DNA of 56,131 nucleotides. It comes from Firmicutes bacterium HGW-Firmicutes-12 (GTDB taxonomy: Bacteria > Bacillota > Peptococcia > DRI-13 > PHAD01). The notes beneath the pieces are model-generated. The model was not told the origin of the DNA. It saw only the letters and a program-made list of their open reading frames with translations, and made no database searches. The translations under genes and the position numbers were made by a program. Below, piece after piece: positions 1-56,131 of the stretch. Positions within the stretch are counted from its first letter, which is position 1, and each line of letters starts with the position of its first letter. Location: positions 1 to 56,131 of the forward strand of contig PHAD01000008.1 in NCBI GenBank assembly GCA_002841595.1, given 5' to 3'.

Positions 1-74
1 AGGGTTCGCGCTTCGCAATCCGTGAAGGTGGACGTACAGTAGGTGCTGGAGTTGTAACCGGTATCATTGAGTAG
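1..74 (+). CDS. tuf: Elongation factor Tu, 3' end only (5' part outside window)
   Basis: The frame from nt 3 reads GSRFAIREGGRTVGAGVVTGIIE-stop, the conserved EF-Tu C-terminus. It lies directly upstream of rpsJ, as in str/S10 synteny. Confidence 0.85.
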   Translation, partial: GSRFAIREGGRTVGAGVVTGIIE

Positions 75-152
75 ATATTATGAAGAGACTAAGTGAGAGG
101 CTACCGTGGGTGATGATTAGGCATTGCTAGAGTTGCTACCAGGTAGTTAAAT

Positions 153-185
153 AAGGTGGGAAAGGCATTACGCCTTTCCCACCTT
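153..185 (+). terminator. Strong hairpin after tuf
   Basis: 14-bp perfect stem AAGGTGGGAAAGGC / GCCTTTCCCACCTT with a 5-nt loop. There is no clean T-tract afterwards. Confidence 0.55.
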
Positions 186-229
186 CCAAACACAAATGAA
201 ATAATTTTATAAAAAAACCAAAATAGGTC

Positions 230-258
230 TTGAGGTTTCTTTGGAAATTCTATATAAT
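230..258 (+). promoter_or_regulatory. Candidate sigma-A promoter of the S10 operon
   Basis: TTGAGG (230-235), 17-nt spacer, TATAAT (253-258). It sits about 150 nt upstream of rpsJ, leaving a long leader. Confidence 0.5.
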
Positions 259-408
259 CATCTAGTATGGTTGACATCGATGAAGCGGGAGGTTGCTGGG
301 ATAGTTATGACACACCCGAGGGCGTTGTTCTAAAAGGCCAGCTGTTGCAGGTAATTTCCGCTGAGAATGTCCGAAAAATAATAAATCGGGCGAAAAGGAG
401 GTTGTAAA

Positions 409-720
409 ATGGCCGCACAGCAGAAAATTAGAATTAGACTAAAAGCATTTGACCACAAGATTCTTGATCAATCAGCAGAGAAAATTGTTGAAACCGCAAA
501 ACGCACTGGCGCTTCTGTAGCAGGACCTATTCCCCTGCCAACAGACCGTAATCTTCATACTATATTAAGGTCTCCTCATGTTAATAAGGATTCGCGTGAA
601 CAGTTTGAAATGAGAACACATAAAAGACTGATTGATATACTTGAGCCAAATCCGAAAACTGTTGATGCCCTCATGGGATTGGATTTACCAGCCGGGGTTG
701 ATATTGAAATTAAGTTATAA
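409..720 (+). CDS. rpsJ: 30S ribosomal protein S10
   Basis: [11 protein letters not shown]...[23 protein letters not shown] motif, GGAGG RBS, first gene of the S10 operon. Confidence 0.97.
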
Positions 721-763
721 AATGACATAGTAATACCAAGCGTGCTTGTAGGAGGTGCCATTT

Positions 764-1390
764 GTGTTGAAAGCCATCTTAGGAACGAAAGTAGGCATGA
801 CACAGATTTTTGATGAAGCTGGAAAAGCCGTTCCTGTAACGGTTGTTCAAGCTGGACCATGTGTTGTTGTGCAAAAGAAAACAAAAGAAAATGATGGATA
901 TAATGCCATTCAAGTAGGATATGGCGACGTAAAAGAGCAAAATGTTAACAAACCCCTAAAAGGTCATTTTGCGAAGAATCAAGTAAAACCTGTACGTGTT
1001 ATTAAAGAATTTCGAGTTGAAGACTCTGAAGCTTTCCAGATTGGACAGGAAATTAAAGCGGATGTTTTTGCATTGGGTGAATGGGTAGATGTTACTGGAA
1101 TTTCCAAGGGTAAGGGTTTTGCGGGTACAATCAGACGCCATAACATGCATCGTGGTCCGATGACACACGGTTCAAAGAATCACCGTCGCCCCAGCTCAGC
1201 TGGAGCAAAAGGTCCGGCTAGAATATTTCGTGGTCGTAAAATGCCGGGAAGACTAGGCGGAGAAAGAATTACTGTGCAAAAACTGCTAGTGGTTAAAGTT
1301 GACCCTGAACGCAATATGCTTTTAGTAAGGGGCGCTATCCCGGGGCCAAGACGAACCCTGGTAACCATCAAGAGCTCAGTTAAGGCATAG
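764..1390 (+). CDS. rplC: 50S ribosomal protein L3
   Basis: [16 protein letters not shown]-terminus typical of L3. The GTG at 764 lies 8 nt after GGAGG (751-755). The ORF-track start at 755 overlaps the RBS. Confidence 0.95.
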
Positions 1391-1417
1391 AACTTGCTGG
1401 GAAAGGAGGAAATTGGA

Positions 1418-2041
1418 ATGCCTAAATTAGCTTTATATAATATGGACGGCGAAACGGTCGGAGAAATAGAATTAAACGATGAGATATTTGGTATTCAGCC
1501 AAATGAGGCAGTTGTTCATGAGGCTGTAGTTATGCAACTTGCTTGTATGCGCCGTGGTACAAGTTCCACAAAAACGCGGGCAGAAGTACGTGGTGGAGGG
1601 CGTAAACCATGGAAGCAAAAAGGAACTGGACGCGCACGTGCTGGTACAAGTCGCTCCCCAATATGGCGTAGCGGTGGAATTGTATTCGGTCCCAAACCGC
1701 GTGATTATTCTTATTCTATACCTAAGAAAAAACGCCGGTTGGCGCTTAAATCAGTTCTGTCTGCCAAAGCAAGCGGTGGTGATTTAATAGTGTTAGATCA
1801 GTTGATGTTTGAGCAACCCAAAACCAAGGATATGGTTAAAATATTGAGCAATCTTAATGTCGAAAGTAAAGCAACAGTTGTTACTGCTAGTAAAGAAGAT
1901 AATGTTCAGGAATCTGCCAGAAATATTCCGGGAATTAAGCCTCTAGCTGCAGACGGCATAAACGTTTATGATTTACTGAAATATGAAAAGCTTATTTTGA
2001 CTAAGGATGCAGTGGCCAGGATTGAGGAGGTGTGGGGATAA
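1418..2041 (+). CDS. rplD: 50S ribosomal protein L4
   Basis: ATG at 1418 after [26 protein letters not shown] motif. Confidence 0.96.
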
Positions 2042-2326
2042 ATGCGCAATCCACATGATATTCTGATAAAACCGGTTATTACTGAAAGAAGTACTGGTCT
2101 CATGGAAGAAAACAAATATACTTTTGAGGTTGATCCCAAGGCGAATAAGATTGAAATTAAACATGCAGTAGAGAAGGTTTTTAAGGTAAATGTTATTACT
2201 GTAACAACTATGAGTGTGCATGGCAAATTAAAACGCCAAGGAAAGACTAAAGGATATACTCAGAACTGGAAGAAGGCTATTGTAACAATAAAAGCCGGGC
2301 AGCGTTTGCCAATATTTGAAGAATAG
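2042..2326 (+). CDS. rplW: 50S ribosomal protein L23
   Basis: Size, operon position, and the ILIKPVITERS... KAIVT motif. Confidence 0.95.
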   Translation: MRNPHDILIKPVITERSTGLMEENKYTFEVDPKANKIEIKHAVEKVFKVNVITVTTMSVHGKLKRQGKTKGYTQNWKKAIVTIKAGQRLPIFEE

Positions 2327-2356
2327 TAATTATGCTGCATAAGGGAGGGATTACGA

Positions 2357-3190
2357 ATGCCGGTAAAAGGTTTTAAACCGACTTCGCCAGGTAGAAGAGA
2401 GATGACAGTTTCTACCTTTGAAGAAATAACTACTGACAAACCGGAAAGGTCACTTGTCGAACGGCTTAAAAAACATTCTGGCCGAAACAATAAAGGTAGA
2501 CTGACGGTGCGACACAGGGGCGGAGGTCACAAGCGCTTATATAGGTTAATTGATTTTAAACGGAACAAAGATAATATACCAGCTAAAGTGGCCACGATTG
2601 AATATGACCCAAATCGTTCAGCTAATATTGCACTTCTCCATTACGTTGATGGGGAAAAAAGATATATTCTTGCACCTAATGGTTTGAAGGTTGGGGATAC
2701 TATCATTTCTGGTCCAGAATCAGATATTAAAGTTGGAAATGCTCTGCCGCTATTGAATATCCCGGTTGGAACAGTAATACACAATATCGAAATGAAGCCG
2801 GGTAAAGGTGCGCAAATGGTAAGAGCGGCGGGTACATCTGCACAATTAATGGCCAAAGAGAATAAATATGCTTCCATTCGAGTGCCGTCGGGTGAAGTTC
2901 GTATGGTTCATATAAATTGTAAGGCTACTATTGGCCAGGTAGGTAACTTGGATCATGAAAACATAACCATTGGTAAGGCTGGGCGTAAACGCTGGATGGG
3001 CATTAGGCCCACGGTTCGAGGTGTAGTAATGAACCCGGTAGACCATCCGCATGGTGGTGGTGAAGGACGTTCGCCAATTGGACGAAAGAACCCTGTTACT
3101 CCTTGGGGTAAGCCGGCCATTGGAGGTAGAACAAGAAAGAAAAAGAACCCGACAGATAAATTCATTGTAACGCCTCGTAAAAAGAGATAG
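2357..3190 (+). CDS. rplB: 50S ribosomal protein L2
   Basis: RHRGGGHKR and [13 protein letters not shown] motifs. Confidence 0.98.
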
Positions 3191-3221
3191 GTAGAATAAA
3201 TTTATGAAAGGAGGCTGAAGA

Positions 3222-3506
3222 GTGAGTAGATCTTTGAAAAAGGGACCATATGTAGAAAAAAGACTTATCGAAAAGATTGACAAAATGAATAGCCTTAACG
3301 AAAAGAAAGTGATTAAGACATGGTCGCGACGGTCAACAATATTTCCGCAGATGATAGGTCATACTTTTGCTGTTTATGATGGCAGGAAACACGTACCTGT
3401 GTATATTACTGAAGATATGGTTGGACACAAATTAGGCGAATTTTCACAGACCAGGACTTTCAGGGGACATGGATCCCATACTGAACGGTCCACATCTTTG
3501 AAATAA
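3222..3506 (+). CDS. rpsS: 30S ribosomal protein S19
   Basis: [10 protein letters not shown]... [29 protein letters not shown] motif. GTG start after AGGAGG. Confidence 0.97.
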
Positions 3507-3531
3507 TTTCCGGGAGAGGAGGTTCAATCCT

Positions 3532-3885
3532 ATGGAAACTAAACAGGCTAAAGCTATTGCTAAATTTATCCGTATATCTCCCCGGAAAGCGCGTCAGGTA
3601 ATTGACTTGATCCGGGGAAAGAATGTGGCAGAGGCCTTTGCAATATTAAGGTTTACACCACACAAAGCCACTGAATCTATCAATAAAACACTTAAGTCAG
3701 CGGTGGCTAATGCACAAAACAACTACGAGATGAATACTGATGAACTCTTTGTAAAAGAGGCATATATAGATGCGGGACCAACATTAAAGAGGATTATGCC
3801 TAGAGCAATGGGTCGTGCTGACGTAATAAGAAAACGCACCAGTCACATCACGGTAGTTGTCAGCGAGAAGGAGGGTGTTAATTAA
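3532..3885 (+). CDS. rplV: 50S ribosomal protein L22
   Basis: [16 protein letters not shown] motif and operon order. Confidence 0.96.
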
Positions 3886-4554
3886 GTGGGCCAAAAAGTA
3901 CATCCTAAAGGACTACGAATTGGAATTATCCGTAACTGGGATAGTAACTGGTATGCTAATAAGAATTACACAGATCTTTTGCATGAAGATATTAAAATAC
4001 GCAAGTATATAAAGAAAAGATTATTTCAGGCAGGGATTTCAAGTATTCAAATTGAACGTGCCGCTAATCGATTAAAAATATCTATTCATACTGCAAAGCC
4101 TGGTATTGTTATTGGACGTGGGGGTACAGAAGTTGAGAGTCTGCGCAAGCAACTCGAACAAATGACCGATAAAAAAGTTAGTGTCAACATCATAGAAATC
4201 AAAAAGCCAGAACTAGATGCTCAGCTAGTAGCTGAGGCTATTGCGGCGCAGCTTGTAAAAAGGATTGCCTTTCGTAGAGCTATGAAACAATCTGTCTCTC
4301 GTACGATGCGGATTGGGGCTTTAGGCATAAAGATTTCCTGTTCAGGAAGGCTAGCAGGAGCTGAAATTGCTCGTACTGAATGGTACAGCGAAGGAAAGGT
4401 ACCTTTGCATACACTACGTGCAGATATTGATTATGGCTTTGCCGAGGCTGACACCACATATGGCAAGATAGGTGTTAAAGTGTGGATTTATAAAGGGGAA
4501 GTGCTTCCTGAAATTAGAACCAGGAAGGAGGAGAACCCGAATGCTAGTACCTAA
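3886..4554 (+). CDS. rpsC: 30S ribosomal protein S3
   Basis: [14 protein letters not shown]-terminus and KH-domain GIVIGRGG motif. GTG start abuts the rplV stop. Confidence 0.97.
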
Positions 4555-4975
4555 GAGAGTTAAATTTCGTAAACCGCATCGCGGTAATATGAAAGGGAAA
4601 GCAACAAAGGGCAATAAGGTTTCTTATGGTGAATTTGGCTTGCAGGCACTAGAAGCAAGTTGGATTACTAATCGCCAAATTGAAGCTGCGCGTATTGCTA
4701 TGACCCGTTATATCAAAAGGGGTGGTCAGGTCTGGATAAAAATATTTCCAGATAAGCCGGTAACGGCTAAACCTGCTGAAACCCGTATGGGAAGTGGTAA
4801 AGGATCTCCAGAATACTGGGTGGCTGTAGTTAAGCCGGGCCGTATTATGTTTGAAATAGCGGGTGTTGATGAAGAAACAGCCCGAGAAGCCCTGAGACTT
4901 GCATCACATAAGCTTCCCGTAAGAACTAAGTTTGTAAAACGTGAGGAAATGGGTGGTGAAGCAAGTGAAAGCTAG
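4541..4975 (+). CDS. rplP: 50S ribosomal protein L16
   Basis: [16 protein letters not shown]-terminus. Overlaps the rpsC 3' end by 14 nt. The ORF-track start at 4472 is an upstream in-frame extension. Confidence 0.96.
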
Positions 4976-5168
4976 TAAGCTTCGTGATTTGACAAAAGAT
5001 GAATTAACCAGAAAGTTTACGGACCTTAAAGGAGAGCTATTTAACCTTCGCTTCCAACTTGCCACCGGTCAACTTGAGAATCCAATGCGTATAAGAGATG
5101 TTAAGAAAAATATTGCGCAAACACAAACTATAATTAGAGAACGGGAATTATTGGAGCAGAAGAATTAA
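4965..5168 (+). CDS. rpmC: 50S ribosomal protein L29
   Basis: A GTG start gives (M)[13 protein letters not shown]...[15 protein letters not shown]. Overlaps the rplP stop. Confidence 0.93.
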
Positions 5169-5202
5169 TTGACTCAGGATAAGGCAAAGGAGGTTTGAGC
5201 TC

Positions 5203-5463
5203 TTGGATAGAAAAATGAGAAAGACTATGACGGGAACTGTAGTTAGTAATAAAATGGATAAAACTGTGGTTGTAGCTATAGAAAATTATAGACGTCATCC
5301 AATGTACAAAAAAACAATAAAGCGCACTAAAAAGTATAAAGCACATGATGAAGAAAACACATGTAACACTGGGGATAAAGTGAAAATCATGGAAACTCGT
5401 CCCTTGAGTAAAGAAAAACGCTGGCGGATTGTGAAGATAATAGAAAAAGCGCCGTTGGTATAA
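5203..5463 (+). CDS. rpsQ: 30S ribosomal protein S17
   Basis: [19 protein letters not shown] motif. TTG start 9 nt after AAAGGAGG. Confidence 0.94.
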
Positions 5464-5479
5464 TAAGGAGGTTCAGGGC

Positions 5480-5848
5480 ATGATTCAACAGGAAAGCAGA
5501 CTGAGAGTTGCTGATAATACAGGCGCAAAGGAACTGTTATGTATTCGCCCGCTAGGTGGGTCCTTCCGCCGTTACGCCTCGTTGGGTGACGTAATAGTAG
5601 CTACTGTTAAAGAAGCAACACCAGGAGGCGTTGTTAAAAAGGGCGAAGTTGTTAAAGCGGTTATTGTTCGGACGAAGAGTGCTGTCAGAAGAACAGATGG
5701 CTCATATATTAGATTTGACGAAAATGCTGCTGTGATTATCAAAGAAGACAAAAGCCCGAAGGGTACTCGTATATTTGGACCTGTTGCCCGTGAACTGCGG
5801 GAAAGGGAATTTGTAAAAATAATGTCTTTAGCACCTGAAGTGCTATAA
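5480..5848 (+). CDS. rplN: 50S ribosomal protein L14
   Basis: [19 protein letters not shown]-terminus. Confidence 0.98.
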
Positions 5849-5890
5849 AGCCAGCGTAAAAGTGAATTTTGCCACTGGAGGTGAGCATAA

Positions 5891-6217
5891 ATGAAGCCTA
5901 AAATCCATGTAAAAAAAGGCGATACGGTTCAAGTAATAAGCGGAAAAGATGCGGGAAAAAAAGGCAAGGTCTTGAGTATAGAAGTTGATAAAAGTCGCGC
6001 TATAGTCGAAGGTATTAATATAATGAAAAGACACACCAGACCAACACGTACTAATCCGCAGGGTGGAATTATGGAAAGAGAAGCACCCATTCATAGTTCT
6101 AATCTAATGATTTATTGCTCAAAGTGTAAAGAGCCTGTGCGTATACAAAAGAAAATTCTGGCTGATGGTCAGAAAATTAGGGTATGCAATCAGTGTGGAG
6201 ACGACTTAGATAAGTAA
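5891..6217 (+). CDS. rplX: 50S ribosomal protein L24 (Cys4 zinc-ribbon form)
   Basis: KIHVKKGDTVQVISGKDAGKKGKV KOW motif. The C-terminus carries CSKC...CNQC, as in Thermus-type L24. Confidence 0.96.
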   Translation: MKPKIHVKKGDTVQVISGKDAGKKGKVLSIEVDKSRAIVEGINIMKRHTRPTRTNPQGGIMEREAPIHSSNLMIYCSKCKEPVRIQKKILADGQKIRVCNQCGDDLDK

Positions 6218-6244
6218 GCCAAACCGGAAGGGAGGTTTAAGGCG

Positions 6245-6787
6245 TTGGAACGACTAAAGGAAAAATATCTTCAAGAGATTACCGCTGCTATGATGCAAAA
6301 ATTTAACTACAAGAATGTAATGGAAGTACCAAAACTGGAAAAAGTTATAGTGAATATTGGTATGGGAGAGGCAGTACAAAATCCGAAAGTTCTTGATGGT
6401 GCTGTTTCAGATTTGAAAATTGTTACTGGGCAAAAGCCCGTAATAACTCGTGCTAAGAAATCTATAGCAGCATTCAAACTGCGTGCTGGAATGCCTATCG
6501 GCACTAAAGTAACACTCCGCAGCAGTAGAATGTATGAGTTTGTAGATAAGATGTTTAATGTTGTCCTACCTCGTGTACGTGACTTCAGGGGAATATCCCC
6601 CAAGTCTTTTGATGGAAGGGGTAATTATACTCTGGGTTTAAAAGAACAGATTATCTTTCCTGAAATAGAATATGACAAAGTAGACACAATACGTGGTATG
6701 GATATAGTGTTTGTAACTACGGCAAAAACTGATGAGGAAGCGAAGGAACTGCTGGGACTTATGGGTATGCCGTTTGCCGACAGGTAA
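6245..6787 (+). CDS. rplE: 50S ribosomal protein L5
   Basis: TTG start after [26 protein letters not shown] motif. Confidence 0.96.
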
Positions 6788-6818
6788 CCACTCTATATAA
6801 TATAAAGGAGGGAAATAC

Positions 6819-7004
6819 GTGGCAAAGAAGTCCATGATTAACAAGCAGCAAAGAGAACCTAAGTTCAAAGTGCGCTCTTACAATAGATGTAAAATATGCG
6901 GTCGTCCCCATGCTTACATGCGAAAATTTGGTATGTGCCGTATTTGTTTCCGCGAGCTGGCTTATGAAGGACAGATCCCGGGCGTAACAAAAGCTAGCTG
7001 GTAA
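6819..7004 (+). CDS. rpsN: 30S ribosomal protein S14, short zinc-binding (type Z) form
   Basis: 61 aa with CKICGRPH...CRICFRE. GTG start after AAAGGAGGG. Confidence 0.96.
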
Positions 7005-7035
7005 GTTTGGAAAGAGGAAGGGGGTCGTTAATAAT

Positions 7036-7434
7036 ATGGTTATGACAGATCCGGTTGCTGACTTTTTGACAAGAGTACGGAATGCAAATTCCGTTAATCA
7101 CGAAAAAGTTGAGATCCCGGCATCAAAAGTCAAGAAAACAATGGCGGGAATTTTGAAAGAAGAAGGATTTATAAAAGATTTTGAATTTGTTGAGGACGGA
7201 AAACAAGGAGTACTAAGACTGTATCTAAAGTACGGACCCAACAAACAAAAAGTTATTACAGGTATTAAGCGAATCAGTAAACCTGGACTTAGGGTTTATG
7301 TAAAAAAAGATGAAGTACCACGTGTTCTTGGTGGGCTGGGAATAGCTGTTATTTCCACTTCGTATGGAATTATGACGGATAAAGAAGCAAGAAAGCGTCA
7401 GCTTGGTGGAGAAGTAATTTGCTATGTCTGGTAG
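7036..7434 (+). CDS. rpsH: 30S ribosomal protein S8
   Basis: [16 protein letters not shown]-terminus. Confidence 0.97.
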
Positions 7435-7469
7435 AACAATAACATTAGGCAGCCCGAGGAGGTGTGATA

Positions 7470-8015
7470 ATGTCAAGGATAGGAAGATTACCTATTGTAA
7501 TACCTGCAGGTGTTGATGTTAAACTTGAAGGGAATGACGTTACAGTTAAAGGTCCCAAAGGTGTACTAAACAAGACTTTGCATAAGGATATGATTGTAGC
7601 TATTGAGGATGGGATAATAACCGTGGCTCGTCCGAGTGAACAAAAACAGCATAAAGCATTGCATGGTTTAACAAGAGCACTACTGGCTAATATGGTGCAA
7701 GGAGTCAATACTGGATTCGAAAAAACCTTAGAGTTGGTTGGAGTCGGGTATCGTGCTGTAAAGCAAGGCAATAAACTAGTGCTTACTGTGGGTTATTCAC
7801 ATCCGGTCGAGTTTGAACCGGAGAAAGAATTAGAAATAGAAGTTCCAGCACCTAACAGGATCATTGTTAAGGGAGCCGACAAGGAAAAAGTTGGCTTGCT
7901 GGCTGCAAATATCCGTGCTGTACGAAAACCAGAACCCTATAAGGGAAAAGGTATAAAGTACTCCGACGAGGTTGTTCGTCGTAAAGTCGGTAAAGCTGGT
8001 GGAAAGAAAAAATAA
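7470..8015 (+). CDS. rplF: 50S ribosomal protein L6
   Basis: [16 protein letters not shown]-terminus. ATG at 7470 after GAGGAGG. Confidence 0.96.
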
Positions 8016-8058
8016 AATAAGTTATTAGCTTAACCCGATACAGAAGGGAGTGAAGCAC

Positions 8059-8427
8059 ATGATTACTAAAATCGACCGTAAGAAAGTACGCCGTAAAAAA
8101 CACTTGAGAATTCGTAAAGATATAAAGGGTACTGCTGCCAGGCCTCGATTAGCAGTATATAGAAGCCTTAAACATATGTATGCCCAGTTAATTGATGATA
8201 TCAACGGTTGTACAATAGTTGCGGCTTCCACCCTGGAAGCTCCTTTGAAAGATGAAAATGAATATAAGGGCAATATTGATGCAGCTAAAAAGGTAGGAGA
8301 AATGCTGGGTAAGAAAGCCATAGAAAAAGGTGTGCGTTCAGTAGTTTTTGACCGAGGCGGTAGCATCTATCATGGCAGGGTAAAGGCCGTAGCAGAGGGT
8401 GCCCGTGAAGCGGGATTAGAATTTTAA
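8059..8427 (+). CDS. rplR: 50S ribosomal protein L18
   Basis: [19 protein letters not shown]... RPRLAVYRS motif. ATG at 8059 after GAAGGGAG. Confidence 0.95.
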
Positions 8428-8457
8428 ATAGCCGCTCAAAGGAGGGAAAAGTAAAGG

Positions 8458-8958
8458 ATGACTAAATTGGATGTCAACAGCATGGAACTGACCGAAAAAG
8501 TGGTTTATATAAACCGTGTTGCTAAAGTTGTAAAAGGTGGACGTCGTTTTAGCTTTAGCGCACTAGTTGTGGTTGGAGATGGCGATGGCCATGTTGGTGC
8601 CGGTTTGGGTAAAGCGACTGAAGTTCCTGAAGCCATTCGTAAAGGTGTAGAAGATGCAAAGAAGAATATGATAAGTGTGCCTCGAGTAGGTACATCAATA
8701 CCTCATGTAGCCCTAGGCAGATTTGGAGCTGGCAAGGTATTTATGAAACCGGCGTCAGAAGGTACTGGTGTAATTGCCGGTGGTCCTGTGCGAGCAGTAT
8801 TAGAGCTGTCAGGAATTCGTGATATACTCACAAAGTCATTAGGTTCAAACAATGCAAACAATATGGTAAGAGCAACATTGCAAGGACTTAGCCAGATGAA
8901 AATGGCTGAAGAAGTTGCTAGGTTGCGTGGTAAATCAGTGGAAGAACTGTTGAGCTAG
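8458..8958 (+). CDS. rpsE: 30S ribosomal protein S5
   Basis: [24 protein letters not shown] motif. Confidence 0.97.
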
Positions 8959-8967
8959 GAGGGTGAC

Positions 8968-9153
8968 ATGGCTAAGCTAAAGATAACTCTTAAAAAAAGC
9001 GTTATTGGTTCAAATGAAAGAGTACGGGAGACTGCAAAATCATTAGGACTTAGAAAGACTCAGCAATCTGTTGTACAAGAAGATTCACCCAGCATACGTG
9101 GTAAAATACGTAAGATTGAACATCTGTTGACCGTAGAGGAAGCAGCTGAGTGA
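8968..9153 (+). CDS. rpmD: 50S ribosomal protein L30
   Basis: 61 aa, [10 protein letters not shown]... LGLRK motif, operon position. Confidence 0.94.
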
Positions 9154-9171
9154 TAAAAAGGAGGTGTATCC

Positions 9172-9615
9172 ATGAAACTCCATGAATTGAAACCCGTACC
9201 AGGTTCACGCTTGAAAGAAGTGCGTAAAGGGCGTGGAACTGGAACCGGCTTAGGGAAAACTGCCGGGCGTGGCCATAAAGGACAAAAAGCTCGCGCCGGA
9301 GGTGGTAAAGGGCCTTATTTTGAGGGTGGCCAAACACCATTACAAAGACGCACACCAAAACGCGGCTTCACGAATATATTTAAAACCGAATATGTAGAGA
9401 TCAACCTAAAACAATTGAATGATCGTTTTGAAGAAGGTGCTGTTGTAACTCCGGAAGTCTTGATAGAAACAGGACTAGTGAAGAATGTGCGCGATGGTAT
9501 TAAAATTCTTGGGCACGGAGATATTACTAAAGCTTTGACTGTAAAAGCACAAGGTTTTAGCAAGTCCGCAGCAGAAAAAATAACCGCTGCAGGCGGTCAA
9601 GTAGAGGTGATATAG
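9172..9615 (+). CDS. rplO: 50S ribosomal protein L15
   Basis: [12 protein letters not shown]... [13 protein letters not shown] motif. Confidence 0.97.
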
Positions 9616-10872
9616 GTGATTTCAGCATTAGCCGGTGCTTGGAAAATTAGTGATTTACGTCGCAAAATTGTGTTTACTGTAGCGATGCTTCTTGTATTCC
9701 GGATTGGCGTTCATGTTCCTGTGCCAGGTATTAATAGACAGGTTATAGCCGATTTAATATCCCAGGGACAATTGCTGGGTTTCTTCGATATTATTTCTGG
9801 TGGGGCATTTGCGAACTTTTCAATATTTGCAATGAGTATAACGCCTTATATTAATGCTTCTATTATTATGCAGCTCTTAACAGTAGTTATACCTTATTTT
9901 GAGCGTTTGGCGAAGGAAGGCGAGGAAGGCCGCAAAAAAATGACCGAATATGTAAGGTATGGAACAGTTATATTAGGTTTCATTCAAGCTTTCGGAATTT
10001 CTATAGGATTAAGATCAGCTATAATTAATCCAGGACTTGCTTCGTCGCTTCTTATTGCATTATCACTAACTGCAGGAACAGCTTTTTTGATGTGGCTGGG
10101 TGAATTAATTACAGAAAAGGGCATAGGCAACGGGATTTCGCTGATTATCTTCGCGGGTATTGTTTCGCGTGTGCCTTCAGGTGTAGTATCCCTATACCAG
10201 TATTTGGTTGCAGGAACTACTAATATATTTGTAATTATTATATTTGCAGCATTGGCCCTAGCGGCTATTGCAAGTATAGTGGCTATCCAAGAAGGGCAAC
10301 GTCGAATACCTGTTCAGTATGCGAAGCGTGTCGTTGGACGCAAGGTGTATGGCGGACAAAGTACTCATATCCCACTTAAAGTTAATCAGGCGGGAGTAAT
10401 ACCGATTATATTCGCGATTTCGATTATGATGTTCCCAGGCACGATTGCCTCATGGTTTCCGAATAATAGTGTTGCAGTATGGATTGCCGAATTCTTTAAC
10501 TTTCGAACTATATGGTATAATATTATGTATGCGTTATTAATCATATTCTTCACCTATTTCTATACTGCTATTTCCTTTAATCCTATTGATGTGGCAGACA
10601 ACATGAAGAAATATGGTGGATTTATCCCTGGCTTAAGGCCTGGAAGGCCAACTGCAGAATATATTCAAAAGGTAATGAACCGAATAACTCTGGCTGGGGC
10701 TTTTTTCTTAGCAGCTATCGCAGTATTACCTAGTATTTTAATGTCAGCAACAAATTTACCTTTGTATTTTGGTGGCACTAGCCTTCTTATCGTTGTAGGT
10801 GTTGCCTTAGATACTATGAAACAGATCGAGTCAAACTTATTAATGAGGCATTATCAGGGTTTTCTTAAATAA
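9616..10872 (+). CDS. secY: Preprotein translocase subunit SecY
   Basis: 418-aa polytopic protein at the spc-operon position. GINRQV, FAMSITPYINASIIMQLL and QYAKR motifs. Confidence 0.97.
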   Translation: MISALAGAWKISDLRRKIVFTVAMLLVFRIGVHVPVPGINRQVIADLISQGQLLGFFDIISGGAFANFSIFAMSITPYINASIIMQLLTVVIPYFERLAKEGEEGRKKMTEYVRYGTVILGFIQAFGISIGLRSAIINPGLASSLLIALSLTAGTAFLMWLGELITEKGIGNGISLIIFAGIVSRVPSGVVSLYQYLVAGTTNIFVIIIFAALALAAIASIVAIQEGQRRIPVQYAKRVVGRKVYGGQSTHIPLKVNQAGVIPIIFAISIMMFPGTIASWFPNNSVAVWIAEFFNFRTIWYNIMYALLIIFFTYFYTAISFNPIDVADNMKKYGGFIPGLRPGRPTAEYIQKVMNRITLAGAFFLAAIAVLPSILMSATNLPLYFGGTSLLIVVGVALDTMKQIESNLLMRHYQGFLK

Positions 10873-10904
10873 GATTACCTGATTGAAACGAGGTGGAACC
10901 AAAA

Positions 10905-11552
10905 ATGAGGATTATTCTAATGGGACCTCCTGGAGCTGGTAAAGGGACACAAGCCGATGTGATAAAAGCTGAACTTAATGTTCCACATATCTCCACCGGG
11001 GATATGTTCCGTAAGGCTGTAACAGAAGGTACTCCTTTGGGATTAGAAGCCAAAAGTTACATGGAAAAAGGCCAGCTAGTTCCAGATAGTGTTACTATAG
11101 GTATTGTCAAAGAACGATTATCACAAGCTGATTGCCAAAAAGGTTTCCTACTGGATGGTTTTCCACGGACCATCCCCCAAGCGGATGCTTTAGCAAAAAC
11201 ACTACAAGAACTTGGGATAAAGTTGGATGCAGTGATTAACGTAGTTGTTGAAAGAGAGGCCTTAGTAGCCCGTTTGACTGGGCGGCGGGTCTGCAAGTCT
11301 TGTGGGGCAACCTATCATATGCTGTTTAATCCATCTAAGACAGGGGAAAAATGCGAGGTTTGTGGTGGAGAACTATATCAAAGGAATGATGATACCTTAG
11401 CAACAGTTGCTAATAGATTGGATGTATATGATAAACAGACAGCCCCTCTAATTGAGTATTATAGAAAAAAAGGTTGTTTGATAGAAATAGATGGTGACAA
11501 AGCTGTAGCTGAAGTCACGCAGAATATTATGGAAGCCTTGAAAAGAGGGTAA
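10905..11552 (+). CDS. adk: Adenylate kinase (Cys4 zinc lid)
   Basis: [17 protein letters not shown]-loop. The lid carries CKSCG...CEVCGG. Confidence 0.97.
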
Positions 11553-11554
11553 GC

Positions 11555-12301
11555 ATGATTATTCTTAAATCCGAAAGAGAACTTCAGTATTTATATGATG
11601 CAGGTCAAGTTGTAGCACAAACCCATAAAGAGCTTGCAAAAGCCGTTAAACCAGGAATAACAACCTGGGAACTGGATCAAATTGCAGAAAAACATTTACT
11701 GAAGTGTCAAGCTAAGCCAGCATTTAAAGGTTATAATGGGTATCCGGCAACTATATGTGCTTCAATTAATGAAGAAGTTGTGCATGGCATTCCAAATCGA
11801 TTAAGGCAGGTAAAATCTGGAGATATTATTAGTATAGATGTTGGAGCAATTGTCAACGATTATGTTGGAGATGCAGCAATTACCTTGCCAGTTGGAGAGA
11901 TTGACGCTGAAGTTCAGAGATTATTGGATGTTACGCAGGAAGCCCTGAACAAAGGGATAGAAAATGCGCTAGTTGACAATAGGCTATCAGATATATCTCA
12001 TGCTGTGCAAACTTATGTAGAAGAGAATGAGTTTTCAGTTGTACGCGATTTCGTAGGGCATGGGATAGGTAGAAGTATGCATGAAGAGCCGCAAATACCA
12101 AACTTTGGACCACCGGGACGAGGACCACGATTGAAAGCAGGAATGGCCCTAGCAATTGAGCCAATGGTAAATATGGGTACCTATATAGTTGAAACATTAC
12201 TTGATAATTGGACAGTGGTTACGAAGGACAAAAAGTGGTCTGCCCATTTCGAACACACCATTGCAATCACAGAAAAGGGTCCATGGATTTTGACCAAATA
12301 A
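11555..12301 (+). CDS. map: Type I methionine aminopeptidase
   Basis: VVHGIP, DVGA..DGY.GD, HGIGR and FEHT metal-site motifs. Position after adk. Confidence 0.96.
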   Translation: MIILKSERELQYLYDAGQVVAQTHKELAKAVKPGITTWELDQIAEKHLLKCQAKPAFKGYNGYPATICASINEEVVHGIPNRLRQVKSGDIISIDVGAIVNDYVGDAAITLPVGEIDAEVQRLLDVTQEALNKGIENALVDNRLSDISHAVQTYVEENEFSVVRDFVGHGIGRSMHEEPQIPNFGPPGRGPRLKAGMALAIEPMVNMGTYIVETLLDNWTVVTKDKKWSAHFEHTIAITEKGPWILTK

Positions 12302-12408
12302 GAACCTGTTTATTCATGGATAACAATGGTAAAATAAACATGGCTAGAGGATTATACTGTGAAATTAGTAAATGATTATAAAGGTGTTGACGATAGGAGG
12401 TTAGTACC

Positions 12409-12627
12409 ATGTCCAAACAAGATGTCATAGAGGTAGAAGGTACTGTACTGGAACCCCTCCCGAATGCAATGTTCAGGGTAGAATTGGCAAATGGCCACAA
12501 GGTTCTTGCTCACGTCTCAGGAAAAATACGAATGAATTTTATCCGCATTCTGCCGGGGGATCGAGTTACAATTGAACTTTCACCATATGATTTAACCCGC
12601 GGGCGGATTACGTATCGCTTCAAGTAA
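12409..12627 (+). CDS. infA: Translation initiation factor IF-1
   Basis: [29 protein letters not shown]... 72 aa. Confidence 0.98.
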
Positions 12628-12655
12628 AACTCCCATGTGAGAAGGAGGAATTGCA

Positions 12656-12769
12656 GTGAAAGTCAGGGCATCAGTTAAGACTATCTGCGAAAAGTGTAAA
12701 ATAATCAAAAGAAAAGGCATCGTAATGGTAATTTGTCAGAATCCAAAACACAAGCAAAAGCAAGGGTGA
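12656..12769 (+). CDS. rpmJ: 50S ribosomal protein L36 (zinc-binding form). Not in the supplied ORF track.
   Basis: A GTG 6 nt after GAAGGAGG translates to [37 protein letters not shown]-stop (37 aa). Confidence 0.95.
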
Positions 12770-12774
12770 ATATA

Positions 12775-12799
12775 CGGTGACCGGTGACCGGTGATCGGT
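12775..12799 (+). repeat. Tandem heptamer CGGTGAC x3.5 in the rpmJ-rpsM spacer
   Basis: cggtgac cggtgac cggtgat cggt, read directly. Two more CCGGTA copies lie at 12865 and 12882. Confidence 0.8.
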
Positions 12800-12932
12800 A
12801 AAAAAGAACCTTTATTAAGATTAATGGTACTTGATAACTAGTGTATCGTAGGGGAATAATACCACCGGTAAAATTGTGTCGCCGGTAGCTTTAAAATATT
12901 TATATCAATGAACTTATGCAGGAGGTGTGAAA

Positions 12933-13304
12933 ATGGCAAGGATTGCAGGTGTTGACTTGCCTCGTGACAAACGAGTTGAGATCGGATTAACCTACATTTT
13001 TGGAATTGGGAAGCCAAAGTCACAGGAAATATTGGCAAAAACCGAGATAAATCCCGATACAAGGATCCGTGATCTAACTGAAGAAGAGGTAGGTAAAATC
13101 CGAGAAATAATTGACAAAGAATTTAAGGTAGAAGGTGATCTCAGGCGTGAAGTATCCTTAAATATAAAACGTCTGATGGAAATTGGCTGTTATCGCGGCT
13201 TAAGACACCGCCGTGGCCTCCCTTGTCGCGGACAGAGAACCAAAACTAACGCTCGTACCCGTAAAGGACCCAGCCGTACAGTTGGTATTAGGCGTAAGAA
13301 ATAA
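12933..13304 (+). CDS. rpsM: 30S ribosomal protein S13
   Basis: [27 protein letters not shown]-terminus. ATG after AGGAGG. Confidence 0.97.
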
Positions 13305-13322
13305 TGAGGGGAGGTATAGACA

Positions 13323-13718
13323 ATGGCTAGAAGAACAGCAACATCCCGCGTAAAACGCCGGGAAAGAAAAAATATTGATACAGGTGTTGCGCATATCCAG
13401 TCAACCTTTAATAATACTGTTGTAACAATAACAGATACCAAAGGCAATGCTATATCATGGGCAAGCGCAGGCCAAATGGGCTTTAAAGGCTCCAGAAAAA
13501 GCACTCCATATGCTGCACAAATGGCTGCAGAACAAGCAGCAAAGGCGGCTATGGAGCATGGAATGCGAGAAGTAGAATGTTACGTAAAAGGACCTGGCTC
13601 AGGACGGGAAGCAGCTATCAGGTCGTTACAAGCAACAGGTTTGGAAGTAAGTTTAATAAAAGATGTTACTCCCATACCGCATAATGGTTGCCGTCCACCA
13701 AAACGCAGAAGAGTCTAA
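13323..13718 (+). CDS. rpsK: 30S ribosomal protein S11
   Basis: [18 protein letters not shown]... [13 protein letters not shown]. Confidence 0.97.
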
Positions 13719-13733
13719 GGAGGTGCTTTATAA

Positions 13734-14360
13734 ATGGCAAGGTATGTTGGCCCTGTTTGCAGGCTATGTCGCCGCGAGGGTATGAAGCTATATCTTAAAG
13801 GCGATCGCTGTTATACAGAAAAATGTGCCATTGACAGAAGGGCGTATGCGCCTGGTCAGCACGGGCAGGGTCGTAAAAAGGTATCTGAATACGGTATTCA
13901 GTTAAGAGAAAAACAGAAGACACGCCGTATATATGGAGTTCTAGAAAGACAATTTAGCAATTATTTTGATAAGGCTGAACGCCAGCCCGGGATTACAGGT
14001 GAGAACCTGTTAAGAACTCTGGAAAGACGGTTAGATAATGTCGTATATCGTCTCGGCTTTGCTAGTTCAAGATCCGAAGCCCGTCAGTTAGTTACGCATA
14101 ATCATTTTAGTCTTAATGGACATAAAGCTAACATCCCATCAATGCTTGTTGAAGTTGGAGATGTTATTTCATTGAAACAAAAGAGTGTAAAATCAGCCAA
14201 GTTTCAGGATATCAAAGAAAATATTACGCATAAATCGCCCCCTACCTGGCTGGAGCTTGATGGCGAACAGTTGACCGGTAAGGTTGTTGCATTACCTACA
14301 AGAGAACAGATTGATGTTCCCGTAGATGAGCACCTTATAGTCGAATTGTACTCCAGGTAA
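13734..14360 (+). CDS. rpsD: 30S ribosomal protein S4
   Basis: [27 protein letters not shown]-terminus and S4 RNA-binding domain. Confidence 0.97.
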
Positions 14361-14414
14361 ACAATATCACTATTTACCTGGGAAAATGTTAGGAACTAGT
14401 AGGAGGGTTAGCCA

Positions 14415-15362
14415 ATGATTGAAATTGAAAAACCCAGAATCGAGTGTGTGGAGACAAAAGAAGATAACACTTATGCCAGATTTGTTGTGGAGCCTTTGGA
14501 GAAAGGTTTTGGTACTACTGTAGGGAACTCCTTGCGGAGGGTATTATTATCTTCACTCCCTGGTGCAGCTGTAACTTCACTTAAGATTGATGGTGTCTTG
14601 CATGAGTTCTCAACTGTACCTGGAGTTGGAGAAGATGTTACTGATATTATCCTAAACTTGAAGTCGTTGGCACTAAAAGTATATGGTGAAGAGCCACAGA
14701 TTATCAGGGTAGATGCAAATGGACCAGGTGTGGTCTTGGCTGGGGACATTGAAAGAAGTAGCCAGGTAGAAATATTAAACCCCGAATTACACATTGCTAC
14801 GCTGGATGATGGATCTAATCTATCTATGGAAATTACTGTTGAACGTGGTCGTGGCTATCGTCCCGCAGAGAAAAACAAAAAGGAAGACCATATTATTGGG
14901 GTTATTCCTGTTGACTCTATCTTTTCACCAGTACGAAAAGTCAATTATACCGTTACCGATACACGTGTAGGACAGATCACTGACTATGATAAGTTAACTT
15001 TAGAAATCTGGACAAACGGTTGTATTTTTCCAGAAGAAGCTATAAGTCTATCAGCAAAAGTCTTACATGATCATTTGAAGCTATTTATTGGTTTAACAGA
15101 AAAAATTGGCGACGTTGAAATTATGGTGGAAAAAGAAGAGGAAGAACGTGATAAGATTCTGGATATGAGTATCGAGGAACTCGATCTTTCGGTGCGTTCA
15201 TATAATTGTCTTAAAAGAGCTGGAATTAATTCAGTTGGTGAGCTTATAATGAAAACTGAAGATGACATGATGAAGGTTAGAAATTTGGGTAAGAAATCTT
15301 TAGAAGAAGTAGATGAAAAACTGGAAGCCTTGGGCTTAGGCCTAAGAAAAGCAGAGGAATAA
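14415..15362 (+). CDS. rpoA: DNA-directed RNA polymerase subunit alpha
   Basis: [23 protein letters not shown]-terminal domain. C-terminal domain has [17 protein letters not shown]. Confidence 0.98.
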
Positions 15363-15423
15363 AAAGATTATGCTTATGCAAATTTCTAACTATAAGCATC
15401 TATGTTGCAAAGGGGGTTAGAAC

Positions 15424-15762
15424 ATGGCCTATAGAAAACTTGGACGCAACACAGGACAACGCCGAGCAATGTTACGAAGCTGTACAACAGCACTTTTGAA
15501 AAACGGCCGTATAGAAACAACTGAACCAAAAGCTAAAGAAGTAGCAAGTATTGTTGAGAAGATGATTTCACTTGGCAAGAAGGGTGACCTAAATTCACGT
15601 CGTATTGCCGCAGCCTATCTACTTGACGATAGTGTAGTAAAAGATTTGTTTGATGCTACCAGTACAAGATATGCCGAAAGACAAGGTGGCTACACTCGCG
15701 TAATCAAAATTGGCAATCGTAGGGGCGATGCTGCACTTATGGTGGTAGTTGAACTGGTTTAG
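15424..15762 (+). CDS. rplQ: 50S ribosomal protein L17
   Basis: [20 protein letters not shown]-terminus. Confidence 0.97.
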
Positions 15763-15791
15763 TTTGTTTTGAATAAAAGAATATTTAAAAG

Positions 15792-15851
15792 GTCAGGAAA
15801 ACCGAAATCTTAGCCCCAATTTGGTTAAGTTTGGCTTTCCTGGTTTTGTTT
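15792..15851 (+). terminator. Rho-independent terminator after rplQ
   Basis: Long imperfect hairpin (TCAGGAAAACC...GGCTTTCCTGG) followed by TTTTGTTT. Confidence 0.6.
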
Positions 15852-15942
15852 AGATTACTAGAATGTATAACAAGTTATCTTAACTTATTAAAAAAATGTT
15901 TTTTGTTTTACAATAGGGTTACATTGATAGTGTGGTGAGAAT

Positions 15943-16764
15943 ATGATTGCAGTCAAGGACCTAGTACATCAATATAGTACACCCCAACGAGTAATACAGG
16001 CCTTGAAGGGGATTGATTTAGTAATAGAAAAAGGCGATTTTGTAGCGATTATTGGACATAATGGGTCTGGAAAATCAACACTGGCTAAGCATCTAAATGC
16101 ATTATTACTTCCTTCTGGGGGAAGTGTCGAGATTAGTGGAATGGATACCAGTGAAAAGGATAATCTCTGGAGTATTAGGCAGCAAGTAGGTATGGTGTTC
16201 CAAAACCCGGATAACCAGATCATAGCAAATACAGTAGAAGAAGATGTGGCCTTTGGCCCCGAAAACCTGGGAATTGAACCCGGGAAAATACGCACTCTTG
16301 TAGATGATGCATTATCCAGCGTGGGTATGAAGACATTTACAAAACGTGCCCCCCACCTCCTATCGGGGGGGCAAAAACAAAGAGTAGCGATAGCCGGTAT
16401 TGTTGCTATGCGCCCGAATATTTTGGTGTTAGATGAACCTACTGCTATGTTAGATCCTATTGGACGTCGCGAAGTAATGGATACAGTTCTACGCCTAAAT
16501 CGTGAAGAAGGCCTAACGGTAGTACACATTACACATTTTATGGAAGAAGCTGCATATGCTAAGCGTGTAATCGTTATGGAAGAAGGTATAATAGTATTGG
16601 ATGGTACCCCACGCGATGTATTTTCGCAGGTGGAAGAGCTTCAAAAACTGCGACTTGATGTCCCTGCAATGACAGAATTAGGCGATATTCTGGCAAAAGA
16701 GGGATTGGAAATTCCAAGAGGAGTCCTTACCGTGGAAGAAATGGTGGTGGCTCTATGTCCATAA
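15943..16764 (+). CDS. ecfA1: ECF transporter ATPase component 1
   Basis: Walker A GHNGSGKST, signature LSGGQKQR, Walker B LVLDEPT. Canonical position after rplQ. Confidence 0.93.
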   Translation: MIAVKDLVHQYSTPQRVIQALKGIDLVIEKGDFVAIIGHNGSGKSTLAKHLNALLLPSGGSVEISGMDTSEKDNLWSIRQQVGMVFQNPDNQIIANTVEEDVAFGPENLGIEPGKIRTLVDDALSSVGMKTFTKRAPHLLSGGQKQRVAIAGIVAMRPNILVLDEPTAMLDPIGRREVMDTVLRLNREEGLTVVHITHFMEEAAYAKRVIVMEEGIIVLDGTPRDVFSQVEELQKLRLDVPAMTELGDILAKEGLEIPRGVLTVEEMVVALCP

Positions 16765-17621
16765 TATTAGAAGATGTTATGTTTACATATCAGCCCAATT
16801 CACCTTATGAGTATAAAGCTTTAAAACGTATAAATCTCGAGGTTAACGAAGGTGACTTTATTGGCTTGATTGGACATACTGGATCAGGGAAGTCTACATT
16901 AATTCAACAATTTAATGGGCTTCTAAAGCCGACTTCAGGAAAAATTAGCGTAGATGGAATTGATATAACGGCTAAAGGCATTAAGTTAAAAGAGATTAGA
17001 CAAAAAGTTGGGATGGTCTTTCAATATCCTGAGCATCAACTTTTCGAAGAAACAGTGTTTGAAGACATTGCGTTTGGTCCAAAGAATATGGGAATAGTCC
17101 AAGAAGGAATCACTAAAAGAGTTAAAAAAGCTATGGCGATGGTTAGTCTTGAATATGAACGCTACAAAGAACAATCGCCCTTTGTCTTAAGTGGTGGAGA
17201 AAAAAGACGGGTAGCTATTGCTGGAGTATTGGCGATGGAGCCCAAGTACCTAATTCTAGATGAACCCACTGCAGGGCTGGATCCACGAGGTCGCGACGAA
17301 ATACTTGCACAAATTGAAAGGCTGCATCGAAACGAAGGTATAACCGTAGTTTTGGTTTCACACAGTATGGATGACGTAGCCCGTCTTGCAGGTCGCCTGA
17401 TAGTAATTAATCATGGTGAGATAATCTATAACGACACTCCTCGTAAGGTTTTCATGGAGTCCCAAACACTACAAAATATTGGCTTAGATATTCCTACAGT
17501 TGGGAAGCTAATGTTAAGTCTTAAGGATAAAGGCTGGCCTGTACGTACAGATCTTCTTACTATTGAAGAAGCGAAAGAAGAGATTTTAAAAGTAGTAAGG
17601 GGGCCAGTCAAGAATGCTTAA
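16755..17621 (+). CDS. ecfA2: ECF transporter ATPase component 2
   Basis: GHTGSGKST, LSGGEKRR and LILDEPTAGLD motifs. Overlaps ecfA1 by 10 nt. Confidence 0.93.
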   Translation: MSIILEDVMFTYQPNSPYEYKALKRINLEVNEGDFIGLIGHTGSGKSTLIQQFNGLLKPTSGKISVDGIDITAKGIKLKEIRQKVGMVFQYPEHQLFEETVFEDIAFGPKNMGIVQEGITKRVKKAMAMVSLEYERYKEQSPFVLSGGEKRRVAIAGVLAMEPKYLILDEPTAGLDPRGRDEILAQIERLHRNEGITVVLVSHSMDDVARLAGRLIVINHGEIIYNDTPRKVFMESQTLQNIGLDIPTVGKLMLSLKDKGWPVRTDLLTIEEAKEEILKVVRGPVKNA

Positions 17622-18408
17622 AGATATTACAATTGGTCAATATGTACCTGGAGAATCATCCATACATAATATGGACCCACGGACCAAGATTATCTCTGTT
17701 GTTCTTTTCATGGTTGGTCTCTTTATGGCTAATTCTTTGTATGGGTATGTCTTGGTTACGCTATTTACCATTGCTATAATACTTATCTCTCAAATTCCTC
17801 CTTTAATGCTCATTAAGGGGATTAGACCACTTTGGATTATACTGGTCCTTACTTTGGGACTTCATATATTTATGACTGAAGGGCAGATAATCTGGCAGTG
17901 GGGATTTCTAAAGATCACTTATGAAGGATTAAGACAGGGCGTATTTATGGCTCTTCGGCTTGTCTATTTAGTGACTATAACATCGCTTTTAACCCTGACA
18001 ACAACGCCGATCTTATTGACTGACGGAATCGAAAGTGTACTTAAAGCACTCTTTATTCCTGTGGCACATGAATTAGCAATGATGATGACCATTGCACTCA
18101 GATTTATTCCTACACTCATTGAAGAAACAGAGAAAATAATGAAGGCTCAGATGGCTCGAGGTGCCGATTTCGAGAGCGGTGGATTAATTGCCAGGGCAAA
18201 AAGTCTAATACCCCTTCTGGTACCACTGTTCTTGAGTTCATTCAGACGTGCTGATGAACTTGCAATGGCAATGGAGGCTAGATGTTACAGAGGCGGAGAA
18301 AATCGTACTCGGATGAAACAGCTTAAAATGTATGGCAGAGACTATTTTGCTTTTATAGTTATGTTTACCTTTGTAGGGATAAGCTTTTTCTTTCGTAACG
18401 GAGTGTAG
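17614..18408 (+). CDS. ecfT: ECF transporter transmembrane (T) component
   Basis: Polytopic 264-aa protein with the ARG...F motif pair (AQMARGADF, ARCYRGG). Overlaps ecfA2 by 8 nt. Confidence 0.9.
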   Translation: MLKDITIGQYVPGESSIHNMDPRTKIISVVLFMVGLFMANSLYGYVLVTLFTIAIILISQIPPLMLIKGIRPLWIILVLTLGLHIFMTEGQIIWQWGFLKITYEGLRQGVFMALRLVYLVTITSLLTLTTTPILLTDGIESVLKALFIPVAHELAMMMTIALRFIPTLIEETEKIMKAQMARGADFESGGLIARAKSLIPLLVPLFLSSFRRADELAMAMEARCYRGGENRTRMKQLKMYGRDYFAFIVMFTFVGISFFFRNGV

Positions 18409-18412
18409 ATTA

Positions 18413-19153
18413 ATGAGAAATATTAAAATGACTTTGTCTTATGATGGAACACAATATCATGGTTTTCAGGTTCAAAAGGGAACAAGACTAAAGACGGTGC
18501 AAGGGGAACTAGAAAAGGCACTAAGGATACTTGCAGGTGAGAAAATCACTATTTATGGTTCTGGTAGAACCGATGCAGGAGTACATGCCCTTGGGCAGGT
18601 CATTAACTTCAATACTATATCACGAATACCGGAGGGCAAATTTGCATTTGCTATGAACTCAGTTTTACCCCGTGATATTGTTGTCTGGCAGGCAGAAGAC
18701 GTTTCAACCGAATTTCATGCACGGTATTCAGCTAAAAAGAAAACATACTGCTATACAGTATATAATGATAGACACTTCTCACCTTTTTGGCGTCAATACG
18801 CTTTCCATATACCAATAGAACTTGATTTTGAGAGCTTATCACAAGGAGCAAAAAGATTTCACGGTGAACATGATTTCTCCACGTTTTGTTCGAATAATAC
18901 ATCTATAAAGGGCTATGTCAGAACAATTTACGATTTTAGTGTCGAAAAAGAGGGTCCTCTACTAAAGTTCACCGTTACAGGTAGCGGATTTCTTTTCAAC
19001 ATGGTTAGAATAATGACAGGGACTTTGTTAGAAATAGGGGAGAAAAAAAAGGCCCCAGAAGATATAGTTGCAATTCTTGCAGCCAAAGATAGAAGGGCTG
19101 CCGGTATGACACTACCACCACAGGGCTTGTGTCTTCATTCAGTTGAGTACTAG
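18413..19153 (+). CDS. truA: tRNA pseudouridine(38-40) synthase
   Basis: YDGTQYHGFQVQ... GSGRTDAGVHALGQV catalytic Asp motif. Confidence 0.95.
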   Translation: MRNIKMTLSYDGTQYHGFQVQKGTRLKTVQGELEKALRILAGEKITIYGSGRTDAGVHALGQVINFNTISRIPEGKFAFAMNSVLPRDIVVWQAEDVSTEFHARYSAKKKTYCYTVYNDRHFSPFWRQYAFHIPIELDFESLSQGAKRFHGEHDFSTFCSNNTSIKGYVRTIYDFSVEKEGPLLKFTVTGSGFLFNMVRIMTGTLLEIGEKKKAPEDIVAILAAKDRRAAGMTLPPQGLCLHSVEY

Positions 19154-19191
19154 GTGGGGACTTAGCATAACATATGTTATAAGCTTAACTC

Positions 19192-19220
19192 TTGACACGG
19201 CAGGCCCTGTGTATTAAAAT
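19192..19220 (+). promoter_or_regulatory. Candidate sigma-A promoter for rplM-rpsI, followed by a ~100-nt structured leader
   Basis: TTGACA (19192-19197), 17 nt, TAAAAT (19215-19220). The leader contains the hairpin ATGGTTCC...GGGACCAT. Confidence 0.5.
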
Positions 19221-19322
19221 GACTTTATGGGTTTTTATCAGTGTGTTTATGGTTCCACTAGCCCCGGGACCATGAGATATACTATATAAAAGAGAAAGTT
19301 TACATTTAGGAGGGAACAGAGA

Positions 19323-19757
19323 GTGCGTACCTTCATGGCGAAAGCTCAGGATATACAGCGCAATTGGTACATTATAGATGCTGCTGGAAAAACGTTAGGA
19401 CGCCTAGCATCAGAAGCGGCGATGATCCTGCGTGGAAAACATAAACCGATATTTACTCCGCATGTGGATACTGGTGATTTCGTAATAGTTATTAATTCCG
19501 AGAAAGTTCATTTAACTGGCAAGAAATTATCGCAAAAAGAATACATCAGGCACAGCGGATATCCAGGAGGAATTAGGAGAACAAATTATGGGACGCTCCT
19601 GAAGACCAAGCCTGAACTTATCATAGAAAAGGCTATCAAGGGCATGCTTCCACACAATCGCTTGGGAGATGACATGTACAGAAAACTCAAGGTCTATAGG
19701 GGACCACAGCATCCCCACCAAGCTCAAAAACCCGAAGTATGGGAATTAAAGGGTTAA
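19323..19757 (+). CDS. rplM: 50S ribosomal protein L13
   Basis: GTG start after [36 protein letters not shown]. Confidence 0.96.
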
Positions 19758-19776
19758 GGAGAAGGGAGGTAAAATA

Positions 19777-20169
19777 ATGGAAAAAGTACAATATGCAGGA
19801 ACCGGTCGTCGAAAAACCTCCGTCGCTAGGGTGCGTCTTTTACCAGGTGAAGGAAGGGTTATTATAAATAATAGAGCATTAGCTGAATATTTTGGTAAGA
19901 AAACATTGGAGATGATCGCGAAACAGCCTCTCGTATTAACCAATACTGAGGGTAGGTTTGATGTATTTGCTAAAGTCGAAGGCGGGGGAATAACCGGCCA
20001 GGCTGGAGCGGTACGTTTAGGAATTGCTCGTGCACTTCTGAAGGCAGATGCAGAAATGCGTCCTACTTTGAAGAGAGCAGGCTTTCTAACACGCGACCCA
20101 CGCATGAAGGAACGTAAGAAATATGGCTTAAAAGGTGCGCGTCGTGCTCCGCAGTTCTCCAAACGTTAA
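19777..20169 (+). CDS. rpsI: 30S ribosomal protein S9
   Basis: [14 protein letters not shown]... C-terminal [14 protein letters not shown]. Confidence 0.97.
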
Positions 20170-20224
20170 AATATTGCTGCTTATTTAGTTGTGATGCAGC
20201 CAATTTAATAGGATTTTTAAATAT

Positions 20225-20257
20225 AACCGTCAAGGGAAAGACTCTTGGCGGTTTTTA
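20225..20257 (+). terminator. Rho-independent terminator after rpsI
   Basis: AACCGTCAAGGG / ACTCTTGGCGGTT stem followed by TTTTT. A second hairpin lies at 20173-20204. Confidence 0.65.
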
Positions 20258-20352
20258 TTGTTATGCATAAAAATATTATAATTAAATTCTATAATTGACT
20301 GCATATTATCGTTGTGGTAACGTTAAATCAAAAAGGAAGGGGCTTTAAAACA

Positions 20353-21021
20353 ATGAAGGATATTAAAGCAGTAGTGTTTGATGCTTATGGGACCCTTTTA
20401 GATGTACATAGTGTCATTGAAAAATTAGATACTGTTTTTCCTGAAAAGGGAACGCAAATAAGCCAGATTTGGAGAACAAAACAATTAGAATATACTTGGT
20501 TAATGTCATTAATGGGCCGTTATGATAACTTTTTTAATACTACAAGAAGAGCATTGATTTATGCATTAAAAGCCTTAAAACTAGATTTTAATGCTGATTT
20601 ATGCGAGACAATCCTTAATGAATACTATGTTTTGAAACCTTTTTCTGAAGTGCCGGCTGCATTAGAGAATATGCAAGATAAGAAGATAGCAATACTGTCT
20701 AATGGAAACTTGGAAATGCTGAATACCGTTGTAAAAAATGCAAAACTAGATAAGTTAATACCAAATATCTTAAGCGTTGACGAATTGAAAATATTTAAGC
20801 CGTTTTTAGGAGTATACCAATTAGCACCGGCTAAGTTAGGTATTCCAAGGGAACAAACGTTATTTGTTTCGTCGAATTCTTTTGATGTAGTGGGTGGAAA
20901 GGTGTTTGGTTTTAAAGTAGCCTGGGCTAATCGCGCTGGTAATCAACTTGACGAATTAGACGTTAAACCTGACATTGAAGTAAAAGACTTAAAACAATTA
21001 GCTGACTTAATAAAAAGCTAG
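20353..21021 (+). CDS. HAD-superfamily hydrolase, type II (L-2-)haloacid dehalogenase-like
   Basis: VVFDAYGTLLDV nucleophile motif, SNG, K...P and SSNSFDV motifs. ATG at 20353 after AAAGGAAGGGG. Confidence 0.75.
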   Translation: MKDIKAVVFDAYGTLLDVHSVIEKLDTVFPEKGTQISQIWRTKQLEYTWLMSLMGRYDNFFNTTRRALIYALKALKLDFNADLCETILNEYYVLKPFSEVPAALENMQDKKIAILSNGNLEMLNTVVKNAKLDKLIPNILSVDELKIFKPFLGVYQLAPAKLGIPREQTLFVSSNSFDVVGGKVFGFKVAWANRAGNQLDELDVKPDIEVKDLKQLADLIKS

Positions 21022-21050
21022 AATTTAAACTAAATATACCTTATGGAATT

Positions 21051-21092
21051 AAAAGGAGTTGTCTCTGATTAGTAATAGAGGCAACTCCTTTT
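21051..21092 (+). terminator. Rho-independent terminator
   Basis: 15-bp stem AAAAGGAGTTGTCTC / GAGGCAACTCCTTTT. Confidence 0.7.
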
Positions 21093-21190
21093 AATATATA
21101 AACCTGACATTTTCTTTATAGAGATTATTGTCATACTTATTAATCCTTGTTAATATCTTTTTTTAGAACCCGAATAAAGGGGAGAAGCAA

Positions 21191-21949
21191 ATGAAGAGGA
21201 TGTTTAATAAGAAAATAAGTATTTGGCTCGGATTTGTTTTATTTGTGGTATTAACTATTGGGTTTTATGAACAAATGATACAACAACAGAGTTCAGAAGC
21301 AATTGAGGCTATGTCTTGGGTCGTGTCGGGTCGAACCATTATAGTTGACCCAGGACATGGTGGCGAAGATCCAGGAAAAATAGGTCCTTCGGGTGTTTAT
21401 GAAAAAGATATAAATCTAGCTGTGGCAAAAAAACTACATACGCTTTTAAGCGATGGTGGTGCTGAAGTCATATTGACCAGGGATGAGGATAAAGCATTAA
21501 GTAATGGAGAAAACACTATACGGCAAAGAAAACATGCGGACCTTCAAAGTAGGGTGGATTTAGCTCGCAGTAATAACGCTGATTTGTATATCGCTTTGCA
21601 TTGCAATTCATTCCCGCAAAGCAGATGGAAAGGATCACAAACCTTTTATGCATCTAATATCCAAGGTAGCAAAGAACTAGCTGAATATATACAAGAGGAA
21701 TTGGTATCATATCTAGGCAATACCTCGCGAAAACCAAAAATCGACACAAGTTCATTAATATTTAAAGGATCAATTATACCCATAGTTAATATCGAGATGG
21801 GCTTTTTATCAAATCCTCAAGAGGAAAAACTTTTGCAAGAATCTGCCTATCAAGATAGAATTGTCTGGTCGATATATTCAGGGGTTGTTCGATACTTGTC
21901 TGAATACGGAGATAGCTACAAACCGACAATCAAGTATATGAATAAGTAG
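21191..21949 (+). CDS. cwlD: N-acetylmuramoyl-L-alanine amidase, CwlD-type (spore cortex)
   Basis: Signal anchor, IIVDPGHGGEDPG, DLYIALHCNS and VNIEMGFLSNPQEE amidase_3 motifs. Position downstream of rplM-rpsI as in Bacillus. Confidence 0.8.
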   Translation: MKRMFNKKISIWLGFVLFVVLTIGFYEQMIQQQSSEAIEAMSWVVSGRTIIVDPGHGGEDPGKIGPSGVYEKDINLAVAKKLHTLLSDGGAEVILTRDEDKALSNGENTIRQRKHADLQSRVDLARSNNADLYIALHCNSFPQSRWKGSQTFYASNIQGSKELAEYIQEELVSYLGNTSRKPKIDTSSLIFKGSIIPIVNIEMGFLSNPQEEKLLQESAYQDRIVWSIYSGVVRYLSEYGDSYKPTIKYMNK

Positions 21950-22016
21950 TAACTATGAGTTGTTTCCAATATGATAGAATAGGTATTATACTAAAAATAG
22001 TAGAGGGAAGTATAAA

Positions 22017-24689
22017 ATGGATACAACTGGCAAACCAATAAAAAAAGGCAAGCTGACAGTATTTTTAGGATCAGTTGCTGGAGTTGGGAAAACCTATGCT
22101 ATGCTTGAGGCTGGATATGACAAATATATGCATGGAAATGATGCAGTTGTTGGCTGTATTGATATGCCTAAGAAGACGGATTTGGCAACTCTGCTATGCA
22201 AAATCCCCATATTGTTAAAAGGAGAAAAGGCAAAGGAATCAGCTGCTAAAATTGCGGAGCTAGACATTGATGCGGTTTTAGACCGTAAACCACAATTGGT
22301 TATTATTGATAACCTGGCACATTTGAATGATACAGCTTATCGTCATAGTTACCGTTATCAAGATGTGCAAGAAATACTGGATTTTGGGATAGATGTATAT
22401 ACCACTATGGATATCTTTCATGTGGAAAGTCTAAAGGATATAGTGGAGCAAATTACTGGTATAAAGGGTCAACATACTGTCCCAGATGGATTTATTGAAA
22501 AGGCCGAGTTGATACTAATTGATGTATCTCAAGATGAGATAATACAGCGAATTAAAGACGAGAAGATTATTTTACCACAGGAATTAGGCCAAAACACAGA
22601 TGACTTTTTTCGTCCTGGTAATATAAATGCATTACGGGAATTGGCATTAAGATATACTGCCCAGCGTGTGGACAAGCAATTGAGTGAATATATGCAGGAA
22701 CATGATATTAAAGGACCTTGGCCTGCGAGTGAACGTATTTTGGCCTGTATTAGTCCGAGTCCTTTTTCAACGCAGGTAATACGTGCAGCCAGAAGAATGG
22801 CAGATGCACTAAAAGCAGAATGGGCAGTTATATATGTAGAAACACATTATCATTCACCGCAAAACGAGGTTGTCTATAATCAGCTAGCGAAGAATTTGCT
22901 TTTAGCCGAGGAATTGGGAGCTGAAATCATTACACTCACTGGAGATGATTTTGCCCAGGAGATTCTTTTAGTATCAAAACGTAAGAACATTACTCAAATC
23001 GTGTTAGGGAAACCCGCTCATTCGCGTATAGAGGAACTGAGGGGGTCTGTAGTTGACAGGGTTCTTCGAGAAAGTCAGGGTATAAGTGTCCACATTATTC
23101 CTGGTAAAAGCGTGACGAAGGAAAAACAGTCTATTGCAGTATATCGAAGTTTGAGACAGTGCCGATTATTTCCGTATACACTTACGCTCCTTCTTGTTGT
23201 GCTTATTACACTTATTAATAAATATATTGGTTTTGATTTGCCTAATATAGTGTTGCTTTATCTTCTGCCTGTTTTATTTAGTGGAGCATATTGGGGAAGA
23301 GGTCCATCGATAATGGCCTCGCTATTGGGAGTATTAGCCTTCGATATTCTCTTTGTTCCACCGATTCATAGTATCACAGTAGCTGATTTAAAATATTTAG
23401 TTAGTTTTGTAATATTTTTAGTTGTTGCCGTTACTACAGGCACTATGGCTAATCGTTTAAGATACCAGGCGGAACTTGCACGTAGAAGAGAAGCGAGGAC
23501 AGCAGCTCTTTATTCTCTTAGCCGTAAAATAGTAGCTGAAACAGAAATGGGGGGTATATTAAGAACTGTTATTAATGTAGTTTGTGAAAATATTAATGGG
23601 GAAGCTTTTATTTTCACTCCACACGATAATGGAGAATTATCTATTAATGCATTCAGTCAAGGTTTTCAAGAATGCTCTTTAAAAGAAAATGAGAAAGCAG
23701 TAGTTAACTGGGTTTTTGAGCATGGGAGAATAGGTGGACGCGGCACGGAAAATTGGGGAACTTCTCAAGGTCTGTATTTCCCACTTAAGTTCGAGGAGAA
23801 AAATCTGGGTGTTTTAGGAGTCAATATAGCCGAAGCAGAGCTATTGCTTTCATCAGAACATCGTCAAATGTTAGAAGCAATTGCAAATCTCTTATCCTTA
23901 GCTATGTTGAGTCTGCAATTATCAGCAGATGCACAGCAAGCTCGTAATTTGGCTCAATCAGAAGAACTTAGGATAGCTTTGTTTAATTCAATTTCACATG
24001 AATTACGTACCCCGTTAGCTTCAATTCTTGGTGCAGTAACTAGTTTGCTGGAAGGAGAGAATATATATAATCAAGTTGATAGGCAAGTTCTTCTACAAAC
24101 AGTAAATGATGAAGCCTTGCGAATGAATAGATTGGTTGGAAACCTGCTTGATATGGCACGGTTAGAAAGTGGTATGATGCAGTTGAAATATGATTGGTGT
24201 GATATTCAGGAAATTATGGGAGTGGTCTTACGCCGTATTCAGGAGTTAATTGGAGAACGGAAAATCATAGTTGACATGGCACAGAATATACCGTTGATAA
24301 GAGCGGATTTTGTTTTGATAGAGCATGTAATGGTAAATCTTTTAGATAATGCAAATAAATATGCAAAAGCAGGGACAAAGATAACTATTATAATCCTTAT
24401 GGTAGCAGAAGAAATACAAATAGGTGTAAAAAAAATAGGAGAGCCGATAACTGGTATTGATAGAGATAAGATTTTCGAAAAATTTTATAGGTCGAAGTCA
24501 AATCAACAAATTAGCGGTACTGGCTTAGGACTTTCGATATGTAAAGGGATAATTGAGGCCCATGGTGGAAAAATATGGGTAGAATCAACCAGTCATGGGG
24601 GGAATAGCTTCATCTTTACGCTTCCCTTGGATGATAAGATTCCTCCACAAGTCCCCACTGGCAAGGAAGGTGATACTATTGCACGATAA
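22017..24689 (+). CDS. kdpD: KdpD-type sensor histidine kinase (KdpD-N, Usp, 4 TM, GAF, HisKA, HATPase)
   Basis: GKLTVFLGSVAGVGKTYAML KdpD N-domain, H-box SHELRTPL, N-box NLLDNANKY, G2 GTGLGLSI. The G1 box is degenerate (see findings). Confidence 0.9.
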   Translation: MDTTGKPIKKGKLTVFLGSVAGVGKTYAMLEAGYDKYMHGNDAVVGCIDMPKKTDLATLLCKIPILLKGEKAKESAAKIAELDIDAVLDRKPQLVIIDNLAHLNDTAYRHSYRYQDVQEILDFGIDVYTTMDIFHVESLKDIVEQITGIKGQHTVPDGFIEKAELILIDVSQDEIIQRIKDEKIILPQELGQNTDDFFRPGNINALRELALRYTAQRVDKQLSEYMQEHDIKGPWPASERILACISPSPFSTQVIRAARRMADALKAEWAVIYVETHYHSPQNEVVYNQLAKNLLLAEELGAEIITLTGDDFAQEILLVSKRKNITQIVLGKPAHSRIEELRGSVVDRVLRESQGISVHIIPGKSVTKEKQSIAVYRSLRQCRLFPYTLTLLLVVLITLINKYIGFDLPNIVLLYLLPVLFSGAYWGRGPSIMASLLGVLAFDILFVPPIHSITVADLKYLVSFVIFLVVAVTTGTMANRLRYQAELARRREARTAALYSLSRKIVAETEMGGILRTVINVVCENINGEAFIFTPHDNGELSINAFSQGFQECSLKENEKAVVNWVFEHGRIGGRGTENWGTSQGLYFPLKFEEKNLGVLGVNIAEAELLLSSEHRQMLEAIANLLSLAMLSLQLSADAQQARNLAQSEELRIALFNSISHELRTPLASILGAVTSLLEGENIYNQVDRQVLLQTVNDEALRMNRLVGNLLDMARLESGMMQLKYDWCDIQEIMGVVLRRIQELIGERKIIVDMAQNIPLIRADFVLIEHVMVNLLDNANKYAKAGTKITIIILMVAEEIQIGVKKIGEPITGIDRDKIFEKFYRSKSNQQISGTGLGLSICKGIIEAHGGKIWVESTSHGGNSFIFTLPLDDKIPPQVPTGKEGDTIAR

Positions 24690-25371
24690 AGGTGCCCGTG
24701 TATTGATAATTGATGATGAAAACCAGATACGGAAGATGTTGAAGGTTGCTCTCTCTGCACATGGTTATGAAACAGCTGTAGCTAGTTCCGGTCAAGAGGG
24801 ATTGAACCAGGCAGCGTTTTTTCATGCGGATATAATTATTCTAGATTTAGGATTGCCTGATATGGATGGGCTAGAAGTATTAAAGCAGTTGAGGGAGTGG
24901 ACAGAGGCTCCTATAATTGTTCTATCTGTACGTGAAATGGAGACTGATAAAATCAATGCGCTTGATTCAGGAGCGGATGATTATGTTACAAAACCTTTTA
25001 GTATAGGAGAATTATTAGCAAGAATGAGGGTTGCTTTGCGACATGCAGCAAAAACGGATGATGAACCGGTATTGAAATTTGGAGAACTAACAGTTGATCT
25101 ATCGCGTCGTCAGGTCATGTTGGAGGGAAAGGAAGTAAAATTAACGCCAACTGAGTATGATATTTTAAAGAATCTTGTTATTCATGCGGGGAAAGTACTA
25201 ACTCATCGCCAATTACTTAAAGCTATTTGGGGTGTAAATTATCAAGAGCAAGCTCATTATCTGCGAGTATATATAGGTCAACTTCGCAAAAAAATAGAAC
25301 CCGATTTAACAAGACCGAGGTTTATAATTACGGAGCCAGGTGTAGGGTACAGATTTTTAATAAAGGAATAA
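24679..25371 (+). CDS. kdpE: OmpR-family response regulator KdpE
   Basis: RVLIIDDE... ILDLGLPDMDG... TKPF receiver domain, then a winged-helix EPGVGYRF C-terminus. TTG at 24679 lies 7 nt after AAGGAAGGTGAT; GTG 24670 or TTG 24703 are also possible. Confidence 0.88.
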   Translation: MHDKGARVLIIDDENQIRKMLKVALSAHGYETAVASSGQEGLNQAAFFHADIIILDLGLPDMDGLEVLKQLREWTEAPIIVLSVREMETDKINALDSGADDYVTKPFSIGELLARMRVALRHAAKTDDEPVLKFGELTVDLSRRQVMLEGKEVKLTPTEYDILKNLVIHAGKVLTHRQLLKAIWGVNYQEQAHYLRVYIGQLRKKIEPDLTRPRFIITEPGVGYRFLIKE

Positions 25372-25376
25372 AAAAG

Positions 25377-25425
25377 AAATCAGGTAAAATAACCTGGTTT
25401 CTTTCTTTCTTTCTTTCTTATTTAT
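25377..25425 (+). terminator. Terminator after kdpE
   Basis: AAATCAGGT / ACCTGGTTT stem followed by a long CTTT/T-rich tract. Confidence 0.6.
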
Positions 25426-25502
25426 TTAAGTAATAAGTTGTATTAAGGGAAAAAGCATAAGGCACATTTCTTAATCTGTCATATCTTTACGTTATCTTTA
25501 CA

Positions 25503-25556
25503 TATTGCCTCTCAATATTGACATTATATTGACATATTCTAGCTTACAATAATAAT
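25503..25556 (+). promoter_or_regulatory. Direct-repeat operator candidate overlapping a sigma-A promoter of the orf-ktrBA operon
   Basis: ATATTGACAT repeated at 25515-25524 and 25526-25535 (11-bp period), with a third ATATTG at 25503. TTGACA (25529-34), 16 nt, AATAAT (25551-56). Confidence 0.45.
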
Positions 25557-25629
25557 TAAATAAAAAAAGGTATCATAGTTTCCAGGCGGTAAAATGCCTG
25601 GTTTTATAATTGGAACTGGAGGGATATTT

Positions 25630-26160
25630 GTGACGGATAAGAATTTGATGATAGATGAATTGAAAATTCATTTGTATACGGCAAAACATTTGAAGAAATT
25701 ATCAATATATAATATTAATTTTGAGATATGGCAGCAAAAAACGTATAATACCCTTCAAATGCTGTTTGGATACAAATCTGATAGGGGAAAACAGTTTATA
25801 AATATAAGCTTTTCTCCAAGCATAGTGCGAAAAGGTATTAGTCCTCCAGATGTCATCCAGGCATATCAATCAGGACTTAATGAAGCTATTGCTTTACTGG
25901 GTGAGAGTATAAATATTTTGACAGATGAACAGTTCGATATAGGTATAGACAGTTCCAGGATAATATCTAATGTTGAATGCTATATAAGGAAAGCGTTTAT
26001 GCACGAATTCAAAAAAGAAGAGATATTAGATCGTTTAGAGAAAATAAAAGCAACTTGGAATGAAGAGGATTCAAATAAGTTTTTTATAGATAAACAAAAC
26101 AATATGCTTGTTACATTATTAAACAGAATAGTTTCGGATAATGAGGATGATAGATTCTGA
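25630..26160 (+). CDS. Hypothetical protein (176 aa), no family recognised, translationally coupled to ktrB
   Basis: GTG at 25630 lies 6 nt after GGAGGG. The stop TGA overlaps the ktrB ATG (TGATG). AT-rich, Lys/Ile/Asn-rich composition. Confidence 0.6.
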   Translation: MTDKNLMIDELKIHLYTAKHLKKLSIYNINFEIWQQKTYNTLQMLFGYKSDRGKQFINISFSPSIVRKGISPPDVIQAYQSGLNEAIALLGESINILTDEQFDIGIDSSRIISNVECYIRKAFMHEFKKEEILDRLEKIKATWNEEDSNKFFIDKQNNMLVTLLNRIVSDNEDDRF

Positions 26161-27545
26161 TGGAGCAGATTTGGATAAATCAAAGCGACACGAAAAGTAA
26201 TCGAAATAAGACGAAAAAAAAAGGATTGTTAATTCCTTCGCAGGTATTAGTTCTTGGTTTCGCTGTCATGATTTTAGTAGGTGCATTGTTGTTGACAATT
26301 CCGCAGGCAACAGTGGACGGAAAAGGACTTCCTCTTCTGGATGCTATTTTCACTTCAACATCTTCAGCTTGTGTAACTGGACTAGTTGTAGTTGACACAG
26401 GGACCTTTTTTACTATATTCGGTCAGGTTATAATCCTCATCTTGATTCAGATGGGGGGGTTGGGGTTTATGACCTTTGCTACTCTTTTTGCCATAATACT
26501 TGGCAGGAAGATTTCATTTAAAGAAAGACTACTTTTGCAAGAAGCTTTAAATCAAGTTTCGCTTGAAGGTATTGTACGTTTAGCTAAATACATTATTCAA
26601 GTTGCATTATTAATAGAAGGATTTGGAGCTATCATTTTAACGTTACGCTGGCAAACAGAACTAGGGTGGGGGAGGGCCTTGTATTTTGGGATTTTCCACT
26701 CAGTTTCTGGTTTTAATAATGCAGGGTTTGACCTCTTTGGTAACTTCAACAGTCTTGTCGGATATCAAAATGATGTTATTACTAATATGACAATGATTGT
26801 TTTAATAATCACCGGAGGATTTGGATTTGCTGTATTATCAGATTTATATGTAAATAAAGGGAGAAATCTTACCCTTCATACAAAGGTAGTTTTACACATT
26901 TCCAGTTTATTAATAATCATTGGCGCTGTAGTTATTCTTATCTTGGAGTTTAATAATCAAGCCACGATGGGAGGTCTTGATCCACTTAGTAAGTTGCTAA
27001 CATCATTATTTCAGTCGGTAACTCCTCGTACTGCGGGGTTTAATACAATTGCAATTTCTGAAATGAGAGACACTACGCATCTATTTCTTATGCTCCTAAT
27101 GTTTATTGGTGCTTCTCCCGGTTCAACAGGAGGAGGAATAAAGACCACCACGTTTGTAACTATTGCGTTATATGTAAAGAGTACTTTAAAAGGTAATTGT
27201 CAAGTTACTTTACAAGAAAGAAGTATTCCTAAGGATATAATACAAAAAGCAATTACTATTACCTTTTTGTCAATGCTACTAATTTTTATTGTTACTATGT
27301 TTCTCACAATAACAGAGGGTAGTGATTTTATAGGTTTGTTATTTGAGACAATTTCAGCATTTGGTACTGTAGGTTTATCTTTGGGAGTTACCCCAGAATT
27401 ATCCAACATTGGAAGAGTAGCTATAATATGTACAATGTTTTGTGGACGGGTAGGACCTTTAACATTAGTATTTGCTCTAAGCCAAAAAGGAAATAAAGGT
27501 GTTAAAAATATAAAGTATCCAGAGGATAGAATGATTATAGGATAG
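26160..27545 (+). CDS. ktrB: Potassium uptake protein, TrkH/KtrB family membrane subunit
   Basis: 461-aa polytopic protein with repeated selectivity-filter-like motifs (TSSACVTGL, NNAGFD, RTAGFN, FGTVGLSLG). Confidence 0.88.
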   Translation: MEQIWINQSDTKSNRNKTKKKGLLIPSQVLVLGFAVMILVGALLLTIPQATVDGKGLPLLDAIFTSTSSACVTGLVVVDTGTFFTIFGQVIILILIQMGGLGFMTFATLFAIILGRKISFKERLLLQEALNQVSLEGIVRLAKYIIQVALLIEGFGAIILTLRWQTELGWGRALYFGIFHSVSGFNNAGFDLFGNFNSLVGYQNDVITNMTMIVLIITGGFGFAVLSDLYVNKGRNLTLHTKVVLHISSLLIIIGAVVILILEFNNQATMGGLDPLSKLLTSLFQSVTPRTAGFNTIAISEMRDTTHLFLMLLMFIGASPGSTGGGIKTTTFVTIALYVKSTLKGNCQVTLQERSIPKDIIQKAITITFLSMLLIFIVTMFLTITEGSDFIGLLFETISAFGTVGLSLGVTPELSNIGRVAIICTMFCGRVGPLTLVFALSQKGNKGVKNIKYPEDRMIIG

Positions 27546-27554
27546 AGGTGAAAT

Positions 27555-28202
27555 ATGCGTAAGCAGTTCGTTGTTATTGGGTTAGGTCGTTTTGGTAAAA
27601 GTGTAGCAACAAATCTTTCTGCACTTGGGTGCGACGTTCTAGCGATAGATACTAATGAACAAGCCGTTCAAGCGGTAGCAAATCATGTTACACATGCTGT
27701 TCAGGCAGATGCTAGAGAAGAGGAGACATTAAAGGCCTTAGGAATAAGAAATTTTGATGTGGCCATTGTTTCAATTGGTAATGACATTGAAGCAAATATT
27801 CTAATAACAGTTATGCTTAAGGATATCGGTGTTAAAAAGATTGTAGCCAAAGCACAAAACAACCTGCATGGCAAGGTATTAGAAAAGGTTGGGGCCGATA
27901 AAATAGTTTATCCAGAGAAGGATATGGGTACGCGATTAGCTCATAATTTAGTTAGTGCTAATGTAATGGACTATATTGAGTTATTACCTGATATAAGTAT
28001 CATGGAAATAATATCACCTATAGCATTTCATAATAAAAGTCTTGGAGAACTTGATCTTCGTGCACAGTATGGGATCAGCGTATTAGCAATAAAAAAAGAG
28101 AATACTATACTGGTTGCACCAGGAGCTGAAGCAATGATTGAATCAAAGGATATATTAATAGTAATTTGTAATAATGATATAATGTCTAAACTACCACAAT
28201 GA
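27555..28202 (+). CDS. ktrA: Potassium uptake protein, TrkA/KtrA RCK-domain subunit
   Basis: VIGLGRFG Rossmann motif plus a C-terminal TrkA-C domain; 215 aa. Directly follows ktrB. Confidence 0.88.
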   Translation: MRKQFVVIGLGRFGKSVATNLSALGCDVLAIDTNEQAVQAVANHVTHAVQADAREEETLKALGIRNFDVAIVSIGNDIEANILITVMLKDIGVKKIVAKAQNNLHGKVLEKVGADKIVYPEKDMGTRLAHNLVSANVMDYIELLPDISIMEIISPIAFHNKSLGELDLRAQYGISVLAIKKENTILVAPGAEAMIESKDILIVICNNDIMSKLPQ

Positions 28203-28217
28203 ATATTAAATAAAAGT

Positions 28218-29627
28218 TTAGGACTTAAACCAAGCATTATGCAATAACTCTATGGCCACGACTATATCATCTTTAGGTATTCCAGCGAAGGACAAGAGGA
28301 TTTGAGGGTAGCGAGTCTCGGAGTTTTCAATGTAATAATTAGATACAGATGTTACTTTTACACCGACCTTATCCGCCAGATTTACAAGTTTATCTGCGGT
28401 AAGGTCGGTTTTGATTTCAAGTAAAATATGCAAACCAGATTCCTTACCTAGTATAGATACTTTATCCTGCATAATATCATGTATACTTAAAATGATTATT
28501 TGGTTTTTTCTAGTATAAATTTTCCTTAATCTGCGAATGTGTTTCTCTAAATTGCCCTCTTTCATGAATAAGGAAAGGGCGATCTGCTCTATGGTAGCTG
28601 AAGTTTGATTATATTTATTCATATTATTTTTATAGATAGGTAGTAAGCTAGGTGGTATAACCATATAACTTATTCTTAACGATGGTATAAGTATTTTGGA
28701 AAAAGAACCTAGATAAATAACATTGACACCGCCGTTCATACCTTGTAATGAAGGTATTGGTTTTCCGAAGTATCTCAGCTCACTATCGTAATCATCTTCT
28801 ATTATGAAAGCGTTGTTTTCGTGAGCCCATTTTAAGAGCTGATTACGCTTTTTGACCGGCATAGTTGTACCTAAAGGGAATTGATGCGATGGACTGACAT
28901 AAACAATTTTTGCTCTGCTTTGTGTTAGAGTTTTTATATTAATACCATCTTCGGCAATTGGTATAGGAATAATATTAAATCCGTGATCTTGAAAAATGTA
29001 TTGTGCTTTTTTAAATCCAGGGTCCTCAAAGGCTATGTCTCTACTTGATGGATCAAGAATGCTGCAGATTATGCGGATTAGACTCTGAACACCAGCTCCA
29101 ATTACGATTTGTTCGGGATGGCAGGTAACGCCGCGAGATTGTCGCAGGTATTTAGCGACCTCATTTCTTAGTGCAGGCTCACCTTGATTGTTTCCATAGG
29201 TAAGGAACTTTCTATTATCACGTAGAGCCTTATTAATAAATTTCTTCCAAATCGGAAAACTAAAGCTATCTTGATCAATATAATCGCTTCTAAAATCATA
29301 AACTACTTTACTTTCAATGCTTTCCGGTAAATAGGAATGGCCCGAAGGTAGAACATTATTATTAGAGGAGGGGTTATTTTCAATAGCTGAAACAAAATAA
29401 CCTGTTTTGGGCAAGCTTTCAATATATCCTTCGGCACATAGTTGTTGATATGCCGTATCAACAGTGTTTTTACTAATGTTTAATTGAGAAGCAAAATAAC
29501 GGATAGAAGGCATTTTTGTATCCATTGCTAATCGTCCGGCTAGAACCTCAGTCTTTATAAATTCATAAAGCTGTATATATAAAGGTGTCTTAATATTTCT
29601 ATTGAAATCAAATAAGTATAGTGTCAT
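28218..29627 (-). CDS. MocR/GabR/PdxR-type regulator (GntR HTH fused to a fold-type-I aminotransferase-like domain)
   Basis: N-terminal wHTH (MPSIRYFASQLNISKNTVDTAYQQLCAEGYI). Large C-terminal domain with the SFSK PLP-lysine motif. Confidence 0.85.
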   Translation of the reverse strand: MTLYLFDFNRNIKTPLYIQLYEFIKTEVLAGRLAMDTKMPSIRYFASQLNISKNTVDTAYQQLCAEGYIESLPKTGYFVSAIENNPSSNNNVLPSGHSYLPESIESKVVYDFRSDYIDQDSFSFPIWKKFINKALRDNRKFLTYGNNQGEPALRNEVAKYLRQSRGVTCHPEQIVIGAGVQSLIRIICSILDPSSRDIAFEDPGFKKAQYIFQDHGFNIIPIPIAEDGINIKTLTQSRAKIVYVSPSHQFPLGTTMPVKKRNQLLKWAHENNAFIIEDDYDSELRYFGKPIPSLQGMNGGVNVIYLGSFSKILIPSLRISYMVIPPSLLPIYKNNMNKYNQTSATIEQIALSLFMKEGNLEKHIRRLRKIYTRKNQIIILSIHDIMQDKVSILGKESGLHILLEIKTDLTADKLVNLADKVGVKVTSVSNYYIENSETRYPQILLSFAGIPKDDIVVAIELLHNAWFKS

Positions 29628-29635
29628 TCAACCTC

Positions 29636-29681
29636 CTGTACCCATGGGAAATAATAAAACTGTACCTTTTATAGGGTACAG
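29636..29681. promoter_or_regulatory. CTGTACC repeat set in the divergent MocR / S-component intergenic region
   Basis: CTGTACC at 29636-42 and 29660-66 (direct, 24-bp spacing). AACTGTACC-N8-GGTACAGTT forms a perfect inverted repeat (29658-29683). Confidence 0.5.
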
Positions 29682-29737
29682 TTATTATGTATATTATAAT
29701 AAAAATAAATGCAAGCAGCAATAAGGGGGAGTTATCT

Positions 29738-30247
29738 TTGGCTAAATACAACACAAAACAATTAGCGAGCGGTGGACTAATGGCTGCTTTAGTTATTATT
29801 GGAACAATGATAGTTCAGGTGCCAACACCAACAAAAGGTTATATCCATATAGGAGATAGCATGGTTTATCTATGTGGTATTCTTCTTGGTCCCTGGGCCG
29901 GAGGTATGGCAGCAGCAGTAGGGTCTGGCTTTGCTGATATGTTTTCCGGATACGGAATCTATGCACCGGCTACCTTTTTTATTAAAGGGATTGATGCTTT
30001 GGCGGTAGGTTATTGCTACAAAATGATAGTTTTTAAGGATAGCACGGTAATTAAAAAAAGCATTGCCTTCATTGTGGCTTTTCTTATCGGAGGTACGATA
30101 ATGGTGTTAGGTTATCTAGCATATGAGACTTTTCTATACGGTTTTCCAATAGCGGTTTTAGGCATAGTTGGCAACATAACACAAGCTGTAGGAGGAGGTG
30201 TCTTAGCGCTGCCTTTAGTACTAGTATTAGAGCGAGTAAAAATATGA
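29738..30247 (+). CDS. ECF transporter substrate-specific (S) component, substrate unknown (B6-vitamer candidate)
   Basis: ~170-aa, 5-6 TM protein with IHIGDSMVYLCGILLGPWAGG... GFADMFSGYG motifs typical of ECF S components. TTG start 7 nt after GGGGGAG. Confidence 0.7.
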   Translation: MAKYNTKQLASGGLMAALVIIGTMIVQVPTPTKGYIHIGDSMVYLCGILLGPWAGGMAAAVGSGFADMFSGYGIYAPATFFIKGIDALAVGYCYKMIVFKDSTVIKKSIAFIVAFLIGGTIMVLGYLAYETFLYGFPIAVLGIVGNITQAVGGGVLALPLVLVLERVKI

Positions 30248-30272
30248 GAACTATAAATATAAGCCAATTCGA

Positions 30273-30299
30273 CATCCCCACTATTATAAAATGGGGATG
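30273..30299 (+). terminator. Hairpin after the S-component gene
   Basis: CATCCCCA / TGGGGATG 8-bp stem with an 11-nt loop and a weak T-tract. Confidence 0.4.
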
Positions 30300-30414
30300 C
30301 TGCTATTTAGACAATAAAATACACATATCGACAATATATGTCACAGACAAGTAGAATGCAACATTGTATAATTGAATTAAGAAAAAAATGTAATTTATAT
30401 TGAAATTACCATTA

Positions 30415-30471
30415 ATGGTTTGGTTGTTACAAGGCATCCCAGAATGCATAGCAATAGTAGCATACTTCTAG
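30415..30471 (+). pseudogene. Truncated paralogous fragment of the 5' end of the downstream membrane-protein gene
   Basis: Translates MVWLLQGIPECIAIVAYF-stop. The corresponding stretch of the next gene reads LAWILQAIPECMATASLS. Confidence 0.55.
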
Positions 30472-30594
30472 TCCTTATGGCCATATTTATAGGAAATAAC
30501 GAAAACTGTATAAAATATGCAAAAGAAAAAGGGTTGAGGCAATTTTTATCGAATAGAGTTCTGTAAAGGAATTTATAAAGGAGTGTGGATAAAC

Positions 30595-31068
30595 TTGCCT
30601 CTAATACCTATATTAGCCTGGATACTTCAAGCAATACCAGAATGTATGGCTACAGCATCCTTATCTATGAGTTTGTCAACGAGGAATTTACCTTGGGATA
30701 GGATCTGGAAAATAGGCTTATCACAAGCAGTTACTACTTACTTGGTCAGATTATTAGATTTCACTCCTGGAGTACATGTTATTGTATTGGCAGCTACACT
30801 AGGTGTGTTTTGTATCCATTTTGGAAAAGTGGAAATGAAACGAGCTCTTGTCTTTAGTGCAATAACTATGGCAATTCTTGTTTTGGGAGAGTTTTTCTCA
30901 GTTTATACACTTACAAAAATAGGGTTGTTCAATATTAATCAGATGGATGAGAATATTATTAATAGAATAATATTTGGTTATCCACATACCATATTGCTAT
31001 TTCTAATTGCAATTATGATCCAAAAGAAGCAAATAAATCTCAGCTTTATTATTAAAAAAGAAATGTAA
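30595..31068 (+). CDS. Polytopic membrane protein of unknown function (~5 TM), first gene of the agr-like cluster
   Basis: Long ORF made of about five hydrophobic segments. Start uncertain (TTG 30595 or GTG 30583 after AAAGGAG). Lies 8 nt upstream of agrB. Confidence 0.6.
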   Translation: MPLIPILAWILQAIPECMATASLSMSLSTRNLPWDRIWKIGLSQAVTTYLVRLLDFTPGVHVIVLAATLGVFCIHFGKVEMKRALVFSAITMAILVLGEFFSVYTLTKIGLFNINQMDENIINRIIFGYPHTILLFLIAIMIQKKQINLSFIIKKEM

Positions 31069-31076
31069 AAAGGTGT

Positions 31077-31664
31077 ATGTATATGAGTTATTCAAGGTTA
31101 AGTACTAGTATTAGTGATTACTTGGTACGTGAGCTTAAGTATTCAGAAGAAAAAAAAGATATTATTTCCTATTCGTTGGACACCTTGTTTTTATTGATTA
31201 GCGGCTATGTCTTGATTTTGTTGCTAGGTTATATGATTGGAATACCTGGGGCTGTCTTATGTACGCTGTGATCCGGTGACATATTGAGAAAATTCAGCGG
31301 TGGCTCCCATATGTCAAATCCTTATCGATGTCTAGCTGCTACTACAATAATATACATATCGATAAGCTGGTTATCCGTTCAGGCTCATTCAATATGGGGA
31401 AATAAGGATGAGTTTATTATAGCTCTTATTATACTGTGTATGACAAGCATAATAATTATTTATAAATATGCACCGGTAGATTCTCTATCAAAACCAATAG
31501 TATCGACTTCTTTTAGAAAAAAATTGAAGATAGCATCTATTGCTACTGTAGTGTTTTTAAGTTTGCTTGCACTATTCTTTAATAGCAGCTATATTGGGGC
31601 ATCAATAACAGCAGGAATATTCGCTCAGTCTGTTACTTTGTTGCCTTTTCTAAACAGGAAATAA
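31077..31664 (+). pseudogene. agrB: AgrB-family AIP-processing membrane peptidase, interrupted by one in-frame TGA (31269-31271)
   Basis: The two ORF-track entries (31077-31271 and 31284-31664) share one frame. Joined they read ...CTL*SGDILRKFSGGSHMSNPYRC..., matching LRR..GG.H-x6-C. KYAPVDSLSKPI and VTLLPFL match S. aureus VYAPAATKKKPI and ITLLPIF. Confidence 0.8.
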
Positions 31665-31683
31665 TAATAAGGAGGTGTAACGA

Positions 31684-31815
31684 ATGAGTAGAATCAAGTT
31701 TATGCTCTTAACACTTACTACAACTGCATTATTACTGTTTGCTTCTGCAACATCAGTATTTGCTTGCTTATTTGCGCAGTATCAGCCTGAAACTCCAAAA
31801 AGTCTGATTAGATAA
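31684..31815 (+). CDS. agrD: AgrD-type cyclic autoinducing peptide precursor (43 aa). Not in the ORF track.
   Basis: ATG 7 nt after AAGGAGGTG gives MSRIKFMLLTLTTTALLLFASATSVFACLFAQYQPETPKSLIR. This is a hydrophobic leader, a Cys plus 4-residue ring candidate, and a QPExPKSL tail. Terminator follows. Confidence 0.8.
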   Translation: MSRIKFMLLTLTTTALLLFASATSVFACLFAQYQPETPKSLIR

Positions 31816-31821
31816 GCACAA

Positions 31822-31848
31822 GAGGTGGTATATCCACCTCACTTTTTT
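31822..31848 (+). terminator. Rho-independent terminator after agrD
   Basis: GAGGTGG tatat CCACCTC followed by ACTTTTTTG. Confidence 0.8.
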
Positions 31849-31915
31849 GTCCCAATAAAATGTATATATCTACCATACACGTCGTTTGAGTTCTACTTTA
31901 TGGGGGAGGATACAC

Positions 31916-33574
31916 GTGAGAGACATGTATTCTGTGCGGTGTAAAAAAATAAATAAATATGTCTTTACTTCACAGGTTCTTTTTTGTCTGTTGTCAGGCA
32001 TATTATTGGTTCGAGTCCTAGATAAGTTCACACCTTTATCCTTTATGGTATATAGAAATTTAGTAATAGTAATAATTCCAATAACGCTCTTATTGTTATA
32101 TAAATTTGCAGAGAATTACATATGTGTAGGTAGAAAAAATAGCAGTGATTATATATTTAATGCAATATTTCTAGTTGCCAATACGTTTTTACTTTCTTTT
32201 GAGTCAGAGAGTTTCTTTAGGATACTGCTGTTTATGCCTATCGTTGTTTCTGCACTTACATATGGAACAAAAAAAGGATATATGTGGGCCCTTTTCACTA
32301 CAATTGGATTGGTAGTTATAAATATTGTAAATAAAAGTCAAAATCAAAATATTGATATTGATATTTTAGCAGTTAGTTCTTATTGGCTTTTTGCATGGTT
32401 ACTGGGAAAAATGACTGAGGCTGAGTTGGATATTATAGATGAATTGCAAAAACATGCTTCACTAGATGGACTTACGGGAGTCTTTAACCACCGTGTGTTT
32501 CACACTCTTTTAGATGAATACCTTCTTAAAGCAAAGGTGGCTAATAAGAATTTAACAATAATAATGATAGATATAGATTTCTTTAAGTATTATAATGATG
32601 CGTACGGTCACCAAAAGGGAGACGGAGTATTATTTGAGATTGCCCAATTGATAGAAGAAATAGTGGGTGATAAGGGTATATGCGCTAGGTATGGTGGAGA
32701 TGAATTTGCAGTGTTATTACTTAGTTCTAATGGAATAGCAGGAGTAGAGATAGGGGAGAAAATTAGGGAAGCCGTTGAGACAACAACTTTTGAGGGCATG
32801 AACATACTACCGAAGGGTCATTTGACCGTCTCAATTGGAGTGTCCGCTTTCCCTGAACATGGTGAGAATAAGGAGAAGCTTCTTAACAAGGCCGATGAAG
32901 CCTTATATAAAGCTAAGGATACAAATTCAAACAAAGTCGAACTTTATTATTCCGTTTTTGATGAGATAGAAAGGAACCTGCAAGACAAAGAGAAAGATCT
33001 ACTTAGTTCCTTGCGTACACTTATAATGGTTGTAAATGCTAAAGATCGATATACTTATGGACATTCTGAACGGGTTATGCATTATGCTGTGAATATTGGA
33101 AGAAAGATGGCACTTTGGGAATGGGAAATACAAGATCTGATGGTTGGTGGATTATTACATGATATAGGGAAGATAGAGGTTAGCCGTGAAGTATTGAACA
33201 AATCTGGAAAGCTGACGGATGATGAATGGGAAGCGATAAGAATGCACCCATCGTGGGGAGCGGATATGATAAGACCTATATCTTCACTTGCAGGTGCTGT
33301 AAATACAATTCAATACCATCATGAGAATTATGATGGGTCTGGGTATCCTTATGGCTTAAAAGGCCAGAAAATTCCTTTGGGTGCACGTATATTACGTTTG
33401 GCGGACAGTTTCGATGCTATGACAACTAATCGTCCCTATAAGATTGCTAAAACGGTGAAAGAAGCTATTATCGATTTGAAGGAAAATAAGGGCATCTTCT
33501 ATGATCCTGAGATTGTTGATCGCTTTGTGGAATACATACTAGAAATAGGTATTTTGAATGAGGAAGCATCTTGA
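31916..33574 (+). CDS. Membrane-anchored bifunctional c-di-GMP protein: ~6 TM N-domain, GGDEF, HD-GYP
   Basis: LDGLTGVFNHR... DIDFFKYYNDAYGHQKGD... RYGGDEFAV (no RxxD I-site). Then GHSERV... LLHDIGK... HHENYDGSGYP. GTG at 31916 lies 5 nt after GGGGGAGGA. Confidence 0.88.
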   Translation: MRDMYSVRCKKINKYVFTSQVLFCLLSGILLVRVLDKFTPLSFMVYRNLVIVIIPITLLLLYKFAENYICVGRKNSSDYIFNAIFLVANTFLLSFESESFFRILLFMPIVVSALTYGTKKGYMWALFTTIGLVVINIVNKSQNQNIDIDILAVSSYWLFAWLLGKMTEAELDIIDELQKHASLDGLTGVFNHRVFHTLLDEYLLKAKVANKNLTIIMIDIDFFKYYNDAYGHQKGDGVLFEIAQLIEEIVGDKGICARYGGDEFAVLLLSSNGIAGVEIGEKIREAVETTTFEGMNILPKGHLTVSIGVSAFPEHGENKEKLLNKADEALYKAKDTNSNKVELYYSVFDEIERNLQDKEKDLLSSLRTLIMVVNAKDRYTYGHSERVMHYAVNIGRKMALWEWEIQDLMVGGLLHDIGKIEVSREVLNKSGKLTDDEWEAIRMHPSWGADMIRPISSLAGAVNTIQYHHENYDGSGYPYGLKGQKIPLGARILRLADSFDAMTTNRPYKIAKTVKEAIIDLKENKGIFYDPEIVDRFVEYILEIGILNEEAS

Positions 33575-33686
33575 AAGGAATAGCTAGGTATAATAGAGTT
33601 AGACTAATAAACAAATACCTCTACCAAGAATAAGGACATGGTAGAGGTATTTGTTTAATCAAAAAACGATTCAGGTAGGTGTTATT

Positions 33687-35087
33687 ATGTTAGAATTCAT
33701 AGGTTTTGTGCCGCATCCTCCTATTATTATAGAAGAGGTCGGGAGAGAAGAAACAATTAAAATCAGCGCTACAACGAAGGCAATGGAAAAAATATCTGCA
33801 GATATTAAGAATGCTAATCCTGATGTGATCGTTGCTATTACGCCTCATGGACATGTATTTAGTGACGCAGTTACAATAACGGCATTAGATATACTATCAG
33901 GCAACTTGAAAAAGTTTGGAGCACCACAGATAAAGGTAGAATTTAAATTGGATCATGAAGTTGTAAATCGTATTGTAGAAAGCTGTCGAAAGAGTCCAAT
34001 TATCTGTAGTGCCCTAGATAAGAAGCTATTGTTTCAATTTAAATGCCCTGCTGAACTTGATCACGGTTTGGTTGTACCTTTGTCCTTTGTGGTTAAGACA
34101 GGATGGGATGGCAATTTGGTACCAATAAATATGGGGTTACTGCCTTATGAGGAGTTATATCACTTCGGTAAGATACTAAGAGATACATTGGATGCTTTGG
34201 GACGAAGTTGGGTTCTATTAGCTAGTGGTGATATGTCACATAGCTTGCGGCCAGGCTCGCCGTCAGGCTATTCTCCTCAGGGAGCTGTATTTGATGAGAT
34301 AATCAGGCAATCGATACGCGAAGGCAATGTCATGAGAATATTTGATTTAGAGGAAAGCTTGGTTGAAGAGGCTGCGGAATGTGGACTTAGACCTCTTATT
34401 ATGGCTCTAGGCGCATTGGACGGCTATGAGATAAACTCTGAGGAATTATCGTATGAGGGACAATTTGGAGTTGGGTATCTTGTGGCTCAGTTACGCGCGG
34501 GTAAAAATGATATCTCTCGTGAAATAATAAAGGACTTATATAAGAAACGTAAAGAGAGGCTTGATAAATACCAAGATAAAGAAACCATGCCGGTTAAACT
34601 TGCTCGTGAAAGTATTAAGCATTATTTAGAAAAAGGACAGGTATTAAGCGTATCATTAGAGTATGAAGACTTAAAAATCAATAAAGCAGGTGTCTTTGTC
34701 AGTTTGAAGATGCATGGTTCACTACGTGGGTGTATAGGTACTGTAGTACCTGAGCAAGAAAACATTGCTCAAGAGATCATACACAATGCAGTTTCGGCAG
34801 CCATTAGGGACCCGCGTTTTCATCCACTCCAAAAAGAGGAACTTAATGATATTATAATATCGGTTGATATATTAGAAGAACCAGAAGAAGTAGTTAGTAT
34901 GACCGAGCTAAACCCACTAGAATATGGAGTAATAGTATCAAACGGAAAAAAGAAGGGACTTCTGCTACCCAAGCTTACAGGAATTAAAGAACCAGAAGAA
35001 CAGATTGAAATCGCTAAACAAAAAGCAGGAATAAGACCGGATGAACCCGTTAAGTTAGAAAGATTTAGGGTGATAAGGTATACATAA
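33687..35087 (+). CDS. AmmeMemoRadiSam system protein: LigB/extradiol-dioxygenase-B-like (Memo-related) domain fused to AMMECR1
   Basis: N-terminal half has VPHPP, ITPHGHVF, ELDHGLVVPLSF and ASGDMSHSL. C-terminal half has GVFVSLKMHGSLRGCIGT (AMMECR1 LRGCIG motif). Confidence 0.8.
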   Translation: MLEFIGFVPHPPIIIEEVGREETIKISATTKAMEKISADIKNANPDVIVAITPHGHVFSDAVTITALDILSGNLKKFGAPQIKVEFKLDHEVVNRIVESCRKSPIICSALDKKLLFQFKCPAELDHGLVVPLSFVVKTGWDGNLVPINMGLLPYEELYHFGKILRDTLDALGRSWVLLASGDMSHSLRPGSPSGYSPQGAVFDEIIRQSIREGNVMRIFDLEESLVEEAAECGLRPLIMALGALDGYEINSEELSYEGQFGVGYLVAQLRAGKNDISREIIKDLYKKRKERLDKYQDKETMPVKLARESIKHYLEKGQVLSVSLEYEDLKINKAGVFVSLKMHGSLRGCIGTVVPEQENIAQEIIHNAVSAAIRDPRFHPLQKEELNDIIISVDILEEPEEVVSMTELNPLEYGVIVSNGKKKGLLLPKLTGIKEPEEQIEIAKQKAGIRPDEPVKLERFRVIRYT

Positions 35088-35133
35088 TCAGGGTTATAGT
35101 AATATTTATTATATAATAAGAAGGTGAACATAC

Positions 35134-35997
35134 TTGAATAGCGCCAGATATTATCTGTGTACAGATAATAAGCATAATGGGGTACAGTGTTTTCTTTGTC
35201 CACACGAATGCAAGATAGATATAGGACAAAAGGGGCTTTGTCAGGTAAGATATAATAAAGAAGGCAAACTTAAACTTCTAAACTATGGGCAAGTCACAGC
35301 AGCATCACTAGACCCTATAGAAAAGAAACCGCTAAAGAAATATTATCCTGGTCAGAAAGTGTTCTCATTGGGTACATTCGGTTGTAATTTTTCCTGTGAC
35401 TTTTGCCAAAACTGGAAAATATCCCAAGGAGAAAAGCCAGAAAGTAATTATTTGTCTCCAGAAGAAGCTGTAATAAAGGCTCAGGAACTAGTGCAATATG
35501 GCAATATAGGGATTGCCTATACATACTCGGAACCCCTCATGTGGTTTGAATATGTATTGGATACAGCTAAACTCGCAAAAGAAGCAGGTTTAAAGAATAT
35601 TTTAGTGACAAATGGCTATATCAATCAGGAACCTTTAAGAGAGTTGGTACCTTATCTAGATGCTGTTAATCTAGATATCAAGTCGTTCACTGAAGGTTTT
35701 TATCAAAAGGTTTGCGGAGGCAGACTGAGTCCAGTACTCTCAAATGCCAGAATTTTTGCTGAGAATTGTCATCTCGAAATAACAACTCTACTGATACCCG
35801 ACTTAAACGATAGTGTTGAGGAGATAGAGAAGCTGACAACATTTATAGCTGAAATAGACAAAAATATTCCACTTCATCTTACGAGATATTTTCCAAACTA
35901 TGAATTACAGAAGCCAAGTACGTCTTTGGATATATTGTACAAAGCTAAAGAGATAGCCGATAAATATCTAGCCGAAGTTTATTTAGGCAACATATAA
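35134..35997 (+). CDS. AmmeMemoRadiSam system radical SAM enzyme
   Basis: N-terminal CFLCPHEC...GLCQVR cluster, CNFSCDFCQNW radical-SAM CxxxCxxC motif. Adjacent to the AMMECR1 gene. TTG start. Confidence 0.82.
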   Translation: MNSARYYLCTDNKHNGVQCFLCPHECKIDIGQKGLCQVRYNKEGKLKLLNYGQVTAASLDPIEKKPLKKYYPGQKVFSLGTFGCNFSCDFCQNWKISQGEKPESNYLSPEEAVIKAQELVQYGNIGIAYTYSEPLMWFEYVLDTAKLAKEAGLKNILVTNGYINQEPLRELVPYLDAVNLDIKSFTEGFYQKVCGGRLSPVLSNARIFAENCHLEITTLLIPDLNDSVEEIEKLTTFIAEIDKNIPLHLTRYFPNYELQKPSTSLDILYKAKEIADKYLAEVYLGNI

Positions 35998-36304
35998 CTT
36001 GACATTGTATAATAGATTTTTATAGGACATTAATATATAATATTTTCATGATAAAGCAGGAAAAACAAGCTAAAACTAGAAATAACATAATGACCTAAGT
36101 GAAAGGTGAGGCACATGGAAGAGATGCAATACGTCATTTTTAAACTAGTCGGAAGATAGTACTAGGTCAATTATTGTTAAGATAGAATATCAATCCTACG
36201 GTATGAACTAGGTGAAGGAAATCATAACTATATTGATCCGGAGTTAATAAAGGGAATTGTCTTACCTTCCCAAATATAAAATAAATTATCAAAAGGAAGA
36301 ACTT

Positions 36305-37342
36305 ATGCGGTCAATTGAAATAGAACAGTTAAATGCAGGTATGAAAATCGCAAAAGCAATTTATGATGACAACGGGAGGATACTACTAAATGCAGGTGCT
36401 GTCCTTAGTTTCCGTTACATCGATAAACTCACTTCTATGGGGATCCCTTTTATTTATGTTGAAGATGAGATTGTAGGGCCCCTTGATGTGGAAGAGCTTA
36501 TTCATGATAGGGTAAGAATACAGACCGTCAAAGCTCTAAAGCAGGCTGCTGAAAATGTTAAAATGAGGGCAGAAATTGACATACGCCAAATAAGCGATAT
36601 GGTGAACAGTATCCTGGATGATTTAAGGGGTGTGTCCAATCTGATAGTACAGTTGATGGATATCAGATGCAGTAATATGTATATTTACAATCATTCAGTT
36701 TCAGTTTGTATATTAAGTATTATTACTGGTATGGCCCTAGGGCTCGATGAGTTAAAAATCAAAACATTGGGAATGGGAGCAATACTCCACGATGTTGGCA
36801 AATCCTTAAGTGAAGGCCCGGAACACACTTTACATGGTTTTGAGATTTTGCGTGGTAATAAAACTTTAAATGTTACGGCAGCCCATGTAGCTTACCAGCA
36901 TCACGAAAAGTATGATGGAAAGGGTTATCCTCGCCAGCTAAAAGGTGAAGATATACATTTATTTGGGTCTATCGTTGGAACGGCAAATTATTACGATAAT
37001 CTGGTCTCTAACCCAGATCAGAATGAACGGTTATACCCCTATCAAGCATTAGAAATTATTATGGCAGAAAGCGGTAGGGCCCTTCATCCAGAAGTAGTAA
37101 AGGCCTTTTGTAAGAACATTGCCCCGTATCCGGTGGGTACTGCAGTTCGTCTTAATAATGGGGATATAGGAGTCATCATTTCCGTTAATAAACATCTGCC
37201 GACAAGGCCAGTTATTAAGCTTGTGGCTAACAATGTGGGTATTTTATTAAAAACATTCCCGGAAATTGACTTAATGCTTGAAAAAACACTTTTTATCAAT
37301 GAGATTATTAACGAAAAACAGCGTCAAGATATTTTTGGTTAG
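36305..37342 (+). CDS. HD-GYP domain protein (putative c-di-GMP phosphodiesterase) with DUF3391-like N-domain
   Basis: ILHDVGK and QHHEKYDGKGYP motifs. ATG at 36305 after AAAAGGAAG. Confidence 0.85.
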   Translation: MRSIEIEQLNAGMKIAKAIYDDNGRILLNAGAVLSFRYIDKLTSMGIPFIYVEDEIVGPLDVEELIHDRVRIQTVKALKQAAENVKMRAEIDIRQISDMVNSILDDLRGVSNLIVQLMDIRCSNMYIYNHSVSVCILSIITGMALGLDELKIKTLGMGAILHDVGKSLSEGPEHTLHGFEILRGNKTLNVTAAHVAYQHHEKYDGKGYPRQLKGEDIHLFGSIVGTANYYDNLVSNPDQNERLYPYQALEIIMAESGRALHPEVVKAFCKNIAPYPVGTAVRLNNGDIGVIISVNKHLPTRPVIKLVANNVGILLKTFPEIDLMLEKTLFINEIINEKQRQDIFG

Positions 37343-37371
37343 GAGAAATGAATATTTTATTTCGCAAATAA

Positions 37372-37399
37372 TGTGAATCCTTAGGGGTTCACAATTTTT
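37372..37399 (+). terminator. Rho-independent terminator after the HD-GYP gene
   Basis: GTGAATCC ttag GGGGTTCAC followed by AATTTTT. Confidence 0.7.
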
Positions 37400-37420
37400 G
37401 ATAACAATAAAACATTCTTT

Positions 37421-37450
37421 ATTGCATAAATATGCATGTAAGTGTATAAT
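37421..37450 (+). promoter_or_regulatory. ARG-box-like operator overlapping the arg operon promoter
   Basis: ATTGCATAAATATGCATG contains the palindrome TGCATA-AA-TATGCA. -35 TTGCAT (37422-27), 17 nt, TATAAT (37445-50). Confidence 0.6.
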
Positions 37451-37499
37451 TATGTATTATTACTAGATGGTTAGTTCATTTAAAAGAGGTGATTTTAAA

Positions 37500-38540
37500 A
37501 TGATAAAAGCAAGTGTTCTTGGCGCTACCGGATATGCAGGTCAAGAATTGGTTAGAATGCTTTACCAACATGAATATGTAGAGATTGTAGGATTAGGCAC
37601 TCAGAGTTACGCTGGAAAGCCTTTTTCCGAAATATATCCACATTTTAATGGAGTTGTGGATACCGAATGCCTGAATATTGATGATCCAGCATTAATTAAT
37701 GCTGCTGAAGTAATATTCTTAGCATTGCCGCACGGATTAAGTCTACCTTATGTGGAGGCTGCCTCCAAAATAGGTAAAAAGGTAATAGATTTAGGGGCCG
37801 ACTTTCGTTTGAAGTCTCCATCGGTATATACAAAATGGTATAAGACAACGGGGCCTTCTTTAGAGCTCTTGAAGCAGGCAGTTTATGGTTTGCCTGAAGT
37901 GTATAGGCAGGATATAAAAGAAGCAAATATCATTGCTAATCCAGGATGCTATCCTACGACCGCCATTTTAGCTCTTGCTCCACTATTGAAGAATAAACTT
38001 ATTGATACTAATTATATAATAATAGATAGTAAGTCAGGAGTGAGCGGGGCCGGAAGAAGTTTAGTGGTTAATTCATTATTCTCTGAGGTAGACGGTGACT
38101 TAAAAGCCTACGGTATACCTCAGCACCGACATACTCCAGAGATTGAACAGGAGCTGACACTACTAGCAGAAAACGACGTTATGGTTACATTTACGCCCCA
38201 TCTCATACCAATGATTAGAGGAATGATGAGCACAGTTTACACAAGGCCCAATCAAAATGTTACTCAAATAGAGATAGAGGAAGCGTATCAGAACTTTTAT
38301 TCTAATGAACCATTTATAAGAATTCTTCCACAGGGACAGTACCCACATACTAAATGGGTATTGGGAACAAATTATTGTGATATCGGCTTATCCTGGGACG
38401 AGAGAACGGGTAGGCTGCGAATTATATCAGCTATTGATAATTTGGTTAAAGGGGCTTCTGGTCAAGCTGTTCAAAATATGAACATTATGTATGGTTTAAA
38501 TGAAAATTTAGGTCTAGCTAGAATAGCTATGTATCCATAG
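37500..38540 (+). CDS. argC: N-acetyl-gamma-glutamyl-phosphate reductase
   Basis: MIKASVLGATGYAGQEL N-terminus and the active-site segment NPGCYPT. Confidence 0.95.
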   Translation: MIKASVLGATGYAGQELVRMLYQHEYVEIVGLGTQSYAGKPFSEIYPHFNGVVDTECLNIDDPALINAAEVIFLALPHGLSLPYVEAASKIGKKVIDLGADFRLKSPSVYTKWYKTTGPSLELLKQAVYGLPEVYRQDIKEANIIANPGCYPTTAILALAPLLKNKLIDTNYIIIDSKSGVSGAGRSLVVNSLFSEVDGDLKAYGIPQHRHTPEIEQELTLLAENDVMVTFTPHLIPMIRGMMSTVYTRPNQNVTQIEIEEAYQNFYSNEPFIRILPQGQYPHTKWVLGTNYCDIGLSWDERTGRLRIISAIDNLVKGASGQAVQNMNIMYGLNENLGLARIAMYP

Positions 38541-38551
38541 GGGGTAAGAAT

Positions 38552-39766
38552 ATGAATATTAAAGTAATAGAGGATGGTGGAATTACTTCTCCTCTTGGAT
38601 TTCAAGCTGGGGCAGCTAGGGCTTCCATAAAAAAACCAGAGCGTTATGACCTGGCGGTAGTAGTATCACAGGTACCGGCGGTAGCTGCAGGAGTTTTCAC
38701 TACCAATAAATTCCAGGCGGCACCCGTGCAAGTATCGAGAAGAAACATTATTCACGAAAAGGTTATCGGTTTTGTGGTTAATAGTGGCAGTGCTAATGCC
38801 TGTACAGGTTTGCCGGGATTAACGGATGCAGAAGAAATGATAACTAAGGCTGCAGAGGCAGTTGGGTGTTACGCTGAGGAGATGCTGATTGCTTCAACTG
38901 GTGTTATTGGGGTACCTCTCCCTATGGGGCGAATACTTAAGGGAATAAACGATGCTTGTGCTAATTTATCTATCAAAAATGGAAATATAGCGGCACAAGC
39001 TATTATGACGACTGATACCTTTGCAAAAGAAGGTGCTGTCCAGTTTGACCTCGAAGGAAAAACAATAACCCTAGGTGCTATGGCTAAAGGGTCTGGGATG
39101 ATTCATCCCGATATGGCCACTTTACTGGGTTTTGTAACGACTGATATAGCAATTACGAAGAAATGTTTAAGGGAAGCACTGCTAGAGGCCAATCGTGACT
39201 CCTTTAATATGGTTACAGTTGATAGGGATACAAGTACGAATGATTCATTATTTGTTTTAGCAAATGGGCAGGCAGGCAATCAGCTTATTAGTGAGATAGA
39301 AAGTGTGGGATATAAGAGCTTTCGCGATGCTTTAAGCTATCTTTGCACTGAGATGGCCAAAATGATTGCTCGTGATGGGGAAGGAGCGACAAAGCTCATC
39401 GAGGTACAGGTGCTTGAAGCAAATACAAATGAAGATGCAAGAAAAGCAGCTAGAAGCATAGCCGCCTCCAATCTTGTCAAAGCAGCTATTTTTGGTGAGG
39501 ATGCTAACTGGGGCAGGATTATATGTGCTTTGGGCTACTCTGGGGCAGAGTTCAATCCTGATTTGGTTGACGTATGTATTGGGGATTTGAAGGTTGCTAT
39601 GAACGGTCAGGGTTTGAGTTTCGATGAGGAAGTAGCTAAAGATATATTACGGAATAAAACAATCGTTATTAAAGTAGTATTAAAGCAAGGTCAAGCCAAA
39701 TCCAAGGCTTGGGGTTGTGATTTAACCTACGAATATGTCAAGATAAATGGAGAGTATCGTACGTAG
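38552..39766 (+). CDS. argJ: Bifunctional ornithine acetyltransferase / N-acetylglutamate synthase
   Basis: VNSGSANACTG, the autoprocessing site segment HPDMATLLGF, and C-terminal CDLTYEYVKINGEYRT. Confidence 0.95.
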   Translation: MNIKVIEDGGITSPLGFQAGAARASIKKPERYDLAVVVSQVPAVAAGVFTTNKFQAAPVQVSRRNIIHEKVIGFVVNSGSANACTGLPGLTDAEEMITKAAEAVGCYAEEMLIASTGVIGVPLPMGRILKGINDACANLSIKNGNIAAQAIMTTDTFAKEGAVQFDLEGKTITLGAMAKGSGMIHPDMATLLGFVTTDIAITKKCLREALLEANRDSFNMVTVDRDTSTNDSLFVLANGQAGNQLISEIESVGYKSFRDALSYLCTEMAKMIARDGEGATKLIEVQVLEANTNEDARKAARSIAASNLVKAAIFGEDANWGRIICALGYSGAEFNPDLVDVCIGDLKVAMNGQGLSFDEEVAKDILRNKTIVIKVVLKQGQAKSKAWGCDLTYEYVKINGEYRT

Positions 39767-39776
39767 TGAAGGAGGA

Positions 39777-40640
39777 ATGAATTTGATATCAGCATTAGAG
39801 AAGGCGGGCATTCTAACTGAAGCACTGCCCTACATTCAATCTTTTGCAGGAAAAACTATAGTTATAAAGTATGGCGGCCATGCTATGATTGACCCGGAAC
39901 TGGAAGAGATGGTCTTAAAAGATATTATACTTATGAAGCTAGTAGGAATGAATCCTGTTATTGTCCATGGCGGTGGGCCGGCCATAAATGAATGGTTGGA
40001 TAAAATTAATATTCAGCCAAAGTTTGTTAACGGACTGCGCGTAACAGACTCTGCCACTATGGAAGTGGTTGAAATGGTCTTAGCCGGTAAAATTAACAAG
40101 GGAATAATTAGCCGGATCAATAGTTTTGGTGGTAAGGCGATTGGCCTAAGTGGCAAAGACGGAAGGCTAATTGAGGCTAATAGAAAAAAAGCTACCGAGG
40201 ATTTAGGCTTGGTAGGAGAAGTTATTAAAATTAATCCCGAAATAATTCAAACACTAACCAAAGAAGGATATATCCCGGTGGTTGCCCCTATCGGAGCGGG
40301 GCCCAATGGGGAAACGCTGAATATAAATGCTGATTACGTGGCAGGGGCGCTTGGAGGCGCGCTAAAAGCTCATAAGTTGGTCCTGCTAACAGATGTCGAA
40401 GGCATTTATCTTGGAGATGGTCCCCAGACACTGGTGTCACGTCTGTCTCAAAGAGAGATTAATCAGTTGATCGCTGAAGGGATTATAAAAGGTGGGATGA
40501 TTCCTAAGGTGGAAAGCTGCTTGTCAGCCTTGAAAAAGGGAGTGGAGAACGTACATATTATTGACGGAAGAAAACCGCACTCTCTCTTATTAGAAATATT
40601 TACAAATGAAGGTATAGGCACAATGGTTGTTAAGGAATAG
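39777..40640 (+). CDS. argB: Acetylglutamate kinase
   Basis: LTEALPYIQSFAGKTIVIKYGGHAM... VHGGGP... NINAD motifs. ATG at 39777 after GAAGGAGG. Confidence 0.95.
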   Translation: MNLISALEKAGILTEALPYIQSFAGKTIVIKYGGHAMIDPELEEMVLKDIILMKLVGMNPVIVHGGGPAINEWLDKINIQPKFVNGLRVTDSATMEVVEMVLAGKINKGIISRINSFGGKAIGLSGKDGRLIEANRKKATEDLGLVGEVIKINPEIIQTLTKEGYIPVVAPIGAGPNGETLNINADYVAGALGGALKAHKLVLLTDVEGIYLGDGPQTLVSRLSQREINQLIAEGIIKGGMIPKVESCLSALKKGVENVHIIDGRKPHSLLLEIFTNEGIGTMVVKE

Positions 40641-40664
40641 TAGTGGTACCGAGGAGGATTTTAT

Positions 40665-41755
40665 ATGAATAATGAATCTATAGTGAAAATGGGACATGAT
40701 TATGTTATGAATACTTACTCTCGCCATAATTTTGCGTTGGTAAGGGGCATGGGTAGTTATGTCTGGGATGCGGATGGCAATAAATATTTGGATATGGTAG
40801 CAGGTATTGCAGTTAATAATATTGGACATTGTCACCCCAAAGTAGTAGAGGCATTGCGTGAACAGGCAGGAATGTTCTTGCATTGCTCCAATCTTTACTG
40901 GATTGAACCTCAAGTTAAACTTGCGAAACTATTGGTTGAGAATTCCTTTGCTACAAAAGCATTTTTCTGTAACAGTGGTGCTGAAGCTAATGAGGCTGCG
41001 ATTAAACTAGCTAGAAAATACTCATATAATAAATATGGTCCTGGTCGAGCCGACATCATCTCAGCTGCTAACTCTTTTCATGGTCGTACACTTACAGCGC
41101 TTTCGGCTACAGGTCAAGAAAAATATCAAAAAGGCTTTGCACCTCTTACTCCTGGTTTTAAATATGTACCTTATAATGATTTAATGGCCCTAGAGGAAGC
41201 AGTTGGGAAAAAGACCTGTGCAATTCTCTTAGAACCTTTGCAGGGAGAGGGAGGGGTAAATGTACCAGACCCCGGGTATATGAAAGGGGTACGTGATATC
41301 TGTGATAAGCATGACCTTCTATTAATGCTGGATGAGGTTCAGACGGGCCTTGGGCGGACGGGTAAACTCTTTGCCTATGAGCATTATGGTATTATACCGG
41401 ATCTCATCACCCTGGCTAAGGGACTTGGTGGTGGTGTGCCTATAGGAGCTTGTATCGCCGGCGGAACGAGAAATTAGCAGATCAAGCTGCCGAAAAACAC
41501 GACTACATACAAGCCAAGGTTAAGGATATGCAGAATAAATATTCAGTTATAAGTCATTTCCGGGGGATGGGCCTTTTGATAGGAATTGCTCTTAATATTG
41601 AAGCAAAACCAATTCAGGAGAAATGCCAAGCAAAAGGGCTGCTTATCAACTGTGTGCAGAACAAAGTCTTGCGGATGGTTCCTCCATTAAACATAGCTTA
41701 TGAGGATATTGACAAGGGTTTGGCTATTTTAGAAGAAGTCTTAGCGAGTATATAA
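40665..41755 (+). pseudogene. argD: Acetylornithine aminotransferase, disrupted (internal ~115-120-nt deletion plus frameshift near 41455-41480)
   Basis: ORF 1 (40665-41477) reaches the PLP-lysine region ...TLAKGLGGGVPIGACIAG, then stops. ORF 2 (other frame, to 41755) resumes at ...KLADQAAEK...FRGMGLLIGI...VLRMVPPL. The HG(S/T)TFGGNP block in between is absent. Confidence 0.75.
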
Positions 41756-41832
41756 GCATATAAGTGCAGTAACGGCTAAGATACTATTATAATATTATTA
41801 TTTGAATATAAAGAGACGGGAGTGAGAAAAAG

Positions 41833-42756
41833 ATGAATTTAAAAGGACGCGATTTTATTTCCTTAGCAGACTTTACTAGTGAGGAAATATGGTATCTTTT
41901 GGAATTAGCCCGTGAGTTAAAGGAAAAACAAAAAAATGGCACTCCTCATAAATTGCTTGATAGAAAGACGTTAGCAATGATCTTTCAAAAATCCTCAACG
42001 CGCACCAGAGTATCCTTCGAAGCGGCTATGTATCATCTGGGTGGGCTAGGAATGTTTCTTAGCAAAAATGACTTACAGATAGGTCGTGGCGAACCGATAC
42101 AGGATACGGCAAGGGTTTTAGAGCGCTATTGTGAAGGTATACTCATTAGGACGTACAGCCATCAAGAAGTCATAGATTTAGCGCATTATGCTGATGTACC
42201 TGTGATAAATGGTTTAACGGATGACTATCATCCTACCCAGGCCTTAGCCGATCTACTTACGATATGGGAGCATAAGGGAACACTTGCCGGTATGAAACTT
42301 GCTTATGTCGGAGATGGCAATAATGTTGCACATAGCCTGATATTGGCCGGAGCCCTTACGGATATGGAAGTTGTAGTTGCTTCACCGCAAGGCTACCAAC
42401 CCAATCCCGAGATCGTAGCAAAAGCAAAGTCTTTAGCCAAAGATCCTACGAAAATAAAAGTACTCATTGATCCTCTAGAAGCTGTTTTTGAGGCACAAAT
42501 ACTATACACTGACGTTTGGACCAGCATGGGGCAAGAAGAAGAGATGCAGGAGCGTAAAAAGGTCTTGAGTAAATACCAAATAAACCAGCAAATGCTTAAA
42601 TATGCAGATAAGGAAGCAATAGTTATGCATTGCCTGCCGGCTCATCGTGGTGAAGAAATAACTAATGACGTAATGGAGGGACCACAATCCGTAGTGTTTG
42701 ATGAAGCAGAAAATAGGCTTCATGCTCATAAGGCCATACTGGCAGCACTACTTTAA
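41833..42756 (+). CDS. argF: Ornithine carbamoyltransferase
   Basis: FQKSSTRTRVSFE, DDYHPTQ and HCLPAHRGEE motifs. Confidence 0.96.
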   Translation: MNLKGRDFISLADFTSEEIWYLLELARELKEKQKNGTPHKLLDRKTLAMIFQKSSTRTRVSFEAAMYHLGGLGMFLSKNDLQIGRGEPIQDTARVLERYCEGILIRTYSHQEVIDLAHYADVPVINGLTDDYHPTQALADLLTIWEHKGTLAGMKLAYVGDGNNVAHSLILAGALTDMEVVVASPQGYQPNPEIVAKAKSLAKDPTKIKVLIDPLEAVFEAQILYTDVWTSMGQEEEMQERKKVLSKYQINQQMLKYADKEAIVMHCLPAHRGEEITNDVMEGPQSVVFDEAENRLHAHKAILAALL

Positions 42757-42790
42757 TAAGAGATAGCTTTAGATACAGGAGGGATTTATT

Positions 42791-44005
42791 GTGATAAAAA
42801 TTGACAAAGTTATTCTCGCTTATTCAGGAGGACTTGACACATCCATCATCATTCCATGGTTGAAAGAAAACTATGGTTGTGAAGTTATTGCCATGGCTGC
42901 AGATGTTGGCCAGGGAGAAGATCTAGAGCCCTTAAAGCAAAAAGCTATAAAAACAGGAGCAAGTAAAATATATATTGAAGATGTCAGAGCAGAATTTGTA
43001 ACTGACTACATTTTCCCGACGTTAAAAGCCGGTGCTGTTTATGAGGGTAAATACCTTCTCGGTACCTCTTTTGCCCGTCCTTTAATAGCCCAAAAGCTTG
43101 TCGAAATAGCCAGAAAAGAAGGAGCTCAGGCCATAGCACATGGAGCCACCGGTAAGGGTAATGACCAAGTGCGTTTTGAACTCACGATTAAAGCTTTAGC
43201 CCCAGATTTGAAGATAATAGCTCCTTGGAGAGAATGGGATATAAAGTCACGGGAACAAGCGATTGACTATGCGCAGGAACGGGATATCCCTATTCCTGTA
43301 ACAAAAGCACGGCCTTACAGCATGGACGGTAACATATGGCATCTAAGCCATGAAGGGGCTGATTTAGAAGACCCGGCTAATGAGCCGCCCGATGATGTGC
43401 TGATGGTAATAACTTCGCCTGAGAAGGCACCTGATAAGCCTGAATATGTAGAACTTGAGTTTGTTAAGGGTGTTCCTGTTGCTGTCAATGGTGAAAAGCT
43501 TGATCCGATCAGCTTGATGGAGAAGCTTAATACGATCGCAGCGAGAAACGGGGTAGGTATTGCAGATATTCTCGAAAATCGTTTAGTTGGCATGAAGTCA
43601 AGAGGAGTGTATGAGACACCCGGAGGGACTGTTCTTTATCTTGCTCATCAGGAATTAGAACTTCTTACTCTTGATCGTATAACGTTACATTATAAACAAA
43701 TGATAGCCCTGCGTTATGCTGAGCTGGTTTATGATGGAGTCTGGTTCCATCCCTTAAGAGAAGCAATGGATGCCTTTGTCGATGTAACCCAGCAAACAGT
43801 TACAGGAAAAGTAAAAATGAAGCTTTATAAAGGTAACTGTATGCCCGCAGGCGCTACATCCCCATATTCCTTGTATAATGAAGGGTTTGCCACTTTTGGA
43901 GAGGATGAAGTGTATAACCAAAAGGATGCAGAAGGCTTTATAAATCTTTTTGGCCTCCCGTTAAAGGTCCGTGCACTGATGAAACAAAACTGTGGACTTA
44001 AGTAG
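42791..44005 (+). CDS. argG: Argininosuccinate synthase
   Basis: [13 protein letters not shown]-loop-like motif and [18 protein letters not shown] start after AGGAGGG. Confidence 0.96.
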
Positions 44006-44047
44006 AAACGGTTTATATAAGTTAAGTATCTAGGAAGGGGGGCAATT

Positions 44048-45442
44048 ATGAAGCTTTGGGGAGGACGCTTTCAGAAAAGTACTAATCAATTAGTAGAAGA
44101 CTTTCATTCTTCAATAAGCTTTGATGGGCGCTTATATCGCCAAGATATTCTAGGCAGCATTGCCCATGCTAGGATGTTAGGAGAAGAGGGTATTATCACT
44201 ATTGAAGAGGCCGCACAGCTTATTATAGGACTTGAGGGAATTCTTAAAGATATTGAAACAGAAAAAATAGAGTTCTCAATGGAAGCAGAAGATATACATA
44301 TGAATATTGAAACTCTACTAATTGAAAGAATCGGGCAAACAGGTAAGAAACTTCATACTGGTAGAAGCCGTAACGATCAGGTAGCTCTTGATACGCGTAT
44401 ATTTGTGAAGGAAGAAATCCAGAAAACGCAATTACTGTTGAAAGACCTTATAAAAACCCTTGTAGATATAGCAGAAGAGAATGCTGAAACGATAATGCCT
44501 GGCTATACACATTTACAGATAGCTCAGCCCATCACGCTAGGGCATCATCTTTTAGCCTATGTTGAGATGTTTAAACGCGATTACGGAAGGCTTGCAGATT
44601 GCTATAAGAGAACCGATATTATGCCCTTAGGAGCAGGAGCATTGGCAGGTACGTCATACCCTCTTAATAGGCAAAGGGTTGCAGATGAATTAGGTTTTGG
44701 TGGTGTATCGAAGAACAGCATGGATAGTGTTTCCGACCGGGATTATATGATTGAATTTCTAGCAGCGGCTTCACTCGTAATGATGCATCTTTCTCGTTTT
44801 TGTGAAGAGATTATTCTTTGGGCTAACCAAGAATTTGCCTTTATTGAACTAGACGACAGCTACAGCACAGGTTCTTCTATTATGCCGCAGAAAAAAAACC
44901 CGGATGTAGCTGAACTCATGCGGGGTAAGACCGGTCGTGTCTATGGCGATCTAATGGCATTGCTTACAGTTATGAAAGGATTACCTTTAACTTATAATAA
45001 GGATATGCAGGAAGACAAAGAAGCTCTTTTTGATGGAGTAGATACAGTGCAAAAATGCCTGTTAGTTTTCACTCCTATGTTAGCTACGATAACATTTAAG
45101 AAAGATAAAATGAGACTTTCTGCCCAAAAGGGGTTCTCTAATGCGACTGACTTAGCTGATTATTTGGTTAGGCAGGGGATGAGTTTTCGGGATGCCCATC
45201 ATGTTGTCGGAAAATTAGTAAGCTATTGTATATCCTGCAGCAAGCTTTTAGAAGAGCTATCCATAGAGGAAATGAGAACGGCTTATGAGGATGGCGAACT
45301 ACAGATACAAGAATATATTAATGAAGATGTCTATGATTCATTAAAACTTGAAACAGTAGTAGCACGTCGTTCAACTATTGGAGGAACTGCCCCGAACCGC
45401 GTAAAAGAAGAGGTTAAACAATCGCGAAATTGGTTAAAGTGA
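44048..45442 (+). CDS. argH: Argininosuccinate lyase
   Basis: MKLWGGRF N-terminus, TGRSRNDQV, and the fumarate-lyase signature [12 protein letters not shown]. Confidence 0.96.
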
Positions 45443-45571
45443 TTATTGAACTTGCATCTTAAAAATATTCACACACATAGTCAAAAGATACTATGTAAAA
45501 CGTCTGGTTATAGATATAATATTTGTATGGTAAACAAAAACTATTATCAAAATAGAAGGGAGAATTAAATT

Positions 45572-47356
45572 ATGAGGGTTAATAAGGTAAATACTCTTAT
45601 CGTTCTGATTTTCATGGTTCTATTTCTATTTTGCATGACCATCAGTATACCGGCTTCTCTTTCCCCAGTTCAGGCCGAAGACTTCAGTCCTTCGGACGGC
45701 GGAGGATTTGAGCCGGCGTCTTCGGATCCTGGTAGTATGCCAGAGGGTCCCTCGGGTCCTGGCACGATGGGTCCTGGCACGATGGGTCCTGGCACGATGG
45801 GCCCTGGTATGATGGGTCCTGGCATGATGGGTCCTGGCATGATGGGTCCTGGCATGCCAGGAGGTGGGACGCCTCCCCCGAGCGACTCAGGGTGGACTAG
45901 CGATACTAATGGAAATTGGACACCACCTGCAGACTGGACACCTCCGGTTGGCTGGACGCCTCCGGTCGGTTGGCAGCCAGGACAGTCTATCACTGGCGAT
46001 GCCGCTCCGTGGAATCAGACAGGTATGATGGGATCGATGCCAACAATGGGGATGCCCTCTGATATGACTGGATTATTTGGTCCTGGAGGTCCAGCTGTAG
46101 GAGATGTACTGGGAATATCAGGGACTTCCGGTACAGGAAGTATCACTCCTGCTGGTTTGACATCAGGTATATTTGGAGGTGGGGAGGGTTTCTTTAACGG
46201 CGGTATCATGGGAACAAATATTTCTGGAATACCTCCCTCAACGGATTCAGGCTGGATTCAGGGTGCAGACAGCACGTGGATTCCTCCGGTAGATTGGGCG
46301 CCTCCGGCTGATTGGACACCTCCTGCAGGATGGCAGGCTGGACAGCCAATTCCCGAGGATGTCACGCCTTGGAAACAGTTGTCTACTGGTGTATTTGAAG
46401 GAATGACGGGATCCGTGCCAAGCAGCCAGCCTCAGTTTTTACCAGGTACTCTAATAAGATTGCCCTCTGGTATGAATTTGAGCCAGGCTATGACAAACTT
46501 TGATCCAACTGCTTTTGGTGTTACTCTGCCCTCTTTCCTCACACCGGATGATTTTGAAAAAATCATGAAGGGTGAAGCAACTGTTGACAATATGACTCAG
46601 GAAATGCTCAAGGCGCTTAACCCGGGGAAATTCGGACCTATGAAAGATCCATATATCATGTCTAGGACCAGTGGTCTGACCATGGATGAGATGGGGGAAT
46701 TTTTCGTGCAGGCATCGGAAGGGGCGCCGGGCAACGTGTTTATTGTACAGGCAAAAGCTCTGGCTGATGAAGGTAAGTTCGAAGAAGCTTTATCAGTACT
46801 CAATGATCCCACAGCACCCTTCAACCAGTTCCCTGATGCTATGATACATACCTGGAAAGCAGCTATTGCAGCAAGTTCCGGCGTAAACAACGATGCTATT
46901 TTGAATATGGAAAGAGCATTGGCCCTGTCGCCTTATGATGATAAGCTTTACCAGAAGGCAGGTGAGATTTACAAACAGATAGGAGTTGCTGGACCGAAGG
47001 TATTTGTCAATGGCGTAAAACCGGAATTCGATGTCAATCCTTTTATTGACACAGGGAGAACCCTCGTACCTTTCAGAGCTCTGGCCGAGACGATGGGTGC
47101 CGACGTGGGCTGGAATGCAACCACCAAGACTGTAACTGTCATCAAGGGTGAAAAGGAAATTCAAATGGTCATAGGAAATAATACTGCTACTGTTAACGGA
47201 ACCCCGGTCATCCTGGATGTGCCTCCCAAAATTGTGAACGGGCGTACCGTTATCCCGCTAAGGTTCGTTGGGGAGAGTCTTGACGCCGATGTTGGTTATG
47301 ACGGGTCCACCGAGATAATTAAGATCCTGCCTAAGGCAATCCCAGAGGAGAATTAG
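45572..47356 (+). CDS. Secreted repeat-rich protein with C-terminal copper-amine-oxidase-N-like ('stalk') domain
   Basis: Signal peptide ending PVQA/ED. (GPG[TM]M)n run. Two ~46-aa W-x-P-P modules. C-terminal VNGVKPEFDVNPFIDTGRTLVPFRALAE...NGRTVIPLRFVGESLDADV. Confidence 0.8.
   Translation: MRVNKVNTLIVLIFMVLFLFCMTISIPASLSPVQAEDFSPSDGGGFEPASSDPGSMPEGPSGPGTMGPGTMGPGTMGPGMMGPGMMGPGMMGPGMPGGGTPPPSDSGWTSDTNGNWTPPADWTPPVGWTPPVGWQPGQSITGDAAPWNQTGMMGSMPTMGMPSDMTGLFGPGGPAVGDVLGISGTSGTGSITPAGLTSGIFGGGEGFFNGGIMGTNISGIPPSTDSGWIQGADSTWIPPVDWAPPADWTPPAGWQAGQPIPEDVTPWKQLSTGVFEGMTGSVPSSQPQFLPGTLIRLPSGMNLSQAMTNFDPTAFGVTLPSFLTPDDFEKIMKGEATVDNMTQEMLKALNPGKFGPMKDPYIMSRTSGLTMDEMGEFFVQASEGAPGNVFIVQAKALADEGKFEEALSVLNDPTAPFNQFPDAMIHTWKAAIAASSGVNNDAILNMERALALSPYDDKLYQKAGEIYKQIGVAGPKVFVNGVKPEFDVNPFIDTGRTLVPFRALAETMGADVGWNATTKTVTVIKGEKEIQMVIGNNTATVNGTPVILDVPPKIVNGRTVIPLRFVGESLDADVGYDGSTEIIKILPKAIPEEN
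45755..45856 (+). repeat. Coding tandem repeat, 15-nt unit GGTCCTGGCA(C/T)GATG, about 6.7 copies
   Basis: Read directly. It encodes GPGTM x3, then GPGMM x3, then GPGMP. Confidence 0.9.
45881..46378 (+). repeat. Two diverged 138-nt coding modules (45881-46018 and 46241-46378)
   Basis: SDSGWTSDTNGNWTPPADWTPPVGWTPPVGWQPGQSITGDAAPWNQ versus TDSGWIQGADSTWIPPVDWAPPADWTPPAGWQAGQPIPEDVTPWKQ. Confidence 0.85.
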
Positions 47357-47371
47357 GAATGCGTTAACTAT

Positions 47372-47406
47372 AAGGCCACTGCAATGTTTAGCTTTGCAGT
47401 GGCCTT
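47372..47406. terminator. Bidirectional terminator between convergent genes
   Basis: 13-bp perfect stem AAGGCCACTGCAA / TTGCAGTGGCCTT. Confidence 0.75.
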
Positions 47407-47463
47407 ATATAAAGAGCTACTAAAAATACATGCTAGGAGCACTTACGAATTTGTTCTTTATGT

Positions 47464-47832
47464 TTATTTAATCTTATTGTATTCCTTCACCTTACCAAAC
47501 AATTCATAACAGCCCATAGTTATTAGAAAGAAGCCAAAGATTTTCCGCAGAACTTCAGCTTCTAATTTATTGGCTAAAGTAGCCCCAACGGTAGCTCCTA
47601 TCAGTGCCCCGATTGTTAGGTACAAGGCTAGTATAGTATTTATATTTTGCTGTCGGTAGTGAGTGATTACGGCTACGATCGCGGTAGGAATAAATGCAAC
47701 AAGGCAGATACCTTGAGCCGTATGCTGGCCTATATGCATGAAGATAACTAGGGCAGGAACCAACAGAGTGCCGCCACCTATAGCCATACCACTTAAAATA
47801 CCCATAAATAGCCCGATGATATAGATTAGCAT
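47464..47832 (-). CDS. Half-size TSUP (TauE/SafE) family membrane protein, second half
   Basis: 122 aa, 4 TM, GILSGMAIGGGTLLVPAL motif. Its ATG overlaps the upstream stop (TAATG). Confidence 0.8.
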   Translation of the reverse strand: MLIYIIGLFMGILSGMAIGGGTLLVPALVIFMHIGQHTAQGICLVAFIPTAIVAVITHYRQQNINTILALYLTIGALIGATVGATLANKLEAEVLRKIFGFFLITMGCYELFGKVKEYNKIK

Positions 47833-48197
47833 TACAGTAGCATCCTTGTCCCAGCAATAATCATAAAAATCCCAAATATTTGTTTAAGCCTTAAGGCTGA
47901 AATTTTCAACATTACTTTAGCCCCGATATAACCACCAAGCATACCGCCAACAGCAATTTTCAGTGCTAATGCCAAGTCAAGGTGATTGTTTGACTGGTAG
48001 ATGAAAGCACTTATTATAGTTGTTGGCAGTATAATTGCTAGGGAAGTGCCATGGGCAACATGCTGCTTTTGTCCTAGTAAAAAGACCATGGCTGGGATGA
48101 GAATAGTACCTCCTCCTATCCCGATAAGACCATTGATAAGACCGGTGATAACACCAATAGTACCCAGACGGCAGATGTTAATAAATGAGTAGCTCAT
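47832..48197 (-). CDS. Half-size TSUP (TauE/SafE) family membrane protein, first half
   Basis: GLINGLIGIGGGTILIPAM motif, 4 TM. ATG at 48197 follows AAGGAGG. The ORF-track start at 48236 is an upstream extension. Confidence 0.78.
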   Translation of the reverse strand: MSYSFINICRLGTIGVITGLINGLIGIGGGTILIPAMVFLLGQKQHVAHGTSLAIILPTTIISAFIYQSNNHLDLALALKIAVGGMLGGYIGAKVMLKISALRLKQIFGIFMIIAGTRMLL

Positions 48198-48239
48198 GAA
48201 ACTAATAACCTCCTTACTACGGTTATTAGTTTTCACTTT

Positions 48240-48980
48240 CTAATGATGAATAATTCCTAAGCAAAATATGATTATTAAACCAAAAATAAATCCTAACCTT
48301 GCGAAATTTGGATGCCTTCTTTGTGACTCTGGCATTAACTCATTCCTGACAATAAAAGCCATTGCGCCGCCTGCTAAGGCTAGTAGAAGGCAGATGAAGT
48401 GTACAGAAATAGTAACAAGCAATAATCCTAGATATGCCCCGAGGGGTGTAAATATACTGATGATTAGGCATATAAGAATTATTTTCCATCTAGACACTCC
48501 CCCCATGGTCAATGGTGCAGCCGTTGCCATACCTTCTGGAATGTTATGAAGTCCTATAGAGAGGGCTATAAGGATACCTAGACTCTCTTTTGCTGAGTAA
48601 CCTACAGCAATAGCTATGCCTTCAGGCAGGTCATGAAGGGCAATACCAACAGCAATTAGATAACCCATTTTAAGGAAGCGGGCATACTGACTAGCGGATT
48701 CAGTAAAAATTAATCCTGGAAATAGTGAAATAAAAATATTAAGACCTAACATAAAGATAAGGCCAAGCATAAAACCGGTTATGGTTGTTAGAATATTACC
48801 ATAATTGAGAGCCGAGGGGATAAGGTCGAAAATTACAACTGCTGTCATCACACCGCCGGCAAATCCCAATAGAATGGCCAATAAACGTTCACCGGGACGG
48901 CCCAGTGCAAGTACTATTAAGGCCCCCAAAACTGTAGCAAGACCAGCCAGCGTACTTTGCCATAATACTTCATAAACCAT
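48240..48980 (-). CDS. zupT: ZIP-family divalent metal (zinc) transporter, ZupT-like
   Basis: Polytopic 246-aa protein with HDLPEGIAIA and GLHNIPEGMA motifs. ATG 7 nt after AAGGAG. Confidence 0.85.
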   Translation of the reverse strand: MVYEVLWQSTLAGLATVLGALIVLALGRPGERLLAILLGFAGGVMTAVVIFDLIPSALNYGNILTTITGFMLGLIFMLGLNIFISLFPGLIFTESASQYARFLKMGYLIAVGIALHDLPEGIAIAVGYSAKESLGILIALSIGLHNIPEGMATAAPLTMGGVSRWKIILICLIISIFTPLGAYLGLLLVTISVHFICLLLALAGGAMAFIVRNELMPESQRRHPNFARLGFIFGLIIIFCLGIIHH

Positions 48981-49141
48981 TGTTTAACTCCTTAAATGAC
49001 TATTGTTTTAGTTACAAGATAGTAGAAAAATAAGATATTTATGACAAAGAAAAATGTCCTTTTCTAATTAAATCAAGAGGGCATATCGTAAGATCCTGTA
49101 AAGTATAAATAAAACATAAGAATTATGAAGGAGGGAAGATA

Positions 49142-49462
49142 ATGAGTATATGGGATAAGGTAAGTAAGACTGCGAAAGGCACAATCACAACAATAGGTTC
49201 TAAATCATCAGAAATGTTGGAGATTGGCAAGTTGAAGCTAAAGGTAAAGCAATTGGAAGATAAAATTGATATCAAGAAAAAGGAAATTGGCGCTTTAGTA
49301 TATGATGTTTATGCAAATGAAGTAGTGTCTGATGAGCGTGCTATTATAGGAATTGTAAATGTCATCAAAGATTTGGAGAATGAGATAAAACAAGCAAAAG
49401 AGAAGATTTCTTTAGCACACCAAAATGAAGGAATAGAAAAAGACGAGGGTAATCAGAAATAG
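49142..49462 (+). CDS. Small coiled-coil hypothetical protein (106 aa)
   Basis: Strong RBS GAAGGAGGGAAG. Heptad-like Lys/Glu-rich sequence. Terminator follows. Confidence 0.6.
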   Translation: MSIWDKVSKTAKGTITTIGSKSSEMLEIGKLKLKVKQLEDKIDIKKKEIGALVYDVYANEVVSDERAIIGIVNVIKDLENEIKQAKEKISLAHQNEGIEKDEGNQK

Positions 49463-49468
49463 TTTGCA

Positions 49469-49500
49469 AACAGGAGGCTTTTGCGGCCTCCTGTTTTTTA
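49469..49500 (+). terminator. Rho-independent terminator
   Basis: AACAGGAGGC / GCCTCCTGTT stem followed by TTTTT. Confidence 0.85.
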
Positions 49501-49572
49501 TGGTACAATATGCAAAATTCAAGAAAAAGAGAAGATAAATATTAGTAATCTACAAATTGAGGGGGTAGACAA

Positions 49573-50007
49573 ATGAAGAGTTTTGAGACGTCGAAATTAA
49601 TTAAAGGGCAAGATATGAATCATCACGATACATTGTTCGCAGGTAGATTAGCAGAATGGTTTGCTGAATCTACTTTTATGGGAGCGTCACAAATATATGG
49701 TAAATATGGAGAGCTAGATCATTTAGTAGCAGTTGAAGTTCATTCATTAAAATTTCTAGGACCGACTTTCAATGGAGACGTTGTTAGGTTCATTTCCACA
49801 GGCATTAAAGCAGGAAAAACGAGCCTTACAGTATATACTAAGGCTCTCAGAAATAATACTGATGTATTAGTAGCCGAAGGTTTTGTAACCTTTGTTTGTG
49901 TAGATGGTGCTAAACAGAAGATACCTCATAATATTGTAATTGAAGTTTTCGAAACTGAAGAAGAAAAAGAATTGATTGCAAAATTTAATAAAATAAAGAG
50001 CTACTAA
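49573..50007 (+). CDS. Hotdog-fold acyl-CoA thioesterase
   Basis: NHHDTLFAGRLAEWF... and a 144-aa size typical of acyl-CoA hydrolase/4HBT proteins. Confidence 0.7.
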   Translation: MKSFETSKLIKGQDMNHHDTLFAGRLAEWFAESTFMGASQIYGKYGELDHLVAVEVHSLKFLGPTFNGDVVRFISTGIKAGKTSLTVYTKALRNNTDVLVAEGFVTFVCVDGAKQKIPHNIVIEVFETEEEKELIAKFNKIKSY

Positions 50008-50012
50008 AGCAT

Positions 50013-50040
50013 AAAAAGCCGCACAATATTGCGGTTTTTC
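50013..50040 (+). terminator. Rho-independent terminator
   Basis: AAAAAGCCGCA caatat TGCGGTTTTT. Confidence 0.8.
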
Positions 50041-50082
50041 TAGCCTACAATACGTGATTATAGAGGTTTGGAGGAAACGGAA

Positions 50083-50454
50083 GTGAGATTATGGCATGAA
50101 GCCTTAATACCACAATTACCTCGCCAACAATTACTAGGACAATGGCGGGAATGTATAGCCTTATTAGGTAATGGATGGGGGAAAAAGCATAAGACAGTAG
50201 ACTATGTTTTTACTTACAGTGATAAAAAGCTACTGCGATATGCTGGCTTGGTTTATGATGAAATGATCAAACGAGGATATTCTCCAGATTACAAAAGAGT
50301 AATTTATGCTTTGAGCAGAAGATATAACTACGAGATTACTGAGGCAAATAGTCTTTTGCATGCTTTAGATAATGAAACCCCATATTCCGAACATAATGAA
50401 GAGTATTTACAAGAATGTTTACTAAACCTTAATACTAAAGGAATTAAGATATAA
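50083..50454 (+). CDS. Pyrimidine-dimer DNA glycosylase (endonuclease V / DenV)-like family protein
   Basis: (M)RLWHEALIPQLPRQQLLGQWREC N-terminus resembles the MRLWH..L...LPRQQLLGQHRE signature. GTG at 50083 lies 7 nt after GGAGGA. Confidence 0.6.
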   Translation: MRLWHEALIPQLPRQQLLGQWRECIALLGNGWGKKHKTVDYVFTYSDKKLLRYAGLVYDEMIKRGYSPDYKRVIYALSRRYNYEITEANSLLHALDNETPYSEHNEEYLQECLLNLNTKGIKI

Positions 50455-50495
50455 ATATAAACAAGTGGGTTATTACCTTTTTAATTTGCCCTTAG

Positions 50496-50514
50496 CGAAC
50501 AGACGTTCTATAAT
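50496..50514 (+). promoter_or_regulatory. LexA (Cheo) box abutting a -10 element
   Basis: CGAACAGACGTTC (50496-50508) fits CGAAC-N4-GTTC. TATAAT (50509-50514) follows immediately, 22 nt upstream of the YolD-like ATG. Confidence 0.7.
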
Positions 50515-50535
50515 AATAGCAGGGGGTGAACTAAA

Positions 50536-50841
50536 ATGGAGAAAAATAGATGGAACCCTGCGTTTATATTACCTGAATTACGAGAAAGATTTATAGATGA
50601 TAAAAAAGAGATTAAAATGAAACCACAGCTTGATGACCAAGAAATTGAGTATATTAATTATTCTTTAACAGAGGCTTTAGAATCCGGGAAAGATATTACC
50701 TTGTTGATATGGTCCCCTGAGGGTCTTAAGAAGCAGGAAGTAAGTATTATGGGTATACAAGGAATAAAATTAAAGGTTAGTATTAAAAATAAAAAAAATA
50801 AAGTCATTCTGTTGGAAGATATTATAAGCGTTATTAGATAA
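50536..50841 (+). CDS. YolD-like protein
   Basis: 101 aa. Pattern ...W.PAFILPE... followed by D-rich and ITL..W segments, as in YolD-like (SOS-associated) proteins. LexA box upstream. Confidence 0.55.
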   Translation: MEKNRWNPAFILPELRERFIDDKKEIKMKPQLDDQEIEYINYSLTEALESGKDITLLIWSPEGLKKQEVSIMGIQGIKLKVSIKNKKNKVILLEDIISVIR

Positions 50842-50854
50842 ATAATTTAATTAA

Positions 50855-50902
50855 AAGTGCACCTCGAATGCTAGACACATATCTAGATTTGCTGGTGCAC
50901 TT
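50855..50902 (+). terminator. Extended hairpin after the YolD-like gene
   Basis: AAGTGCACC...GGTGCACTT outer stem with an inner CTAGA/TCTAG stem. Weak T-tract. Confidence 0.5.
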
Positions 50903-51042
50903 CGTTATGGTTAAAAAAGTTCTTTTTTCATATCAGCAGGAATTGACAAAATAAATCAAGAATAGTTCCTAAATTAATCAATTTTTGTAATAAAAACTAA
51001 GCTAATTAATGCTATATTCTAGGACTAGGGGTAACTACACAA

Positions 51043-52902
51043 ATGATAAATAAACATTTTAGAAATATCAAAAAGGATAACAATACAATAGTGGATAACA
51101 ATTCATTAAGGATTGTTATTTTAGGATGCATAACTATCGTTGTAGCATTAATATCGATGAGTATATTAAGTATGATTATTACCAGTAATGCTGTGCTTAA
51201 TAAGCTCAAGACAAGTGACTTACAGAACATGGCCAGAAGTATTAGTGTGTTCGTTGAAGGGAAAATTGACAAGGCCCTTGATATATCTGTCTTGCTAGCA
51301 AATGATCCCACCGTAGTTGAATGGATTCAGAAAGAAGAACAAAGCAGACTAGAAGGGGAAATCGTACAAGTAAAAATGGCAGAATTGGTCAATGATTTTG
51401 AGTATGATGTTTGCTTTCTTACAAGTGCTGTGACTAATCATTACTGGTCATATAGCAGTGTTGATAAGGAGTTTGTGTTACTGGATACTGTAACACAAAC
51501 TGACAGCAGTGATATGTGGTTCTTTGAAACTTTAAAAATGAAGAAAAAATATGATATTAACATTGATCATAATAAAGAACTAAATGACACGTATGTATGG
51601 ATTAACACCTTGGTGGGTGATATTAATCAACCTCTTGCAGTGAGTGGAGTAGGTATGAATTTAAGCAAGGTGATAAATCAACTTATTGAGGATGAAGAAG
51701 AAAATGAGATAAATAATGATATTTTGCTTGTAGATGGAGAAGGGCAAATATATTTATCTAAAAAACCAGAGTATCTGGAGAAGTCATTAACAGAATATCT
51801 ACCAGGAAACCTAGTACAAGAGATACTAAGAACGAATAATCTGGAAAGTAAGTTTGATATTGCAGATTATGAAACACCTCAAGGAGAATACTTTGATATA
51901 GCGTACAAAAAAATAAAGAATACAGATTGGAATTTAATTGTACAAATACCGCGGGCTGATAGTTTGGGGTTTCTAAAGGCTATTATTATAAACACTATTA
52001 TTTCATGTATTTTGATAATACTTATAATTGTTTTGTTATTCTATTTTATTTCTAATAAAATAGCTAACCCTTATAAGAGAGCTTTACTATTGAATGAGGA
52101 GCTTGAAGAAAAAGTTAAAGAGCGGACGAAGGAGCTTGTGGAAAAGAATAATAGAATAAAAGACAGTATAGAGTATGCAAAAATGATACAGCAAACAATA
52201 CTGCCATCGTCTTATGATATGGGAAAATGTTTAAAAGAGTATTTTATTATTTATGAACCTAGAGATATAGTAGGGGGCGATTTTTACTGGTTGAAGAGCC
52301 ATAGTAAAGGATATCTTGTCATAGTAGGTGATTGTACTGGGCATGGAGTTCCAGGAGCTCTTATGGCAACAGCGGTAAATGCTATGCTTAATCATGTTGT
52401 AGATGGGATTTGTAATGATAATCCTGCGGTTATTCTATATGAGCTAGACAGGCTATTAAAGCAATCATTTAAAATGAACCATAATGAGAAGTTTATATCA
52501 GATGGTGTAGACCTTGGTATAATTTATATAGAAGAGCACAAAGTTATTTTTTCGGGTGCTAACATATCTGTTTTTGTGGTAGACGGTAACAAAATAGATG
52601 AGATTAAAGGAAATAATTGTACAATTGATTATATAAGTGAACAGCAGGATAAGGTTTTTGAGAATTATGAGATCGCCTATAAACAGGGTGTTACGTTATA
52701 TATGGTAACTGATGGCCTTATAGAACAACCCGGAGGGGAAAAGGGTTATCCCTTTGGCAGACGTAGGTTTACAAATTTAATTGAAGCCGCTAGTAAGCTG
52801 GAAATGGATATACAATCATCATATATTCTTAATACTATTAAAGAATATGCAGATGAGCAGATAATTCGTGATGATCTCACACTCCTTGGGTTCAGATTAT
52901 AA
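51043..52902 (+). CDS. SiaA-like sensor phosphatase: TM, Cache-like extracytoplasmic domain, TM, coiled coil, PP2C/SpoIIE phosphatase
   Basis: Two TM segments flank a ~270-aa domain. C-terminal IVGGDFYW... VGDCTGHGVPGALM... VTDGL... RDDLTLLGF are PP2C/SpoIIE motifs. Confidence 0.85.
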   Translation: MINKHFRNIKKDNNTIVDNNSLRIVILGCITIVVALISMSILSMIITSNAVLNKLKTSDLQNMARSISVFVEGKIDKALDISVLLANDPTVVEWIQKEEQSRLEGEIVQVKMAELVNDFEYDVCFLTSAVTNHYWSYSSVDKEFVLLDTVTQTDSSDMWFFETLKMKKKYDINIDHNKELNDTYVWINTLVGDINQPLAVSGVGMNLSKVINQLIEDEEENEINNDILLVDGEGQIYLSKKPEYLEKSLTEYLPGNLVQEILRTNNLESKFDIADYETPQGEYFDIAYKKIKNTDWNLIVQIPRADSLGFLKAIIINTIISCILIILIIVLLFYFISNKIANPYKRALLLNEELEEKVKERTKELVEKNNRIKDSIEYAKMIQQTILPSSYDMGKCLKEYFIIYEPRDIVGGDFYWLKSHSKGYLVIVGDCTGHGVPGALMATAVNAMLNHVVDGICNDNPAVILYELDRLLKQSFKMNHNEKFISDGVDLGIIYIEEHKVIFSGANISVFVVDGNKIDEIKGNNCTIDYISEQQDKVFENYEIAYKQGVTLYMVTDGLIEQPGGEKGYPFGRRRFTNLIEAASKLEMDIQSSYILNTIKEYADEQIIRDDLTLLGFRL

Positions 52903-52921
52903 AATGAAGGGGGAAATAAAT

Positions 52922-53482
52922 ATGGAGTTATCTTTATATGAAATTTACAAAGAACTTAAGTTCAAAAGGATAATATTATGCTATAGTGGGCCTATTGCTC
53001 AAGCAAGTATTGAGGGAGTGGGAAGTACTCTGCGCCGAAATCTTGAAATAGAAGAAGCTGGAAATACTACCAAACTTTCTGTCTTTTCCATGTTTATAGA
53101 GCAGGTTCAGAATGTCTTGAATTATTCAGCTGAGAAATTAAGCAAGACAGAAGAAGATGGCAATGAACTACGCATTGGGGTAAGCGTTATAGGTTATGAG
53201 GAAAATGGGGATTACTTTATTTATTGCGGTAATAGAGTGTATAATTATGATATTCCAAGAATAAGCGAGAGTATTGAACAAGTCCGCAATTTAAGCAAGG
53301 ATGAACTAAAATTACTATATAAAGAACGTAGGAGAATGGAGCCTCAACCTGGAAGTAAAGGTGCAGGACTAGGGATTATCGAGATGGCGAGAAAATCAGT
53401 TATTCCTTTGGAGTATTCCCTTGTAAAAATAGATGAAGAGTTTTCTTTCTTTAGCATCAAAGTCGTGGTTGGGAGGCATTAA
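52922..53482 (+). CDS. SiaB-like protein kinase (RsbW/GHKL-like)
   Basis: ATG after GAAGGGGGA. ...KGAGLGIIEMARKS motif. Sits between the PP2C and DUF1987 genes. Confidence 0.7.
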   Translation: MELSLYEIYKELKFKRIILCYSGPIAQASIEGVGSTLRRNLEIEEAGNTTKLSVFSMFIEQVQNVLNYSAEKLSKTEEDGNELRIGVSVIGYEENGDYFIYCGNRVYNYDIPRISESIEQVRNLSKDELKLLYKERRRMEPQPGSKGAGLGIIEMARKSVIPLEYSLVKIDEEFSFFSIKVVVGRH

Positions 53483-53484
53483 GT

Positions 53485-53865
53485 ATGCAAAAGTTATTAA
53501 TCGAGAAAACAAATTCAACTCCTTTTATAAGCTTTGATGCAAAAGCAAGATTACTAGAGATTAAAGGGGAATCCTACCCGGAAAATGTGGCAAAATTCTA
53601 TACGCCTGTTCTTGAATGGCTACAAGACTATCTTAGTAATGATGAATCAGAAACAACTGCAGTTGAGTTCGAAATATTATATTTTAATAGTAGCTCGTCC
53701 AAGATATTTATGACAATATTTGATATACTGGAGCAAGCAGTTTCAAAGGGTAAAAAGATATTAGTAAAATGGATTTGTGATGAAGGAAATGAAACAGCAA
53801 TAGAGTGTGGTGAAGAGTTTAAGGAAGATTTAGTTCATTTGCCATTTGACATAAAGGTATATTAA
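53485..53865 (+). CDS. SiaC-like DUF1987 regulatory phosphoprotein
   Basis: TNSTPFISFDAKARLLEIKGESYPENVAKFYTPVLEWL and FEILYFNSSSSKIF fit the DUF1987 pattern. Confidence 0.75.
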   Translation: MQKLLIEKTNSTPFISFDAKARLLEIKGESYPENVAKFYTPVLEWLQDYLSNDESETTAVEFEILYFNSSSSKIFMTIFDILEQAVSKGKKILVKWICDEGNETAIECGEEFKEDLVHLPFDIKVY

Positions 53866-53879
53866 CCTGGAGGAACTTT

Positions 53880-54599
53880 ATGAAAAATATATTTGTAAAA
53901 GAAGAACAGGTAGTTGAAGAGGCAGAGAAGCTATTATCCGCAAAGCAGTTTACGGGAGAAGAAGATGCTCAAAACTATGGGGCTTTACTTGCAGAGTATA
54001 AGAGTCTGCTGAACCAGATGATTAAAGTTGTCAAAATATCCGACATTATGCAGTCGGAACTTAAAACGATGTCTGATAATTTTGAAGAGACCTCACGTAT
54101 AGATGTGTTAACAGGGATATATAACAGAAGATACTTTAATGAAAGTTATTTACGTGAATGGAAAAATGCAGTACGTACAAAAACATATCTAGCAGTTCTA
54201 ATGCTCGATATTGACTATTTTAAGAATTATAATGATACTTATGGCCATTTGCAGGGTGATGAATGCCTAAAGGCAGTAGCAAAGGGAATTCAACAAGCTA
54301 TTAAAAGGCCGCGTGATATTGTGACCCGGTATGGTGGCGATGAGTTTGTTGTCTTGTTGCCGGAAACAGAGGCCAAAGGAGCAACGTGTGTTGCCCAAAC
54401 TATTATCGACAATATAGAAAGCCTTGCTTTAGAGCATTCGGGTTCACCTATAAATCATAAAGTGACGGTATCGATAGGAGTATCTTCAATAATCCCCGAT
54501 AAAAGCATAAAAAAAGTTGATAGCCTTTTGAGTATTGCGGATACGGCACTATATATGGCAAAAGAACAGAGGAACTGCTTTAAACTATTAATCAGGTAA
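53880..54599 (+). CDS. SiaD-like diguanylate cyclase (coiled coil + GGDEF with I-site)
   Basis: DVLTGIYNRRYF... DIDYFKNYNDTYGHLQGD... RPRD-IVTRY-GGDEF. The RxxD lies 5 residues before GGDEF. Confidence 0.88.
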   Translation: MKNIFVKEEQVVEEAEKLLSAKQFTGEEDAQNYGALLAEYKSLLNQMIKVVKISDIMQSELKTMSDNFEETSRIDVLTGIYNRRYFNESYLREWKNAVRTKTYLAVLMLDIDYFKNYNDTYGHLQGDECLKAVAKGIQQAIKRPRDIVTRYGGDEFVVLLPETEAKGATCVAQTIIDNIESLALEHSGSPINHKVTVSIGVSSIIPDKSIKKVDSLLSIADTALYMAKEQRNCFKLLIR

Positions 54600-54626
54600 A
54601 ACCAAATAATAAAACTACTTCTTTTA

Positions 54627-54669
54627 GCAGAAATAAATAGCCTTGGATTTTAAGGCTATTTATTTCTGC
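54627..54669 (+). terminator. Rho-independent terminator after the GGDEF gene
   Basis: 18-bp perfect stem GCAGAAATAAATAGCCTT / AAGGCTATTTATTTCTGC. Confidence 0.8.
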
Positions 54670-54911
54670 TATTCTATTGAGCTGATAGGGAGATTTGAAG
54701 GCCCGACCTGCTGATAAGAAGTATGAGAATAGATGTAATGTAATGAGTAAATATTTTTCTTTTTTAACGTTTGTCGAAATATGTAAAAAGTAGTCGCAAC
54801 AAAAGTGTACAGGTAGTATGGGATATTATGTATAATTTAATAGGACGTACTTCAGCATGGACTATAAGTAGATTAGTCTTGTAGAAAGGTTGCGGTTTTT
54901 TGAATAGCCAT

Positions 54912-56131
54912 ATGAGATTATTGAAAATAACCAGTATTTTCGTAATATTGACATTTCTTTTTATGATGGGTTTAGTTCCTAATCGGGATGTAACCCCGGG
55001 AAAGACGCTTAACCCATTGGATCCTAATACAAGAAGTGGCGGAACAGTTCCAAAAACAGCAGGAAGGATCTATGAAAAAAAAATAAGTTTGAAGGAAAGA
55101 GCCACTGAAAAGAGTAGAAGCCTTAGGTCTGGCATGACAGCGGCAAAAGGGAAGTTGAGCACTGACCTGCTACAATTAATAGACGATAGGTTTCTTTTTA
55201 GTTCTATGTCGATAGAAAAGCTAAAAGAAGACATGATTAAGAAAAAACAAATGGTAAGAAGTGGTTCTAAGGTTAGGGGAGTCAAGGCAATCTCCTCTGA
55301 TGCAGTGTATGTTTACATTCAGCTGGGACGCGGTCAGGATCCGACGATCGTCAATCCCTATGTAGCTAATGTTGCTAACACGGATAGAAATAATGGGTTA
55401 GTTGTAGCCTGGGTTGAACCCAGTAAGCTGGAAAGCTTGGCTTCTATGTCGGCAGTAAAGTCTATCCGCACTGTCGAACCGCCAAGGCATAAAATGGGTT
55501 TGGCATATAGCGAGGGAGATTATCAGCTATACGCCAGTGAATTGCGTAATCGGTTAGGATATGCCGGAGCAGGGGTTAAGATTGGGGTTATATCCGATGG
55601 AGTAGATACTTGGACTTGGGCAAGGGATAGAGGAGAGCTACCTGTAAACTTACATGTGTTAAGGAGCGCTTACACTTTAGGCGGTGATGAGGGTACCGCA
55701 ATGCTTGAAATTATTCACGACTTGGCTCCTGCGGCTGAATTGTATTTTCATGATTGCGGTAATGATATTTTGGAGTTTAATGCTGCAATTGACGCTTTGG
55801 TTGCTGCGGGCTGTAATGTTATAGTAGATGATATCGGTTGGCCGTGTGAACCTTTCTTTGCCGATGGAGTGGTAGCTCAGCATGTCAGCAACGTTATTTC
55901 TACAAATCAGATCATCTATGTATCTGCAGCAGGTAATGACGCCCAGATCCACTATCAAGGTGATTTCTATCAAGACATTGCATACCCGGGATATCATGAT
56001 TTCAGTCAAGGTCAAAGCGGGACTCCGGATTTATATGCCTTGGTGCCGGATGGAGGTACTATCAAAGGTGTTCTCCAATGGAATGATCCGCTGCTAGGCT
56101 CTAGCAATGATTATTGTGTCAGGTTATTTGA
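54912..56131 (+). CDS. Secreted subtilase-like (S8-like) protein, 5' part; runs off the window end. Not in the ORF track.
   Basis: Open frame from ATG 54912 to the end. Signal peptide MRLLKITSIFVILTFLFMMG. GVKIGVISDGVD, GDEGTAMLEIIHDLAP and YVSAAGND blocks. Weak RBS. Confidence 0.55.
   Translation, partial: MRLLKITSIFVILTFLFMMGLVPNRDVTPGKTLNPLDPNTRSGGTVPKTAGRIYEKKISLKERATEKSRSLRSGMTAAKGKLSTDLLQLIDDRFLFSSMSIEKLKEDMIKKKQMVRSGSKVRGVKAISSDAVYVYIQLGRGQDPTIVNPYVANVANTDRNNGLVVAWVEPSKLESLASMSAVKSIRTVEPPRHKMGLAYSEGDYQLYASELRNRLGYAGAGVKIGVISDGVDTWTWARDRGELPVNLHVLRSAYTLGGDEGTAMLEIIHDLAPAAELYFHDCGNDILEFNAAIDALVAAGCNVIVDDIGWPCEPFFADGVVAQHVSNVISTNQIIYVSAAGNDAQIHYQGDFYQDIAYPGYHDFSQGQSGTPDLYALVPDGGTIKGVLQWNDPLLGSSNDYCVRLF

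Follow-up and report, generated by a model that had tools for sequence, protein, structure and literature searches.

A conserved agr-variant cassette of anaerobic Firmicutes, damaged in HGW-Firmicutes-12, may link a cyclic-peptide signal to c-di-GMP turnover

The locus described here lies in contig PHAD01000008.1 of Firmicutes bacterium HGW-Firmicutes-12 (assembly GCA_002841595.1), within a stretch of 56,131 nt that was analyzed at its full length and is referred to below as the window. Judged from its sequence, it is a locally damaged copy of an agr-variant cassette that is conserved in anaerobic Firmicutes and has apparently not been described before. The cassette consists of one to three copies of a gene for a small membrane protein, termed mem, followed by agrB, agrD, and a gene for a GGDEF-HD-GYP enzyme that carries an N-terminal input domain of six transmembrane (6TM) segments, termed dgcN (Table 1). 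The initial annotation of this DNA had taken the cassette as intact and as beginning at position 30415, whereas agrB contains a nonsense codon, one mem paralog is a remnant, and position 30415 is the ATG of that remnant, memA, a gene that is full length in relatives. Other parts of the annotation held up: a five-TM protein of about 158 aa, a 43-aa AgrD-type precursor with a strong ribosome-binding site, a clean terminator after agrD, and an absence of AgrC and AgrA features nearby. Its AgrB homolog, placed 8 nt downstream of the five-TM protein, stands as to family and position but not as to reading frame, which is cut at codon 63, and its membrane GGDEF/HD-GYP protein has both catalytic domains intact but a different start.

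Table 1. Positions of the cassette features within the window
Feature	Position	Strand	Basis or remark
Promoter-like site	30344..30372	+	-35 CAGACA, 17-nt spacer, -10 TATAAT; predicted
memA remnant, 18 codons MVWLLQGIPECIAIVAYF then stop	30415..30471	+	Frame translation compared with relatives
memB, 157-aa stand-alone 5TM protein	30595 (or 30583)..31068	+	157-161 aa, unannotated family
agrB	31083..31664	+	193 codons, interrupted by nonsense codon; Pfam AgrB
In-frame TGA, agrB codon 63	31269..31271	+	Relatives have Leu
agrD, 43-aa autoinducing-peptide precursor	31684..31815	+	TIGR04223
Hairpin GAGGTGG-TATAT-CCACCTC then ACTTTTTTGT	31822..31850	+	Terminator scan
dgcN, N-terminal 6TM input domain	31916..32431	+	TM segments read from sequence
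GGDEF diguanylate cyclase domain	32456..32935	+	Pfam and TIGR00254
HD-GYP phosphodiesterase domain	33017..33514	+	Pfam HD_5 and HD

The promoter-like site, recognized by consensus match alone (10 of 12 positions in a consensus scan), lies upstream of the memA remnant, and a TTGTATAAT block with an upstream ATCGACAA box occurs at the same position in four related loci (L001, L002, L005, and L025). The remnant matches the N termini of full-length memA proteins (152 to 158 aa) in L001, L002, and L005; about 300 nt of the gene is missing, and its 3' end and the adjoining intergenic DNA still align. A near-identical metagenome contig, L006, carries the same remnant. The intact paralog memB was modeled by AlphaFold as five long helices (pLDDT 94.3).

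AgrB was identified by its match to PF04647 (E 5e-37, 127 bits against a cutoff of 23) and starts 8 to 14 nt after memB. The stop precedes the conserved residues His76 and Cys83, in FSGGSHMSNPYRC; we take their catalytic role from that of His77 and Cys84 in Staphylococcus aureus AgrB. The window and L006 show a single difference over 12,474 nt, a T-to-G change at 31270 that turns the TTA (Leu) codon of L006, in which the agrB frame is intact, into TGA. Because this otherwise identical contig reads TTA, the TGA either arose recently as a mutation specific to this strain or reflects a sequencing error. Recoding of TGA was considered and rejected, since every relative has Leu at this codon and the otherwise identical contig has TTA. 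A nonsense codon upstream of the catalytic residues, together with the loss of one mem paralog, makes this strain probably a peptide nonproducer that has kept the sensing and output side, and in a strain with a broken agrB the circuit may be inactive. This one-base knockout of agrB, compared with the otherwise identical L006, would then be a possible natural signal-negative variant. Signal-negative variants are a pattern known from S. aureus populations.

The AgrD precursor scores 31.4 bits against TIGR04223 (cutoff, 19) and is preceded by the ribosome-binding site AAGGAGGTG. Its predicted ring in the window is Cys-Leu-Phe-Ala-Gln. The pattern S[VA]FAC-xxxx-[YH]QP[EK]xPKSL is kept in 18 cassettes: a ring of Cys plus four residues and a conserved YQPETPKSL tail are common to them, and variation is confined to the four residues of the ring. 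The hairpin and T-run that follow agrD are predicted to form an intrinsic terminator or attenuator at the boundary between agrD and the enzyme gene. Nearly all cassettes have the same stem 3' of agrD, its compensatory variants being GAGGCGG/CCGCCTC and AAGGTGGG/CCCACCTT, and the T-run is found in close relatives of the window only.

The enzyme gene, which ends at 33574, most likely starts at GTG 31916 (552 aa) and not at TTG 31886, because the gene call on the identical contig uses this start and a GGAGG site lies 7 nt upstream of it. The GGDEF domain (PF00990, E 5e-42; TIGR00254, E 8e-48) retains YGGDEF in translation and is a predicted diguanylate cyclase with an intact active-site motif; no RxxD I-site was found five residues upstream of YGGDEF. 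The HD-GYP domain (HD_5 PF13487, E 2e-39; HD, E 8.5e-20) contains both HDIGK and GSGYP and is a predicted c-di-GMP phosphodiesterase. The dgcN domain is weakly MASE1-like, a resemblance and not a membership: in the window it scores 18.6 bits against MASE1 (PF05231; gathering score, 29.8; E 0.0011), 5 of 19 homologs match the same family without reaching the gathering score (best E 2.4e-7), 4 of 19 match DUF4118, and one member has a weak 6TM_PilS match. A hydropathy scan with a strict threshold undercalled the TM segments and was set aside.

Neither an AgrC-type protein (HPK10 kinase with HATPase_c_5) in the 56-kb window nor a LytTR protein (AgrA) among its scanned open reading frames was detected, and the sampled flanks of related cassettes likewise contained no AgrC. 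The sole two-component pair in the window is KdpD/KdpE (22017-25371). A search against Rfam recovered no known RNA in the window and hence no c-di-GMP riboswitch there.

About 17 loci show the order mem, agrB, agrD, 6TM-GGDEF-HD-GYP, and the genomic contexts in which they lie include at least three that are unrelated. Ten of these belong to the synteny class of the window (L001, L002, L005, L009, L010, L011, L021, L022, L023, and L025), and the cassettes of Clostridiaceae BRH_c20a (L013/L014) and Dethiobacter (L018/L019) have unrelated flanks; in distant cassettes the genes overlap or lie 3 to 50 nt apart. The initial annotation had allowed that AgrCA might lie elsewhere and that the adjacency of agrBD and the enzyme gene might be coincidental; the local gene order would then have no functional meaning. 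A wider neighborhood from rpsI to argC is common to 11 of the about 17 sampled loci, and conservation inside that clade proves little. The order recurs, however, with entirely different flanks (L013 and L018) and with kinase outputs (L016 and L028), and a metagenome search anchored on dgcN returned five new loci, every one of which had agrB and agrD directly upstream, with mem genes wherever the contig extended far enough. On the evidence of gene order the adjacency is not coincidental, and we regard chance as very improbable.

The output at the end of the cassette can be exchanged. In a Syntrophomonadaceae locus (L016), mem, agrB, and agrD are followed by a dgcN-PAS-HisKA kinase, and in Desulfitobacterium dichloroeliminans LMG P-21439 they are followed by a 2TM-PAS-HisKA kinase that lacks dgcN; because of this kinase, a fixed pairing of mem with dgcN is not universal. 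The dgcN domain is homologous to the N-terminal domain of the L016 PAS kinase (96%, E 4e-9) and to that of a kinase in L020 (96.3%, E 1.7e-9), a locus without agrBD in which a mem gene adjoins the dgcN-type kinase. By these profile matches, dgcN is a predicted portable input module that is also present on kinases neighboring mem genes.

The mem family, as defined here, comprises stand-alone proteins of about 150 to 165 aa with near-invariant P19, E20, R56, G63, H65, E103, and P134, and an exhaustive HMM search placed 451 clusters at 50% identity in it. The memB protein of the window, which seeds the mem profile, has all seven of these residues; at a further nearly invariant position, P59, the window and L007 both have Asp. 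The near-invariant polar residues (Glu, Arg, His, and Glu) are membrane embedded, and they are invariant, not variable. The mem protein matched no family in Pfam or NCBIfam, a Foldseek search of the model against the PDB gave nothing better than E 0.5 and thus no fold neighbor, and a profile search of PDB sequences found none. Two candidate relationships were tried and rejected, namely, that mem is a diverged AgrB (hhalign, 2%) and that it is related to dgcN (hhalign, 0.4%).

A match was obtained to the N terminus of P0151, an AgrC-type kinase (hhalign, 99.5%; E 3e-22), which indicates homology between mem and the N-terminal sensor of this one kinase. P0151 combines a mem-like N-terminal domain with SPOB_a and HATPase_c_5 and is encoded on contig L015 in a canonical order, between agrB-agrD and a LytTR regulator; the best PDB match of its kinase module is S. 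aureus AgrC. Over its N-terminal 149 residues, P0151 can be aligned to mem at full length, with the conserved PE, R, G-H, E, and P-H residues retained. The IMG label "AgrC" is attached both to P0151 and to a 157-aa member of the mem family. In P0151, two additional TM helices join the module to the SPOB_a/HATPase_c_5 kinase in one protein, whereas in the cassette mem is a separate protein and the output resides on another polypeptide. Comparison of an 87-member mem profile with the N termini of AgrC-type kinases on contigs L029 to L032 gave hhalign probabilities of at most 9%; in this comparison the mem profile did not match the AgrC-type sensor domains of S. aureus, Listeria, or phage CDMH1, a point against the reading favored below. 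PDB sequence matches to an AgrC-type kinase covered kinase modules only, the AgrC sensor domain being absent.

The peptide ring was compared with the divergence of its neighbors. Mean pairwise identity is 0.39 to 0.42 for mem, AgrB, and dgcN versus 0.62 for the catalytic domains, so that the three membrane components diverge much faster than the catalytic domains. With catalytic-domain divergence controlled for, ring similarity correlates with that of AgrB (r 0.51) and of dgcN (r 0.57; p 2e-4), and the covariation is weak for mem (r 0.15 to 0.27). An indication from selected pairs that mem tracks the peptide more strongly than dgcN was overturned by the full partial Mantel test. The weak covariation and invariant polar residues of mem, and the terminator ahead of the enzyme gene, are further points against the favored reading.

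Nearly everything understood about Agr-type peptide signaling concerns, to our knowledge, the AgrC-AgrA kinase pair. In many Clostridia, agrBD stands alone. For the cassette described here, we consider it reasonably probable, on computational grounds, that a peptide signal is sensed at the membrane by mem, by the MASE1-like 6TM domain, or by both, with c-di-GMP turnover as the readout. As its family membership suggests, AgrB would process AgrD to a cyclic thiolactone peptide, with four ring residues that differ from lineage to lineage. The peptide would be sensed by either membrane component or, most likely, by the two as a complex, and the signal would shift the balance between the cyclase and phosphodiesterase activities of the enzyme; cell density would thus be read as a c-di-GMP level and not as AgrA phosphorylation. 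In some lineages, as is directly visible in gene orders, the same front end is joined to a HisKA kinase. The initial annotation had proposed that an autoinducing-peptide signal is coupled to c-di-GMP through a receptor adjacent to agrBD: the neighborhood on which this depends is conserved, but in the window itself agrB is broken and memA is a remnant. Both of the receptor candidates that it named have gained support, the small membrane protein through its homology to the sensor of an AgrC-type kinase and the enzyme N-terminal domain as a portable MASE1-like module that covaries with the peptide ring.

A more specific form of this reading, which we put forward tentatively, is a split and modular agr receptor in which free-standing, AgrC-like mem would bind the peptide and dock in the membrane onto interchangeable outputs. 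In most lineages the output would be the MASE1-like GGDEF-HD-GYP enzyme; elsewhere it would be a HisKA kinase or, in canonical loci, the fused HPK10 kinase. Alternatively, mem could be a biosynthetic or export partner of AgrB and not a receptor, for example, the missing leader-removal protease, a role played by MroQ or SpsB in staphylococci, with the 6TM domain alone receiving the peptide. The position of mem, always directly upstream of agrB and often overlapping it, is consistent with such a partner, as is the persistence of mem in Desulfitobacterium, where the kinase has a different sensor. Its seven membrane-embedded, near-invariant residues resemble an active site and look less like a site for a hypervariable ligand. 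A sole receptor function of the 6TM domain would likewise agree with the strong ring covariation of dgcN as opposed to that of mem and with the location of dgcN directly after agrD, the slot of the AgrC sensor in canonical loci. We nevertheless find this alternative rather unlikely, since an AgrC-type kinase from a canonical agr locus has the mem fold, with all of its conserved residues, as its input domain, mem pairs with a dgcN-type kinase where agrBD is absent nearby, and the presence of one to three paralogs, 34 to 39% identical among themselves, suits receptors better than housekeeping processing.

It is also conceivable, though improbable, that linkage to agrBD does not make the enzyme the peptide receptor. 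Its membrane domain would then sense some other input, and the true receptor would be a kinase encoded elsewhere, like VirS of Clostridium perfringens; in variants of this explanation, c-di-GMP levels control agr expression or the enzyme is merely coregulated with agr. Clostridia provide well-documented cases of orphan agrBD genes whose receptors are distant or unknown (PMC10602386; PMC2706048), the clade of the window has a terminator between agrD and the enzyme gene, and the search for AgrC and AgrA covered the window and sampled flanks. Such an arrangement would leave unexplained why dgcN covaries with the AgrD ring beyond catalytic-domain divergence and why a membrane signaling protein constantly follows agrD while its output domain is swappable.

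If the favored reading is correct, cyclic-peptide quorum sensing would feed second-messenger signaling directly. If the receptor is split as proposed, this would be the first direct pathway from peptide quorum sensing to c-di-GMP in Firmicutes and would supply a class of candidate receptors for orphan agrBD systems in which the receptor is missing. A literature search for agrBD together with GGDEF or c-di-GMP returned indirect links only. The mem family would represent a new membrane sensor module that is widespread, unannotated, AgrC-sensor-like, and without a solved structure, and it offers concrete candidates for orphan agr systems, among them the pair of uncharacterized genes that precedes agrBD in C. 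perfringens.

The cassette resembles agrBDCA of S. aureus in its AgrB-family protein with conserved His and Cys, in the five-residue Cys ring and acidic, proline-containing tail of AgrD, in the hypervariable ring residues and fast-evolving neighboring membrane proteins, and in the membrane sensor gene right after agrD. It differs in lacking an HPK10 kinase and a LytTR regulator, in carrying a GGDEF-HD-GYP enzyme after agrD, and in having an extra stand-alone 5TM gene before agrB; the sensor of the AgrC-type kinase on an S. aureus-derived contig did not match the mem profile. Modulation of a membrane diguanylate cyclase by a separate protein acting on its membrane or periplasmic part is known from NspS-MbaA and YfiB/YfiR-YfiN, and PilS senses PilA within the membrane. 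The partners in these systems have no homology to mem, which is integral to the membrane, has five TM segments, and lacks any relative of solved structure.

Orphan agrBD genes of Clostridia share with the cassette the absence of an adjacent agrCA. They differ from it in that no c-di-GMP enzyme is reported for those loci in the literature examined. Their receptors are unlinked kinases or unknown, as for agrB1D1/AgrD1 of Clostridioides difficile (PMC10602386). The agrBD genes of C. perfringens are cotranscribed with two hypothetical genes that lie upstream and that were part of the sole complementing construct (PMC2706048); the order CPE1563-CPE1562-agrB-agrD, whose signal is sensed by VirS/VirR, resembles mem-mem-agrB-agrD, a likeness by gene order alone. 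In Gram-negative bacteria, the quorum signal BDSF binds RpfR (PAS-GGDEF-EAL) and DSF acts via RpfC on the HD-GYP protein RpfG. As proposed for the cassette, a diffusible population signal there reaches c-di-GMP turnover without a dedicated transcription factor step (PMC13220807). Those signals are fatty acids that act through a cytoplasmic PAS domain or a phosphorelay, whereas the cassette, in a Gram-positive-type Firmicute, would use a ribosomally made cyclic peptide sensed at the membrane.

The cassette consists of one to three genes of an unannotated family of membrane proteins with five transmembrane helices (mem), followed by agrB, agrD, and a gene encoding a membrane GGDEF-HD-GYP enzyme whose N-terminal input domain with six transmembrane segments is here called dgcN. 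The AgrB, AgrD, GGDEF, and HD-GYP identities given in the initial annotation were borne out by Pfam and NCBIfam searches, and the translation of the enzyme itself shows the GGDEF, HD, and GYP motifs; these family assignments are solid. Because KdpD/KdpE is the sole two-component system across the 56 kb, the claim that AgrC and AgrA are absent nearby holds for the window.

Layout of the agr cassette and adjoining signals
Feature	Position	Strand	Support or detail
Promoter-like site	30344-30372	+	predicted
Small membrane gene remnant (first mem paralogue), 18 codons	30415-30471	+	
memB, intact membrane gene, 157 aa	30595-31068	+	
agrB	31083-31664	+	Pfam AgrB, E 5e-37
agrD	31684-31815	+	NCBIfam, 31.4 bits vs cut-off of 19
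Hairpin with T-run	31822-31850	+	stem 31822-31840
Membrane GGDEF plus HD-GYP gene, 552 aa	31916-33574	+	Pfam GGDEF, 5e-42; HD_5, 2e-39

A search from memB homologues recovered the same gene order in eleven loci that also have the wider surroundings of the window, with rpsI and an amidase gene at one end and, at the opposite end, LigB-AMMECR1, a radical SAM gene, an HD-GYP gene, and argC. The order recurs within unrelated flanks in Clostridiaceae bacterium BRH_c20a and in a Dethiobacter metagenome-assembled genome, so that the neighborhood, the synteny of which had been put forward as a check, proved to be conserved beyond its home region. When the N-terminal domain of the enzyme was used as a metagenome query, five new loci were found; agrB-agrD was directly upstream in all five, and mem genes were present wherever the contig was long enough. 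Genes of the distant cassettes overlap or are separated by gaps of 3 to 50 nt. As judged from gene order, conservation of the cassette exceeds what common ancestry of the region explains. Pure coincidence, which the initial annotation had kept as its alternative, conflicts with the recurrence of the cassette in independent genomic contexts and appears extremely improbable.

The gene that follows agrD is not always a c-di-GMP enzyme. In a Syntrophomonadaceae lineage it encodes a PAS-HisKA-HATPase kinase whose N-terminal membrane domain shares homology with the corresponding domain of the GGDEF enzyme (hhalign, 96%, E 4e-9, 165 columns). The cultured Desulfitobacterium dichloroeliminans LMG P-21439 (CP003344.1) carries mem (Desdi_0669), agrB, agrD, and then a kinase whose input differs, having two transmembrane helices and an extracellular loop. 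In all of these cassettes a membrane signaling protein therefore occupies the slot after agrD, with a chemistry that varies. On reading its sequence, dgcN has six hydrophobic segments and short outer loops; it gave subthreshold matches to MASE1 (5 of 19 homologues, best E 2.4e-7), DUF4118, MASE6, and 6TM_PilS; homologous domains on GGDEF-HD-GYP enzymes and on kinases show it to be a portable input module of the membrane.

An exhaustive profile search, clustered at 50% identity, gave 451 clusters for the mem family; almost all are stand-alone proteins of 145 to 170 aa. None of 87 members matched Pfam, and the AlphaFold model (pLDDT 94.3), which consists of five long helices, had no structural neighbor in the PDB (best E 0.5). 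Comparison ruled out a relationship of mem either to AgrB or to the N-terminal domain of the enzyme. Seven positions are nearly invariant (P19, E20, R56, G63, H65, E103, and P134) and, on a topology read by eye from the positive-inside rule rather than computed, would lie in the outer half of the membrane. One match to the family, P0151, is a 443-aa kinase with a mem-like N-terminal domain followed by SPOB_a and HATPase_c_5. Its gene lies between agrB-agrD and a receiver-LytTR gene on a metagenome contig, and the best PDB match of its kinase module is S. aureus AgrC. On this architecture, locus, and structural match, at least one genuine AgrC-type kinase carries a sensor module homologous to mem; mem showed no detectable relation to the sensors of AgrC-type kinases from S. 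aureus, Listeria, or phage CDMH1. In another locus (L020, 1358-3119), next to mraZ, a HisKA kinase bearing a dgcN-type membrane domain is encoded 56 nt upstream of a mem-family gene, and the 10 kb examined contains no agrB or agrD. This pairing ties mem, by gene context, to signaling proteins beyond peptide synthesis alone.

AgrD in 18 cassettes has the form S[VA]FAC, four variable residues, and [YH]QP[EK]xPKSL, a pattern that would be expected of diverging signal specificities. The ring predicted for the window is CLFAQ. The mem proteins, AgrB, and dgcN evolve much faster than the catalytic domains, with mean pairwise identities of 0.39, 0.41, and 0.42, respectively, versus 0.62. With catalytic-domain divergence controlled across 13 related taxa, ring similarity correlated with both AgrB (r 0.51, p 8e-4) and dgcN (r 0.57, p 2e-4), and only weakly with mem (r 0.27, or 0.15 with the best paralogue pair), for which the paralogue assignment is uncertain. 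The correlation with dgcN is a hint that this domain contacts the peptide. It counts against the proposal, which we regard as improbable, that the enzyme is co-regulated with agrBD without being its receptor, the true receptor lying elsewhere, as with VirS in Clostridium perfringens. The weak correlation with mem favors a different proposal, in which mem would assist AgrB in processing or export and dgcN would be the sole receptor; set beside the kinase homology and the L020 pairing, this is conceivable but rather unlikely. When the window is compared with L007, a relative that is 87% identical to it, dN/dS is highest for memB (0.50), where the changes concentrate in the loop between TM4 and TM5. 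Synonymous divergence in the same comparison (window 30595-33574) rises from 0.15-0.20 in memB-agrB to 0.55-0.84 in agrD and the enzyme gene, a jump that may reflect a recombination breakpoint close to where agrB and agrD meet.

The agrB homologue is present as annotated initially, but its frame is not intact, being interrupted by a TGA at 31269-31271 where all relatives have a Leu codon. The stop falls before the conserved His76 and Cys83, presumably catalytic by correspondence to His77 and Cys84 of S. aureus AgrB. The window differs from a near-identical metagenome contig (L006, ENA ERZ27239242) by one mismatch in 12,474 nt, T to G at 31270; the stop is therefore no feature of the system but either a sequencing error or a knockout that arose very recently in this strain. 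Position 30415, the first coordinate of the stretch annotated initially, is the ATG of MVWLLQGIPECIAIVAYF, ending in a stop, a leftover of the first mem paralogue (152 to 158 aa in relatives) that had been overlooked and is also present in L006. In this strain the producer side of the circuit is probably dead and the sensing side looks intact, with the caveat of an Asp at P59 of memB. Residue 59 (30769-30771; 161-aa numbering) is Asp in the window and L007 (LLDFTPGVH); 90% or more of the close members of the family have Pro there (LLPFTPGVH).

Upstream of the first mem gene, a block conserved in the window (30300-30372), L001, L002, L005, and L025 (ATCGACAAnAT...GGACAA...TTGTATAAT) contains two GACAA repeats ~16 nt apart, the second overlapping the -35 position, and could be a candidate regulator binding site. 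The stem of the hairpin that follows agrD (GAGGTGG/CCACCTC) is conserved in sequence and resembles a Shine-Dalgarno/anti-Shine-Dalgarno pair. It occurs in the window, L001, L002, L005, L007, L009, L010, L012, L013, L016, L021-L024, and L026, and persists, with compensatory variants (GAGGCGG/CCGCCTC and AAGGTGGG/CCCACCTT), in distant cassettes. Only close relatives of the window have the T-run; elsewhere the ribosome-binding site of the enzyme follows within 10 to 20 nt, and the hairpin may be more than a generic terminator.

Several features lie outside the cassette. Positions 33651-37342 hold an AmmeMemoRadiSam-type pair, made up of a LigB(Memo-like)-AMMECR1 fusion and a radical SAM gene, followed by a gene for a second, soluble HD-GYP protein; this block keeps its synteny with the cassette across the whole Peptococcaceae-like clade but not in distant cassettes. 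KdpD, KdpE, a 188-aa open reading frame, TrkH, and TrkA (22017-28202), between the amidase gene and a GntR-aminotransferase gene, are found in the window and L002, are missing at that place in L005, and look like an insertion into the conserved neighborhood. Of two abutting open reading frames (47464-48236, - strand), the one of 122 aa matches the first half of the TauE/SafE sulfite exporter family and the one of 134 aa the second, indicating either a split gene or a frameshift. Genes for a dCache-SpoIIE phosphatase, a DUF6272 protein, a 126-aa open reading frame, and a 239-aa GGDEF protein run in one direction (51043-54599), in what looks like a partner-switching module ending in a second diguanylate cyclase.

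Gene content, conservation, homologies, and co-variation are computed results, from which we infer peptide binding, contact between mem and the enzyme, and an effect on c-di-GMP. AgrB would convert AgrD to a cyclic peptide. The membrane receptor of this peptide would be mem, the MASE1-like domain, or, as seems most plausible, the two acting jointly, and the signal would alter the balance of cyclase and phosphodiesterase activities of the enzyme. We consider this wiring, which draws on both receptor candidates proposed initially, reasonably probable. Orphan agrBD operons are a familiar feature of Clostridia. Literature searches, in which older work was partly covered so that an earlier mention is possible, returned no paper on agrBD joined to a GGDEF/HD-GYP gene and no description of a stand-alone AgrC-like sensor. 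In C. perfringens, two uncharacterized genes upstream of agrBD are co-transcribed with it (PMC2706048), and the receptor for AgrD1 of C. difficile is still unknown (PMC10602386). In Gram-negative bacteria, fatty-acid quorum signals are coupled directly to c-di-GMP enzymes (PMC13220807).

Follow-up and report, generated by a model that had tools for sequence, protein, structure and literature searches.

The window analysed here, a stretch of 56,131 nucleotides from contig PHAD01000008.1 of Firmicutes bacterium HGW-Firmicutes-12, carries four consecutive genes on its + strand: siaA (51043-52902), encoding a membrane sensor PP2C phosphatase of 619 aa, siaB (52922-53482), encoding a SiaB-family protein kinase of 186 aa, siaC (53485-53865), encoding a SiaC/DUF1987 switch protein of 126 aa, and siaD (53880-54599), encoding a diguanylate cyclase of 239 aa. 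The gaps between them measure 19, 2, and 14 nt, which agrees with the four tightly packed, co-directional genes (gaps of 2-20 nt) described in a first-pass annotation of this DNA. For siaB, the listed open reading frame opens with a GTG at 52868. The real start is, however, almost certainly the ATG at 52922, given the GAAGGGGG ribosome-binding site upstream of it, the gene call on an ENA contig, and the point at which the alignment to the SiaB profile sets in.

The intergenic region in front of siaA (50842-51042, + strand), read directly from the sequence, would form the operon leader and promoter region. It holds a stem-loop (AGTGCACC at 50856-50863 and GGTGCACT at 50894-50901) that probably terminates the upstream yolD-like gene, an extended -10-like element (TGcTATATT, 51010-51018) 5' of siaA, and an AGGGG ribosome-binding site at about 51028-51032. 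A consensus promoter scan of 50842-51042 returned no site scoring above background, and a putative promoter upstream of siaA is something that we only infer. At the other end of the gene cluster, 26 nt past the siaD stop, starts an intrinsic terminator-like hairpin (54625-54671, + strand) with a 20-bp stem (6 G-C pairs) followed by TTCTATTG; the terminator scan that recorded it found 6 terminator-like sites in the region where 1.8 were expected. It had been called a strong terminator, which is true of the stem only, as the T-tail is weak. Together, the gaps of 2-19 nt, the ribosome-binding site before each gene, and the terminator past siaD argue for a single predicted transcript.

SiaA consists of a first membrane segment (TM1, about 19-45, in a hydrophobic stretch running to about 52), a dCache domain (about 47-303) with a distal module (123-206) and a proximal module (226-303), a second membrane segment (TM2, about 304-340, with a hydrophobic stretch at about 307-343), a single continuous helix (343-386, AF2 model), and a C-terminal PP2C domain (399-618). 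Two hydrophobic segments thus flank the Cache region, as had been annotated. Pfam recognizes dCache_1 (51 bits, cut-off 45) and SpoIIE (78 bits), and the NCBIfam equivalog for Pseudomonas SiaA (NF038263) matches in two stretches with 313.5 bits, below its cut-off of 700. The PP2C domain aligns with that of P. aeruginosa SiaA (PDB 6k4e) at E 5e-55, and a Foldseek search with the AF2 model (pLDDT 82.5) also retrieves 6k4e (TM 0.90), with two dCache ligand-binding domains (8bmv, 9b9s) next in rank; SpoIIE, RsbX, and Rv1364c have a matching PP2C fold as well. The metal-binding residues D413, D430, D490, D557, and D610 align with D457, D474, D534, D600, and D653 of the P. aeruginosa enzyme, and C431/G433 and G558 are kept too.

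The extracytoplasmic sensor had been taken for a different domain from that of Pseudomonas SiaA, which proved incorrect, as the two are homologous. Residues 33-246 match positions 15-224 of NF038263 (E 1e-22), and the sensor aligns directly with residues 61-201 of P. aeruginosa SiaA (BLASTP, E 5e-14). The latter (PA0172) is itself catalogued as a dCache protein, residues 102-304 (PMC8694187), while the Pfam dCache_1 model makes no call on the Pseudomonas sensor. Identity between the two SiaA proteins amounts to 36% in the PP2C domain and 24% in the sensor. Where P. aeruginosa SiaA has a HAMP domain (337-385), domain search finds none in the window SiaA, and helix 343-386 takes its place. This difference is absent from the first-pass annotation; among the 120 nearest SiaA homologues, PF00672 (HAMP) occurs in none (0/120).

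SiaB scores 183.7 bits against NF038262 (SiaB_fam_kinase, cut-off 85), 141 bits against DUF6272 (cut-off 26.6), and 127 bits against the strict equivalog NF038264, under its cut-off of 225. Residues 11-183 align with P. aeruginosa SiaB (PDB 6kko_A, E 4e-26), including the E60-x3-N64 box, in which E60 is the equivalent of the predicted catalytic Glu E61, and the GAGLG nucleotide-binding loop (G147-G151), with which the annotated motif GAGLGIIEMARKS (147-159) begins. For SiaC, the scores are 150.5 bits against Pfam PF09345 (SiaC/DUF1987, gathering cut-off 24.5) and 118.4 bits against the NCBIfam equivalog NF038265, under its cut-off of 150; it aligns with 6kko_C/6k4f at E 3e-21. Its YFNSSSSK segment (66-73) contains the predicted phosphosite S69, which aligns with Thr68 of P. 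aeruginosa. The annotated Ser at the putative phosphosite is thus correct: N68-S69-S70 corresponds to N67-T68-S69, Ser replacing Thr. N68, S69, S70, S72, and K73 are invariant across 17 relatives, and the S69-S72 run may offer alternative phosphosites.

SiaD combines a helical stalk (about 1-73) with a GGDEF domain (74-231; 167 bits, Pfam) in which the GGDEF signature (152-156) is intact and an RPRD I-site (143-146) lies five residues N-terminal of it, both as annotated. Against the equivalog NF038266 it scores 163.7 bits over residues 33-230, under the cut-off of 290, and the solved P. aeruginosa SiaD (PDB 7e6g_A) is matched at E 8e-25 in an alignment that covers the stalk, although WspR-type cyclases match the window SiaD better than the solved SiaD does. 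Since all four proteins score under the NCBI equivalog cut-offs, they are members of their families but not orthologues in NCBI's sense. Nonetheless, the SpoIIE/PP2C, SiaB, DUF1987, and GGDEF profiles all match far beyond chance and, together with the alignments to solved structures, confirm the proposed homology to SiaA-SiaD in the P. aeruginosa gene order.

The surface through which SiaC would contact SiaD was compared residue by residue, using the list of contacts in PMC8457831. SiaC keeps N68, S69, and S70 (= N67, T68, S69) as well as M76, D80, E111, and D115, whereas two contacts are changed (R103 to T104 and L107 to C108). SiaD keeps K49, V50, K52, I53, S54, D55, and Q58, the counterparts of K77, V78, R80, I81, S82, D83, and Q86, thereby including the equivalents of S82 and Q86, both of which form hydrogen bonds to the side chain at the phosphosite; changed are R84 to I56, Y85 to M57, and D91 to T63. 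These residues center on a single SiaC-binding motif, K52-ISDIMQ-58, 23 residues before the GGDEF domain and at a conserved position. The Pseudomonas-type stalk, on the other hand, mostly has two motifs (S50/Q54 and S82/Q86 give a 2:4 complex in P. aeruginosa); the second is absent from the window SiaD, whose N-terminus is about 35 residues shorter. From one motif per stalk, a stoichiometry of 2 SiaD : 2 SiaC is predicted for the active complex in place of 2:4. The single motif, too, had escaped the first-pass annotation.

We consider it very probable that the four genes form a single operon and that their products act as a SiaABCD-type partner switch controlling diguanylate cyclase activity. 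What the sequences show directly is the set of genes and their order, their homology, the conservation of key residues, and how the module is distributed; each biochemical step, as well as the phosphosite, stoichiometry, input signal, and downstream phenotype, is carried over by homology. By analogy with Pseudomonas, unphosphorylated SiaC would dock on the SiaD stalk at KISDIMQ and stabilize the active SiaD dimer, so that c-di-GMP is made. The SiaB kinase would phosphorylate SiaC at S69, the residue expected to insert between the stalk helices, and the phosphate would block SiaC-SiaD binding and switch the cyclase off. SiaA, in turn, would strip the phosphate in response to a signal sensed by its dCache domain or by its membrane segments, and this signal may travel through TM2 and the single long helix to the PP2C domain without a HAMP relay. 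Finally, c-di-GMP may feed back on SiaD via the RPRD I-site.

The closest known counterpart is the P. aeruginosa SiaABCD system (PA0172-PA0169), which has the same gene order and the same domain families. Common to both are the PP2C metal ligands, the SiaB E-x3-N box and GAGLG loop, the SiaC switch hydroxyl (Ser69 in the window, Thr68 in P. aeruginosa), the SiaD stalk [KR]ISDxxQ, and the GGDEF signature with its RxxD I-site. At the level of sequence, the claim that the window encodes a four-gene copy of the Pseudomonas SiaABCD switch holds. The same logic governs the STAS-type switches SpoIIE/SpoIIAA/SpoIIAB and RsbU/RsbV/RsbW (Bacillus), HsbR/HsbA/HsbD (P. aeruginosa), and BgrSTUWV (Sinorhizobium), where a PP2C phosphatase and a GHKL-like Ser/Thr kinase act in opposition on a small switch protein with an alpha/beta fold. 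SpoIIAA and RsbV are normally phosphorylated on a Ser. HsbD and BgrR, moreover, are cyclases under switch-protein control as well (PMC8457831). Unlike these systems, the window uses a DUF1987/SiaC switch protein that has no Pfam STAS domain and is related in structure only, a kinase of the DUF6272/SiaB family instead of HATPase_c, and an output that would be direct cyclase activation via the stalk, not sigma-factor release.

SiaC proteins of the Ser type occur in at least 223 species genomes from Bacillota, Thermotogota, Synergistota, Desulfobacterota, and others. Among the 80 loci from genomes with a close SiaC, about 61 have all four genes clustered despite a shuffled order: A-B-C-D is found 31 times, A-D-B-C 23 times, and B-C-D-A 3 times. 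No flanking gene is common to related loci, thus it is the four-gene set that moves as one. The switch residue is Ser in 79/79 window-type loci and Thr in 51/51 Pseudomonas-type loci, and two stalk motifs are present in 41 of the 50 Pseudomonas-type SiaD proteins but in none of the 64 window-type ones. The missing HAMP, the Ser in SiaC, and the single SiaD motif are clade-wide differences from Pseudomonas. The DNA comes from a Peptococcia-like, uncultured member of the Bacillota found in groundwater metagenomes, whose RpoA is 91% identical to that of a 'Clostridia bacterium' MAG and 81-86% identical to those of Peptococcaceae/Peptococcia MAGs; its assignment as a Firmicute was thus justified. 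The organism appears to use c-di-GMP, since genes for a GGDEF+HD-GYP protein and for one that is HD-GYP-like are present in the window too; no effector or riboswitch for c-di-GMP is found within the window.

The same homologous parts could be wired differently, with phospho-SiaC as the activating form or with the main partner of SiaC elsewhere (a sigma factor, an anti-sigma factor, and another enzyme were considered) and SiaD a mere neighbour. About 20 of the 80 loci, where DUF1987 and SiaB are paired without an adjacent cyclase (for example A-B-C, B-C, C-B-B, and B-C together with three PP2C genes in tandem), fit such wiring and indicate that the B-C core can serve other outputs, and DUF1987 proteins have been suggested to modulate whichever protein adjoins them (PMC8457831). 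Here, however, it is the cyclase that adjoins, and its stalk has the SiaC motif at the conserved position, including the two residues contacting the phosphosite. As the phosphosite lies within the SiaC-SiaD interface, a phosphate on S69 should clash there as in Pseudomonas, and we regard other wiring as improbable. It is scarcely credible that the four genes are a decayed or inactive remnant or that they result from faulty assembly. The siaD ORF is indeed shorter in the copy of the locus on a JGI contig, and another gene of the window, argD, looks disrupted; the short ORF, though, stems from a scaffold gap filled with N and not from a mutation. An independent ENA assembly contig carries the same intact siaA-siaD sequence, the siaC product is found on 8 contigs from ENA, JGI, and Logan assemblies, 92-100% of the locus 31-mers are present in two groundwater sequencing runs, and every catalytic motif is intact. 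The ENA copy, the motifs, the N-run gap, and the 31-mers effectively refute decay or artefact.

Within the SiaABCD-type switch itself, the nature of the input can be weighed further, and here a small purine-type extracellular metabolite binding the membrane-distal pocket of the SiaA dCache domain competes with membrane perturbation. Among solved sensor domains, those nearest by sequence and fold are purine sensors, namely McpH (8bmv, with uric acid, TM 0.83) and Htc10 (9b9s, with guanine, TM 0.81). Over its full length, the window ligand-binding domain shares 35% identity (E 3e-61) with its counterpart in a dCache_1-SpoIIE phosphatase from Sporomusa ovata (R14), and that counterpart binds four compounds at 1-6 uM: theophylline, inosine, xanthine, and hypoxanthine (Monteagudo-Cascales et al. 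2024, PMC11245519). Such dCache_1PU sensors, among them McpH of P. putida and the Bacillota 'S/T phosphatases' R13-R15, share the dCache_1 fold and the signature Y, W(F), and N with the window SiaA, and the Bacillota phosphatases also its dCache_1-SpoIIE architecture; the main text of PMC11245519 makes no mention of SiaA. From the distal-module signature Y / [RKH] / W / [FY] / [ND] defined there, the window SiaA keeps 3/5 positions (Y134, W159, N188) plus the structural F160, and position four is still aromatic, with W186 in place of Phe/Tyr. The basic residue, on the other hand, stands 11 before the motif Trp in McpH, R14, and R15, where the window has D148, its nearest Lys being K142 at -17. 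Neither YKWWN nor YRWWN is present as a string in the accessible part of the supplementary files of PMC11245519, whose tables write motifs as 'Y...K...W...F...N'. For P. aeruginosa SiaA, membrane-perturbation sensing via the N-terminal 336 residues has been proposed, and no ligand is known (PMC12834913). A link to the Sia switch comes from Sporomusa acidovorans, also of the Bacillota, where a homologue with 52% identity to the tested domain is encoded within a siaB-siaC-siaA-GGDEF/HD-GYP operon. Its dCache_1-SpoIIE phosphatase is 38% identical to that of the window and has SiaB and SiaC adjacent, but the order is B-C-A-D, SiaC has a Thr (YINTSSSK), and the output is a 540-aa GGDEF+HD-GYP composite instead of a stalk-GGDEF cyclase. 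On balance, a purine-type input is a tentative idea, with the odds against it. P. aeruginosa SiaA shares the Y...W...W.N pocket signature with the window SiaA, and it is similarly conceivable, if rather doubtful, that the SiaA sensors of both the Firmicute branch and P. aeruginosa are an offshoot of the purine-sensing dCache_1PU lineage.

The module belongs to a widespread, unstudied branch of a known system and is in that sense fairly ordinary: curated models already name its SiaB and SiaC parts, and the branch is present in hundreds of sequenced genomes. A literature search found no study of a SiaABCD-type module outside Pseudomonas, in line with the earlier impression that it has gone unstudied in Firmicutes. 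Should the purine-sensing ancestry be true, the chemical input long sought for Sia switches would be a purine-like or related heteroaromatic metabolite from outside the cell, the window sub-branch, with Trp at position four and no in-register basic residue, would have shifted its ligand specificity, and nucleotide-salvage cues would be coupled to c-di-GMP synthesis and aggregation.

The four + strand, co-directional open reading frames (ORFs) that the first-pass annotation placed at 51043-54599 are indeed there, and every motif it quoted is found in their products. siaA (51043-52902, +) encodes 619 aa, siaB (+, from ATG 52922) 186 aa, siaC (53485-53865, +) 126 aa, and siaD (53880-54599, +) 239 aa. 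The mechanically called siaB ORF begins at GTG 52868; ATG 52922 sits 6-8 nt after GAAGGGGG, agrees with the start annotated on the ENA contig, and is the point where the SiaB profile alignment begins. The genes are separated by gaps of 19, 2, and 14 nt, with one ribosome-binding site each, and a terminator scan places a hairpin with a 20-bp stem 3' of siaD (54625-54671). Since a stem-loop that can be read in the sequence at 50856-50901, 3' of the upstream yolD-like gene, would end the yolD-like side, it suggests that siaABCD is an independent transcription unit. A sigma-70 promoter scan 5' of siaA gave no site above background, and the extended -10 upstream of siaA is only our reading. The Rfam search returned neither a c-di-GMP riboswitch nor any other family in the window, and no tRNAs, sought as island markers, were found there. 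The locus is also found on ENA, JGI, and Logan assemblies. On one JGI contig (L002) siaD is truncated, but 10 N replace 48 bp there, so that a scaffold gap and not a natural loss-of-function allele is at hand.

Profile searches identify all four products. In SiaA, Pfam calls dCache_1 at residues 59-300 (51 bits, cut-off 45) and SpoIIE at 422-618; SiaB matches DUF6272 (141 bits) and the NCBIfam SiaB_fam_kinase model (183.7 bits, cut-off 85), SiaC matches the Pfam SiaC family PF09345 (150.5 bits), and SiaD matches GGDEF (167 bits). The NCBIfam equivalog models are hit below their cut-offs, with 313.5 bits against 700 for SiaA, 127 against 225 for SiaB, 118 against 150 for SiaC, and 164 against 290 for SiaD. 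For SiaD, the generic GGDEF domain model ranks first and the SiaD equivalog second, above all other named cyclases, and the equivalog alignment (33-230) extends back into the stalk. The solved Pseudomonas aeruginosa proteins are matched as well, namely SiaA-PP2C (6k4e, E 5e-55), SiaB (6kko_A, E 4e-26), SiaC (6kko_C, E 3e-21), and SiaD (7e6g_A, E 8e-25, query 31-226, stalk included); the latter is 15th among the PDB matches of SiaD, where WspR-type GGDEF domains (E about 1e-40) score better. In an AlphaFold2 model of SiaA (30 homologues, pLDDT 82.5), residues 19-86 form a transmembrane helix that continues as the long N-terminal helix of the Cache domain. The distal module spans 123-206 and the proximal one 226-303; TM2 follows at 304-340, then a single unbroken helix at 343-386, and the PP2C fold occupies 399-618. 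With this model, Foldseek puts SiaA-PP2C at the top (TM 0.90), followed by dCache ligand-binding domains. In genome annotation, genes of this kind labelled 'SpoIIE family protein phosphatase' or 'GGDEF domain' could be given Sia-type names.

In P. aeruginosa, SiaABCD makes cells aggregate and form biofilms, and which signal it responds to is debated. We checked the residues on which that system depends, using the lists in PMC7647112 and PMC8457831. The metal-binding aspartates of SiaA (D413, D430, D490, D557, and D610, equivalent to P. aeruginosa D457, D474, D534, D600, and D653) are all kept, and SiaB retains its Glu/Asn box (E60, N64) and GAGLG loop. The phosphosite of P. aeruginosa SiaC, Thr68 (PMC7278518), aligns with S69, within N68-S69-S70, so the serine that the first-pass annotation had noted stands at the expected place. 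In the SiaD stalk, K49, V50, K52, I53, S54, D55, and Q58 correspond to P. aeruginosa K77, V78, R80, I81, S82, D83, and Q86, of which S82 and Q86 hydrogen-bond Thr68 (PMC8457831); the GGDEF motif and the RPRD I-site are intact. With metal, kinase, phosphosite, stalk, and cyclase residues kept, all parts for the Pseudomonas mechanism are present. The four homologues and these conserved residues bear out the original identification of a SiaABCD-like module with a diguanylate cyclase, and we consider it very probable that the locus controls c-di-GMP synthesis in the manner of a Sia-type switch, although we infer every biochemical step from the sequence.

The sensor domain had been described as different from that of Pseudomonas, and here the first-pass annotation was mistaken. 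Residues 33-246 of the window SiaA match positions 15-224 of a Pseudomonas SiaA profile (E 1e-22) and align directly with P. aeruginosa SiaA 61-201 (E 5e-14); the full-length P. aeruginosa protein was taken from a metagenome contig (L088) that matches the crystallised domain at 100% identity. PA0172 (P. aeruginosa SiaA) has been catalogued as a dCache protein (PMC8694187), whereas our Pfam scan of it gives no dCache_1 call. This missed call is probably what created the impression of a different sensor, and it probably also accounts for early papers seeing no Cache domain in P. aeruginosa SiaA. We do not accept it as a sign of a different sensor.

Three other differences are consistent. P. aeruginosa SiaA carries a HAMP domain (337-385), whereas the window SiaA has none, nor does any of its 120 nearest homologues (0/120). 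The switch residue of SiaC is Ser in the window type and Thr in the Pseudomonas type: YFNSS[ST]SK occurs in all 79 readable cases among 80 genomes with a close SiaC, and Y[LM]NTSS[IV]K in 51 of 51 cases from 58 Pseudomonas-type loci. Finally, the stalk of P. aeruginosa SiaD bears two SiaC-binding motifs, LERIARISDGFQ and LEKVARISDRYQ, whereas the window SiaD has MIKVVKISDIMQ only. Two motifs are present in 41 of 50 Pseudomonas-type SiaD proteins versus 0 of 64 of the window type, in which the sole motif usually lies exactly 23 residues ahead of the GGDEF domain. The P. aeruginosa SiaD dimer binds four SiaC molecules (PMC8457831); from the single motif, we predict a 2:2 SiaC-SiaD complex of about 84 kDa here, compared with 2:4 in Pseudomonas.

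The host is placed by its RpoA, which shares 91% identity with a 'Clostridia bacterium' metagenome-assembled genome (MAG) and 81-86% with Peptococcaceae/Peptococcia MAGs. Two groundwater metagenome runs contain 92-100% of the 31-mers of the locus, and the runs with the locus are all DNA metagenomes. Relatives of the window SiaC occur in at least 223 genomes (one genome per species); the scan started from two peptide patterns, so this number is a minimum. On the Bacillota side, the best 80 of these 223 include Clostridia, Negativicutes (Megasphaera, Megamonas), and Peptococcia-like lineages; in other phyla, they include Thermotogota (Petrotoga), Synergistaceae, many Desulfobacterota, SAR324, Campylobacterales, and some Betaproteobacteria. 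The synteny survey that had been suggested finds all four sia genes together in about 61 of these 80 loci, with siaA-siaB-siaC-siaD (31) and siaA-siaD-siaB-siaC (23) as prevalent orders, siaB-siaC-siaD-siaA in 3, and minor variants besides. The window sensor domain is strongly shared by 14 loci, all in Bacillota, including those of Clostridium magnum, Dethiobacter, Syntrophomonas, Herbinix, Megamonas, and Megasphaera. SiaA homologues with the same dCache_1+SpoIIE layout carry generic annotation in Desulforamulus reducens MI-1, Desulfofarcimen acetoxidans, Sporomusa, and others. C. magnum DSM 2767 and D. reducens MI-1, both tractable relatives, have the siaA-siaB-siaC-siaD order together with this sensor. 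A flanking gene common to the window and the 80 related loci would have pointed to vertical inheritance or to an island, but there is none; siaABCD therefore moves as a unit.

Some lineages have SiaB/SiaC cores without an adjacent cyclase. Three tandem PP2C paralogues precede siaB-siaC at L039 and L070 (Proteobacteria/Desulforapulum MAGs), siaC is followed by two SiaB paralogues at L066 and L069 (SAR324), and siaB-siaC stand alone at L082 and L084 (Gallionella), which suggests that the switch serves other outputs there. The SiaB family itself counts 2470 representatives (50% clustering of 1.84 billion proteins). It includes tandem double-SiaB proteins of ~360-390 aa and long proteins (801 and 840 aa) that carry the SiaB domain at their C-terminal end (P0387, P0415, P0437, P0447, P0480, and P0503), architectures that we did not find in the Sia literature examined.

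As for the input, the N-terminal 336 residues of P. aeruginosa SiaA are required, and sensing of membrane perturbation has been proposed (PMC12834913, 2025). A purine-like ligand is a lead, not a finding, and we regard it as doubtful. The closest solved sensor domains to the window SiaA are the purine sensors McpH and Htc10. Among the domains tested in the study that defined the purine motif dCache_1PU were three from Bacillota 'S/T phosphatases'; of these, R14 from Sporomusa ovata shows 1-6 uM binding of theophylline, inosine, xanthine, and hypoxanthine (PMC11245519). The window ligand-binding domain shares 35% identity with R14 over its whole length (E 3e-61); the main text of that study does not mention SiaA. 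As a proxy for the genomic context of R14 (WP_021170906), we used a homologue with 52% identity to it in Sporomusa acidovorans (CP155571.1, L085 3056-7493), which is encoded in an operon of siaB, siaC, dCache_1-SpoIIE siaA, and a GGDEF+HD-GYP gene. This operon differs from the window locus in its gene order, in the Thr site of its SiaC (YINTSSSK), and in its output, a 540-aa GGDEF+HD-GYP protein where the window has a stalk-GGDEF cyclase. There is an IS110 transposase in its vicinity.

The signature residues speak against treating the window SiaA as a purine sensor. The window SiaA has only three of the five dCache_1PU signature residues (Y134, W159, and N188), its fourth position is W186 instead of F/Y, and the basic residue that McpH, R14, and R15 (another tested Bacillota domain) place 11 before the motif Trp is D148. 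On the latter ground, we rejected a reading as a canonical dCache_1PU ('YKWFN-like') sensor. A literal search found no YKWWN or YRWWN strings in the portion of the PMC11245519 supplementary files open to it, where the tables dot-separate motif letters. The Y...W...W.N pattern also occurs in P. aeruginosa SiaA (L088 2346-4334), with Tyr in HYY, Trp in AWYF, and Trp-x-Asn in VWFN. That pocket resembles the dCache_1PU signature but has Trp at position 4 and no in-register basic residue; the pattern may be relevant to the SiaA signal.

The window holds two further c-di-GMP turnover genes, encoding a 562-aa protein (31886-33574, +) with GGDEF (191-350) and HD-GYP-type HD_5 (378-543) domains behind 185 N-terminal residues without a domain call, and a 361-aa HD/HD_5 protein (36257-37342, +); a c-di-GMP network beyond SiaD therefore appears to be present. 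Both sides of the region encode large proteins with a C-terminal Cu_amine_oxidN1 domain, probably cell-surface proteins: a 594-aa protein without other domain matches upstream (45572-47356, +), and downstream (54900-56131, +, running past the window end) an S8 peptidase that reaches 1513 aa on the longer ENA contig and includes a cadherin-like domain. The window opens with a ribosomal-protein/SecY/RpoA cluster followed by ECF transporter ATPases (755-15362, +). A KdpD-like sensor kinase of 890 aa, its end overlapped by an OmpR-type regulator, adjoins TrkH (22017-25371, +), with no kdpABC genes among the ORFs scanned in the window. An AmmeMemoRadiSam system (33651-35997, +) consists of a 478-aa fusion of LigB/Memo-like (19-278) and AMMECR1 (315-475) domains and then its radical SAM partner. 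In the otherwise intact argC-J-B-D-F-G-H cluster (37467-45442), argD is split (40665-41755, +) into a 270-aa ORF for roughly the N-terminal two thirds of the aminotransferase and an overlapping 101-aa ORF in another frame (Pfam positions 308-403); some 40 aminotransferase positions are absent, so that either the gene has suffered a frameshift or a deletion or the assembly is wrong here. A TauE/SafE-type sulfite exporter is encoded by two neighbouring ORFs, each of half the full size (about 121 and 122+ aa; 47832-48236, -, and the next ORF upstream on that strand), beside a ZIP metal transporter (48240-48980); this is perhaps a two-gene version, perhaps a gene that has been split.

The Sia literature that we surveyed concerns P. 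aeruginosa only, and the eLife paper merely notes DUF1987 as widespread (PMC8457831). On this basis, we agree that the branch is unstudied; the claim of novelty was nonetheless overstated, as public family models already name SiaB and SiaC automatically and so make its existence visible. The siaABCD locus does not overturn current understanding. It is a member of a coherent, uncharacterised SiaABCD sister branch that is widespread among anaerobic Firmicutes, Thermotogota, Synergistota, and sulfate reducers. Three structural features consistently set this branch apart: a Ser switch, no HAMP, and a single-motif stalk. As simpler natural variants, these systems allow one to ask whether a 2:2 SiaC-SiaD complex suffices for activation, whether Ser and Thr phosphosites act alike, and how dCache signals to PP2C without HAMP, while the tie to ligand-screened, purine-binding dCache_1-SpoIIE domains offers a concrete, cheap route to identifying a chemical input.
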